DNA of 48,058 bases from a virus (lineage: Duplodnaviria; Caudoviricetes). The notes below the pieces were generated by a model. The model was given only the letters and a program-made list of their open reading frames with translations, did no database searches and was not told the DNA's origin. The position numbers and the translations under genes are program-made. Positions 1 to 48,058 of the stretch are shown piece after piece. The stretch spans positions 1 through 48,058 of IMG/VR virus record IMGVR_UViG_3300049926_000003; one strand, 5' to 3'. Each line of letters opens with the position of its first letter. Within the stretch, counting starts at the first letter, position 1.

Positions 1-115
1 TTTCGTTTCTAAGGTGCCTTAAAATCGTTTTTGTAATTTGATTTTGCAAATTTGAAATTTTTCGTTAGTGGTGTGAGCTCCCTAGACAGTCCGCCACTAG
101 TCTCGCGTTCGACCC
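1..115. repeat. Left copy of direct terminal repeat (or assembly overlap)
   Basis: Bases 1-115 are identical to 47918-48032; both copies run into a C-rich tract where they diverge. Confidence 0.9.
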
Positions 116-150
116 TCCCCCCCCGCCCCTCGGGAGGTCCCGTTTCGCCT

Positions 151-166
151 TGGCCAGTGCTGGCCA
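151..166. repeat. Palindromic motif TGGCCAGTGCTGGCCA, copy 1
   Basis: Exact 16-mer, 7-2-7 inverted repeat; recurs six times in the first 8.4 kb. Confidence 0.9.
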
Positions 167-173
167 GCCAGCT

Positions 174-192
174 AATGAGAGGCAGTAGCAGT
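174..192. promoter_or_regulatory. Weak Fur-box-like site
   Basis: AATGAGAGG-C-AGTAGCAGT, a degenerate 9-1-9 arrangement adjacent to a better box. Confidence 0.3.
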
Positions 193-196
193 CCTT

Positions 197-215
197 ATTG
201 ATAATGAGTCGCAAT
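197..215. promoter_or_regulatory. Fur-box-like site
   Basis: ATTGATAAT-G-AGTCGCAAT; left half 8/9 to AATGATAAT, right half resembles the alphaproteobacterial ATTCGCAAT half-site. Confidence 0.55.
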
Positions 216-225
216 AGCATCTAGC

Positions 226-242
226 ATGATATAACATTACAT
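226..242. promoter_or_regulatory. Zur-box-like site
   Basis: ATGATATAACATTACAT (reverse ATGTAATGTTATATCAT), 3 mismatches to ATGTTATA-N-TATAACAT. Confidence 0.5.
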
Positions 243-286
243 CTTAACATGAAGCAATAACATGGGTTATGTCGATTTCCAAATCT

Positions 287-302
287 GTTCATGTTAGGTT
301 AA
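287..302. promoter_or_regulatory. CtrA-like (or degenerate LexA) site
   Basis: Reverse strand TTAA-CCTAACA-TGAAC (1 mismatch to TTAA-N7-TTAAC); forward strand also reads GTTC-N7-GTTA. Confidence 0.3.
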
Positions 303-359
303 GGTTGGCTCCCCTATACTGGCAGTCTGACCCGAGCCCTGCTTGGTGACGGTCGGGTT

Positions 360-375
360 TGGCCAGTGCTGGCCA
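360..375. repeat. Palindromic motif copy 2
   Basis: Exact TGGCCAGTGCTGGCCA. Confidence 0.9.
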
Positions 376-515
376 GATATGGGAACGCCGGGAGGCAGTC
401 CCCGCTCTTTGATATCGTGAACCCCAACCAACAGTCCGCTTGGCAGTCCGTGCCTTGCGGGGAGGCAGGCGTTCGCAACCGCTCATTGAGCCAACCGTTC
501 GCAACCCTTCCCGTT

Positions 516-531
516 TGGCCAGTGCTGGCCA
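516..531. repeat. Palindromic motif copy 3
   Basis: Exact, extends to TT...AA (515-532); 23 bp upstream of the first gene start. Confidence 0.9.
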
Positions 532-554
532 AGCCTGACTGGAAGGACAAGACA

Positions 555-1349
555 ATGAAAAAGCAAGGAAATCAGCCGCAGCCGCAGATGGAAACAACCG
601 CAGCCGCAGGCTCGCAGGACAGCGAAGCGCAGGGGCAAGTTAGCCCAATCCGCGCCAACAATGTCCTCGATATCGTCGGTCGGGCGCAGTCCGTTGATTT
701 GAGCCGCAAGGCTCAGTTAATGGGAACGGCTCGGCAGGCTCTTGCCCATGCAAAGGACCTCTTTGCTACGGGTGACGGCAACAACGCCGAAGCGACCGAA
801 GCCGCCGACAACGCCGCCCGGTTGCTCTATCAGGCCCGGACCTCCGGCCTCATCAGTGCCGACGAGGTTTCAGGCGCTTTGGGCGATATCTTCGGTTACA
901 AGCCGAAGAATGACGGTTCGCCGGGCAAGACCCCAATGGGACCCGGTGAAGTCATCCGGAAGCGCGTCGTTCGTGCCGTTGCGGCAGTCGAATTTCTGAC
1001 TGGCGGTGACGGCGGGCGTTTCTTCGAGGGCCTGAATTCCGACAAGGTTCAGGAAGTCATGGCGGCGGTCGATAATTCGACCCTCTCCATCTGGACGGCC
1101 TATGACAAGCTCGCCGATATCAAACGGTCGGGCAATGTCACGATTGATACGGCCTTCGACCCGTCGAAAATCGCCAAGATTGCGGCGAAGCTCGGCGAGA
1201 CCGGAGCGGCGCAAGTCTGGGCTGACAGCCCGGCCCTCGTCGCGGCCTATGTCGGCCTCCGTGATGTCATGAATATCGTCGGCGAAGCCGCCGGGCAGAT
1301 TATCGCCCTTCGGCCCGTCGAGGAAGCACCGGCGCAGGCTGCGGCCTAA
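555..1349 (+). CDS. First early protein, 264 aa, unknown function
   Basis: ATG at 555 with GGAAGGA SD; typical codon usage from here on; the upstream extension from 366 crosses regulatory repeats. Confidence 0.8.
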   Translation: MKKQGNQPQPQMETTAAAGSQDSEAQGQVSPIRANNVLDIVGRAQSVDLSRKAQLMGTARQALAHAKDLFATGDGNNAEATEAADNAARLLYQARTSGLISADEVSGALGDIFGYKPKNDGSPGKTPMGPGEVIRKRVVRAVAAVEFLTGGDGGRFFEGLNSDKVQEVMAAVDNSTLSIWTAYDKLADIKRSGNVTIDTAFDPSKIAKIAAKLGETGAAQVWADSPALVAAYVGLRDVMNIVGEAAGQIIALRPVEEAPAQAAA

Positions 1350-1362
1350 TCCGGCAACGGTT

Positions 1363-1463
1363 GGGGTTCATCCTGAAACTAGGGCAGGCGGTCACGCCGA
1401 AACTAGCTAGGGGTGAACCCCTTGGAACCCCTCTAAGAGCCTCATTTGGGGTCCTTAGAGGGG
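1363..1463 (+). terminator. Tandem long hairpins (RNase III-like site and/or weak terminator)
   Basis: GGGGTTCATCC/GGGTGAACCCC stem (1363-1421) with inner stems, then CCCCTCTAAG/CTTAGAGGGG stem (1428-1463) with a weak T tract. Confidence 0.55.
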
Positions 1464-1486
1464 ATTTCGTGCGTCTATCTAATGTC

Positions 1487-1501
1487 GTTCTCGTTTCGTT
1501 C
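1487..1501. promoter_or_regulatory. Alphaproteobacterial LexA (SOS) box
   Basis: Perfect GTTC-N7-GTTC (GTTC TCGTTTC GTTC), intergenic, 5 bp before palindrome copy 4. Confidence 0.6.
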
Positions 1502-1506
1502 TCATT

Positions 1507-1522
1507 TGGCCAGTGCTTGCCA
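1507..1522. repeat. Palindromic motif copy 4 (1 mismatch)
   Basis: TGGCCAGTGCTTGCCA. Confidence 0.85.
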
Positions 1523-1577
1523 AGTTTTTGACTGTGACTGTATTCCACTGGCAGTCACACTCTAAGGCTTGGAGGAA

Positions 1578-1673
1578 ATGACTGTGCCGAAGCTGTCTTA
1601 TGCCGTGATGCGGCGGATATACACTGAAGCCGCACTGAAGGGGACTTATCCCCCTAAGCGCAAAGGGAAATAG
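1578..1673 (+). CDS. Small basic protein, 31 aa (MTVPKLSYAVMRRIYTEAALKGTYPPKRKGK)
   Basis: GGAGG SD; stop 2 nt before the next ATG; below the ORF-track cutoff. Confidence 0.55.
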   Translation: MTVPKLSYAVMRRIYTEAALKGTYPPKRKGK

Positions 1674-1675
1674 CC

Positions 1676-1870
1676 ATGAAGCCGACTGCCCACTGGCGCT
1701 CGGATATCCTCGGGTGCTGGTTAGTAGCAGACGGCGAAACCGGGGAGCTATTCGACTGTGAACATCCATCGGAGGATGACCTCTTGAAGCATCATCCTCA
1801 CTCTGAATACTCCGTCGAGATGGGCGGAGCGCGTGAAGAACAAGAGGAGGACGAGATGAAAAAGGCTTAG
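1676..1870 (+). CDS. Small acidic early protein, 64 aa
   Basis: SD-like AAGGGA; D/E-rich. Confidence 0.65.
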   Translation: MKPTAHWRSDILGCWLVADGETGELFDCEHPSEDDLLKHHPHSEYSVEMGGAREEQEEDEMKKA

Positions 1871-1910
1871 CCAACTGCATATCGACTTCGATCGACTCAT
1901 CAAAAGCCAA

Positions 1911-1947
1911 GGGGAGGGCATTGCGCTCGCCTTACCCTCCCCGTTTT
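1911..1947 (+). terminator. Possible intrinsic terminator
   Basis: GGGGAGGG/CCCTCCCC stem followed by GTTTT. Confidence 0.4.
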
Positions 1948-1958
1948 GAAAGACCGCC

Positions 1959-2324
1959 ATGAAACCCCGGTTAGTGACTTGTGCTACAGTCTTTGCCCGA
2001 CGCGGCGACCCTTGGGTCTCTGGCCGCGAGGGAATAAAAGACTTCGGGCGCAATCCAGATACCGAGGACCCCGACTTCGATTGGTTCTTCAATACGAAGC
2101 GTCCTTCGAGCCATTCGGTTTTCGTCGATCCCCCGAGGGTTGAACGGGAAGCCGATATCAGGCTCAGGACTGCCAACGCCCTATCCAAGATGAACAAGGC
2201 AATTCGTCAGCATGACGGTGCGACGACATTGGTTTCATCCAAGCCGCATTATCAACGGTCTCAGTGTGTCGATGACAAAGGACGCCCTCGCGCTTGTCGG
2301 GGTTGCGGTCGGTGTTGTCCATGA
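1959..2324 (+). CDS. Hypothetical protein with C-terminal CxxCxxCC
   Basis: 121 aa ORF ending CRGCGRCCP; ATGA overlap with next ORF. Confidence 0.6.
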   Translation: MKPRLVTCATVFARRGDPWVSGREGIKDFGRNPDTEDPDFDWFFNTKRPSSHSVFVDPPRVEREADIRLRTANALSKMNKAIRQHDGATTLVSSKPHYQRSQCVDDKGRPRACRGCGRCCP

Positions 2325-2455
2325 CACGGTTCAAGGCATATAAACCCTATCAGACTGTGACGCCTCGCCTAGCCGCGATTGGCATCCGTCATGTCCTAGC
2401 TTCGCCATTGTTGGTTCAACCGGACTCTCTTTGGTTGCTGACTCTGTTTGGATAG
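2321..2455 (+). CDS. Small hypothetical protein, 44 aa
   Basis: ATGA translational coupling; fills the gap; hydrophobic C-terminus. Confidence 0.45.
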   Translation: MTRFKAYKPYQTVTPRLAAIGIRHVLASPLLVQPDSLWLLTLFG

Positions 2456-2463
2456 GAGGGGAT

Positions 2464-2640
2464 ATGTCAGTCGCACAAACTCAAGCTGCCCGTCGGCTCT
2501 TTCGGTCTTACTATGGCAAACCTATTATCGGTCGGCCACACTACAAGACTAAATCTGCTGCTAAACTCGCCCGGCGGGAGGCCGAGAAGGCGCAGAAGAT
2601 GCGGGATATGATGTCTCGCAAGGGAAAGAAAAAAGGTTAG
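2464..2640 (+). CDS. Small basic protein, 58 aa
   Basis: GGAGG SD before ATG 2464. Confidence 0.65.
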   Translation: MSVAQTQAARRLFRSYYGKPIIGRPHYKTKSAAKLARREAEKAQKMRDMMSRKGKKKG

Positions 2641-2647
2641 CATATCT

Positions 2648-3184
2648 ATGGTTCTCGATGAAGTCTTTGAACTCCTGAAAGCAATCTCCGGCTGCACTTT
2701 TGCGTCGTTAGACAGCAGGACTGAGCCGAAGCCCGGTATCATCTGTATCACAACGGGTGAGAGGGTCATGCTATTCACGAACAAGAAGTCTTCTGGTTAC
2801 GAGAACATGGTTCGGCGTCGGCTTATGGAAGCAGGCAAGAACCCCGATAACTTCGTCTTGAGTGACCTTCCGTGGGGCATTCGAGTCGATGACTCGCCTA
2901 TCATCGAACACGCCGGTCGGTATTATCTACAGACTGTCGTGATGGAACACGGCGAGAGTAAGTATTACATCGGGGCGACCGAGATCGACCCCGCTGCCGT
3001 TGGTATCAGACCACGGCGGACGAACCAAGGGCTTAGTCTTGGCAATGAAGTCATTGTCAAGACTTTCAAGATCGAGAGTATAACGAGGATAACTCTCCTC
3101 GGTCATACTTTCAATGATAATACCGAGGGCAGCGGACGGACTATTCTTCGTCCTAACTATTCCTCAGTCGATACGCGTAAGTAA
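2648..3184 (+). CDS. Conserved hypothetical phage protein
   Basis: YENMVRRRL...LPWG...PIIEH..YYL pattern familiar from uncharacterised phage proteins. Confidence 0.75.
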   Translation: MVLDEVFELLKAISGCTFASLDSRTEPKPGIICITTGERVMLFTNKKSSGYENMVRRRLMEAGKNPDNFVLSDLPWGIRVDDSPIIEHAGRYYLQTVVMEHGESKYYIGATEIDPAAVGIRPRRTNQGLSLGNEVIVKTFKIESITRITLLGHTFNDNTEGSGRTILRPNYSSVDTRK

Positions 3185-3262
3185 ACTGTAACAGTAACCT
3201 AAGTCTAGTCGAGCCTCAGGGGTGGGGCAAGTGAGTCTCCTAGTTTCCAATTCCAACTGACA

Positions 3263-3292
3263 TTTCCCCGCTTCGTCGGGGGGCATTTTTTT
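3263..3292 (+). terminator. Intrinsic terminator
   Basis: TTCCCCG/CGGGGGG stem followed by a run of 7 T. Confidence 0.55.
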
Positions 3293-3344
3293 GTCCTCCG
3301 ATGATTTCGTGTATCCAAGAACCAACTCATATTCGGAGGGTCTG

Positions 3345-3998
3345 ATGTTCGCGCGGTTATTTAGCACATCTATCACGCCAAAAACACCGCTCGCAGAGGT
3401 CACGACACCCGACCAGCTCATAGTAGCCAATGTCCTAGAGTCATTCGTCACCGATCTTCCCGCATGGACTGTCGGCTATGGCGAGCGTCCGTTAAAAGTC
3501 GCCAAGCCTCCGCTTCTTGATCGGGAGAATAAAAACTCCGTCATCAAAGAATACAAGCTAGATCGCGGCAAGCGAGGTAGCAAAGGCTTCATCAAAGCTC
3601 TTACCGTCGAGATGGAGATTGAATACAAAAGGGTATTGTGTGATTATTCTACATATTATCCTAGCGTCAATGGCAAAAGCCTATTTATCAATGGAATTGC
3701 TATTGATCCGAAATATGCATTTACCATACTCACGAAGTATTGGGAGTATCGAGACGTCTTAGAGACCGCCGAAGTGACTGCAAGGCGTGCCCTCGCCGAT
3801 ATGGAGGCGAATGAGGCCCGGTGGAACCTCGCCGAAGAACTCCTGAACATGCGCCGCGACGGCAATGGTAGACTAGTCGCCAAGGATGACCACATAGGGT
3901 TGGGTTTCACGGCCAATGAGCATACGCCAAGGCCGCGCCGGAAGCGCGCCAAGCCCATTGACTACGGGGACGCCGGTGGCCTAACTTGTTGTTCTTAA
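3345..3998 (+). CDS. Hypothetical protein
   Basis: GGAGG SD before ATG 3345. Confidence 0.75.
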   Translation: MFARLFSTSITPKTPLAEVTTPDQLIVANVLESFVTDLPAWTVGYGERPLKVAKPPLLDRENKNSVIKEYKLDRGKRGSKGFIKALTVEMEIEYKRVLCDYSTYYPSVNGKSLFINGIAIDPKYAFTILTKYWEYRDVLETAEVTARRALADMEANEARWNLAEELLNMRRDGNGRLVAKDDHIGLGFTANEHTPRPRRKRAKPIDYGDAGGLTCCS

Positions 3999-4008
3999 AG
4001 GGGGATTT

Positions 4009-4362
4009 ATGGAAATGCTCAAGGCTCTATGGCCTCCGCTGTCGCTGATGCTATTCGGTGTCGTCCTGACACCATTTACATTGGCAGGGATTGTCTTTGT
4101 TATCTGGGGGGCGGCCGATACACTCGGGCGATACAAGGACTATCTCTACCTTTCGTCGTTTGAATACCTAGGTGAAAGGCTTGCTCTTTTCTACGGTAGA
4201 TCGTTTTGCGGACGGAATATCGTCAGGGCAATCGAGCCTGCCTACGGGGATTTGTTCCACCTATCGGGGTATCGGTGGTATCATATAGTCCCCGATGGAT
4301 TTCCTGCCGTTCTCTTCAATCGCCGCTTCTGGGTGACGCTCGTGAAAGGTCATGTCTCATGA
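4009..4362 (+). CDS. Membrane protein, hypothetical
   Basis: Hydrophobic N-terminal segment; SD AAGGGGG. Confidence 0.7.
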   Translation: MEMLKALWPPLSLMLFGVVLTPFTLAGIVFVIWGAADTLGRYKDYLYLSSFEYLGERLALFYGRSFCGRNIVRAIEPAYGDLFHLSGYRWYHIVPDGFPAVLFNRRFWVTLVKGHVS

Positions 4363-4721
4363 TTTTCGATAGGATCAACAAGCTCCTCGTTGCCAACGGT
4401 CTTCCTATTATCGGGAAGGGGTGGCAGATACTCGGGACAGAGCCGAAGTCATGGACTCCACTTCATGACGCCCTCGATATCCTTGATGAAGCCGTCGGCA
4501 TTGACACCAAGGGCGAGGCATCGTGGGGGGCATACGGTATCTGGCATCCGTATGGCAACCAAGTCGGGGCTCGGGTGAGGCTCCACGAGGAGCAGAGAAT
4601 TCTCTCGACTAATCAATCCGAGATCAATCGGTATGCCGAGAGCCTTCCTAAGGCGAAATGCCTTTGTCTAGGACCAGATTATTTTCACCTTGGACGAGAA
4701 GCCGAGGAGGTGTTCGGTTAA
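4359..4721 (+). CDS. Hypothetical protein
   Basis: ATGA overlap with the preceding gene. Confidence 0.65.
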   Translation: MIFDRINKLLVANGLPIIGKGWQILGTEPKSWTPLHDALDILDEAVGIDTKGEASWGAYGIWHPYGNQVGARVRLHEEQRILSTNQSEINRYAESLPKAKCLCLGPDYFHLGREAEEVFG

Positions 4722-4725
4722 AACA

Positions 4726-4762
4726 GAACAAAAGGGGAACAAACAGGGAACATAGTGAGAAC
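4726..4762. promoter_or_regulatory. Tandem alphaproteobacterial LexA (SOS) boxes
   Basis: GAAC at 4726, 4737, 4748 and 4759: GAAC-N7-GAAC-N7-GAAC-N7-GAAC in an intergenic gap. Confidence 0.75.
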
Positions 4763-4768
4763 AGACAT

Positions 4769-4784
4769 TGGCCAGTGCTGGCCA
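4769..4784. repeat. Palindromic motif copy 5
   Basis: Exact; lies between the SOS boxes and the GGCT ribosome-binding site. Confidence 0.9.
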
Positions 4785-4799
4785 AGATTGGAGAGCGTG

Positions 4800-5225
4800 A
4801 TGAAGAACGACATGGTATTCGTCTATGGGACGCTCCGGAAAGGCGAGAGGGCCGATCTGTCGAAGCATTCCCATCAATTCTGTGTCGACTTCATCAGTCC
4901 TGATGCGATTAATGGTTCGCTCTACCATCTCGGGGCATTTCCGGGGGTGAAGATACCCGACGGGCTAGTCGGCTTCGACGGGTCTAAGCCAGTCGTCAGG
5001 GGTGAGACATTTCGCATTCGAGATGCATCTATCATGGTTTTGCTGGATCACTACGAGGGTTATCCCACGCTATATGACCGGATGAAGGTCACGACGGAGC
5101 GAGGCCGCGAGGCTTGGGTCTATACCTACAACCCTCCGGTGCATCCAGAACAGCTCATTCCCTCCGGGGACTGGAAAAACAGCGACAAGGTTGTCGAAAT
5201 GGCCCACCGGGGCGTCATTCGTTAA
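4800..5225 (+). CDS. Gamma-glutamylcyclotransferase (AIG2/YtfP-like)
   Basis: VFVYGTLRKG, LGAFPG, V.GE, LDHYEGYP.LY.R, AWVY, SGDW motifs. Confidence 0.92.
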   Translation: MKNDMVFVYGTLRKGERADLSKHSHQFCVDFISPDAINGSLYHLGAFPGVKIPDGLVGFDGSKPVVRGETFRIRDASIMVLLDHYEGYPTLYDRMKVTTERGREAWVYTYNPPVHPEQLIPSGDWKNSDKVVEMAHRGVIR

Positions 5226-5237
5226 TCGGAGGAAGAA

Positions 5238-5720
5238 ATGCGTCTTTATCATCACGGCGGCAAATGCTGCGGCATCAAAATCATCGAGGGTTTTGGCATC
5301 AATCCGACAGGCAATGTCGATCCCAACCATGATACGAACCCCGTTCCAGATGTCCGTGGAATGATAAATAGTGTCACCGACGGAACACTCCCCTGCATGG
5401 GGAAGGAATTCTTTCTAGACGAGGCTCCGCGTGAGACCTATATCCAACGTCTTGATCGACTGATTAATTTCGCCATTAAGAAGAGGTCTGGCGGCCTTCT
5501 TGAGGCGGTTTTGGCGACGGCTTCTTGTCCTTGTTGCAACCAAGTTGCAGTTTGGGGCCCTATTCTCGAAGAGCGGGGCTTCACTCCGGTGACGACGTTC
5601 TACAACAGCAACTCCGGCAACAAGTGCACGGTCTACCACAAGATCGTTACCAGCAAGACGAAACCCGTTCCGAAGACCTATGAAGAGGTCAAGAAGAAAG
5701 CTCCGGTGAACAAGGCATAA
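5238..5720 (+). CDS. Cys-rich hypothetical protein, possible GNAT-like fold
   Basis: CCGIKIIEGF near the N-terminus; LEERGF..VTTFYN near the C-terminus. Confidence 0.75.
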   Translation: MRLYHHGGKCCGIKIIEGFGINPTGNVDPNHDTNPVPDVRGMINSVTDGTLPCMGKEFFLDEAPRETYIQRLDRLINFAIKKRSGGLLEAVLATASCPCCNQVAVWGPILEERGFTPVTTFYNSNSGNKCTVYHKIVTSKTKPVPKTYEEVKKKAPVNKA

Positions 5721-5731
5721 GGAGAACACCC

Positions 5732-6541
5732 ATGAATAACCGTAACCTCGGCATCGAGTTCAATCGTTTCGGCGGGACTATCCCGACGGCCTACTGGGGA
5801 TGCTGCGCCGCCTGCATCATCCAGAATTTCCACTGCGACCCCGATGCCAAGGCGTCGATCCAGATCGTCGAGGGGGACGGCGGCTCACCGATGACGAACG
5901 ACGCAGGCGAATTGATCTTCGCCGGTCCGACGAACGCCGACATCTTTCGGCAGCGTCTCCGCATCGGGACATTCAGCAGCCGGGATATGCCGAACCACGC
6001 CTTCTTCGCCATTCTGACGAAGAACCAGCTCAACACCACCCACGGCAAGCGGTGGCTAGCCCTTCTCAAAGAGAACGGCTTCGAGTTCATTCGGACGGTA
6101 TCGAATTCCGTCTATGGCGGGGCGGGTCTCTCCGACACCCCCGGTGACAATGCTCCGAACTATGTTTTTGGGATGTTCCGGAACATCGGGACGGGCTTCA
6201 TCACCGACCCGTTCACTCCGCCGAAGGAATGGACTGACCTCCCGTCGGTCATGCCCGAGGCGTGGGAGACTGTCGGCCTGACGCCGGAGATCACCGAGAA
6301 GCAACGCGCCGCCCACAAGAAGGCGTGGGAGGCACTCGGCCCGGCGAAGTTCATGACCGAGGCCGAACTCGTTGCAGCCGAAGTCCCTGTGATTATGGCA
6401 GGGCTCCGTTCGTCATTCCCGCCGCAGGCCAAGGCAGCCCGCGAGGAAGCCAAGGGTCTGATCGCCAAGGCGACAGCTACTCTCAAGGCTACCGGGACAC
6501 CCACCAGCGCAGCCGTTCCTTCCCCGCCAGCAACGGCTTGA
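5732..6541 (+). CDS. Hypothetical protein, apparent paralog of the upstream gene
   Basis: CCAACIIQNF and LKENGFEFIRTVSN; AAGGAG SD. Confidence 0.8.
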   Translation: MNNRNLGIEFNRFGGTIPTAYWGCCAACIIQNFHCDPDAKASIQIVEGDGGSPMTNDAGELIFAGPTNADIFRQRLRIGTFSSRDMPNHAFFAILTKNQLNTTHGKRWLALLKENGFEFIRTVSNSVYGGAGLSDTPGDNAPNYVFGMFRNIGTGFITDPFTPPKEWTDLPSVMPEAWETVGLTPEITEKQRAAHKKAWEALGPAKFMTEAELVAAEVPVIMAGLRSSFPPQAKAAREEAKGLIAKATATLKATGTPTSAAVPSPPATA

Positions 6542-6583
6542 CGCGGCATGTAGGGTCGCGCCCTACTAGGTTAGTGGTAACCC

Positions 6584-6653
6584 GAATTGCAGCGAGCCTT
6601 TCTTCGTTATCGGCGAGCGAACCACCGAGGGGGTGCAATGCCCCCACAGTTTC
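6584..6653 (+). ncRNA. Degenerate tRNA-like cloverleaf
   Basis: GAATTG/CAGTTT acceptor-like stem, CGAG/TTCG D-like stem, TCGG/CCGA stem, GGGGG-TGCAATG-CCCCC T-arm. Confidence 0.4.
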
Positions 6654-6668
6654 ACAGGAGAATTCGCC

Positions 6669-7313
6669 GTGACTGCCAAGAAAACAACCCCGAAAGTCAA
6701 AGCCGCCGTCCCTTCCAAGGTCATCCGTCGTCTTTCGTCTGTCTGTCTTATCAACTCGGTGTCATTCATAGCACTCGGTGACGAGGCCAAGACGAAACTC
6801 CTAGCCGAGGCGGCGGGTCTTCCTATCGAGTTCACTGACTTCGCCCAGATGACGGATAAGAAGGCCATTCGTGAAGGACTTCTGGCAGGACATGACGTCG
6901 AACGGCGGCTTGAATTCAACGGCATCATACTCAATGATGTCGAGCGGGCGGCAATCAAGGCGGTCAATCCGATCTTGGAAAAGATCAACGGCATTGGCCC
7001 GAACTATTCTTGGGCCGCTAAGTTTGAAAACTCAGGAGGCAACATTAACTGTGGAGCCATGAGAGTAAGGCGGGGGGGACACACAGTTGGTAAGAAAACA
7101 GCAGAAGCAGTCTGGAAACGGGCGTCGCGGCATTGGTCTGGTGGGCCAGCAGGTTTTACCTTCAGCATCAAGGCAGACGGATCGGGTTATAATAACAGAA
7201 CGGTCTCAATTGACAAAAATTCCGTGACCATCGGCTGTCAAACAATTCCTCGCGCGGAGGTTGAATACATCGCCCGTCACTATGGATGGGAGCCGAATGT
7301 ATTCGTCGGTTGA
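6669..7313 (+). CDS. Hypothetical protein
   Basis: GTG start after AGGAG SD. Confidence 0.75.
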   Translation: MTAKKTTPKVKAAVPSKVIRRLSSVCLINSVSFIALGDEAKTKLLAEAAGLPIEFTDFAQMTDKKAIREGLLAGHDVERRLEFNGIILNDVERAAIKAVNPILEKINGIGPNYSWAAKFENSGGNINCGAMRVRRGGHTVGKKTAEAVWKRASRHWSGGPAGFTFSIKADGSGYNNRTVSIDKNSVTIGCQTIPRAEVEYIARHYGWEPNVFVG

Positions 7314-7333
7314 GTTCAACAAGGAGAGTGAAG

Positions 7334-7711
7334 ATGAATATCAATGAAAAGGTTGCCGAGCGTCTGACTTCTGTCGCTCCTGTCGTCGAGGATCGGATCG
7401 TCGATCTCCTCGCCGAGAAGGAAATCAGTCGTCGGGTCGAGATCATTACGCAGGGTCTCGCCCGTCTCGAAGAAATGGACAAGCAGAGCCGTCGCTTTGA
7501 ACGTCCCGATGTCGAGACGTTTACGGCGGACGGCGCGGCGGCACCGGCTGTCTTCTCGAAGGCTCGGTTCGAGGAGAAGAACAAACACGCCGACGGTATC
7601 GCCAAGCTCACGGCGTCGATCGACAAGGCCCTCGACGGCGATACTTCCGAGCTCGCCAAAATACTTCAGCAGAAGGGCGGCAAGGGGGGTGACAAGGGCG
7701 ACGACGAATGA
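7334..7711 (+). CDS. Hypothetical helical protein
   Basis: AAGGAG SD; charged helical composition. Confidence 0.75.
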   Translation: MNINEKVAERLTSVAPVVEDRIVDLLAEKEISRRVEIITQGLARLEEMDKQSRRFERPDVETFTADGAAAPAVFSKARFEEKNKHADGIAKLTASIDKALDGDTSELAKILQQKGGKGGDKGDDE

Positions 7712-7965
7712 CCGTCGCTTCGCTCCGGGCTAAAGTAGAAGCCCGCGTTCAAGGCGGGATTGTCTTGGCTCTGTTCAACAGGGCTAAGGCAGTCCATGCC
7801 AAGAGGGCGTGGCGTCATTGCCCCTGTGACTATTGTGTCGTTAAGCGTAGGTTCACGGAAAGTCTGTCATTGACTCCTCTCCATATACCGAGAGAGGACA
7901 GAGAGTTCATCCGTGAGACGAGACGGGTATTCAGCCGAGAAAGATTGGCTGAGGAATTCCAATAG
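7708..7965 (+). CDS. Hypothetical protein with CPCDYC motif
   Basis: ATGA overlap with the preceding gene. Confidence 0.6.
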   Translation: MTVASLRAKVEARVQGGIVLALFNRAKAVHAKRAWRHCPCDYCVVKRRFTESLSLTPLHIPREDREFIRETRRVFSRERLAEEFQ

Positions 7966-8356
7966 CATTGCATCTGTCATGGTCGTTTAAGAAGGGGTTC
8001 AACTCCCCTCGCCTCTGGACCGTCATTCGGTGTCCAACGGTAGTGTCTGGCAATGTCGGTGGGCGGTAAGGAAGAACCTTAATGTCGGGCCCCGATCCGA
8101 CACCCACCGTAAGTCATCCAGCCTATTACGCCCCGCGCCCCTTAACTCACTCAACGAGAGTGGGCCAGCGTCTTCCACACATGACGGCCTAATCCGCCGC
8201 CCGGAACGACAAGGTTGGGAAAGGGAAACGCAGAGGTCGTTGCAGATGCAGTATGCCGTAGCCCTGCTCTTTGTGGGGGACGGCTCCGCCGATTAGCACT
8301 CGGCACCGGGGTAGGGGGGAGAGCAGGCTCTTTTCGAGAAGCCCTTCCCCCTATCT
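7965..8356 (+). ncRNA. Candidate large structured non-coding RNA
   Basis: ~430 bp gap without a credible ORF; nested helices, canonical T-arm AGGGG-TTCAACT-CCCCT, two 3' hairpins. Confidence 0.6.
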
Positions 8357-8361
8357 AACCT

Positions 8362-8377
8362 TGGCCAGTGCTGGCCA
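8362..8377. repeat. Palindromic motif copy 6
   Basis: Exact; 20 bp upstream of the first gene of the amide-ligase operon. Confidence 0.9.
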
Positions 8378-8397
8378 ATTCCCTTTCAGGAGATGTC

Positions 8398-8553
8398 ATG
8401 TCCCGCAAGAAAGCATCAGTCTGGATACTAGAGAGCGCGAAATACGCAATCTGGTGGGACAGACCGCAAGAGGCTCGACAACTCCTCATGAGAGTCGCCG
8501 AACGAGAAGTCATCGAATACAAAGAGGAGAAGATCAATGGGCAAGGCCGGTAA
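8398..8553 (+). CDS. Small hypothetical protein, 51 aa
   Basis: AGGAG SD; overlaps the start of the next gene. Confidence 0.6.
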   Translation: MSRKKASVWILESAKYAIWWDRPQEARQLLMRVAEREVIEYKEEKINGQGR

Positions 8554-9946
8554 CTCCCGTCGCAAGGCCGCGAAGAAGGCACCGTCTTCAAAGGTCACTG
8601 TCGGTTCATTCGACCCCGTGACAGGGGAGATATTCGATATCGACGGCAACGAGGTATCGGCGGCGTATGCCGGGCCCACCCTATTCGACGGGGAAGAGCG
8701 GGGCTCACCCGTCATGGAGACGGAGTGGGAGCGGGCGAGACGGGCAGGACAGGATGTCCTCAGACGGAATATCCAAGACGCCCTCGACGCCGAGGCCCTT
8801 GAATACGAGGAGAAAGTCCTCGGCAAGCGCGGCCTCCCCGACGGCGTGGCACCACAGATCATCCTCGATCATCTAGGGCATGTCATGCCTGAAATCCGAG
8901 ACAGACTGAAAGGAAAGAATATGCCTGTCCCCGCAGGAACGATTGACATCCCCAGTGTCCCCAAGCCTCTAGACTTTAAGCCGGGGGATTACAAAGATAG
9001 GAATGTCATCCTTCTCGGTGCCCCGAAGTCAGGCCGGGCGGATGACATTGCAATGAGGGCACGGCATAAGGTAACGCTTATGCGGGACCACATGCTGAAG
9101 TTCCCGACGCTCTGCCTTTCAATCCATGTCGAAGGTCCGTCGTGGGAAGAACCGGCTTTCGCCAAGCTATTCGCCAGAGCAGGCTGCCAGCGGGCAGACA
9201 GTCTCATGGAAGCCGATCTCGTTATCTTCACAGGAGGTGTCGATGTCGATCCGCAACTATACGGGGAAGTCCCTCACCCCAAGACGCATATTGATCCCGA
9301 ACGAGACACCAGTGATATCAACGCTTATATGCGGTGCCTTGATAATGGCATCCCGATGCTCGGTATCTGTCGTGGGGCCCAGTTTCTCCATGTCATGAAC
9401 GGCGGCAAGCTCTACCAAGATATCGACGGGCATACCGGGGACCATAATATGTGGGACCTCCAAGGTAAGATCATGATCGAGAATGTCTCGTCGGTCCATC
9501 ATCAGTCTGTCATCCCGAATATATCGGAGGGGATGAAGATCATCGCGACGACCCGTAAGTCGACGCAGCGGTGGAGAAATCCCACTGACTGCAACACTAC
9601 AGGCAAGATCGATGTCGAGGCGTTCTTCTATCCCGAGACATGCGTCATCGGTATCCAAGGGCATCCGGAGTATTCCGGCTACTCTGCCTTCGCGCGATGG
9701 ACATTAGAGCTAATCGACCAGCTCGTCGTCACCAACCCCGATATCGACTGGGTAGGAGGTCATCGCAGGATCAAGCCAGAGCTCCTAGCTGAAAGGCAAG
9801 GAGTCATCCAAGCATCTATCATACCACCGGCAATCAACGTGACACCGCCGGAGAAGTCACCCGCGAAGCTCGCTGATACGCCAGAGGCTAAGCCCCCACG
9901 GAAGAAGCTCACGGTGCCCGCTGCGAGCAAGAAGGAGTCGAAGTAA
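8537..9946 (+). CDS. Class I glutamine amidotransferase / peptidase C26 (PuuD-like gamma-glutamyl hydrolase) with long N-terminal extension
   Basis: TGGVDVDPQLYGE, LGICRGAQ (nucleophile Cys), S.HHQ, GIQGHPE (His-Glu). Confidence 0.9.
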   Translation: MGKAGNSRRKAAKKAPSSKVTVGSFDPVTGEIFDIDGNEVSAAYAGPTLFDGEERGSPVMETEWERARRAGQDVLRRNIQDALDAEALEYEEKVLGKRGLPDGVAPQIILDHLGHVMPEIRDRLKGKNMPVPAGTIDIPSVPKPLDFKPGDYKDRNVILLGAPKSGRADDIAMRARHKVTLMRDHMLKFPTLCLSIHVEGPSWEEPAFAKLFARAGCQRADSLMEADLVIFTGGVDVDPQLYGEVPHPKTHIDPERDTSDINAYMRCLDNGIPMLGICRGAQFLHVMNGGKLYQDIDGHTGDHNMWDLQGKIMIENVSSVHHQSVIPNISEGMKIIATTRKSTQRWRNPTDCNTTGKIDVEAFFYPETCVIGIQGHPEYSGYSAFARWTLELIDQLVVTNPDIDWVGGHRRIKPELLAERQGVIQASIIPPAINVTPPEKSPAKLADTPEAKPPRKKLTVPAASKKESK

Positions 9947-11175
9947 TGTGCGGTCTCGTAGGCATCGTAGGCGATCTCGCCTATAAAGACGAAGCTACCA
10001 TGCAAAGGCTGCTTCTGTTCGATTATATTCGCGGGACTGACGCGACTGGTTTGGCCGTGATCCGCAACACCGGAGAGACCTTTCTCGCCAAGACGAACAG
10101 CCATCCCATTGATCTGTTCGACATGGGTCGTTTCAAGACGGCCCTCAACGGCAACAACTCGAAGGTCTTTATCGGGCATAATCGCGCGGCGACCTCGGGG
10201 GATAAGTCGTCTAGCAGTGCCCATCCGTTTATGTGTGACCATATCATCGGGGCACACAACGGGACTCTCGAATACCGGACTTTCCGGAAGCTCGAAGAAG
10301 CCCTCGGCGAGACATTCTCCGTCGATAGCAACGCCCTCATGGCGGCTATTGCGAAGTTCGGCATCGACAAGACGGTCAAGATGCTCGAAGACGGCAAGAC
10401 CTTCGAGAAGGGAGCGTGGTCTCTTGTCTGGTATGACATGAACGACGGAACCTTCAACATGCTCAGAAACAAATGGCGACCGATGTGGTATGCCTTTGAA
10501 GAGGGCTTCAAGAAGATGTTCTTTGCTTCCGAATGGTGGATGATCGACGCCGCCATGAGGTCAAGCGTCAACGGCTACAAGCTCCATATCGAGCACGAGA
10601 AGGACGCCGATGGAACTGAACAGGCGTATCGCTTCTTCCAGACATCGGAGAACATCCATTACAAATTCGACGTCGATGCTCTGAAGAAAGGCAGCGACAA
10701 GCGACCTAAGCCCAAAGCGAGGTCCCTCGCCGCTCCTGTTCCGAAGGAGCCTGAGCCGGAGGCCCGCGACCCTTTCGGGCGAGAATACCCGATTGGATTT
10801 GGCCCGGTCCCGAGTGGCAAAACGACGAACATCGAACTTCTCCCTACAGCGAACCAGAACACGGGGACCCGGCATTCTGGTGGGAAGCGATCGCGGACCC
10901 ATCCGAACGAACCGAAGAAAATAGCAGTTATCCACCTTTTGGGTGATATCGGCAAGCCTTATGCAGGCTATGTCCCCTACGAGAAGTTCGAGGCCGTCGC
11001 TCGTCATGGCTGCAATTGGTGCCAGAAGAAGGTCCCGTATGGGACGAAGGGCGTCACTATCTACGAGAAGTGCGACACCTTCCTCTGTCCTGAGTGTTCG
11101 GGATATTCCCCGGCGACTGAAAACCCCGAGACCCGTGTCGTGATTGAAAGCTCGACTATGGACAAGCTTGCTTAG
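9946..11175 (+). CDS. Class II (Ntn) glutamine amidotransferase with C-terminal Zn ribbon
   Basis: MCGLVG, RG.DATG, GHNRAAT, AHPF, HNGTL; CNWC...CPEC. Confidence 0.92.
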   Translation: MCGLVGIVGDLAYKDEATMQRLLLFDYIRGTDATGLAVIRNTGETFLAKTNSHPIDLFDMGRFKTALNGNNSKVFIGHNRAATSGDKSSSSAHPFMCDHIIGAHNGTLEYRTFRKLEEALGETFSVDSNALMAAIAKFGIDKTVKMLEDGKTFEKGAWSLVWYDMNDGTFNMLRNKWRPMWYAFEEGFKKMFFASEWWMIDAAMRSSVNGYKLHIEHEKDADGTEQAYRFFQTSENIHYKFDVDALKKGSDKRPKPKARSLAAPVPKEPEPEARDPFGREYPIGFGPVPSGKTTNIELLPTANQNTGTRHSGGKRSRTHPNEPKKIAVIHLLGDIGKPYAGYVPYEKFEAVARHGCNWCQKKVPYGTKGVTIYEKCDTFLCPECSGYSPATENPETRVVIESSTMDKLA

Positions 11176-11184
11176 GAGAGGCCC

Positions 11185-12138
11185 GTGCCGACATTTGAAC
11201 AAAGCTTGGAAGCCATTGCTGCTCTAGATGAGGTAGCCAAGGCTTTCGATCCATTCACCAGAAGACTAGTAAGAAAGGAACGAGAAGTGGCAGTTCCGTT
11301 GCCCGGCAGAGAAGGCTTTACCTTCGGCTGCGATCCCGAGTTATTCGTCAAGAACGCCAAGGGCGTCCATGTCTCCGCCGCCGGACTCATTCCGGGGACG
11401 AAGGAAAGCCCTCATGCCGTCGAATTCGGTGCCGTTCAAGTCGATGGAATGGCAGCGGAATTCAACATCGAACCCGTTGACAATTTCAAGGACTGGAACC
11501 ACCATATCGAGAAGGTCATGGAGCAACTTGGAGCGATGCTCCCGAAGGGTTATACCCTCGACGCCGTTCCGTCCGTGACCTTTGACAAGAAAGTCTTCGA
11601 TAAGGCCCCGGACGAAGCGAGGCAACTCGGCTGCTCGCCTGACTTCGACGCATGGACGGGGGATGTCAATCCGCCGCCGCATGACCCTGATAACCCTTGT
11701 CTCCGCTGTGCCGGGGGACATATCCATGTCGGTTGGAGAAAAACCGGCGATATCGATCTTCAGCATGTCATGGCTTGCCGTGACTTCGGGAAGCAGCTCG
11801 ATTGGTTCCTCGGCGGGTGGGCCTTGAAGATGGACCAAGACGCCCTTCGTCGCCGTCTCTACGGGAAGGCCGGGTCCATCCGATACAAGGAATACGGGAT
11901 GGAGTATCGTGTCTTATCGAACTTCTGGGTGACGACAAGAGATCGAAGGCTCGCTGTGTGGAACCGTCTCATTGAGGCGATCAACATGATGCAGTCGAAG
12001 GCCGTCTCGGACAGCATCGCCAAGAAGAACCATGATCTTCTTCAGATATCAATTAACAATTCGGAGATGGATGCGACGCTTCTGCGAACCTTCCGGTATC
12101 CTCTGATGACCATAGACCAGAATTACCGCCAGTTCTAA
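11185..12138 (+). CDS. phiEco32-like COOH-NH2 ligase type 2
   Basis: GCDPELF, QVDGMAAEFNI, GCSPDFDAW, RCAGGHIHVG, RRRLYGKAG, EYRVLSNFW. Confidence 0.9.
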   Translation: MPTFEQSLEAIAALDEVAKAFDPFTRRLVRKEREVAVPLPGREGFTFGCDPELFVKNAKGVHVSAAGLIPGTKESPHAVEFGAVQVDGMAAEFNIEPVDNFKDWNHHIEKVMEQLGAMLPKGYTLDAVPSVTFDKKVFDKAPDEARQLGCSPDFDAWTGDVNPPPHDPDNPCLRCAGGHIHVGWRKTGDIDLQHVMACRDFGKQLDWFLGGWALKMDQDALRRRLYGKAGSIRYKEYGMEYRVLSNFWVTTRDRRLAVWNRLIEAINMMQSKAVSDSIAKKNHDLLQISINNSEMDATLLRTFRYPLMTIDQNYRQF

Positions 12139-12150
12139 TCGGAGCATGTC

Positions 12151-12906
12151 ATGCAACATCCTAATTTCTATGAAAGCCTAGACGAGGCAATTATTCGTCT
12201 CCTCAGGACCGTCGTGTTGTATGACGGAGAACCGTTTTATGTCCTAGCGTTGGCCAATCACATGACGGACAACATCATTAGGATTTATCTCGATCCTATC
12301 GGTGTCAAGGAAAAACGGAGGTCGCTCCCGGAACTCGATAACTACCAACCGAATAGTGCCTCGGTGGGACCGTTGCTCGACGCCTATATGGAAACAGAGG
12401 CCGGGAAGAAGGCCGGGTTGCTACGGAAGCAACTGAATTCGCCGCTATTCCAGAAATTCCGACCGTTTCCTCTGGGGATGTGTAATACCAAGACTGGGGC
12501 GGTCTATCTCGAACGGCAGCCGCAGCGTCAGACACAGCAAGGGCTGATGCGGAACATGGTTCTTGAACATCGGATTTCTCTTGACAATAGCTCAAGCAAG
12601 GGGTATGGTCCGAATGTCAGTCTCTTCGGAGAAGAGTTCAAGGCGTGTGTCATGGGGGACTACCCGTCGCCCCAGACCGTCTTCAAGGCTCTGCTCGACC
12701 CATCCGTAGCGAATAACTCCCTCGGCTTCCATCGACACTTCGCCTTGGTCCGAGGGCCGATTGATATGCTATTCCTCGCCTATAAGCAGGATGTCGTCGG
12801 TGTCTTGCCTGTCGGCGACTTCTCAATGCTCAGGCTAGGTCGTAAATTCCAGCATGTCCGAGAGGCAGTATTTGAACTCGGGCTATTTTCCAGCATCGTA
12901 ATGTGA
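12151..12906 (+). CDS. Conserved hypothetical protein of the amide-ligase cluster
   Basis: Position between the ligases; LGMCN, YL.R.P.R...QG, YPS, FHRHFAL pattern. Confidence 0.8.
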   Translation: MQHPNFYESLDEAIIRLLRTVVLYDGEPFYVLALANHMTDNIIRIYLDPIGVKEKRRSLPELDNYQPNSASVGPLLDAYMETEAGKKAGLLRKQLNSPLFQKFRPFPLGMCNTKTGAVYLERQPQRQTQQGLMRNMVLEHRISLDNSSSKGYGPNVSLFGEEFKACVMGDYPSPQTVFKALLDPSVANNSLGFHRHFALVRGPIDMLFLAYKQDVVGVLPVGDFSMLRLGRKFQHVREAVFELGLFSSIVM

Positions 12907-12915
12907 GGAAGTGAA

Positions 12916-14067
12916 ATGTTTGACCCTATCATCAAGAACAAAGACGAGAACGAACCGGGGTTTAACATGGGAGTAATTCTCAGCCGATCTGAGACTAAGG
13001 GTGTCGTCGGCATCGAGATCGAGATCGAGGGGAAGAAACTCCCCAAGAGCGACGAGACCCCGCCGCCGTGGACTTACACCGTCGATCATTCTCTGCGGGG
13101 AGAGGAGAGCGGGGAATATGTCCTCGGCAAACCGATTGAGTTCGATGGCGTCGAACCGGCACTGAAGAAGCTCTGGTCTAAGTTCGGCAAGATGGGAACG
13201 GAGTTCGATGACTCGAACAGGACTAGCGTCCATGTCCATCTGAACTGTCAGAGCTTCTTCCTCAACCGGCTGACATCATTGGCGGCGTTGTATTTCATTG
13301 TCGAGGAATGTCTCACGGAATGGTGTGGGGACCATCGTGTCGGCAATCTCTTTTGCCTTCGGGCAAAGGACGCACCCGGCATCATCTCGCAGATGAAGAC
13401 TTTCATCAAGTATGAGGGGGCTATCCCCCTCAACGAGCAGTCTCTACATTACGCCGGGCTGAATGCCGCAGCCCTCATGAAATACGGCTCAATGGAAATT
13501 CGATCATTGAGGGGTTGTTCCGATCCCGGGACGATCCTATCTTGGATCAAGACGCTTCAGCGATTGTATGAGTTGTCCGCTGAATTCACCGATCCGCGCG
13601 ATATCTGTGCCCGTTTCTCGGCGGAAGGGCCTCTGTCGTTCTTCTCGACTATTCTCGGGGACATGGCTCCGGTTATCCGAGAGGGTATCCCCTTCAACGA
13701 CAGCAAGATCAGAGACAGTATGTTCGAGGGCATTCGCCTCGCCCAAGATATCTGTTACTGTCGCAACTGGGAAAAATATCAGGCCGTTGACTTCAAGGCC
13801 GACCCCTTCGGGCGAGACCCCCGGAAGCTCATAAAGAAGCTAGGCTTAGGAACACCTCCGGCACCTCCGGGAGCACAGGCGGCTTACTATGAACCGGAAC
13901 CGGAATATGACGGTCCTGACGATGAAGCGGAAGGCGGCGTAGAACTTACTATGGCTGCTATGAACCAAGCCTCGCCGCAAATAGTCATGAATACGGCAGC
14001 AATGCCAACGCCGGTAATGCCAACCCTTAACCCCGGGCCTCCCGGCACTGTTGAATGGTGGAATTAA
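12916..14067 (+). CDS. Putative amidoligase (glutamine-synthetase-like COOH-NH2 ligase, Amidoligase_2 type)
   Basis: GIEIEIEG, DHSLRG, EYV, TSVHVHLN, YAGLN, EIRSLRG. Confidence 0.88.
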   Translation: MFDPIIKNKDENEPGFNMGVILSRSETKGVVGIEIEIEGKKLPKSDETPPPWTYTVDHSLRGEESGEYVLGKPIEFDGVEPALKKLWSKFGKMGTEFDDSNRTSVHVHLNCQSFFLNRLTSLAALYFIVEECLTEWCGDHRVGNLFCLRAKDAPGIISQMKTFIKYEGAIPLNEQSLHYAGLNAAALMKYGSMEIRSLRGCSDPGTILSWIKTLQRLYELSAEFTDPRDICARFSAEGPLSFFSTILGDMAPVIREGIPFNDSKIRDSMFEGIRLAQDICYCRNWEKYQAVDFKADPFGRDPRKLIKKLGLGTPPAPPGAQAAYYEPEPEYDGPDDEAEGGVELTMAAMNQASPQIVMNTAAMPTPVMPTLNPGPPGTVEWWN

Positions 14068-14082
14068 ACAAGGAGAGAGAAG

Positions 14083-14949
14083 ATGTCTGAATTCTATATC
14101 TACCCGTATATCCAAGCTTCTGAAGGGGCCAAGGCCCTAGCAGAGGAGCTCGACGGGAAGCGTATCCTCCGCGAGGGTAGCAAGTATCGCAACAAGAAGG
14201 GCGACGTCATCATCAACTGGGGGGCGAGTGATTGCCCGTATCCCAACGCCCTCAACGCCGATATCCGGGCGACGATTGACAAGGCTGTATTCTTCAAGCG
14301 GCTCGCCGGACGGGGACTCACGCCGAAGTTCACTGACACCAAGGCTGCGGCCCTCGGTGCCCTGTCGTTCCCGATCTTCTGCCGGACCCTGACGCAGGGA
14401 CACGACGGGGAGGGTATCGTTGTCGCCGACAATGCCGACCAGATCGTCCCGGCGAAGCTCTATGTCGAGGGCATCAACAAGACGAGCGAGTATCGCATCC
14501 ATGTCGGGCGGCTTACTGACGGAACGACATCTATCATAGGAAGCCAGAAGAAGGTCCACGAGAACATCGAGGGCACAGACTCTCGTGTGTGGGTCGGCGA
14601 AAGCACCCGCTTCATCTGGAAGGTCGACGGATTGCCGGTGGTAGTGCCGACGAAGGTCATGGATGTCGTCAAGGAAGTCTTTACTTTCTTCCCTGAACTA
14701 ACCTTCGGGGCGTTCGATGTCGTCTATGACAGCGTGGCCCAGAGGGCATATGTCATCGAGATCAATTCCGCACCGATGAAGTCGCCGGAGACTACCCGTC
14801 GATACGGGGAGTTCTTCAAGAAGGTCGCTCCGCCGAAGCCCTCGCTGACTATCAAGGGGGCTCTCGAAGTCGCCCTGACGCTGTTCGGCAGCCAGAATTC
14901 CCAGTGGAAGACCGAGGCCGAGGCCGCCATTGCCGAAGGAGTATTATAA
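14083..14949 (+). CDS. ATP-grasp ligase (RimK-like)
   Basis: IINWG, GHDGEGIVV, EYRIHV, FGAFDV, VIEINSAP. Confidence 0.88.
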   Translation: MSEFYIYPYIQASEGAKALAEELDGKRILREGSKYRNKKGDVIINWGASDCPYPNALNADIRATIDKAVFFKRLAGRGLTPKFTDTKAAALGALSFPIFCRTLTQGHDGEGIVVADNADQIVPAKLYVEGINKTSEYRIHVGRLTDGTTSIIGSQKKVHENIEGTDSRVWVGESTRFIWKVDGLPVVVPTKVMDVVKEVFTFFPELTFGAFDVVYDSVAQRAYVIEINSAPMKSPETTRRYGEFFKKVAPPKPSLTIKGALEVALTLFGSQNSQWKTEAEAAIAEGVL

Positions 14950-15149
14950 TGGGCATCACTAGACATTGTGTCCAAGATAAGACAGTCTGGCACGACTGGT
15001 ATGCTTGGCGTCCGGTGAGATTTGGCACTGAACCCAAGAATGGAAGGATTTGCTGGAAACGGGCTTACCGCTGTGTTATTCAGCGACGACTCGTCTATTC
15101 TTATGGAGATGCCGATTGGGAATATAGGGAGAAGCCCGATGAAAGTTGA
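14949..15149 (+). CDS. Small Trp-rich hypothetical protein
   Basis: TAATG coupling; WHDWYAWRPV motif. Confidence 0.65.
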   Translation: MGITRHCVQDKTVWHDWYAWRPVRFGTEPKNGRICWKRAYRCVIQRRLVYSYGDADWEYREKPDES

Positions 15150-15234
15150 TGACATCCTCTTTCGCGTGTGGCTCCTGATGACTACCATCGCAGGCGTCAT
15201 AGTCATCTGGGAGATCATGCATGTCAAGTGCTAA
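15139..15234 (+). CDS. Small single-TM protein, 31 aa
   Basis: GGGAG SD; hydrophobic stretch. Confidence 0.45.
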   Translation: MKVDDILFRVWLLMTTIAGVIVIWEIMHVKC

Positions 15235-15394
15235 GCCAGATATGGAGAGATACAGGCCGAGCCGACAACTCGGTCTGTGTCCCTGCGGCTGTGGCAGCAG
15301 CAAGGTCCATACCGCCCGTATCACTGGTGGAAATGATATGGAGATGGTAGCCTGCCAGAGGTTCTTCAACGCCGTTTGGGCTGGCGAAAAGTAA
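15221..15394 (+). CDS. Small Cys-rich protein, 57 aa (CPCGCG)
   Basis: ATG 15221 to TAA 15394 read manually; GGGAG SD. Confidence 0.5.
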   Translation: MSSAKPDMERYRPSRQLGLCPCGCGSSKVHTARITGGNDMEMVACQRFFNAVWAGEK

Positions 15395-15457
15395 ACAAGT
15401 ATCGAGCGGGCGAGACGTAAGATAACTCGCCATAGAAAAAGAAGTGGAAAACCCACC

Positions 15458-15679
15458 ATGCGTTGTTACATATGCGACTCATTGCTCGCAGACCCTCACT
15501 ACAATAGTGAGCATAAGGACTGGGACCCTTGTGAGTCCTGTCTAACGGTCATCAATGACCTCCTCGCCGGGTTCAAGGACCAGCCCGCCGCAGAGGAAGA
15601 CGAGCTAGGGGCTCCTGACCCTATTTGGGAGGAGTTCTACCCCACCGTCTACGACCCCACTAATGATAATATGCCATGA
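15458..15679 (+). CDS. Small Zn-finger protein with acidic tail
   Basis: MRCYICD...CESC. Confidence 0.7.
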   Translation: MRCYICDSLLADPHYNSEHKDWDPCESCLTVINDLLAGFKDQPAAEEDELGAPDPIWEEFYPTVYDPTNDNMP

Positions 15680-15696
15680 TTTCAGAGGGTTGTCAT
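15668..15696 (-). promoter_or_regulatory. Possible antisense sigma70-type promoter
   Basis: ATGACA-N17-CATATT with extended TG; mirror image of the forward promoter. Confidence 0.35.
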
Positions 15697-15703
15697 TTTT
15701 TAC

Positions 15704-15731
15704 TTGACAAAGCTGAAATCTCTGGTATAAT
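15704..15731 (+). promoter_or_regulatory. sigma70-type promoter for replication genes
   Basis: TTGACA-N16-TATAAT with extended TGn. Confidence 0.85.
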
Positions 15732-15806
15732 ACCAATATAAGGTTAGCAGCGGTAAATCCCCCCCCCCTATTGGTCAATAAACCCGCCAGAAGAAGTGGG
15801 AATGAC

Positions 15807-17462
15807 ATGAGCGAATTCCAGAAGCACGGGCCCTGCGAGGCTTGTGGGTCTTCTGACGGAGTAGGCTGGTATGACGATGGTCACGGTGTCTGCTTTGTCT
15901 GTGAGAAATACTACGGGTCAAAAGACTCCAATAAGAAAGAGACAAGAAAATTGTCCGAGAAACCCACAGGACCGATTACGCCGGTCACTACAGTCTTTCG
16001 CGCCATACCAAAGCGTGGCTTGACGGAAGCATCCATCAAGAAATTCTCCATTGACATCAATATGGACAAGGATAAGGATGTCGCTCACCGGTATCCTTAC
16101 TTCAAGGACGGCCAGCACGTCGCCAATAAAGTCCGTAAGCGGTCGGAGAAAGCCTTCTACTGGGAAGGAAACCCCCGAAATGCAGAGCTCTTTGGTCAGC
16201 ACCTTTTCCCCGCCGGTTCAGCCAAGGCTGTTACCGTGGTCGAAGGGGAGCTCGACGCCCCCTCCGGATGGCTCCTACTGGGCAGCCGTTATCCTGTTGT
16301 CGGCTTGCCTTCTGTCGGCCATGCGGTAGCGGCAGTCAAGACGAACTTCGAGTATCTCAATTCATTCGATGAAGTCGTCCTATGCCTCGATGCAGACGAA
16401 GGCCGAGCGAGAGAAGACGGAACCGTCGCCTATGCAGGGCAGGACACCGCCAAGAAGATAGCCGAGATGTTTGCCCCGGGTAAGTGCCGCATCCTCACAC
16501 TGGAACACGGTAAAGACCCTAATGAATATCTTCAAAATAACCTCGACCCTAAGGTCTTCACCTCAGAATGGTGGAAAGCCCCCCGCTTTCGTCCAGACGG
16601 GCTGAAGGCCGGTAGTTCGATGTGGGACGAGATCGTCAATCGACCGAGCCATTTCTCTATCCCCTATCCTTGGGGACCCTTGAACAGCAAGACCTTCGGT
16701 ATCAGGCTCTCGGAGGCTGTCCTACTAATGGCGGACACAGGCGTCGGTAAGACGTCGATCTTCAAGGAAATCGAGCACCATCTCCTGACATCGCCGGAAG
16801 TCATCGAGAAGGGATACGGAGTCGGGGTTCTTCATCTAGAGGAACCTAACTTCGATACCGCTCTCGGACTTATGTCAATTGAAAACGACAAGCCGTATCA
16901 TCTCCCGGATACTCCTAAGACCACGGAGGAACTACGGTCGGCATTCGACAAGGTTCTCAACAACGAGAGGGCGATCTTCTACGATCACTTTGGGTCGAAC
17001 GAGATTGACGAGATACTCGCGAAGGTCCGCTTCATGTCTGTCATGGGCTGCAAATATATCTTCATCGACCATCTCTCGATCATTGTCTCCGACCAATCGG
17101 GAGACGAAAGGAAGCAACTTGACGAGATTTCGACAAAGCTCAAGACGCTTACTATGGAACTTAACATTGCAGTATTCTGTGTCATCCACACAAACCGCGA
17201 CGGTCAGGCGCGCGGTTCTGCAGGACCAGAGAAGGTGGCTAATATCCATCTATCTCTACACAGGGACAAAAAGGACCCCGATCCTTGGCGTCGCAATGTC
17301 CTCAAGATTGAGATTGAGAAAAATCGCTTCTCGGGTCGGACAGGCCCTTGTTTATGGCTTTTCTATGATGAAATCACTGGACGTCTCGTCGAACTCGATG
17401 ACGTCGCGATTACTAAATATGAGGAAGGACTAAGCATCAATGACTCAGACAAGCCTTTCTAG
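15807..17462 (+). CDS. T7 gp4-like DNA primase-helicase
   Basis: Zn domain CEACGSSD...CFVC, TOPRIM VEGELDA and LDAD, SF4 helicase TGVGKT, IFIDHL, KNRFSG. Confidence 0.96.
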   Translation: MSEFQKHGPCEACGSSDGVGWYDDGHGVCFVCEKYYGSKDSNKKETRKLSEKPTGPITPVTTVFRAIPKRGLTEASIKKFSIDINMDKDKDVAHRYPYFKDGQHVANKVRKRSEKAFYWEGNPRNAELFGQHLFPAGSAKAVTVVEGELDAPSGWLLLGSRYPVVGLPSVGHAVAAVKTNFEYLNSFDEVVLCLDADEGRAREDGTVAYAGQDTAKKIAEMFAPGKCRILTLEHGKDPNEYLQNNLDPKVFTSEWWKAPRFRPDGLKAGSSMWDEIVNRPSHFSIPYPWGPLNSKTFGIRLSEAVLLMADTGVGKTSIFKEIEHHLLTSPEVIEKGYGVGVLHLEEPNFDTALGLMSIENDKPYHLPDTPKTTEELRSAFDKVLNNERAIFYDHFGSNEIDEILAKVRFMSVMGCKYIFIDHLSIIVSDQSGDERKQLDEISTKLKTLTMELNIAVFCVIHTNRDGQARGSAGPEKVANIHLSLHRDKKDPDPWRRNVLKIEIEKNRFSGRTGPCLWLFYDEITGRLVELDDVAITKYEEGLSINDSDKPF

Positions 17463-18018
17463 CGACAAAACTTGGGTAGCCGCTGACCCCCACTTTGGGC
17501 ACAAGAACATAATCTTGTTCAAGAACGCCGACAGCGGCAAAATGCGTCCTTGGGATGACATCGATAAGATGGATGCCGATCTTATCCAAAATTGGAACGA
17601 TACGGTATCTCCTGATGACCGGGTATATCTCCTCGGTGACGTAACCTTCACTGCGGCGAACATGAAGAAGTATATCCCCCAACTCAACGGACGCATCTGT
17701 CTAATCCCCGGCAACCACGAGCCAACGAAGATGCGGAAGTATTTCGATCTATTCGACGATGTTCGAGGCTATGTCCAGAGGAAAGGTTTCATCATGTCGC
17801 ACATCCCTCTGCATCCCGAGAGCATGGCGCGATGGGGTCTGAATATCCACGGTCATCTACATGCCAATAAGGTTCGCAATGCCGACGGCACTCCCGATCT
17901 ACGCTACTATTGCGTCTCGATGGAGCATACGGATTATCGCCCCATTGATCTCAACGAAATTCTAGAGAGGCACAACCGCCGTGTATCTAACCCCGACCAA
18001 TTTGCATTGGGCCTGTGA
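17440..18018 (+). CDS. Calcineurin-like metallophosphoesterase
   Basis: DPHFGH, LLGDV, GNHE, SHIP, HGHLH. Confidence 0.92.
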   Translation: MTQTSLSSDKTWVAADPHFGHKNIILFKNADSGKMRPWDDIDKMDADLIQNWNDTVSPDDRVYLLGDVTFTAANMKKYIPQLNGRICLIPGNHEPTKMRKYFDLFDDVRGYVQRKGFIMSHIPLHPESMARWGLNIHGHLHANKVRNADGTPDLRYYCVSMEHTDYRPIDLNEILERHNRRVSNPDQFALGL

Positions 18019-19867
18019 TATCGAGGCAGATGGTCTATTAGAAACGGCGACTACTATATGGTGCGCCACGGCCATCAACTGTATCACCAAAGAGAAGAAG
18101 GAATTCAGAGATGCTGAGGCGTTTCGGACGTTCATTGAAAAACATCCTGATATTGTGCTCGTTGGGCATAACTTTCTTGCTTATGATCTTGTTATGCTCA
18201 ACCGCTTTTGGAAATGTTCTATTGGCGTTAGCCGTGTTGTCGATACATTCGTCTTAAGTCAGCTATACAATCCGGGATATCCCAAGCCCATTGGCTGTAA
18301 GAAAGGGCCGCATAGCCTAGAAGCATGGGGCATTCGTCTCCGTTACAAGAAGGGAGACTTCGATGATTTCAGCGAGTTTACGGAGGACATGCTACGATAT
18401 TGTATGCGTGATACTGTCCTTACTGCTCTTCTTTTTCATCGGCTTAGCACTAGGATGCGGGAAGTAGGGTTCACTGAAGAAGGCTGCGAGCTAGAACACA
18501 AGGCATGGAATATCATTCAGAATAAGCAGCGTCGCAACGGCTTCCCATTTGACTACGAAAGGGCCCATGCCCTGTATGTCGCGCTTCGCGCCAGAGAAGA
18601 AGAGCTCAAGGCCGAGATTTACACCCTATGGCCTCCTAAATTCGAGGTCGTCGCGACCTTCGCCAAGGCGTTCAAGAAGAACGGCGAGAAGACTGCCGTC
18701 TATGCCCGGCACCTAGAGCAATATCCTAAGCTCATTCTCCGCGAAGACGGAGGATACGACGCCATTGACTGGGTTGCCTTCAATCTCGGCAGTCCTGCTC
18801 AACGCATCGAGAAGCTCACAGAACTAGGATGGACTTCCGTTAAGAAAACGAAGAAGGGCAATCCGAAGATCGATGAAGACGCCCTTCTGGATTATGCCGA
18901 GGTCTCGGGAAAGCCTGAGGTCAAGGCACTAGCCAAGTGGATTGTCATCAATTCCCGGGCGAATATGATTAAGACATGGCTCGACGCCTATGATGAAAAA
19001 ACAGGAGCGATACATGGCAAACTATTCATTGCGGCGACGCTCCGCTACCGTCATTCTAATCCTAATTCTGCTAATATACCGGCTGTTCGGCTGAAGAAGA
19101 ACGAGCAGGGGGAAGATGTCATCCAGTATGGTGAAGCCGGGGCATGGACATATGAATGCCGGGACCTCTTCACTAAAGGTAAGTCTGACGATTATGTCCT
19201 AGTAGGTGTTGACGGAACAGGCATCCAGAACCGATGCTTAATTCATGGTCTCATTAAGACCGTCGGCGAAGAGCAAGTCAAGCCGTTCATGGAACTTTCC
19301 CTCCGAGGGGATATCCACAAGCACAACATCGACGTCCTAGGTTTGGCTAACAAGGCCGCCGCGAAGAAGTTCTACTATTCTCTAATGATGGGAGCCGGTG
19401 GAGCCCTCCTCGCGGCAGATCAGGCCCAGTTCGGAACAAAGCTCACGGCCAAAGAGGGAACAGCCCTCCGTGATGCCATGATAGCGTCAATCCCGGGGTT
19501 CAACGCCCTCATTAAAGCCCTTCAGAAAGAGCTCCGGGATACCGGTAGAATTCGTCTATGCGACGGGACACCTATTCTAGTTCCGTCTGACCACATGGTC
19601 ATTCCGTATCTACTACAAGGTGACGAGAGTCGCCTCATGAAGAAAGCGATGGTGTTACTCGATGCCGACCTTCGACGATCTCGACTTGATTCGAGAAAAG
19701 TGGCAGATATCCACGATGAATGGCAATATATTGTCAAACTGGGAGATGTCGAAGCTTTCATTAGACTGGCTCTTGCAGTCTTTCCCAGAGCAGGCGAGTC
19801 TTTCGGATATAAAATCCCTATTGATGGTGATGCGAAAGTAGGATTGACATGGGCAGAGACGCACTAA
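17981..19867 (+). CDS. Family A (T7-like) DNA polymerase with 3'-5' exonuclease
   Basis: Exo DIE, HN...YD, YCMRD; polymerase motifs A (DGTGIQNR), B (KAAAKKFYY..MG) and C (HDE). Confidence 0.95.
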   Translation: MYLTPTNLHWACDIEADGLLETATTIWCATAINCITKEKKEFRDAEAFRTFIEKHPDIVLVGHNFLAYDLVMLNRFWKCSIGVSRVVDTFVLSQLYNPGYPKPIGCKKGPHSLEAWGIRLRYKKGDFDDFSEFTEDMLRYCMRDTVLTALLFHRLSTRMREVGFTEEGCELEHKAWNIIQNKQRRNGFPFDYERAHALYVALRAREEELKAEIYTLWPPKFEVVATFAKAFKKNGEKTAVYARHLEQYPKLILREDGGYDAIDWVAFNLGSPAQRIEKLTELGWTSVKKTKKGNPKIDEDALLDYAEVSGKPEVKALAKWIVINSRANMIKTWLDAYDEKTGAIHGKLFIAATLRYRHSNPNSANIPAVRLKKNEQGEDVIQYGEAGAWTYECRDLFTKGKSDDYVLVGVDGTGIQNRCLIHGLIKTVGEEQVKPFMELSLRGDIHKHNIDVLGLANKAAAKKFYYSLMMGAGGALLAADQAQFGTKLTAKEGTALRDAMIASIPGFNALIKALQKELRDTGRIRLCDGTPILVPSDHMVIPYLLQGDESRLMKKAMVLLDADLRRSRLDSRKVADIHDEWQYIVKLGDVEAFIRLALAVFPRAGESFGYKIPIDGDAKVGLTWAETH

Positions 19868-20160
19868 AAGAACTCCAAGAAAGAATATCGGTAATAGACC
19901 GACGAATGAATGCCCTCAACGAAGAGAAGAAAGCCATCTCGAAGGACATCGAGTTCATCAAGAAAACACCGAAGGTCTCTGACCACGCCGTTATTCGCTA
20001 TCTCGAAAGGAAGATGAACTTCGACTTCGAGGACATTCGCGCCAAGCTCCTCACGCCGACTGTAGTCTCGGCTATGGAGATAGGTGTCGAAGGCATCAAG
20101 ATAGACGGAGGAACCTTGAAAATCCGGGATAAAACAGTAGTTACATTTATCGGAAAATAG
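19849..20160 (+). CDS. Hypothetical protein (SDHAVIRYLER family)
   Basis: Coiled-coil N-terminus plus a motif common in phage proteins. Confidence 0.7.
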   Translation: MGRDALKELQERISVIDRRMNALNEEKKAISKDIEFIKKTPKVSDHAVIRYLERKMNFDFEDIRAKLLTPTVVSAMEIGVEGIKIDGGTLKIRDKTVVTFIGK

Positions 20161-20163
20161 TTC

Positions 20164-20192
20164 TTGACAAAGAGCGCCAAAGCTGATATAAT
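20164..20192 (+). promoter_or_regulatory. sigma70-type promoter for ssb
   Basis: TTGACA-N17-TATAAT with extended TGn. Confidence 0.9.
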
Positions 20193-20245
20193 ACTCATAT
20201 AGGGGTTAATGCTCCTATAGAAAACTAGAAAAGGATAATAGAAAA

Positions 20246-20821
20246 TTGGCAAATAATTCAACGACTCACGTCATCCGTGGTGTTCTATCTTGGGCTAAGG
20301 TTCTCGGGGCTCCCCGCATGAACACCTTCACTGGTGAGCGAGATTGGTCTGTCGATGTCACGCCAGATGCCGCCGGTCGAGCAGAGCTCAAGCGCCTTGG
20401 CATCACGAACAAGCTTCGGGAACCCAAGGACACCGACACCCGTAAAGAGACCTTCCTGTCCTTCCGCCAGAAGGAATTCCATCTAGATAAGGACGGCAAC
20501 AAGGTCGCCAACGAGCCGATCACTATCAAAGACGGGCAGGGTAATGCTTGGTCTGGTGGCTTGATCGGTAACGGGACTATTGCAGACGTCAAGTTTACCA
20601 TCCGTGACTATGGCAAGGGTAAGCCCAAGGGCGTCTACATTCAGGCTATTCGCATCCTCGATCTAGTTCCCTATGAGGTTCAGGAATTTGCTCCGTTGTC
20701 CGAGGACGACGAGTATTTTGCCTCGGGAACACCTTCGACAGAGGCCAAGAATGCACCGGAGGAACCCGCCACCGAGAGCACGGCTGAAGAGCCTGATCTC
20801 GACGACGACGTTCCTTTCTAA
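20246..20821 (+). CDS. ssb: Single-stranded DNA-binding protein (T7 gp2.5-like)
   Basis: LIGNGT, acidic tail ending DDDVPF; TTG start. Confidence 0.85.
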   Translation: MANNSTTHVIRGVLSWAKVLGAPRMNTFTGERDWSVDVTPDAAGRAELKRLGITNKLREPKDTDTRKETFLSFRQKEFHLDKDGNKVANEPITIKDGQGNAWSGGLIGNGTIADVKFTIRDYGKGKPKGVYIQAIRILDLVPYEVQEFAPLSEDDEYFASGTPSTEAKNAPEEPATESTAEEPDLDDDVPF

Positions 20822-20919
20822 GAAGCACCCTCGTCCTAGAGTGCTCTAGGAGATTAAGGGTAATAATGGTTTGTCGGTATATCCAAGCGCTGTAAAAACC
20901 GTCATTTTAGGAGAGAAGA

Positions 20920-21099
20920 ATGGCTAACGATAATACCCCGACTGCCCCTATCGACATTGAGACCTATCTCATTGAGGCTTTGCAGTCGTTTGAGAATGAT
21001 CCCGCCGACACCGACTACCAGAAGGGCTATGAAGCTGCCCTCAAGGAAGTCCGGAAGGTCATCACGACTCCGACTATGGAGATGCCGCGTGTTTACTAA
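20920..21099 (+). CDS. Small hypothetical protein, 59 aa
   Basis: AGGAG SD; MANDNTP...DPADTDYQKGYEAAL...VY; below the ORF-track cutoff. Confidence 0.7.
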   Translation: MANDNTPTAPIDIETYLIEALQSFENDPADTDYQKGYEAALKEVRKVITTPTMEMPRVY

Positions 21100-21139
21100 G
21101 GCTTGGAAATTCATAACAGAAATTTTTGGAGAAACTGAA

Positions 21140-21271
21140 ATGGTAACTTTGAAGAAAACCGCCACTGGCCGCTACGGTCTCTTTGACCGTGAAGGCTTCC
21201 TCATTAACGATTACGCTCGTGCCCGTGACGCCCGCCGTGGTGCCACCCGCGCCGGTATGGTTATCGCGTAA
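21140..21271 (+). CDS. Small basic protein, 43 aa
   Basis: GGAG SD; abuts the next gene. Confidence 0.6.
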   Translation: MVTLKKTATGRYGLFDREGFLINDYARARDARRGATRAGMVIA

Positions 21272-22165
21272 TTGACTACCGACGTCACAGAGAGGCGCGA
21301 TCCTAAGACTCTGCCAGAGGACATCTATCATGTCCTAGCCGATGACACAGATCACGAAGTCTCCGAAGAGAACGTCGAATGGGCGGGGGAGGTCTTCAAG
21401 GACCTCCTCCGGACCCGCATGAAGAAACGCGAAGCCAAGAAAGGCGAAGAAGTCCTACGCTTCTCTGCGTTAGGCAAGAAAGACCGGCAAATTTGGTATC
21501 AGGCTAACAAGCCCGAGACCGCCGAGAAGATGCCGGGCAAACAGAATTTCAAATTCCTCTACGGCGATGTCCTCGAAGTCTTGCTGCTATTTCTAGCGCG
21601 AGAGGCAGGACACACAGTAGAGAATACCCAACGAGGAGTAGAAGAGGATGGCGTCAAAGGTTCGATCGATGCTGACATCGACGGTATCCTCGTCGACGTT
21701 AAATCCGCCTCTAGCTACTCATTCGAGAAGTTCAAGTCCGGGGCGTATCTTTTCGATGACCCATTCGGATATGTATCGCAACTGGCTGGCTACGCCAACG
21801 CCCTCGGTAGAGATCGAGCAGGGTTCCTTGTTGCAGATAAAGTTCACGGAGACATCACCTTTGTTGAGTTTGACAAGCTTTACATAGACGCCAACCCTCC
21901 CGGCCCAAGGATTAAACATCTCCGTGAAGTCATATCACAAGACACTCCGCCTGCCCGGTGTTATCCTGACATTCCGGAAGGAAAGTCTGGCAATCGAAAA
22001 CTTTCTGTCGGTTGCTCTTACTGTCCTTTCAAAAACGACTGTTGGTCTGACGCTAACAGTGGAAAAGGACTTCGTAAGTTCTGGTATTCCAGAGGCCCCG
22101 TCTGGCTCTCCGAAGTCAAGAAAGAGCCCCTAGTTGAGGAAGATAAGAGTGGCAAGGCCCCGTGA
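21272..22165 (+). CDS. PD-(D/E)XK exonuclease (Cas4-like)
   Basis: GSID...VDVKS, QLAGY, CSYC.....C. Confidence 0.88.
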   Translation: MTTDVTERRDPKTLPEDIYHVLADDTDHEVSEENVEWAGEVFKDLLRTRMKKREAKKGEEVLRFSALGKKDRQIWYQANKPETAEKMPGKQNFKFLYGDVLEVLLLFLAREAGHTVENTQRGVEEDGVKGSIDADIDGILVDVKSASSYSFEKFKSGAYLFDDPFGYVSQLAGYANALGRDRAGFLVADKVHGDITFVEFDKLYIDANPPGPRIKHLREVISQDTPPARCYPDIPEGKSGNRKLSVGCSYCPFKNDCWSDANSGKGLRKFWYSRGPVWLSEVKKEPLVEEDKSGKAP

Positions 22166-22511
22166 AAGTAACCCACAGAAGGCCAGAGCTGCGTATCTAC
22201 TTCGCGTCTATGGTATCACTGTAGACCAATACAACGAACTCCTAGAGAGACAGGGAGGTTCATGTGCTCTCTGCAACAAGACTCCTGAACAAGAAGGACA
22301 AGCGCTTGCTGTCGATCATGACCACGCATCTAGAGAGGTCAGAGGGCTGCTTTGCCGTTACTGCAATCACAGAGTCATCGGGCGACACCGAGACCCGGAT
22401 TTACTTAGAAGGATGGCTGGATATCTCGAAAGAGGAACTGGCTGGTATACACCCGTAAAGAGAAGGCGGAAAACGCCTCGGAAGGTCAAGTCAAAGAATG
22501 TCAAATCCTAA
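22134..22511 (+). CDS. Recombination endonuclease VII
   Basis: YGIT...Q, CALC, AVDHDH, RGLLCRYCN. Confidence 0.9.
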   Translation: MRKIRVARPRESNPQKARAAYLLRVYGITVDQYNELLERQGGSCALCNKTPEQEGQALAVDHDHASREVRGLLCRYCNHRVIGRHRDPDLLRRMAGYLERGTGWYTPVKRRRKTPRKVKSKNVKS

Positions 22512-23217
22512 ACAGAAAATCCTAGTTCTCGATATCGAGTGGCGTCCTACTAAGGCGTATGTATGGGGTGCATGGCAGGAGAATATCTACCCCGAGAAGA
22601 TCATCGAGCATGGCGGCCTCCTCTGCGTCGGAGCTAAGTGGCTCGGTGAGAAAGAGACTTTCCTGTTCTCTGAATGGGAACACGGTCATCAGGGAATGCT
22701 CGATAAAATCCACGAGATGCTGTCGTTCGCCGATGGTGTCATTGGCTTCAACTCGAATAAGTATGACCTACCCAAGCTCGAAGGCGAGTTCGTAATCGCC
22801 GGGATGACACCGCCCCCTGCCCCGACATCGATCGATCTAATCAAGACGATCAAGAAGTTCGGGCTCTTCATGAACAGATTGGCTTTCGTCGGTCCCCTCA
22901 TGGGCGTCGGCAAGAAGCTCGAACACGAGGGCATGGCCCTGTGGGTCAAGGTCATGGCGGGTGACGAAGTAGCCCAAAACAAGATGTCTCGGTATTGTAT
23001 CCAAGACGTCAAGATGACGGAGAAGTTATACCTCCGTATCCGTCCGTTCATCCGCAACCATCCCCATATGGGACGACAGGGGGCGAATGAATGCGGTGCC
23101 TGCGGCAGTAAGCATCTTCATAGCCGTGGAACCCGTAGGACTCGTATCTACAAAATTCAGCGTATCCAGTGTCAGGGCTGTGGCTCGTGGCAGGATGGGA
23201 AGCGAAGCAAGATATAA
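22498..23217 (+). CDS. DEDD / RNase H-like 3'-5' exonuclease with C-terminal Zn ribbon
   Basis: LVLDIE, FN...YDL, YCIQDV; CGAC...CQGC. Confidence 0.85.
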   Translation: MSNPKQKILVLDIEWRPTKAYVWGAWQENIYPEKIIEHGGLLCVGAKWLGEKETFLFSEWEHGHQGMLDKIHEMLSFADGVIGFNSNKYDLPKLEGEFVIAGMTPPPAPTSIDLIKTIKKFGLFMNRLAFVGPLMGVGKKLEHEGMALWVKVMAGDEVAQNKMSRYCIQDVKMTEKLYLRIRPFIRNHPHMGRQGANECGACGSKHLHSRGTRRTRIYKIQRIQCQGCGSWQDGKRSKI

Positions 23218-23375
23218 TGGACCAAGAGACTAAAGAGAGGCTGATCGACTTCTTCACTAGCGCCGAGTTAGTCGAGTATCTAGCCTTGCCTGTCAGAGAA
23301 ATCATCGAACGCTTCGAGGATGAAATCTCGGAGGCCCTTGATGATATCGAGGAGTTAATGAATGTCAAGCACTAA
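23217..23375 (+). CDS. Small acidic protein, 52 aa
   Basis: TAATG coupling. Confidence 0.65.
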   Translation: MDQETKERLIDFFTSAELVEYLALPVREIIERFEDEISEALDDIEELMNVKH

Positions 23376-24033
23376 GGTTCTGTATCTTATTGGCTCACTC
23401 CGTAATCCCCGCGTCCCTGAATTAGCCGCTAGGCTCCGAAAGGAATATCCCGATGTCGAAGTCTTCGATGACTGGTTTGCCGCCGGGGCCGAGGCCGACG
23501 ACGAATGGAAGTCCTACGAGCAAGCCCGCTCCCGCTCCTACGAGGAAGCCCTTAATGGATATGCTGCGCGACATGTTTTTGATTTTGACCGCAGCCACCT
23601 TGACCGGGCTACTCACGTCCTACTGGTGCTTCCCGCCGGTAAATCGGGACACATGGAAGTCATGTATGGAGAATACGGTGCAAAGCTCAAACCAAGAACG
23701 GCAATCCTACTAGACCCCGAAGATGTCCGTTGGGACGTCATGTATCAATTCATACCGACAATTCTGTCGAACGACGACGCCATAGGAGAGTGGCTCAATG
23801 AAGAACAGCCTTCCGGAAGAGGACAGCCAAAGGGGGAAATTCCCAATGGCGGATGGCCTGCTGGACTATTTTCCCAACGCACTAGCAGAGGTATCTCTAG
23901 TTTCGTTTTTGGGGAACCAGAAGCACAACCCCGGGCAGCCGATGCACTGGGCAAGGGGGAAATCGACAGACCACAGAAACAAGATATTAAGGCACCTTGT
24001 CGATGCCGGGAAGAAAGACAGCCAAGGCGTTAG
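23362..24033 (+). CDS. Nucleoside 2-deoxyribosyltransferase-like protein
   Basis: LYLIGS, F..D...L..A..VLLVLPAGKSGHME.. pattern; C-terminal ~78 codons overlap the next gene. Confidence 0.75.
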   Translation: MSSTKVLYLIGSLRNPRVPELAARLRKEYPDVEVFDDWFAAGAEADDEWKSYEQARSRSYEEALNGYAARHVFDFDRSHLDRATHVLLVLPAGKSGHMEVMYGEYGAKLKPRTAILLDPEDVRWDVMYQFIPTILSNDDAIGEWLNEEQPSGRGQPKGEIPNGGWPAGLFSQRTSRGISSFVFGEPEAQPRAADALGKGEIDRPQKQDIKAPCRCREERQPRR

Positions 24034-24136
24034 ACACTCCGCCTATGTCGCGTGGAGGGCTCTAGCCAATCTCCAAGAGGAGCTAGAACGAGACGAAGGA
24101 TATCCCCTCTCTAGAGCATCGAAGGAGCCAGAGTGA
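23798..24136 (+). CDS. dATP/dGTP diphosphohydrolase N-terminal domain (DUF5664-like) protein
   Basis: YFPNALAEV..V...GNQKHNPG..W, ILRHL, H.A..AWRALA. Confidence 0.8.
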   Translation: MKNSLPEEDSQRGKFPMADGLLDYFPNALAEVSLVSFLGNQKHNPGQPMHWARGKSTDHRNKILRHLVDAGKKDSQGVRHSAYVAWRALANLQEELERDEGYPLSRASKEPE

Positions 24137-24408
24137 TGATTTCGACATACCTCACTATCTTCGCGGCAGGGTTTGTATCGGTATTCGCACTGGGCTTCCA
24201 GAGCCGTAATGTAAACCACGGCAACTACAGATGGGCAGCAGGAACGAGTTTCATTGTCGGTTCGACGTCGGCGTTCCTCTGGTCTCACATTACCCAACCC
24301 GGTGTCGGCGCAATAGGAGGTATAGTCTATGGGCTATCGGGTTCCTTGGCCATCACGCTTTCAATGTATGTCCACGAAAGGTTTATCCAGCGTGTCATTA
24401 GAGAGTGA
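24133..24408 (+). CDS. Small membrane protein (3 TM)
   Basis: VFALGFQSRNVN.GNY; hydrophobic helices. Confidence 0.75.
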   Translation: MMISTYLTIFAAGFVSVFALGFQSRNVNHGNYRWAAGTSFIVGSTSAFLWSHITQPGVGAIGGIVYGLSGSLAITLSMYVHERFIQRVIRE

Positions 24409-24625
24409 GTCGTATGACGATCTCCTGTATTATACTGAACGCGCTACGGCGTTGATTTATGAAGTCAAGTTTTTCCCTGACTTCGTATTAGTCCGTCCTG
24501 CCTCGCCTGCCTTTTACGCGGCGCTACAGAGGATGGATTATGTCGCCTTTGGAAGAGATTTCGAGGAATTCTACGGCGATCCTCAGGAAGTCACGAATAT
24601 CTTATTCGGTGACATAGAGAGTTAA
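24392..24625 (+). CDS. Hypothetical protein
   Basis: Fills the gap; start uncertain (GTG 24392). Confidence 0.55.
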   Translation: MSLESESYDDLLYYTERATALIYEVKFFPDFVLVRPASPAFYAALQRMDYVAFGRDFEEFYGDPQEVTNILFGDIES

Positions 24626-24781
24626 ATGAAACGCGGAATGAATACCGTCGATGACAAACGCAAGCGAGAGGTCCGTCGACGGAACCACCTAGCCCATGAC
24701 CTCGGGCACACGAAGTATCGACAGAGAGTCAGAGAGTCGAAGAGAAAACAACCGCCGGAGGTAGAAGATTATGATGTCTAG
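24626..24781 (+). CDS. Small basic protein, 51 aa, ArfA-like motif
   Basis: Read manually: RRRNHLAHDLGHTKYRQRVRESKRK; abuts the upstream stop. Confidence 0.6.
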   Translation: MKRGMNTVDDKRKREVRRRNHLAHDLGHTKYRQRVRESKRKQPPEVEDYDV

Positions 24782-25121
24782 AGAAGAGCGGCTAAAAGAA
24801 ATTCCGATGTTCGTCGATGAAGATCGGGTCCAGTATGACGGCAAGGACGGTGAGAGGACGGCGATGTATGCCCAAGCCGTCACGACTAACTGCATCGACG
24901 TCATCACCGCCCTAGGAGGCTATCGCGATGTCCTAGCCGAAGCAGATACCTCGCCAGAGGAAGTATCGGAAGCCCGTCGTAATGTCGTCGAGGCGTGGGC
25001 CAACCTACAAGTCGCGACTAGCGGCGTTGCATGGGGTCTCCGCATTGACGGTGACGACGCCTTCGGCAGAGTCGTAGAGAGCATGAAGAACGACACCCCC
25101 TTGGATATGAGAGGACTATAA
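24771..25121 (+). CDS. Degenerate MazG-like helical protein
   Basis: VEAWANLQV..SG.A..L.ID.DDAF.RV.ES resembles MazG/PRA-PH but lacks key acidic residues. Confidence 0.6.
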   Translation: MMSREERLKEIPMFVDEDRVQYDGKDGERTAMYAQAVTTNCIDVITALGGYRDVLAEADTSPEEVSEARRNVVEAWANLQVATSGVAWGLRIDGDDAFGRVVESMKNDTPLDMRGL

Positions 25122-25261
25122 TGACCATTCTCCGACGCATAAAAAATGCCCCACGCCAACTAGTGACATGGGGCAAGAGCAATCCGCTTGAGGTTATGGA
25201 AGCTGGCGCAGTCTTCTGCGTATCATTCAGCCTTGTCGGGCTTCTTATCCGGTTTGCATAA
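25121..25261 (+). CDS. Possible small membrane protein, 46 aa
   Basis: TAATG coupling and AGGA SD; overlaps the terminator and the 3' end of the convergent gene. Confidence 0.35.
   Translation: MTILRRIKNAPRQLVTWGKSNPLEVMEAGAVFCVSFSLVGLLIRFA
25141..25175 (-). terminator. Intrinsic terminator ending the late (-) arm
   Basis: Minus strand TGCCCCATGTCA/TGGCGTGGGGCA 12-bp stem plus T6, at the convergence point. Confidence 0.85.
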
Positions 25262-25924
25262 GAAGGTCTCGGTGTAGTCGTAAGAATACATCTCCCCTGT
25301 CGGGAGGCCGAATATCCCTGATTGACTGGCGACGACATTCCCGTGGGACTTCCCGTCACGATCAGTTATTGGGCCTCCTGACATACCGGGGACTATGTTA
25401 CCCTTGAGGCGGTGTAGGTGAAGAGCCTCGCCGCCGTCGCTGTAACTGATGTCCATGTATTCCGAGGTCCCCGAGACATTGACTTGCCTGAATAGGTTTT
25501 CCTCTGACCAGTATGGTGAGATGCCATAGGCTGAGTATTCCTGTCCTGCCCTAAATGGCTCACAGGATATCTTGATGTAGGGCATCGTCGGGAGTTTGCC
25601 CGTCATCAGAGCGAGGTCATGGGCCTCGTCCTTCTTGAACATCGTTAGAGGCTCGTTAGTCGTCTTGTCGATACAGCGGATGCCATCGGCTACATGAAGG
25701 TCAGTAAGGACGGTATCCTTGGCAATCAATGAGCCAGAGCCCGTCCAGTAGTGCTGCTTAGTCGCATCTGCGGGGTCGTCGCATCTGATCTCTCTAATAG
25801 CAGAGAGGTTCATTGTCGGAACGACATTCATCAACCCCTGCGCCAATTCGCTAGGGGCGTTGTCTTTGGCAATGGGATGTATAGCAATTAACGCAGCAAG
25901 TAACAGGGCAATATCCACCTTCAT
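25223..25924 (-). CDS. Trypsin-like serine protease with N-terminal signal/TM
   Basis: GSGSLI...VLTDLHV (His), HDLAL (Asp), PGMSGGPI (Ser). Confidence 0.88.
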   Translation of the reverse strand: MKVDIALLLAALIAIHPIAKDNAPSELAQGLMNVVPTMNLSAIREIRCDDPADATKQHYWTGSGSLIAKDTVLTDLHVADGIRCIDKTTNEPLTMFKKDEAHDLALMTGKLPTMPYIKISCEPFRAGQEYSAYGISPYWSEENLFRQVNVSGTSEYMDISYSDGGEALHLHRLKGNIVPGMSGGPITDRDGKSHGNVVASQSGIFGLPTGEMYSYDYTETFLCKPDKKPDKAE

Positions 25925-25928
25925 ACTC

Positions 25929-26573
25929 CTAGCCTATGTTTTCGGGCAACAGTCCTTTAGCGAGCTTACCATTGATCTTGACTAGACACTCAGCCCTAGT
26001 GACTAGTCCGTCCTTGTTTACATCTAGTCCGGCGTTCTGTCGGAAGGCCGTTGGCATCTTGCTTTTATCAAAGAGGACGTAATGGTCTTCCTTACCAACA
26101 GCACCCGGCCATAGGATGACCATATATACGTCACCGAGGTTATCAAGCCGACCGGCGTAACCCTTGAAATACTCATAGACATATTTCAGTTGGTCCTCGG
26201 GGGTCATCTTGGATAGGGCGGCAGTCGTAGTTCCTAGTCCTGCGGCGGTCTTTGGCATGAACTGGATAAGTCCAGTAGCGCCGCTTCCAGCGAGGTTCTT
26301 AGTATCTGATTTAAATGTCTCACCACTCTCCCATGCCATACAGGCCATGAGATAATCAGCTTTAGTTCCAAGAGCATCTGCAATCCAACGAACCCTTTCA
26401 CGAAACACAGGAGAGACCCGTGCACCCCACGCCATCTGATAAGATGCTTGACCTCCTTGGTCGGATTGTTCTGGCGGAGTTACTTCTGGCTGTGACGGTT
26501 GGGCCTGTTGTAGGTCTCGTTTTGCTTGTTCGAGCCACTGGATGGCTGCATTAATCGAGTCTAGAAGGGCCAT
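25929..26573 (-). CDS. Endolysin, lysozyme-like / lytic transglycosylase
   Basis: MAWESG (catalytic Glu), ATGLIQFMP, QNAGLD.NKDG. Confidence 0.88.
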   Translation of the reverse strand: MALLDSINAAIQWLEQAKRDLQQAQPSQPEVTPPEQSDQGGQASYQMAWGARVSPVFRERVRWIADALGTKADYLMACMAWESGETFKSDTKNLAGSGATGLIQFMPKTAAGLGTTTAALSKMTPEDQLKYVYEYFKGYAGRLDNLGDVYMVILWPGAVGKEDHYVLFDKSKMPTAFRQNAGLDVNKDGLVTRAECLVKINGKLAKGLLPENIG

Positions 26574-27064
26574 GTCACCCCCAGTATCTTTTTCTTAGGC
26601 GGGAAGACTGGGGCAGGAGCGGCAATGGGATCGTTGCCCGCAAAGGGGCTACTATCCGGAACGCCCTTATACTTCTCGTAAGTCCGCAGACCACCGAAGC
26701 CTAGCATTCCCATGACGAGGGTCATCAATTGACCGTTGTCTAGGACAGGGAAGGAACCTCCGTAGTGGAACATCACACGAGCGACCCACGACATCATCGG
26801 CTCGACGACAAACGAATACCCCACGCCTATAGCCCCGATCCAGCCTACGGCGGGACGCCAACCAGCAACGAACATATTCGAGCTCTTTGCCTCTTCGGTA
26901 TTAGTGCCGATTTGGCCCATCATTTCATCATGAGCTCGTTGATTTTCGGCATCCGCTAACTGGGCGAGCTCAAGTTGTAGCTGAGCCTTGGCAGCAGGGT
27001 CGGGGATTACCCTGTCGATGATCTTACCGATGACATCGATAATAGGGATTAGGGGGAGGGCCAT
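26561..27064 (-). CDS. Holin, GTA 3TM-type
   Basis: IIDRVIPDP, EA.S...FVAGWRPAVGW, MLGFGGLRTYEK. Confidence 0.88.
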   Translation of the reverse strand: MALPLIPIIDVIGKIIDRVIPDPAAKAQLQLELAQLADAENQRAHDEMMGQIGTNTEEAKSSNMFVAGWRPAVGWIGAIGVGYSFVVEPMMSWVARVMFHYGGSFPVLDNGQLMTLVMGMLGFGGLRTYEKYKGVPDSSPFAGNDPIAAPAPVFPPKKKILGVTWPF

Positions 27065-27065
27065 A

Positions 27066-27272
27066 TTACTTTCCTGTGAACCAATGGGTCAGTTGCAAGA
27101 AGAAGCCGACGATGCCGGTTCCTACTAGTGCGGAAGCCAGCCAAAACGCCCCTGCGCCCTTATAGCGAAGAGCTATTAGGTCATCGAGCTTGCGATCGAT
27201 GTCCTTCAGATGGACTTCAAGGGCGTTGACTTTCTCTTCCACGCGAGCTACTCTCTCTGCTTGAGTCGTCAT
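27066..27272 (-). CDS. Small coiled-coil + TM protein (XhlA/holin-like)
   Basis: ERVARVEE coiled coil, C-terminal TM; adjacent to the holin. Confidence 0.7.
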   Translation of the reverse strand: MTTQAERVARVEEKVNALEVHLKDIDRKLDDLIALRYKGAGAFWLASALVGTGIVGFFLQLTHWFTGK

Positions 27273-30200
27273 TAGTCGTTTAACCAGTCATTCTTATGGC
27301 TGGATTTTTTTTGTCCATCATCGAGAAAACCCTTCTCTTTGCTAGGGGCGTCGTCTAGGAAGTTCTTGGGCTTCTTCGACTTAGTAGTAGAAGGCCGAGG
27401 CTTGTAAGTCTGGACACCGACGCCGAACATCGCAGGGATACCAGCGAGGAGCCCCTTCGAGCCGTATTCATTGAAGGCGTCGATGGTGTCTTGCACAGCC
27501 AGAGGGATGAAGTTCTTGCTTAGCTGCGACGACACCGTAATAGGAGCCCCCTGCTGGTCCTTGCCACGGAGGAGATCGGTGACGAAGGCCATGACAGGCG
27601 ACTGCTTATTAGCGAGGAAACGCTCTGCGACATCTAGACGGGTAGTCGGCTTGAAGCCGTCACCACCGAGTTCCTTGATCTCGCCGGTCTTGGTGCTCTT
27701 GGTCTCATTGGTAATGAGCTGAGCCCCGAGACGGATATACTGCTGGAAGCCACCGAGGATGTCGAAACGAGTGTCACCAATTTTGATCTTGGCGAAGTCA
27801 GTCGAACGAGGGTCATCTTCGACCTCGGCACCACCGGCCTTGGCGAGACCAAGAACAGTCAACGCCATCCCCGAGAAGGTAAGGAGAGACTTTATAGCCT
27901 CTTTCCGGACAACCGGGCTTAGCTTCATGTAGAAGACCGGATTTAGCATTTGGATACGCGAAGCCATGAGCCTCGGCGAGAAGAGGACCGAGGTCAGCAG
28001 GGGAGCCGCCTGATTGAGCTTACCTAGGCTACCACGACCAGTCGCGGCGTTGATGAAGCGAGCGATATCCTTGAGGGCCTTCGGGTCGTCACCGAAGTCG
28101 ACACCGGCCTTGCGGGACTCTTTGACGAGGCTGTCGAAGACATCGGCACGGAGCTTGTTGAGAAAGCCCGTATAAGCCTGATTGGACATCTTGATGCCCT
28201 TGCCTACAAGTGGGATGCCCTCGGCGTATTCCGACATAAAGGCTTCTTCACGGTGCTCAAGAAACTGATCGGCACCCGTCAACTCCAAGCCAGCACGACG
28301 CATTAGCTTGTAAGTAGGACGGCTGCGGATTTCATCTTGAACGGCATCGAATGCCTTCTTGCTGCCGAACTGCTTGAACATCGTCGCAAAGGCAGAGTAG
28401 AACTCTTTCCGTCCGACAAGGAAGACTCCCTGACGAAGCGGGGCCGAAAGGTCATACGAAGCCATGATTGAGCGAGGGATGTTTACCGTGTTGATAAACC
28501 CCTTCCACATGCGCTCGGTCAGGGGACGCTGAGACAGAAGCTTGTCGATGATGTCCTTCGGCAAGACAGAAGACAGCAGAGACAGCTCGCCCTTCGTCGG
28601 AACTTGCCCACCTTCAGAACCCAATATCTTCATCAGACCGGCTCTGGCGGTGATCTTATCATATAATGATAGATGCGGATGGGTCTTGACGAGATCGAAT
28701 AGGGAGTCTATATCATCTTGGGTGAAGTGAGGACGGAGGCTCTCGTAGTCGACGTTGGGGAAGTTCCCCTTGAGCTGCGACAACTCGGCATGGAAGCCGC
28801 TCTCACCCGAAGTCTTAGCCGCCATACGGGCAACTGCCGCGAGACGGTCACGACGAGCCTGTGCATTGACACGGGCCTTCTGCTGACGGACTGGCTTAGC
28901 CATAGTTAGGGCATCGCGGAGCTTCTCGATAGCCGGGTGCCCGTCATTGGGGTGAGGTTCGTCGTCACCTATGGATGCAGCCCCCTTCTCGTCGTCGAGG
29001 AGGGTCTTGATATGGTCGAGGATAGTCTTAGAGGGTTTGGCTTCAGCTTTGAAGTCGTTGACTGGGGTTGTAGCGACAGAGCCCTTACCGAGAACCTTAC
29101 TGGCACCGTCGCCCTTGGAACCGGGATTGCCTCCGGCATGAGCCACGATATCGTCCCAGACCTTCAGAGTATCCTTGGCGATGTCGTGACCAAGAGCAGG
29201 AAGCGAGCTCCTGTTCATCCGATCGACGATATCGACCCATTCCTGACGTGAGTCCTTGAGCTCTTCGAGCGTCATCGGAGACTGGCCGTCTTTGACGGCA
29301 TCTAGGATACGGCGGCCCATCCAGTAACGGCCTTCCATATCCTTCTTATAGGCGGCATCCTTGGCATCGAGATGGGCAGCTCTTTTCTCATTGGCTTTTT
29401 CGCTGAATATGGAGACATTTTCAGGGATGTCTTCATTCTTCATGCCATAGGCAGTCTCTAGATTGTGTTTGTATTTATCGAATACTTCGGAAGACTCTCG
29501 GTTAATACCGAGGTTCTCAATATTACTGCCTCCTGCTCTGTCTAAGGCTTCTCCTACATGTCGCTGGTATTCATCATCAGTCATGAGATCATTTTCATGG
29601 AGGTTCTTTGCCTCGGCATGAATAGGATCGGCATCAAATCGTGTTTTAATAGCGGCTATCTCTGCATCTGGTATGTCCGTATCATCAGCCTGATGCAGAA
29701 TGGCTTCTTCTTCGGGAGCAAGTCCCGCTGCCTTAGGGTCATTGAGAACACGGGCGAGGACCTCCGGAGCCATAGGAGATACCGAGTCGCCGCCTGCGCT
29801 TTCAGCCGCCTGAGCGATGCCCATATGCCCTAGACCATGCTCGACATACTTCTGGCTCTCGTCAGGCATATGGCTAAGCCAGTTATCACCAAACTCTTTG
29901 ACTAACTTGTCTACACGACCCGGCCCGCCGTTATAGGCGGCTAGGACTTTCTCTTTGTCACCACGATATTTGTCATTGAGGACAGCGAGATACTGACGAC
30001 CGACACGAGCACGGTCGGCCTCGGTCTTACCGTCCCACGGACGGATGCCAAAACCCGGATCACGAGCGGTGTCAGGCATGACTTGCATCGGCCCACGAGC
30101 CCCCTTGGGGCTAGTTGCGGGATGATCGAGAGACCCCCCGCCTTCTAGATGAAGGACGGTATCCGATAGAGAAGCAAACTCGGGGTCGGCGGCACCGCGC

Positions 30201-30805
30201 CCGATCTTGCGACCAAGCCGGTAGTGTCCGACACCCTCGCCAAGACCCTGTAGGACAAGACCACCGACACCAGCGATGCCAGTCTCATAGGGATCGTATT
30301 TGTCACGGGTTCCGCGATGAAGTTCGACGCCTTGTGAAGCGGCGTCTTCTACGGCATTTATCCCGCCTTGGGCTGCAATGCGGGTTCCGACACTCTCGCC
30401 GGGAGCAAAGACATAGGTAGGATCGACACCACCGATGATATTAGCCCCGACATCCATGAGAGTCTCTAGGGCACGGCCCTGAAGGCCCGGAAGATGGGTA
30501 TCATTCTGGGAATTCGAGGCGTCTTGTTCAAAACGCTGTCTCTCGTAGTCATTTAGATTTTTGGAGTTGATACGAGGATCGACGCCCGGCAGAGAAATTC
30601 CAGTGCCGTCGCGAAGTGCTATGAGGCCACGGATAGCCGCTTCCCCGCCGAAGGGATTATGTAGTGCAGACGAAGTTAGGTTGTCCTTAAACCTCTGCCA
30701 AGTCGAGCGGGGCTTGCCGTGATACTCTATAGGGCGCAAAGGGGCCTTAGGAGCATCATCGAGCCATCCACTGGCATCGGGTCCGTCATCAAGCCAATCG
30801 GCCAT
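27272..30805 (-). CDS. Large internal virion (ejection) protein with SLT lytic transglycosylase domain
   Basis: LEGGG...SPKGARGPMQVMP.TA...LAAYNGGPG; start coupled at 30805. Confidence 0.85.
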   Translation of the reverse strand: MADWLDDGPDASGWLDDAPKAPLRPIEYHGKPRSTWQRFKDNLTSSALHNPFGGEAAIRGLIALRDGTGISLPGVDPRINSKNLNDYERQRFEQDASNSQNDTHLPGLQGRALETLMDVGANIIGGVDPTYVFAPGESVGTRIAAQGGINAVEDAASQGVELHRGTRDKYDPYETGIAGVGGLVLQGLGEGVGHYRLGRKIGRGAADPEFASLSDTVLHLEGGGSLDHPATSPKGARGPMQVMPDTARDPGFGIRPWDGKTEADRARVGRQYLAVLNDKYRGDKEKVLAAYNGGPGRVDKLVKEFGDNWLSHMPDESQKYVEHGLGHMGIAQAAESAGGDSVSPMAPEVLARVLNDPKAAGLAPEEEAILHQADDTDIPDAEIAAIKTRFDADPIHAEAKNLHENDLMTDDEYQRHVGEALDRAGGSNIENLGINRESSEVFDKYKHNLETAYGMKNEDIPENVSIFSEKANEKRAAHLDAKDAAYKKDMEGRYWMGRRILDAVKDGQSPMTLEELKDSRQEWVDIVDRMNRSSLPALGHDIAKDTLKVWDDIVAHAGGNPGSKGDGASKVLGKGSVATTPVNDFKAEAKPSKTILDHIKTLLDDEKGAASIGDDEPHPNDGHPAIEKLRDALTMAKPVRQQKARVNAQARRDRLAAVARMAAKTSGESGFHAELSQLKGNFPNVDYESLRPHFTQDDIDSLFDLVKTHPHLSLYDKITARAGLMKILGSEGGQVPTKGELSLLSSVLPKDIIDKLLSQRPLTERMWKGFINTVNIPRSIMASYDLSAPLRQGVFLVGRKEFYSAFATMFKQFGSKKAFDAVQDEIRSRPTYKLMRRAGLELTGADQFLEHREEAFMSEYAEGIPLVGKGIKMSNQAYTGFLNKLRADVFDSLVKESRKAGVDFGDDPKALKDIARFINAATGRGSLGKLNQAAPLLTSVLFSPRLMASRIQMLNPVFYMKLSPVVRKEAIKSLLTFSGMALTVLGLAKAGGAEVEDDPRSTDFAKIKIGDTRFDILGGFQQYIRLGAQLITNETKSTKTGEIKELGGDGFKPTTRLDVAERFLANKQSPVMAFVTDLLRGKDQQGAPITVSSQLSKNFIPLAVQDTIDAFNEYGSKGLLAGIPAMFGVGVQTYKPRPSTTKSKKPKNFLDDAPSKEKGFLDDGQKKSSHKNDWLND

Positions 30806-31803
30806 TAAGGGACTTTCCTCCATTGGCTTTTGCCATTAGCCGACGAGACCTTCTCCCACTTCTGATCACCGATCATTCCACGGTTGCCAGTAGTGCTGAG
30901 AGTCATCGGCCCGTTGGGCGTCTGAATTACACGGGGCTTCGGATGGGCGGCGTCGAAGCGGGCATTGCGTCCAGCCTCTAGACGGGCCGCTCGGGTATTA
31001 CGATCACCTTCTGCAACCGCCATTTGCCCTAGACGGGCATCGCGGTAATCCTTCGTGTTATGGATTGTCTGATCTATCTGATTTAGACGACGGTCGCGGT
31101 AGTCGGCAGTCGCCTCGATCTTCAACTGATCCTCAGGGTCGACGTTCTTGTTGACATAGACATTGAGAGCATCGGGATCGTAGTTATCCGGAAGATCGTC
31201 TGGGAGACCATACTTAGCGGCATAAGCCTTGAGCTGCGGGAGCATCCGGGAGTATTGGTCGGCGGGGTTCTTGCTCGACTGAATGGCACCAAGCCAGCCA
31301 CCAAGACGGGTCTGATACTTCAGGGAGGCGAGGTCATCGCCACGGGCCATAATCTTGTCGGCCCGTTCATTGTCAGCTAGCTGGTTATAGGCCGAGAGGC
31401 CTTCTGCCTGATGTCCCGGGATCATCATCAGCCGCTTCAGAGCGGCACGGGGATCGGAACCGTAATCTGCAAGAGCCTCGGTGACATTCTTCTGATCACG
31501 CGCCGTAGAGAAGACGGGCTTCATTCCGTGACTCATGAGATAGCCGTCTACCATTCCACCAAGGAAGGTCGGCTTCTTAGGGTGCCAAGCATCTCCCGTG
31601 ACGGTAATGGCGTCCTCAGGAGGAGCCGCAACAGGGGCATTGCCGATAATTGCGGCGTTACCCTCTGGCGTAGGAGCGGCAGCAGGAACAGCGGCAGAAA
31701 GCAAGGCGCTGATAGGATTGGCAGGAGCGGAGGCAACCGCAGCCTGTGGATTAACAGCTACCTTCGGCTTAGCCAGTCCCAATGCTTGAGCGATATCACC
31801 CAT
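30805..31803 (-). CDS. Internal virion / ejection protein
   Basis: Position in the ejection trio; Ala/Gln-rich helical. Confidence 0.65.
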   Translation of the reverse strand: MGDIAQALGLAKPKVAVNPQAAVASAPANPISALLSAAVPAAAPTPEGNAAIIGNAPVAAPPEDAITVTGDAWHPKKPTFLGGMVDGYLMSHGMKPVFSTARDQKNVTEALADYGSDPRAALKRLMMIPGHQAEGLSAYNQLADNERADKIMARGDDLASLKYQTRLGGWLGAIQSSKNPADQYSRMLPQLKAYAAKYGLPDDLPDNYDPDALNVYVNKNVDPEDQLKIEATADYRDRRLNQIDQTIHNTKDYRDARLGQMAVAEGDRNTRAARLEAGRNARFDAAHPKPRVIQTPNGPMTLSTTGNRGMIGDQKWEKVSSANGKSQWRKVP

Positions 31804-32708
31804 TATAGCTTTCCAATCTTGTCGTAGCGGACGCCGTTGTAACCGCGATAGAATGACGGGATGAACGCCTCCGGCTTAATCGTCTTGACTTCATGAGCCA
31901 TAGGACCAATCTGTCGGCCTTCCGGCAGGCCCATGTCAGGGATGTAGTCGAAGGCATACAGCGGGATGCCCTCGTCGGTCTTACCGATAGCGATGATGTT
32001 CTGCTTGAGACGGATATCTGAAGCCATCGCAGCACCCTGAGCGGCAGCGGCGGCGATCTGGGGTAGAGCCCCTTCCTTACCACCCGATGACGTTCCGGTG
32101 TTAGTTCCCTTGCTCCAACCACCGGCAGAGGTCATGGCGCTAGCCCCGCCAAGGCCGAGTTTCGAGTAGTCTAGGAGACGATCGATATACTGGTTGAGAT
32201 AGGTGCTACCTAGCTTAGTTCCGAAGTCTATGAGTTTAGTTCCCGTGGCACCCGACTGAAGCATCCCTCGTCCGGCCTGAGACCCTTCAAGAGCCTTAAT
32301 GCCCTGCTCCCTCATGAAGTCCATGCCGGTCGAGTTGGCAAAGGCATCCAACGCCGACTGTTGCGTCTGAGGAGCAGCAACGGCAGGAATACCCTGATCT
32401 GTCGGAGCGGCATCCTCGACATGCTGTGCCTGACCCGAGCCTAGACCCGCAAGGGCACCGGGCTTAGAAGTAGCACCAGCAGCGGGATTGGCGTTACCAA
32501 TCGCTATTGCATTATCAGTCGTGCTTCCCGCAGCAGGCGGAGAAATGCCAAGCAAAGAACCTAGCATATTACCACCGGCAGCGGTGTAACCCAAGGTCGG
32601 CGACATAGCCGCACTGACATCACCATAGGCACTGTTCCCCGAGGACGAGGTTCCTGTGCTTTTGGATTTCGAGGGCTTCCCGAATAGGAAATCGCCTACG
32701 CCGCCCAT
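31803..32708 (-). CDS. DNA transfer (pilot) protein with C-terminal peptidase S74-like chaperone domain
   Basis: Gly/Ala/Ser-rich, RGMLQSGAT, SDIRLKQNI...G.MA.EV...V.Y. Confidence 0.75.
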   Translation of the reverse strand: MGGVGDFLFGKPSKSKSTGTSSSGNSAYGDVSAAMSPTLGYTAAGGNMLGSLLGISPPAAGSTTDNAIAIGNANPAAGATSKPGALAGLGSGQAQHVEDAAPTDQGIPAVAAPQTQQSALDAFANSTGMDFMREQGIKALEGSQAGRGMLQSGATGTKLIDFGTKLGSTYLNQYIDRLLDYSKLGLGGASAMTSAGGWSKGTNTGTSSGGKEGALPQIAAAAAQGAAMASDIRLKQNIIAIGKTDEGIPLYAFDYIPDMGLPEGRQIGPMAHEVKTIKPEAFIPSFYRGYNGVRYDKIGKL

Positions 32709-33121
32709 TATTCTTTTCCTTTGTAAAAGTCTTCTCTAGTAGTGCAGAATAGTTCACAGGGACCCGAAGCGAAGTCCATGATACCGTAGGAAGTCAACCC
32801 TAACTGACGACAGGCCCAACGGGCTCCTCTCAACTCGACCTTAGTCAGACCACGAACGGCCTTGGCGTTAGTATCATGGAAGAGGGCGTCTAACATGCTA
32901 TGGGCTAGATCAATGGCCTTACGTCCTCGATGGGCTCCTGTGAAAAACCAATGGACGCTGTAGAGGCCGGGATACTCATAGGTCGCCAGACCAATGCTAT
33001 CTCCCTCGGCATACATGTAGTTTTTATGGTCTGCCAGCCAAGGTTCGATGACTTCATCTGAGACGAATGAGAAATCCTCAGTCGCTTCACGAAGTAGTTT
33101 AGGGTCGAATGAACGTTCCAT
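32708..33121 (-). CDS. GNAT-like virion assembly protein (P22 gp14 / T7 gp13 position)
   Basis: VH.FF....RG..A, R.LG...YG; synteny. Confidence 0.65.
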   Translation of the reverse strand: MERSFDPKLLREATEDFSFVSDEVIEPWLADHKNYMYAEGDSIGLATYEYPGLYSVHWFFTGAHRGRKAIDLAHSMLDALFHDTNAKAVRGLTKVELRGARWACRQLGLTSYGIMDFASGPCELFCTTREDFYKGKE

Positions 33122-33681
33122 TAGGGTAGGATACTCCCGTTGCCTATTGGTGTCGCGCCTGTTCCCGTCGTCGGACCGGCTCCATCTGCCGGGGTAGTGA
33201 TCTTACCGACGAAGTGTCGGCCATTCGCCGTGCCTACTTGACCGTTCAGCGGAGTAGGTGTGGCGTAGTAGGTAGGTGTTCCGTTGACTAGCGTCTCGTC
33301 GTCGTAGTAGACGTAATAAGTCGTAGAGAAAGCTGCTCCTGTGACAGTCCCGCCTGTGATGGTGACATCTGAAATATCAGAAGGGCCATTGACGGGGTAA
33401 ACGCGAGTGTGGTTGGCAATGGTAATAGTCGCAGTAGTTCCTACATCGGCGGCAGTCAGGACGACCGTCGGGTTGGTATAGGAGGTCAATCTAGCGGCTT
33501 CTTTGATACCAGCCTCTAAGGCGTTTTGAGTAGCTTGAATAGAGGCGATGTTGTCGTTGATGGTATTGAGATTGTCTTCTAGCTTTGAAATGAACTCATT
33601 CATCCATTGATGAAAGGTCAGCGTAGGAAGACCATTCTCGATGATCTTGACATCTCTACGAAGTCTAGGAAGATGGATCAT
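33121..33681 (-). CDS. Tail needle/tip-like protein
   Basis: Coiled coil followed by Thr-rich beta domain; after the gp10-like gene. Confidence 0.5.
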   Translation of the reverse strand: MIHLPRLRRDVKIIENGLPTLTFHQWMNEFISKLEDNLNTINDNIASIQATQNALEAGIKEAARLTSYTNPTVVLTAADVGTTATITIANHTRVYPVNGPSDISDVTITGGTVTGAAFSTTYYVYYDDETLVNGTPTYYATPTPLNGQVGTANGRHFVGKITTPADGAGPTTGTGATPIGNGSILP

Positions 33682-35030
33682 TAGACACTACCATAGGGTT
33701 CATTAGCGACGACGTTAGAGACACGAAACGGAACAGGATCGACAACACGGAGCTCGAATAGCATACCCGGAGGACCGAACATTCCGAGAGAACGCCACTG
33801 GACGCGAGGACGGAAGTCCCCTGCTACGCCAAGAGAACGGGCTTTCGGCATCGTCCAAGTATTGCCACCGTCGTTGCTGGTTCGTAGCTCAATCGTTGGG
33901 TCGGCATAAGGACCAGAGAGGAAAGGCGTCTTGCCGGGATTAGTCCGAATAGTGATGTTATCTAGCTTCTGCCCTTCACTTTCAATGGCGAGTCCGCCAC
34001 GGAAGAGCCTCTCTAGAACGCCACCAAAATCAGAGTAAACAGTATCCCATTGGATAAGAGTTCCAGACGACATGGAGCCCATGTAGCCATCGGCATAACA
34101 TTGAGGTAGCCAATTAGTTGCTCCATCAGACTTAAACTCCGACCAGTTCTTTGAACGAGAATTGAAGACATGCGTCTCATTGTCCAAACGGACGGCGAGA
34201 TACTCGATGCCTTCCAGTCTAAATGTCCAGAGACGGTATGTGCTAGCGGCTTCGATCTTGGCCTCTAGGTCGGGATAACTGACGATGTTCTCGGGATCGG
34301 CGATGCAAACTTGGTTGTAGTTAGTAATCCAAGCGAAGGTCGATGATATCTGTGTCGCACAGCCGGTGTCCTTGATACCAACAGAGAAGGTCCGTCCCGC
34401 CAGCGGGGAGAACGGAGAGTCGCCGTCCTGCGTCACAGGCCAGAATTCTACGGTTTTCGAGCCGAAGAGAATGAGGACATCGCCGACATACATGCACTCT
34501 TTCAGCCTGTCTGGCGAGTTCTCGGCAGTGGCGAATGAAATAGCATCAATGGAGGCAGTCAGGGCACCAGTCCACCAGAAACGCCCGCTATTCTTCTCAA
34601 TGACAACGAGACGGGAAGCCCCTACGCAGAGAGAGAGAACCTCGAAGTTATCCGGGGTAGTCACCGAAGCCAGAGTGACGCCGTTATAGCCCCACAGACG
34701 AGTTCCTGCGGTTGCAAACAAGAACGACTCATAGCCGTCTATCCTAGCGGGTCCTGTCCCATCAATAGCTCCTACAAGGGTTCCCTCTTTGTATAGGGAG
34801 GTGTTAGAGATACCATAGGTATTTCCAGCGAGAACGCCGTCATTGTGGAAGAGGGCTTTAACCGGGCCTGCTCCCATTGTGATAGCGGAATTCTTCAAAC
34901 CGAGACGCGACTGAAGGGCTGGTTTGTTTTCGACAGGAACGGCTTCTACGACCATATTTATGACAGGGGTAGCGGGGAAGTTACCACGCTCTCTGTTATA
35001 GTCGGTCATGCCGTAAAAGATGTCAGGCAC
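33681..35030 (-). CDS. P22 gp10-like tail hub / packaged-DNA stabilisation protein
   Basis: FATAENSPD, LFG..TVEFW, S.DGG.TW, G..G....RV.W..LG. Confidence 0.85.
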   Translation of the reverse strand: MPDIFYGMTDYNRERGNFPATPVINMVVEAVPVENKPALQSRLGLKNSAITMGAGPVKALFHNDGVLAGNTYGISNTSLYKEGTLVGAIDGTGPARIDGYESFLFATAGTRLWGYNGVTLASVTTPDNFEVLSLCVGASRLVVIEKNSGRFWWTGALTASIDAISFATAENSPDRLKECMYVGDVLILFGSKTVEFWPVTQDGDSPFSPLAGRTFSVGIKDTGCATQISSTFAWITNYNQVCIADPENIVSYPDLEAKIEAASTYRLWTFRLEGIEYLAVRLDNETHVFNSRSKNWSEFKSDGATNWLPQCYADGYMGSMSSGTLIQWDTVYSDFGGVLERLFRGGLAIESEGQKLDNITIRTNPGKTPFLSGPYADPTIELRTSNDGGNTWTMPKARSLGVAGDFRPRVQWRSLGMFGPPGMLFELRVVDPVPFRVSNVVANEPYGSV

Positions 35031-35032
35031 TA

Positions 35033-35773
35033 TTAGCCTCTGTCAAAGTCGAAATTAGGAAGGGCCCATCGGGGGGTCGAGGGAAGAAACAGCAGAGCGT
35101 CTTCAGTCGGCATTTCCTTGGACTGGCGATATCTAGCGGCGAACCTCTTTCGGAGCATACCGAGAGTGACGTCTTGGTTGTTCGAGTCGGCGGCACCGTA
35201 ACGGGGGTTCAGACGGAAAGCTAGAAGTGTCGTCAGGAAGTCGTCAAACTCCATCGGAAACGGACTCTCTTCATCGGCATCGGGGTCTGTCAGCCTAGTC
35301 CAGCCGCCGAGGTCAGCTCGATAGAACCATTCACGGTTGAGTCCATTGGTATTCAAGATGATTGAATTGGCGTTCTCGATCTTACGCCCATTGCCATTGA
35401 GACCGATATTAACGGTGGCGAAGTTACCGCTGTTATCGAGGATACCTAGACGAGCTCCATCCGCAGGATTGGGATGGAGATACAGGGTAGTTCCGGTGGC
35501 ATTGTTGAAGACGATACGGTAATTCGACGGGATGTAAATACTCTCGATATCAGTCGATTGATCTTCGCCAGTGGCGAAAGAATTTACTAATCCGTAAGTC
35601 CCGAAATTGATAGTCTGTAGAGGCTCGCCTAGTTCATTGCCAACGATACCACGGAGGAGCCTGTGCATCTGCCGCAGGCCCTCTTCATGCTCTTCAGCAT
35701 CAGGGGAGACGCCAACGGCCAGAATTCCGCTCTCGCGGAAGGCATCAATAATGAGTTGTCGAATGGTCGTCAT
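35033..35773 (-). CDS. P22 gp4-like head-tail adaptor with inserted domain
   Basis: TIRQLI.DA.RESGI, LAFRL.PRYG. Confidence 0.75.
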   Translation of the reverse strand: MTTIRQLIIDAFRESGILAVGVSPDAEEHEEGLRQMHRLLRGIVGNELGEPLQTINFGTYGLVNSFATGEDQSTDIESIYIPSNYRIVFNNATGTTLYLHPNPADGARLGILDNSGNFATVNIGLNGNGRKIENANSIILNTNGLNREWFYRADLGGWTRLTDPDADEESPFPMEFDDFLTTLLAFRLNPRYGAADSNNQDVTLGMLRKRFAARYRQSKEMPTEDALLFLPSTPRWALPNFDFDRG

Positions 35774-36234
35774 TATGGGGTGATCCCTCCGCCGCCACCA
35801 CCGCTGTCTTCGACAGTGGCAGTAATGCTAATAGTGGCCGTGCCTAGCACGGTGAACGGCGATGCCGCCATACGAATTTCATAAGTCGCGGTGCAAGTCT
35901 TACTGCCGACTACTAGCTTGGCGACATTCCAACTGCGAGTAGTTCCGAGATTGAGCCAAGTCCCGGTAGAAGCCGAACCAGAGCTGAATGTCCCAGTCAG
36001 TGGCGTCACTCGAATGTCGTAGTCACTCGCCGAACCGGCAGACAGCCAAAACGGGTCTATAGGCGCTTCATCAGCCCCGAGGCTCAAATCTCTGGTATTC
36101 GTGAATGAAATAGTCGTAGTCGCGTCAGTCGGGTCGGTGACAGTAGTGCTATAGGCGGCATTCGATAGATAAACCACTGCCGCAACCGTCGAACTCCGCC
36201 TGCCCTCAAGGACTGCCCAGAATGTCGGATGCAT
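35773..36234 (-). CDS. Beta-rich virion / fibre-associated protein
   Basis: TAATG coupling at 36234; Thr/Ser-rich. Confidence 0.6.
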   Translation of the reverse strand: MHPTFWAVLEGRRSSTVAAVVYLSNAAYSTTVTDPTDATTTISFTNTRDLSLGADEAPIDPFWLSAGSASDYDIRVTPLTGTFSSGSASTGTWLNLGTTRSWNVAKLVVGSKTCTATYEIRMAASPFTVLGTATISITATVEDSGGGGGGITP

Positions 36235-37412
36235 TAGGTGTCGTCTTTCGCATTGGTCGAGAAGGCCAGTCGGACACCAATTAGCTTGGCATCTACGGCA
36301 CAAGTATCCGAACCGCTGGCGGCATTCCTATTGACTTGGAATACGACGATATCTCCTTCGGCGGGGCTTCCGCCAATGGTCATGGCAGACGACACGGCAG
36401 AGATCATTACGTCATTAGCGGCAACTACGGAGTCAGTCACAGAGACGGCAGCCCCGAAGGCCGCATCAAGGACATCGCCGTCAGAGATACCGACGCCCGA
36501 CATCTGCCACACAACGTCACCGGTATTAGTCGCAGTCCAGATGAACTGGGCAGTGACCGTTCCTTCATCCCACGACTTAGGCATCGCGATGGAGAACTGG
36601 GTATATTCATTCGTGCTGGCATCGAAGTCATAGGTAGATACCATGATCTTGTTAGTCGCGGTCTCGGTCGTCCCCGTCGCAGCCCCGTTAGTCGTCCGGG
36701 CAATCATAGCCGGAGCCATAATCGGAATAGAGCGGAGAAGCGTTGCATTCTGCCGGACATAGATACTAGAAGCATCTAAGATGGTCGCGACATTGGCCGC
36801 AGTGAGCTCTTCCATGTCTCCGGCACTAGCCGAGATACGACCCATAATACGAGAAGTCGCAGATACATTCTGCATCTTGGCGTAAGTCACGACATCGTTA
36901 TCAATGGTTAGCGTAGCACCACCACTAGATACAGTGATATCTCCATAGTCACCATTAGATAGTGCACCACCATTGGCACCACGAGGGATGCCGAGGTCAA
37001 GGCTGTAGACGCCTCCGCCGAGGCTATTGACGGCGGCAGTCGCGCTACCACCAGCGGCGACAGTCGTGACACTGCCAATCGTGATAATCGTGGCATTCGG
37101 ACCAGCAGGGCCAGTTGCCCCTTGGAGATAGCCGAAGTAGAATGGGTCGATATCATCTATCAGAGCCCCGTCGGCATCATGGACTTGAAGGCGAAAGGCA
37201 GTCGTTTCATTCTGGTAAGCAGTCGTAGCGAGACGACCAGCGCCGTTGGCAGTCAAAGTCGAGCCCAGTGACGTCACCAGACCACTGTCGCTATAAAAAT
37301 TGGCCGGAGTTAGCGTCCCCGTAGTGAACAGGGATACTACGGCTCCGGCCATAGGCAGTCCATCAGAATTAAATGCCCTATTGGCCGGGAGCATTAGTTG
37401 TTTGTTAGCCAT
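36234..37412 (-). CDS. Tail fibre / spike
   Basis: N-terminal P.AGA.V..F..GT.TP...YSD attachment domain, short collagen-like GATGPAG, GDYGDITV. Confidence 0.75.
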   Translation of the reverse strand: MANKQLMLPANRAFNSDGLPMAGAVVSLFTTGTLTPANFYSDSGLVTSLGSTLTANGAGRLATTAYQNETTAFRLQVHDADGALIDDIDPFYFGYLQGATGPAGPNATIITIGSVTTVAAGGSATAAVNSLGGGVYSLDLGIPRGANGGALSNGDYGDITVSSGGATLTIDNDVVTYAKMQNVSATSRIMGRISASAGDMEELTAANVATILDASSIYVRQNATLLRSIPIMAPAMIARTTNGAATGTTETATNKIMVSTYDFDASTNEYTQFSIAMPKSWDEGTVTAQFIWTATNTGDVVWQMSGVGISDGDVLDAAFGAAVSVTDSVVAANDVMISAVSSAMTIGGSPAEGDIVVFQVNRNAASGSDTCAVDAKLIGVRLAFSTNAKDDT

Positions 37413-37413
37413 G

Positions 37414-38877
37414 TTATCTCCTGAACAATCTAGGGCGATTGCGTGGTAGCATAGGTTGTCCGAGTGCTCTGCCTATTCGAGTGACACCACGGTTGATGAT
37501 CTCGGCAGAGAAGAACTGGTTGTCATTGGCATACCTAGCCGGAAGCAGCGTTACATTAGAAGGCGGGAAGCTAACAGCCGGGGTAAAGAACGAATTTGCA
37601 TTCGTATATAATGAAGGCAGAAGACCTTTACCGACGGATGCACTAAAGAACGAGTTGCTGTTAGTGAACAGGCTAGGAGTTAGATTGACAACACCCGGAG
37701 TTACTACCGGTGTAAAGAACGAATTTGCATTAGTGTATAGGCTTGGGGTTAGGTTGACAGCCCCTCGTCCAACGGTAGCAGCATAGAACGTCTGGGTGTT
37801 AGTGAATAACCCCGGGTTTAGGGTAATTCCACCTTGAGTAATAGTATGCGGGGTCGCTAGCTTAACGACGACGTTATCGAAGTCTACATAGTCACCCGCC
37901 GAGTAGAAGGCATTGATGCCCAACGAAAGGTAAGTAGTAGTTCCGGTAACGGGGATATCGGCAGAGATCGGTCCGATGGAATTGCCGCTGGCAATCTGAT
38001 CGGGTCCGCCATTGCCCGCCGAAGTTCCTAGATTTACACCGTAGTTAACGCCGCCCGGCGAGCCACCGATGAAATCAGCAGTTACTCGGTAGGTGCTGCC
38101 TGCGGTAGTCGTGAACGACTGGTAACCGTAGGAGCCCGTGACACCGTTGTTATTCTGGACACGGAGATGGGCGCTATTGACAGCGAGGGTATTAGCTCCA
38201 CCGGGGGTCCAGCCAGTGGTATTAGTGTCGAATGTCCCGTTCGAGATTAGATTGGGACCAGAGACCTCTAGGAAGTCATTCGTATTCGTGAATAATGCCG
38301 GAGTGAGATTAACGGCACCCGGAGTGACAGTCGCATTGAAGAACGAATTACTATTCGTGAACAACGACGGGGCAAGATTGAGAGCCCCAGTCGAGATAGT
38401 CGGACTGTAGAAAGTCTGGCTATTGGTAAATAGCCCCGGCAGCAATCCATATACAGATGATACAGTCGGACTGTAAAAGGTCTGGGCGTTGGTGAATATC
38501 GACGGAGCGAGGTTAACAGCTCCCGGCGTTACCGTAGCCGAGAAGAACGAGTTCGCATTCGTATATAGACTGGGCGCTAGATTGACAGCACCCGGAGTGA
38601 CAACCGGACTGTAGAAGACTTGAGCGTTAGTATAAAGGCTCGGGGTGAGTCCATATACCGACAGGACAGTCGCGTTGAAAAACGAGTTACTGTTAGTGAA
38701 CAGGCTCGGGGTTAGGTTAACGGCACCCGGGGTAACGGTGGGCGAGAAGAATGAATTGCCATTAGTGAATAGCGAGGCATTGAGGTTCTGTAAAGTCGTA
38801 AAGCTAAGGGTGCCCAACCCCAATGCTTGCACGGGGGGCCTTATTACATAGTAAGGACGAAAAACCCCGTAAGACAT
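37414..38877 (-). CDS. Repeat-rich fibre protein with inserted carbohydrate-binding-like module
   Basis: 13 repeats of ~23 aa (LTPSLFTNSNSFFxxTVTPGAVN); NLISNGTFD...W...FDNV CBM4/9-like insert. Confidence 0.75.
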   Translation of the reverse strand: MSYGVFRPYYVIRPPVQALGLGTLSFTTLQNLNASLFTNGNSFFSPTVTPGAVNLTPSLFTNSNSFFNATVLSVYGLTPSLYTNAQVFYSPVVTPGAVNLAPSLYTNANSFFSATVTPGAVNLAPSIFTNAQTFYSPTVSSVYGLLPGLFTNSQTFYSPTISTGALNLAPSLFTNSNSFFNATVTPGAVNLTPALFTNTNDFLEVSGPNLISNGTFDTNTTGWTPGGANTLAVNSAHLRVQNNNGVTGSYGYQSFTTTAGSTYRVTADFIGGSPGGVNYGVNLGTSAGNGGPDQIASGNSIGPISADIPVTGTTTYLSLGINAFYSAGDYVDFDNVVVKLATPHTITQGGITLNPGLFTNTQTFYAATVGRGAVNLTPSLYTNANSFFTPVVTPGVVNLTPSLFTNSNSFFSASVGKGLLPSLYTNANSFFTPAVSFPPSNVTLLPARYANDNQFFSAEIINRGVTRIGRALGQPMLPRNRPRLFRR

Positions 38878-38884
38878 CTAGAAA

Positions 38885-39349
38885 TTAACCTTCAGACCAA
38901 GTAATATACCCATTCAAGGTGATACTATCGGCAGGAGTCGTTCCGAGTTCGACCGTCAGACGCCGACCGCCTTTTACATATGGACGCAACTCAGGAGTGA
39001 ACAGGATTTGAAGAGGAACGCGGACGTTCCAAGCGACAGCCTGATGAGTTACAATCGTTCCGGCAGTTGCCTTGGTCGTGTTATTGGCAGCGACAGTCGC
39101 GGCTGAGGCCGCGTCATCGACATCTCGCGGAACCTTAGTAGGGGCAGAGCCGCCAGAACCCGTAGTCGTCGAGCCCTGTTTGATTAGGATTGATAACCCT
39201 TCTTCCTGAGCATCACCAATTTCGGTAGACTGCGATAGAAATAGCTCATGAATGACAATGGGGGTATTGGTTCCGGCAACAAGCTCAAAGAGGTCCTGCT
39301 GAGCCGTAACGGCCACCCCATTAAACTGAGCGGTATAAATTCTTGCCAT
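38885..39349 (-). CDS. Putative virion structural protein (beta-sandwich)
   Basis: Beta-strand pattern; structural module. Confidence 0.6.
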   Translation of the reverse strand: MARIYTAQFNGVAVTAQQDLFELVAGTNTPIVIHELFLSQSTEIGDAQEEGLSILIKQGSTTTGSGGSAPTKVPRDVDDAASAATVAANNTTKATAGTIVTHQAVAWNVRVPLQILFTPELRPYVKGGRRLTVELGTTPADSITLNGYITWSEG

Positions 39350-39353
39350 GTTA

Positions 39354-40139
39354 TTACCTCGCTAAATGCGGAGCAAGCACCGCTTGCGTTGGATTGAAAA
39401 TCAAAGTAGGAGTATTAGCGGTATAGGTGTATCTGAGTTGTCCGCGTCCGCCGATTTGGGTTCCTGTGCTTGAACTGCCTGCACCACCGGCTCCTCCGCC
39501 GGGAGCACCGCCAGCGCCATTGGTAGAAGCACCACCGTTGCCACCGCCACCGCCGCCGCCGCCTTCGACATTGCTATTACCGGCTGTGTTCTGAGCAACG
39601 CCACCTGCACCGCCTGTTCCGCTTGCGCCACCGATGCCGCCCGTTCCGCCAGAGCCGACACCTCCAACGAAGCCTGCGCCACCAGAACTGGCTCCGCCGC
39701 CGCCGCCGCCACCGCCGCGTGATCCGCCACCACCCTGTTGCGCTGCACCAAGACCACCGGCAAACGAATTGACTAATGTCCCTTGTGTCCCGTTGGTGAC
39801 TGCACCTGCACCACCGCCACCAGACGGATTGGCAGAAATGGGCGCTTTGCCTCCGGTTATGACCCAAGCATTGACATTTGAATTTACATTCTTTTCAAAC
39901 CAAGTGTCGCCTCCGTCAGCACCATTCGATCCAGCACCAACCACCCAGAATATTTGATCGCCTGCTGTTACACTGAAAGTTGCAGAGGCATAAGCGCCAC
40001 CGCCTCCGCCCGGCTCATTAGTTGTCTGTAAGTTCCCTGAACCGCCACCGGCACTCCAACCTTCGACTAAAATCGAAGTAACGCCAGCAGGAATGGTGAA
40101 GCTACCAGCGCCAGTAGTAGTGACAGTGACGGTAGTCAT
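39354..40139 (-). CDS. Glycine-rich virion appendage protein
   Basis: FTIPAGVTSI.VE.W.AGG, GGGGGAY, poly-Gly tracts. Confidence 0.75.
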   Translation of the reverse strand: MTTVTVTTTGAGSFTIPAGVTSILVEGWSAGGGSGNLQTTNEPGGGGGAYASATFSVTAGDQIFWVVGAGSNGADGGDTWFEKNVNSNVNAWVITGGKAPISANPSGGGGAGAVTNGTQGTLVNSFAGGLGAAQQGGGGSRGGGGGGGGASSGGAGFVGGVGSGGTGGIGGASGTGGAGGVAQNTAGNSNVEGGGGGGGGNGGASTNGAGGAPGGGAGGAGSSSTGTQIGGRGQLRYTYTANTPTLIFNPTQAVLAPHLAR

Positions 40140-40148
40140 GGTTTAGCC

Positions 40149-40565
40149 TTAGAGTTGGAAGATGCCAGAAGCGTTCCAAGTAATCGTGATGTTACCGCCA
40201 TTCGGCGTAACAGGCAGGCCAGTCACCGAGGTATCGATGTAGGCAATAAGTCGCCAAGTCGTATTCGCACCGGAGTTTTTACGGTAGAGGACGATGGCCT
40301 CGACCGAGGCACCAGTCACAGCAGTATAAGTGAGATCGTCTCCGTCAAACAAACCATTCACAATCGTAGGAGTCGAGATGCGTTGATCCGTTCCCACGAC
40401 ACCCGAGAGGCTTGAATAGAACTGGTGAGACGAGCTATAAGTATACGTCCCGGTATCGACGAGAGCCGCATAGACCCCATCGGTAGAAGTATTAGTATCT
40501 ACGTTGGAGTTAGAGGCCGAATTGAGAAGAGCCTCTTTCCACTTGGGATAAAGTGCGTTAGCCAT
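40149..40565 (-). CDS. Conserved virion protein (possible decoration / fibre base)
   Basis: MANALYP, FD.DD, LIAYID, P.TPNGGNITITW; directly after the capsid gene. Confidence 0.7.
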   Translation of the reverse strand: MANALYPKWKEALLNSASNSNVDTNTSTDGVYAALVDTGTYTYSSSHQFYSSLSGVVGTDQRISTPTIVNGLFDGDDLTYTAVTGASVEAIVLYRKNSGANTTWRLIAYIDTSVTGLPVTPNGGNITITWNASGIFQL

Positions 40566-40583
40566 TCAAAAACCTTTCAAGGT

Positions 40584-40632
40584 AAAGGGGAGGAGCCCTC
40601 TGTCTGCGGTAGCAGACCAAAGACCCCTCCCC
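40584..40632 (-). terminator. Long hairpin after the capsid gene (leaky terminator / processing site)
   Basis: GGGGAGGGGTCTTT.GTCTGC/GCAGAC.AGAGGGCTCCTCCCC plus a short T run. Confidence 0.6.
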
Positions 40633-40638
40633 AGTAGA

Positions 40639-41910
40639 TTACGCACCGTTGAGGCGGACAATCCGACGACGATCACGGACGTTAGCCGTCATCGCTACAT
40701 CGAAGCGGACACGATGCTCGCCAGTGGCGAACGTGCTGTCCTGCCACATGCGGACGCTCAGGGGGACTTGCGTCAGCCCCTTACGCATCGCAGTGCCGGT
40801 GGCGGGCATAATAAGATCAGCCGTGTTGCAGACGATGGCCTGCTTCTGGATGATCGCACGAGGCTTGTAAGCTGTGCTCGCCGTCCCACGGAACGTCACC
40901 GCACCGGCAGGAGCCGAGGCAACCGTAGCATGGGCGGTATTGGCACCACCGTTCGGGATAACCAACGCCGGGAAAACGCGGACAGTAGCCGCACCCGCAC
41001 CGTCGGCAGTGGCATCACCAACCACACGGAACTGTTGCAGATGGAGATGGGCCGCCTGCAAACGGTTGTCATATGCGAAGCAACCCGCGATGGTAAAGAT
41101 TTCACCATCCTTGATCGTGCCAGCCGCACCGAGACCCGTCAGGTTGAGGGTCTGAGTGAGATACTGACCGGGCGCACCCGACACGGCAACAGCCGAGTAG
41201 TTGACATTCTGACCGGCGGCACAAGCACCGTTGGTGCGAGTCCCCGGAGTGATGTTACCCAACTGTTGGGTGAACATCGTCGGAATGCCGTTGATCTCGC
41301 CCTCGAACCCCTTGCGGAAGTTAGAAGTCGAGAGATTATCCGTAGCCGTATAGGCAACGATGGTGGTCGAGAGGGCCTGACGGTCGTCGTAGGTCAACAC
41401 CATTCGGAGGTCGGAGTCATCGACACCTTCCTTCTTCAGGCGCGTATACGCCGTAGCAACATCGGCATAAGTAGCGACGTTGTTGCCAGCCGTGCCGACT
41501 TCGTTGTTCGCAGCCTTTACCGCCGTCGCGAGGACATAGGCATCGATCTGCTCGGCGAGGTTCGTGGCGGCGTTCTTAATAGCAACGCTCTCACGGGCCG
41601 CACCGATATCGCGGATTTTGACGAAATCGCCCCAACCCATCGAAGAACCGAAGACGTCCTGAACAACGAACTGCTCGGAACCGAACACGCTGTCCTGAAC
41701 ACCACTAGACAAGTCATTGACACCCGAGGTCGTTCGGGTGACGTTATAGCGGGGACCGACCTGCTCTGAAACCTTCAGACCATTTCGATCGTCCATCTCG
41801 GAATTATACTGGTTCCAAGAAACTACGTCCTTGGCAAGCAGATTATTCTGAAAGATAGCCGCGAAGGCATTAAGAACCAACTTCTGTTGGTCAACAGTAA
41901 TAGTAGCCAT
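40639..41910 (-). CDS. Major capsid protein, P22 gp5-like
   Basis: LAEQID, GEIFTIAG, QFRV, RFDV; 423 aa after the scaffold. Confidence 0.9.
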   Translation of the reverse strand: MATITVDQQKLVLNAFAAIFQNNLLAKDVVSWNQYNSEMDDRNGLKVSEQVGPRYNVTRTTSGVNDLSSGVQDSVFGSEQFVVQDVFGSSMGWGDFVKIRDIGAARESVAIKNAATNLAEQIDAYVLATAVKAANNEVGTAGNNVATYADVATAYTRLKKEGVDDSDLRMVLTYDDRQALSTTIVAYTATDNLSTSNFRKGFEGEINGIPTMFTQQLGNITPGTRTNGACAAGQNVNYSAVAVSGAPGQYLTQTLNLTGLGAAGTIKDGEIFTIAGCFAYDNRLQAAHLHLQQFRVVGDATADGAGAATVRVFPALVIPNGGANTAHATVASAPAGAVTFRGTASTAYKPRAIIQKQAIVCNTADLIMPATGTAMRKGLTQVPLSVRMWQDSTFATGEHRVRFDVAMTANVRDRRRIVRLNGA

Positions 41911-41961
41911 TAGCTTTAGCTTTCCTTTTAGCTAAGAGCCTTCGCGGAGAAGTCTTCGTAA

Positions 41962-43008
41962 TTACTTACTGAAAAACACTCTCTCGAAGGCATCCAAATC
42001 ATCGGTATCAGCGGAGACAGTGAACTTACTGCCATTACCACGAGTCCGGCTTTCAGGCGGCTGCGGGGCTTCCGATACCTTCTTGTTGCGCTTTGGCTCA
42101 GCCTGCTCGATCGAAGACGGAGCTTTCTCAAGCTTCGCCTCTAAGCGACCGATCGCAAGTGTTGCGGCAGCAGGACCAGAGGCAACGATTTTCTGGGCCT
42201 CGCCGATATTCTCAGAGAGATAGTTCATAATCTGAGGGCCAAGCTCCGAGATCATAATCGTCGAAGCTAGGTATTGGCCGTAACCCGGATCGAGGTCGGC
42301 GAACGTCTCCGTGAGGTCCTTCATCTTCTCGCGAAGATCAGGAATTTCCTTCTCGGCTTCGTCTACTTTCTCAATCCAAGTATCGGCAATTTGCTTTTGG
42401 ATTTGCGCGTCACGCTCTTTCTGCTCTTCGACCTTGGCTTCCTCACGGGCTCGCTTGGTCTCCTGATCGATCGTAAACCTAGTTAGGTCGCGGATGTAAA
42501 CAGGGTCAAACTCACCCAAGGGGTAGATAGGTTCTCCATCCTCACCGAGCTTGTCGGGATTAGGAGCATCGGCAGATAGCATTTCACGAAGAGGGGTTTC
42601 CTCAGACTTAGGTTCTTTCTTCTGGACAGAAGCTTCTAGGGTTTCAAGACGCTGACGAAGGGCGTTGGCCTCTCGTTCGGCTTCTCTGGCCTTAGCTGTA
42701 AGCTCGTTGATCCTTTCCTGAGCCGAATGACGTTTCTTCTTAGCAGGAGGAGTTTCCTCCTCTACTTCATCTTCGTCATCATCCTCAGACGCGGGGGGAT
42801 CGTTTTCGTCTTCCCCGAGATCAGCATCACCTTCTGCCTTCGTGTCGTCGTCTTCACCCGTCTCGTCTTCGTCTTCGGACTTATCATCTTCAGCCTTGAC
42901 TTCGACTTCTTCATCCTCTACCTTGGCAGAGGGCTTGGTGAAGAACTCCTTCTCGAAAGCATCGAGGTCTTCTGCAATATCGACATTATCACTGTTGTCG
43001 TCAGTCAT
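41962..43008 (-). CDS. Scaffolding protein
   Basis: Acidic N-terminus, QERINELT, GP.I..YL..N, IGRLEAKL. Confidence 0.85.
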   Translation of the reverse strand: MTDDNSDNVDIAEDLDAFEKEFFTKPSAKVEDEEVEVKAEDDKSEDEDETGEDDDTKAEGDADLGEDENDPPASEDDDEDEVEEETPPAKKKRHSAQERINELTAKAREAEREANALRQRLETLEASVQKKEPKSEETPLREMLSADAPNPDKLGEDGEPIYPLGEFDPVYIRDLTRFTIDQETKRAREEAKVEEQKERDAQIQKQIADTWIEKVDEAEKEIPDLREKMKDLTETFADLDPGYGQYLASTIMISELGPQIMNYLSENIGEAQKIVASGPAAATLAIGRLEAKLEKAPSSIEQAEPKRNKKVSEAPQPPESRTRGNGSKFTVSADTDDLDAFERVFFSK

Positions 43009-43040
43009 TGCGTCCCTTTCAGAACGTTCCCAGTTGCGGG

Positions 43041-45197
43041 TTAATCGGAAGGTTGGGTTGAGTCCTTCTCGCCCGAATTCGCCTGCTCAGCCATTTCTTC
43101 TTCATGGTCCTGAGCATTAGAAGCTTGTTCAAGTTCTTCAGTCGTGAACACGACATGAGCCTGATGTTCGAGGTTCTTTAGGTTGAACTCTTCATCAGTC
43201 TTGGCAATATCGGCATAGGCAACTAGACGGTCGGTCTCGGCTTTGAACCGTTCGATCTCTAGTTTCATGGTTTCGGTATCGTGCTTTGTCTTGAGTAGGA
43301 GATTTTCCTTCTCAAGCTCCTGCAACCTCTGCATACCCTGCTGGATTTGTTCCTGCATCTGAGCGCCCTGAGCTATCATAGCTTGGACATTCGGGCCCTG
43401 ATCTCCCATTTCCTTCTTGTCCTTATCGGAAAGAAGCTGAGGAGGAATGGTCTTCTTCAGACGCTCTGCTAATTCTTCGGCACCCGGCCAATCCTGAGCT
43501 TTCGCCACGAGATCGCCTGCGACTTGCATCATCTCGGGGTAGACTTGGACGGCATCCATCATCGCCTCGGCAGCCTCGACACGACGGGTCGTGTAGCTCG
43601 CTCCGGTGGCAATGGCGACGTCATAGGTCCCGACGGCGAGGTTCGGACTATCGGGGTCCATAGGATCGTTGATAGTCACCATCTTGGCGGCTTCGTCTTC
43701 GCCGATAACCCGGATCGTCCGAGTCCCGTCGTAGATTTGACCAATGAGCTGATTGATTACATCACCGGCTTCGAGAATGGCTGCGTTACCGTTGTCGTAG
43801 TAGGTCAGTGAGGCGATGTCGCCTTCACGCTGACGGGCGTTAATGGCCTTACCTGAGGTCTCGTTGGACTTGATACCAAGCGAGGCGTCATGGATACCCG
43901 TGACATCCTTCATGTCTTGCGTATTGACTTGGGCCTCGTTGAGCAAGGCCATTTGCATCTGCGGAGGATCGATACGCTTGATATTCTGGTCGATGACGGC
44001 ATCGTCATTGATAATGAGCAGAGGATCACGGCTCATGTGGGCCTTACGGAAGGCGTCCTCGCGTCCTTCGACGGCACTCTCGGTGGCCATCCACTGAGCC
44101 TTCGGGGCATAACCCAACTGCTCGGCGGCGACCGAACGCCAGAAGTTACGGAGGCGGGCGGAGTCCTTCATGAACCGGACAAGCCCGTAACGGACACGCT
44201 TGTCATTGATGACGACGTGCCTACCAGCCATACGGATGACGGGAAGACGGTTGAGTCTCCACTCATACGGGCCAGTGAGAATTTTGAAGCCAGTAACGAG
44301 ATGCATCTGGGCGTAACGGCAGGGAGCAATTCTCTGCTTCTTTACTTGCCCGTGAGCCTCTATGTAACCATCCATCTTCTCGGGAGTAGTCTCCGCGAGC
44401 ATCGGATAGACAGTCCCGTCCTCGAACATCGTCAAGAGACGCTTGCGCTCGATGATCCTCCAATGCTCGGTGACACGGACGGTTCCGTTGTCATACCAAC
44501 CCTCGGCGGACATCACTCGCTTCTCTTTGTTATTGAGAAACGACGGATCGGCACCGGGCCAGTTGCTCTTGAATTCCTTCTCAGGGAGGAGGTCATCGAC
44601 GAAGCAGTGATTGGCATCGCGGCCAGTCGGATCAATCGAAAGACGATCCCAGACAACCGAAAGGGCGTCATCGACGGAATTGAGGACGATATCCTGATCG
44701 AATACGTCATCACCGGCATACTGGACACCGATACGGAAGGCACCGTCGCCACACTGGATCATCGACTCGAAGGCAGAGTCATAGACACGGGTAGAACGGT
44801 TACGGGTCTCGATGGAGCGAATGAGATCGGCACGGACATCGGCGACGTTCTTGTCGCCATTCGTCGAAGGAAGGACCTTCACAGCGGCTTTGTTCATCCG
44901 CCAGTCACCGACTAGCTGTGCCGTAAACTGGGGAATGGAATTGATGACGAGGCACGGGAGACCGGCTCGCTGTTGGAGAACGAGAGGGTCCCACTGTTCG
45001 CCAGCGACGAACCTCTTATCTTCTACGGCGGCACGACGGTTATCTTCATCGGCCTGTAGATCGAGGGCGTAGGTATCACGGAGGTCTTTTAGATAATCTT
45101 CGGCAGTCTCAAAACCCTCAGGGACATAGTTCTTCTTAGGCTCTTTGACTTCTTCGTCAGGAAGCTGTAGACTTGTTGCTAATTTGGCTTCGTCCAT
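43041..45197 (-). CDS. Portal protein, P22-like
   Basis: D.RF..GEQW, P.L.IN, YGLVR.MKD, ETSGKAI.ARQ, YDV, C-terminal coiled-coil barrel. Confidence 0.92.
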   Translation of the reverse strand: MDEAKLATSLQLPDEEVKEPKKNYVPEGFETAEDYLKDLRDTYALDLQADEDNRRAAVEDKRFVAGEQWDPLVLQQRAGLPCLVINSIPQFTAQLVGDWRMNKAAVKVLPSTNGDKNVADVRADLIRSIETRNRSTRVYDSAFESMIQCGDGAFRIGVQYAGDDVFDQDIVLNSVDDALSVVWDRLSIDPTGRDANHCFVDDLLPEKEFKSNWPGADPSFLNNKEKRVMSAEGWYDNGTVRVTEHWRIIERKRLLTMFEDGTVYPMLAETTPEKMDGYIEAHGQVKKQRIAPCRYAQMHLVTGFKILTGPYEWRLNRLPVIRMAGRHVVINDKRVRYGLVRFMKDSARLRNFWRSVAAEQLGYAPKAQWMATESAVEGREDAFRKAHMSRDPLLIINDDAVIDQNIKRIDPPQMQMALLNEAQVNTQDMKDVTGIHDASLGIKSNETSGKAINARQREGDIASLTYYDNGNAAILEAGDVINQLIGQIYDGTRTIRVIGEDEAAKMVTINDPMDPDSPNLAVGTYDVAIATGASYTTRRVEAAEAMMDAVQVYPEMMQVAGDLVAKAQDWPGAEELAERLKKTIPPQLLSDKDKKEMGDQGPNVQAMIAQGAQMQEQIQQGMQRLQELEKENLLLKTKHDTETMKLEIERFKAETDRLVAYADIAKTDEEFNLKNLEHQAHVVFTTEELEQASNAQDHEEEMAEQANSGEKDSTQPSD

Positions 45198-46627
45198 TAT
45201 CCTGCCATCCAAGTTGTATCGGCCTCTCCGGCGTAGACATTCTTCTTAGTCTCTAATCCGGTGATGTCCTTGAGTTTGTAGCCAGCATCGGCATCGGGAC
45301 GACGACGACGGGCAGTAATGCGTTGAAAGAGAGAGGCCAAAGCCCAGACTAGGGCATCAACTCTATCCGGGGAATTACCTTCTGAGCGGTCGACATCTCG
45401 GGTGAATAGACACATCTGGTCTTCAAGCTTGTCGAAACGACCGACGTGATGGACACGTCCCTGTTCGTAAAGAGCAGAAATAGGCTCCGCACGAACAACC
45501 TTACCACGCGTAGCGGTAACAAGAGTAACTGGAACGCTTCTGTCCTTAGACCGTAGGACAGCCTCGACCATTTCTCCACCTTGGTTTTTCTCAGCGACAA
45601 TTCGATCGGCATCTAGTTCATGGTAAAGGCGGACAGCAGCAGCGGCCCACTCGTCCGGAGTTCCCCTAAGAGAACGATCAGCAAGAACGTAGCCCCGCTG
45701 ATTGCCGTCAGGATCGCGGGCAATACCAACAGCGACGATACCGGTCTCGTCGGCTTCCTCACCGGAGGTTGCAGCGGGATCGACCGCGACGACGATGCGT
45801 TCGAGTTCCGGAGCTGTCGGCTTCCTAGCAGCATCGATGATGTCCCTTGTCCACAGAGCTCCGGGCATGTCGTCGAGGACTTCGCCTTCGAGCTCCTGCC
45901 GTCCTAGACGAGTCCCGCCGTAGCGTTCCTCGACTTGCTTTAGGAAGGGAGCCGCGAGGTTGCTCGCGTTATCGAAGGTCCTACCACGGGTGACGACGGT
46001 ATCTTTGTCGTTGATTAGCTTCCTGACAACAGGAATAGGGCGAGGAGTCGTAGTGACGATCTGGCGGGGATGTTCACCGAGACGGAGACCAAACTGAAGC
46101 TGATCCCAAGTCTCTGCGGCATACCGCCACTTCGCTAACTCGTCGCACCATGCTGCATCGAACTGAGGACCACGGAGCTGATCCGGCTCGACGGCGTTGA
46201 ATAGAATAGCCTGTGCACCGTTAGGCCACTCGACCGACCGCTTCGATGGGAAGTAAGTCGGACGGAAATCCTTCGGGTGACAGGCGAGGAGGCCCGCAGG
46301 GCCTTCGACCATGACGTCTCTCGCGTCCGGGGCGGTCTCAGCCACGAGTGCGATCTTATGGCAACGGCCCGGAGAGAGGGGCGTATCACCACAGACCCAC
46401 TTGCGGATGGTCTCCGCCCCGGTCCGCGTCTTACCGAAACCACGTCCGGCAAGGATCAGCCACGTCGTCCAATCGCCCAGAGGCTCAAGCTGATTGGGAC
46501 GGGCCCAGAACTCCCAGTTATATTTCAGGGCGGCGATGGCCGCCGGGGAAAGGGAGTTTAGGTATTCCTCCCGCTCTTCGGGAGACATCGCAGCGAGTAT
46601 TTGGGCAGGCGAGATGTTAGTCGACAA
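45197..46627 (-). CDS. terL: Terminase large subunit
   Basis: AGRGFGKTR Walker A, WCDELA Walker B, TTTP, VAVDPA, PDRVDA. Confidence 0.95.
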   Translation of the reverse strand: MSTNISPAQILAAMSPEEREEYLNSLSPAAIAALKYNWEFWARPNQLEPLGDWTTWLILAGRGFGKTRTGAETIRKWVCGDTPLSPGRCHKIALVAETAPDARDVMVEGPAGLLACHPKDFRPTYFPSKRSVEWPNGAQAILFNAVEPDQLRGPQFDAAWCDELAKWRYAAETWDQLQFGLRLGEHPRQIVTTTPRPIPVVRKLINDKDTVVTRGRTFDNASNLAAPFLKQVEERYGGTRLGRQELEGEVLDDMPGALWTRDIIDAARKPTAPELERIVVAVDPAATSGEEADETGIVAVGIARDPDGNQRGYVLADRSLRGTPDEWAAAAVRLYHELDADRIVAEKNQGGEMVEAVLRSKDRSVPVTLVTATRGKVVRAEPISALYEQGRVHHVGRFDKLEDQMCLFTRDVDRSEGNSPDRVDALVWALASLFQRITARRRRPDADAGYKLKDITGLETKKNVYAGEADTTWMAG

Positions 46628-47168
46628 GACTGACTTCTTTCTTCTCTCTGGCCTGACGCTCGGCTAGGGCTATGAGTAAGTTCGTAAACGAAGAAGCCTC
46701 TTCCTCGACACGACGCTGTTCTACAGCGAGTGCTCCGCCATCCTTGCCGGTGAGCTCATGCTTATCGGTGAGCATACCGAGGTGACGGGCTAGGAGCTCA
46801 TACCCACGGAGTTTGTCTCCGTCACGGGCGGCTTCCTTATTGAGGATGGCGATGATACCCTGAATGACATACTCGGGGTTGACAGAGACTATCTTGTTCT
46901 CTTTGGTTCGAGTGAGATGATCGATGTAGAAGGCGACTCCGGCATGTTTCAGAAGGAGATGGGCCTGTCGATCGGCATAGTGAGGGGCATAACCGGCCCT
47001 GACGGTAGCAGCGGCACCGTTGAAATCGATGATATACTCTTCGGCAAAGCGACGTTGACGGACGGTCAGCCCGAGAATGACGGCATCGAGGTCATTATCC
47101 TCAATGGCGGCAGCCATCGACCCCCGAATAGGTCGTTTTGAATTGTGGGGATACTTAGCTTTGCCCAT
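46617..47168 (-). CDS. terS: Terminase small subunit
   Basis: LT.RQRRF.EEY..DFN...A..RAGY, ELLARHLGM. Confidence 0.9.
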   Translation of the reverse strand: MGKAKYPHNSKRPIRGSMAAAIEDNDLDAVILGLTVRQRRFAEEYIIDFNGAAATVRAGYAPHYADRQAHLLLKHAGVAFYIDHLTRTKENKIVSVNPEYVIQGIIAILNKEAARDGDKLRGYELLARHLGMLTDKHELTGKDGGALAVEQRRVEEEASSFTNLLIALAERQAREKKEVSLVD

Positions 47169-47278
47169 TACGGAAACATCTGCCCATTGGCCATAGCGGC
47201 AAAAAAGACAACAGCCGCGACGATGACGAGAACTACGACGACACCAACGGCGATTGCGATACCAGTTAATAGATTCAT
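47168..47278 (-). CDS. Small single-TM protein, 36 aa
   Basis: MNLLTGIAIAVGVVVVLVIVAAVVFFAAMANGQMFP; coupled to both neighbours. Confidence 0.65.
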   Translation of the reverse strand: MNLLTGIAIAVGVVVVLVIVAAVVFFAAMANGQMFP

Positions 47279-47547
47279 AGTTTGTGTCCGCCTTTTGCGT
47301 TGCGTTTGAAGCTCCTGTTAACCCTCGGGGGTTGAACTAGGAGGTTGAGCATGTTGTTGTCGTAGGTATTGTTGTTGGCATGGGCGACATCCTTGCCATC
47401 ACCCTTGCGGACCTTGCCAGCCTTGATGAGTTTCGCCCGGGCTTTGTTCCTGTTAGAGCGTTCTCGGATTTGTTCTGGCTTGGAATTATATTTAGCCTGA
47501 GTCTTTGCTCGGGCAGCGGGAGTTTGTCCTGATGAATGTCGTGTCAT
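47275..47547 (-). CDS. HNH-like endonuclease (packaging-associated position)
   Basis: RNKAR...GDGKDVAH...N...NL......NRS; start at 47547, downstream of the late promoter. Confidence 0.65.
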   Translation of the reverse strand: MTRHSSGQTPAARAKTQAKYNSKPEQIRERSNRNKARAKLIKAGKVRKGDGKDVAHANNNTYDNNMLNLLVQPPRVNRSFKRNAKGGHKL

Positions 47548-47574
47548 AGTCGGTTCCCGAGGGCCTATACACAC

Positions 47575-47603
47575 ATTATACCAAATTTCAACTAAAAAGT
47601 CAA
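47575..47603 (-). promoter_or_regulatory. sigma70-type promoter for the packaging/structural arm
   Basis: Minus strand TTGACT-N17-TATAAT with extended TGn. Confidence 0.85.
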
Positions 47604-47765
47604 GCAAAATCGTCGCTAAGGCGACATTAGTCGTCATGGGGGAAGGAAAAGGGGGGTAAGGGGGGATAAGGATGGGGAGACACAGTTAATGTTTTAGACA
47701 ATAGTGAGGTCAATGATTTAGATAATGTTTATTAGTTATATATTATATATACAAACCTCAACATC

Positions 47766-47789
47766 TAAAACATTAGCTAATGTTTTAGT
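47766..47789. repeat. Perfect 24-bp palindrome
   Basis: CTAAAACATTAG-CTAATGTTTTAG in an AT-rich non-coding region. Confidence 0.9.
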
Positions 47790-47917
47790 CCCCATTCGGC
47801 CTGAACTCCGCAGATTGGGGTGGGATGAAATGGGAATATACTGTTTAATCGAGCGGAAACGGGGACTACAGCGCATCGAGGGGTCGGTTGGCTACCCCGA
47901 TACCCTAACTACCGATA

Positions 47918-48032
47918 TTTCGTTTCTAAGGTGCCTTAAAATCGTTTTTGTAATTTGATTTTGCAAATTTGAAATTTTTCGTTAGTGGTGTGAGCTCCCT
48001 AGACAGTCCGCCACTAGTCTCGCGTTCGACCC
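47918..48032. repeat. Right copy of direct terminal repeat
   Basis: Identical to 1-115. Confidence 0.9.
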
Positions 48033-48058
48033 ACCCCCCCCCCCCCCCGGGGGGTGCC

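Follow-up and report, generated by a model that had tools for sequence, protein, structure and literature searches.

In family A DNA polymerases, Glu710 and Tyr766 (Klenow numbering, used below for family-wide positions) have been called universally conserved (PMC3715850). In that study (Hohlbein et al. 2013) the Klenow mutants E710Q, E710A and Y766A were mutators with poor fingers-closing, and E710Q incorporated nucleotides slowly, with a Kd2 for A-dTTP of 230 versus 0.83 µM. The K2 for A-rUTP was 0.056 for E710Q, 0.083 for the wild type and 0.16 for E710A (Table 1 of PMC3715850). The value is not raised in E710Q, and therefore Gln keeps the rNTP block in that assay. N845A likewise lowers fidelity (PMC10520511). 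In the canonical pocket the carboxylate of the gate residue makes bonds to the Tyr of motif B, the Gln of motif 6 and the Arg of the TGR motif (PMC6158600), and in Bst the residues Q797, R615, E658 and D830 form one electrostatic cluster (PMC10520511). Among natural phage PolA enzymes, DpoZ of phiVC8 and Wayne-like phages has lost the Tyr766 hydroxyl, with Phe at this position in both DpoZ clades, and serves a 2-aminoadenine genome together with a PurZ pathway (PMC8599892, PMC10201439). T7 gp5 belongs to cluster 5 (cd08643) of Czernecki et al. 2023, within which the thioredoxin-binding motif is not constant (PMC10201439).

The window, which is the whole 48,058-nt stretch of DNA analysed here, is a complete 48-kb phage genome with a terminal repeat. 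Its sequence was present in two soil metagenome runs, and no RNA run among the listed runs contained it. The left arm carries the primase-helicase, nucleases and a phiEco32-like amidoligase cluster, and the right arm the portal, terminase and capsid genes. The features referred to below are as follows.

1-141 and 47918-48058: direct terminal repeat of 141 nt, copies 96% identical
4755-14949, + strand: phiEco32-like cluster (Pfam/PHROGs matches)
15771..17462, + strand: T7-gp4-like primase-helicase (phrog_239, E 7e-140), in the same replication module as the polymerase
17981..19867, + strand: T7-gp5-like family A DNA polymerase of 628 aa, 3'-5' exonuclease plus polymerase (PF00476, phrog_17)
22498-23217, + strand: stand-alone 3'-5' exonuclease-like gene (phrog_403, E 4e-67)
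23362..23805, + strand: NDT/MilB/DNPH1-fold protein, ~148 conserved aa, from fold search; the ORF continues to 24033
23798-24136, + strand: protein resembling the PF18909 dATP/dGTP diphosphohydrolase cluster; overlaps the 23362-24033 ORF at the latter's tail
37578-38772: degenerate repeats, spaced at 69/135 nt, within the gene of a minor tail protein

The phiEco32-like cluster contains a gamma-glutamyl cyclotransferase, class I and class II glutamine amidotransferases, a COOH.NH2 ligase, an amidoligase and an ATP-grasp-type protein, and a C/G homopolymer run lies near the right end of the window. The gene at 22498-23217 is a second 3'-5' exonuclease-like gene besides the polymerase's own intact exonuclease, and some relatives have a metallophosphoesterase there. 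Matches were sought for 28 left-arm ORFs in Pfam and PHROGs, for another 26 in PHROGs, and for one small ORF besides; none of these, out of the 143 frames listed, matched an integrase, RNA polymerase or PurZ, or any known enzyme of base modification. The lack of an integrase match among the scanned ORFs sits well with the remark of the sequence-only reading that Tyr at position 762 is typical of lytic phages (PMC6302109). Four matches came from bacterial genomes (L120, L121, L122 and L123, unrelated GTDB MAGs; three contigs of 46-51 kb and one of 5 kb). Since these contigs, with their phage replication gene, are probably misbinned phage genomes, no host was drawn from them.

The polymerase scored 65.2 bits against PF00476 (cut-off 34.3) and is thus a family A member. 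Its AF2 model (117 homologs) had a pLDDT of 93.4 and a Klenow-type fold (Foldseek TM ~0.77 against T7 and 0.70 against Klenow/Bst), with T7 gp5 as the best match in sequence as well as in fold (E 7e-37, ~25% identity). Residues were assigned from a phmmer alignment to gp5 (PDB 6n7w/1skr) that was gapless over motifs A, B and 6, and the Klenow numbering of motif 6 (N845, Q849, A852) was checked via the homolog P0173 against 8oo6. The active-site elements are listed below.

18017..18412, + strand: exonuclease residues D13, E15, D69, Y140 and D144, aligned to T7; intact and invariant in 117/117 rows of alignment A1
19043..19045, + strand: R355, the Arg of the TGR motif (T7 R429, Klenow R668); kept here, and normally paired with the gate carboxylate
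19211..19234, + strand: motif A, with catalytic D411 (T7 D475) at 19211-13 and the steric-gate position Q416 at 19226-28
19352..19393, + strand: motif B / O-helix, with K458, K462, K463, Y466 and M470
19604..19627, + strand: motif 6 helix, with P542 (N611/N845), Q546 (Q615/Q849, kept), D548 and the new glutamate E549
19712..19720, + strand: motif C HDE, H578-D579-E580, intact

In motif A, DGTGIQNR aligned with DASGLELR of T7, which places Q416 at T7 E480 and Klenow E710. In motif B, KAAAKKFYYSLMMG of the window polymerase aligned with RDNAKTFIYGFLYG of T7 gp5, so that K458 corresponds to R518/R754, K462 to K522/K758 (kept), K463 to T523, Y466 to Y526 (position 762) and M470 to Y530/Y766. In motif 6, whose helix spans residues 537-567 in the AF2 model, PYLLQGDE aligned with NTLLQSAG; D548 is T7 A617 and E549, at 19625-27, is T7 G618 and Klenow A852. 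All the replacements named from sequence in the earlier reading (E480 to Q416, R518 to K458, Y530 to M470 and N611 to P542, with Y526 kept as Y466) were recovered in this alignment, as were the intact catalytic Asp and HDE; the earlier reading had missed G618 to E549, A617 to D548 and T523 to K463, the first of which proved to be the obligate partner.

Compared with T7 gp5, the window polymerase thus shares the exonuclease-plus-polymerase layout, the adjacent gp4-like primase-helicase and the residues Tyr 526/762, D475, R429, K522, H506, Q615 and HDE, but differs in E480Q, Y530M, N611P, G618E, A617D, R518K and T523K, and, unlike the T7 genome, the window has no RNA polymerase match among its scanned ORFs. 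With Tyr at 762, active-type DxE exonuclease residues (D13, E15, D69 and D144) and a gp4-type neighbour, it belongs with the T7-like PolA enzymes of cluster 5; the T7 thioredoxin-binding insertion region aligned poorly. It is no DpoZ, having Met470 instead of Phe and no PurZ-like match among the scanned ORFs. The Klenow mutants E710Q, E710A, Y766A and Y766F (PMC3715850) have the same positions changed, and E710Q carries the very same substitution, but these are single engineered changes without a glutamate at 852, whereas the natural form is fixed across whole clades.

Such a pocket might also be the mark of a decayed or inactive polymerase, or of a sequencing or alignment error, and the low identity to T7, only ~25%, would leave some room for this. 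However, over 18989-19636 the window is matched without a single difference by a contig of an independent study (run X2), and Q416 was found in 117/117 Gln-clade proteins of alignment A1, which together rule out a sequencing error. The frame is open, and the ORF is the sole PolA polymerase match in a complete genome. D411, H578-D579-E580, K462, R355 and Q546 were likewise invariant in 117/117 A1 rows, and both codons are in use at the two new positions (34 CAG and 19 CAA at Q416; 36 GAG and 17 GAA at E549; 53 loci). We therefore give hardly any credence to decay or error.

We next consider how the changes occur together in relatives. A protein search gave 547 matches; among the best 120, Q416 was present in all 119 besides the window's own. 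From a set of 119 loci, to which the window's own protein was added (L064 is the window itself), 113 locus proteins were scored, six (L003, L052, L061, L063, L092 and L106) being too incomplete. Gln occupied the 710 position in 72 of them and Glu in 41. D548-E549 accompanied Gln in 72/72 loci, and Gly at 549 with Asn at 542 accompanied Glu in 41/41. At position 766, 52 of the Gln proteins had Met and 20 had Leu, while 36 of the Glu proteins had Tyr and five had Phe. The same association held at greater distance. Of 2,721 representatives at 50% identity the best 150 were taken, 143 of them scorable and seven without a motif; E549 was found in 61/61 Gln representatives and in 0/82 Glu representatives (81 Gly, 1 Ala). 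The share of Gln in this set is no estimate of its frequency, because the query draws its own type. No Gln row among these representatives kept Tyr766, and Asn845 was present in 14/15 Gln/Phe rows versus 0/46 Gln/Leu-Met rows, so that its loss tracks Leu/Met at 766 instead of Gln710 as such. The R355-equivalent Arg was present in 62 of 63 Gln representatives, with one gap. From this covariation, a new Glu at 852 goes obligately with Gln710. The residue before it, at 548, varies among the Gln representatives (F, G, D, A, Y and E), a variety that argues against one transferred block. Three Gln710/Glu852 representatives (P0153, P0186 and P0172) also lack the motif-6 Gln849, having Ala, Ser and Met respectively.

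The sequence-only reading had taken the changes in the pocket to be coupled. The coupling of 710 with 766 held, but R754K was rejected as a member of the set, as 51/72 Gln loci keep Arg754 and five Glu loci have Lys. Lys458 occurred in 21/72 Gln loci, always with Lys463 (21/21), and without Lys463 in the five Glu loci; it is therefore a later, separate change.

For the polymerase tree and the gene-content counts, loci were dereplicated at 90%, giving 84 rows. With six trait columns masked, the Gln rows (54/84) formed one clade with a support of 0.998, the sister of which was made up of Glu/Tyr/Asn/Gly enzymes; a primase tree agreed with the Gln clade at a weaker support of 0.84. A 169-row tree with the trait columns masked, which was quick, carries SH-aLRT support only and does not distinguish gain from loss, showed nine Gln/Glu state changes, at least six of them forced by starred branches, although recombination of the C-terminal segment could mimic some of these origins. 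On this tree E549 followed Gln in 6/6 independent pairs (sign test p=0.031) and the loss of Tyr766 in 5.9/6; loss of Asn845 as an obligate partner of Gln710 across lineages was unsupported (3.5/6 pairs, p=0.25). Two polymerases (L084 and L093) have Met766/Pro845 within a clade that is otherwise Leu/Gly or Leu/Ala, a pattern that suggests either recombination of the C-terminal part or convergence. Judged from sequence, the window's subclade (Met766, Pro845, Asp851, Lys754/Lys759, without RNR) is the most remodelled form among those compared.

Cultured phages carry the swap as well. The Gln/Leu/Glu design was found in five of the nine checked, all of them Cobavirinae (SIO1, ICBM1, P12053L, ICBM2 and CRP-4), and a canonical pocket in HTVC103P, HTVC115P, CHOED and Slicky01. 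ICBM1 and ICBM2 are strictly lytic, the Illumina and PacBio assemblies of ICBM1 are identical, and cobavirus genomes encode a cobalamin RNR and ThyX (PMC6775973). The polymerases of the Cobavirinae (Zobellviridae) resemble that of the window in Gln710, an aliphatic 766, the lack of Asn845 and Glu852, and the genomes are alike in layout, with two arms, no RNA polymerase and short terminal repeats (141 nt in the window). At 766, 845 and 754 they have Leu, Ser/Ala and Arg against Met, Pro and Lys in the window, and polymerase identity is ~31% (31-33% to the nearest cultured phages). The swap in the window's clade, whose sister on the tree is made up of Glu/Tyr/Asn/Gly enzymes, therefore probably arose independently of the one in the Cobavirinae, which lie outside the tree. 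The variant is thus common, which the earlier reading had named as a point against its proposal if the polymerases concerned were characterised and normally selective; no assayed enzyme of this type was found. In the passages of the mostly open papers searched we likewise found neither a report of natural Gln710 or Glu852 nor nucleoside data for a Gln/Glu phage, though Gln in the T7-like cluster might already be visible in the motif logos of PMC10201439 (Figure 3). What the window adds is the Met/Leu branch, its link to the loss of Asn845, the later Lys754/Lys759 pair and the cultured carriers. Since Glu710 and Tyr766, replaced by Q416 and M470 in the window, are lost in 61/143 representatives and in five cultured phages as well, the rule is not universal.

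The swap is shared with cultured marine phages and is repeated in several lineages, and so it is likely a working alternative design. We think that the window polymerase is probably a proofreading replicase that remains selective for dNTPs and copies ordinary DNA, the loss of its gate glutamate being compensated by relocation of the carboxylate. The isosteric Gln at 416 would still block the 2'-OH. E549, which follows Q546 by three residues and P542 by seven on the motif-6 helix, would lie on the same face and take over the charge and the hydrogen bonds to R355 and to the Q416 amide, a placement beside Q416/R355 that rests on helix periodicity and covariation. The Tyr766 hydroxyl would then be partnerless, and the position might drift either to Phe, Asn845 staying in place, or to Leu/Met, in which case Asn845 goes as well. 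R754K together with T523K would be a change of its own, made later in the window's subclade and close to the triphosphate site. Because the single Klenow E710Q is a slow mutator (Kd2 230 versus 0.83 µM; PMC3715850), the compensation must be large. Against this explanation, the window's subclade is changed further (Met, Pro, D548, K458/K463) than the enzymes of the cultured phages, and 11/12 of its loci have lost RNR.

Alternatively, the enzyme may work with a lower insertion fidelity or a shifted error spectrum, masked by the intact exonuclease. The mutator phenotypes of Klenow E710Q and Y766A (PMC3715850) and the lowered fidelity of N845A (PMC10520511) speak for this, Met and Pro would make a looser, non-aromatic pocket floor, and the exonuclease residues are invariant in 117/117 proteins, as reliance on proofreading predicts. 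These residues are, however, kept equally in the Glu sister clade (40/41 rows, one gap). The primase tree, a coarse proxy, showed no rate increase in the window's subclade, with root-to-tip lengths of 2.91-3.12 inside the 2.78-3.27 of the Glu sister clade; the Leu766 primase branch was somewhat longer (3.09-3.48). By a similarly coarse proxy, isolates sharing >96% identity with SIO1 were obtained again after 12 years (PMC6775973). We regard a lowered or shifted fidelity as unlikely.

The sequence-only reading had proposed a pocket adapted to a modified base or sugar, or tolerant of rNTPs, and this could be tied to the loss of RNR and the presence of the NDT-fold gene. Some features of the window would fit: whole-record searches gave no class II RNR match in the window or in four records (an RNR-genome positive control matched); it encodes the NDT/MilB-fold protein, the PF18909-like protein and the amidoligase/glutamine-amidotransferase cluster; and Phe occupies position 766 in both DpoZ clades (PMC8599892, PMC10201439). 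Gene content was counted in the 47/84 dereplicated rows reaching lysis or structural genes. RNR was present in 25/25 Gln/Arg754 loci, 1/12 Gln/Lys754 loci and 8/10 Glu loci. As 25/25 basal Gln loci keep RNR, the pocket arose in phages still making dNTPs, and a link between the pocket change and RNR loss was rejected.

The NDT-like gene was found in 11/12 Gln/Lys, 0/25 Gln/Arg and 2/10 Glu loci (carriers include L002, L004, L005, L013, L025 and L043), and it and class II RNR were mutually exclusive, the 13 loci with the NDT-like gene having no RNR and the 34 with RNR no NDT-like gene. A PDB sequence search with this protein gave no match; the assignment comes from the NDT/MilB/DNPH1 match of the fold search. 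A dCMP deaminase stood alongside it in 10/13 loci, and the gene may be a salvage route replacing RNR. It appears where RNR is missing, with both pocket types, and so is not tied to the pocket; the proposed link was rejected. That between the pocket and the amidoligase cluster was rejected too, the cluster being common to the Glu and Gln clades, and the PF18909-like gene is likewise found in both.

Restriction sites in the window were strongly purged. GTAC occurred 0 times versus 91 expected, CCWGG and 11 six-base palindromes were at 0, some of them G/C-only and some containing A/T, GAATC/GATTC stood at 0.03 of expected and GANTC at 0.25. Of related loci, L005 is without GATC and GTAC, and L069 without GTAC. 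GANTC is the CcrM site, and its depletion would fit an alphaproteobacterial host. By inference, the purging means that the window DNA is open to host restriction enzymes, as for unprotected DNA, though site avoidance may be a relic of the past and not every modification prevents cutting. That G/C-only and A/T-containing sites are both purged counts against a modified base, as does the lack of a match to PurZ or any known base-modification family among the scanned ORFs. Modified dNTP or rNTP tolerance is thus unsupported: the design is carried by a group that encodes RNR and ThyX (PMC6775973), sites are purged, and the K2 of E710Q for rUTP is low, not raised (PMC3715850). We judge an adaptation to modified substrates to be very doubtful, more so than lowered fidelity.

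Returning to the compensated replicase, we suggest, tentatively and as the less probable outcome, that family A polymerases have repeatedly evolved Gln710/Glu852 as a second, general way of selecting nucleotides, that one added glutamate rescues E710Q, and that the window's subclade has a measurably different tolerance of sugar and base analogues. If this were true, the subclade would be an untapped natural scaffold for polymerase engineering. Although Glu710 and Tyr766 are described as essential to fidelity, whole large clades of phages, cultured SIO1 among them, replicate with neither residue. The strict partner residue offers a direct test of the role of the gate carboxylate, charge network versus steric block. 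Changes at E710 or Y766 alone are not to be read as signs of modified DNA, and active-site filters that demand E710/Y766 would drop many real phage polymerases.
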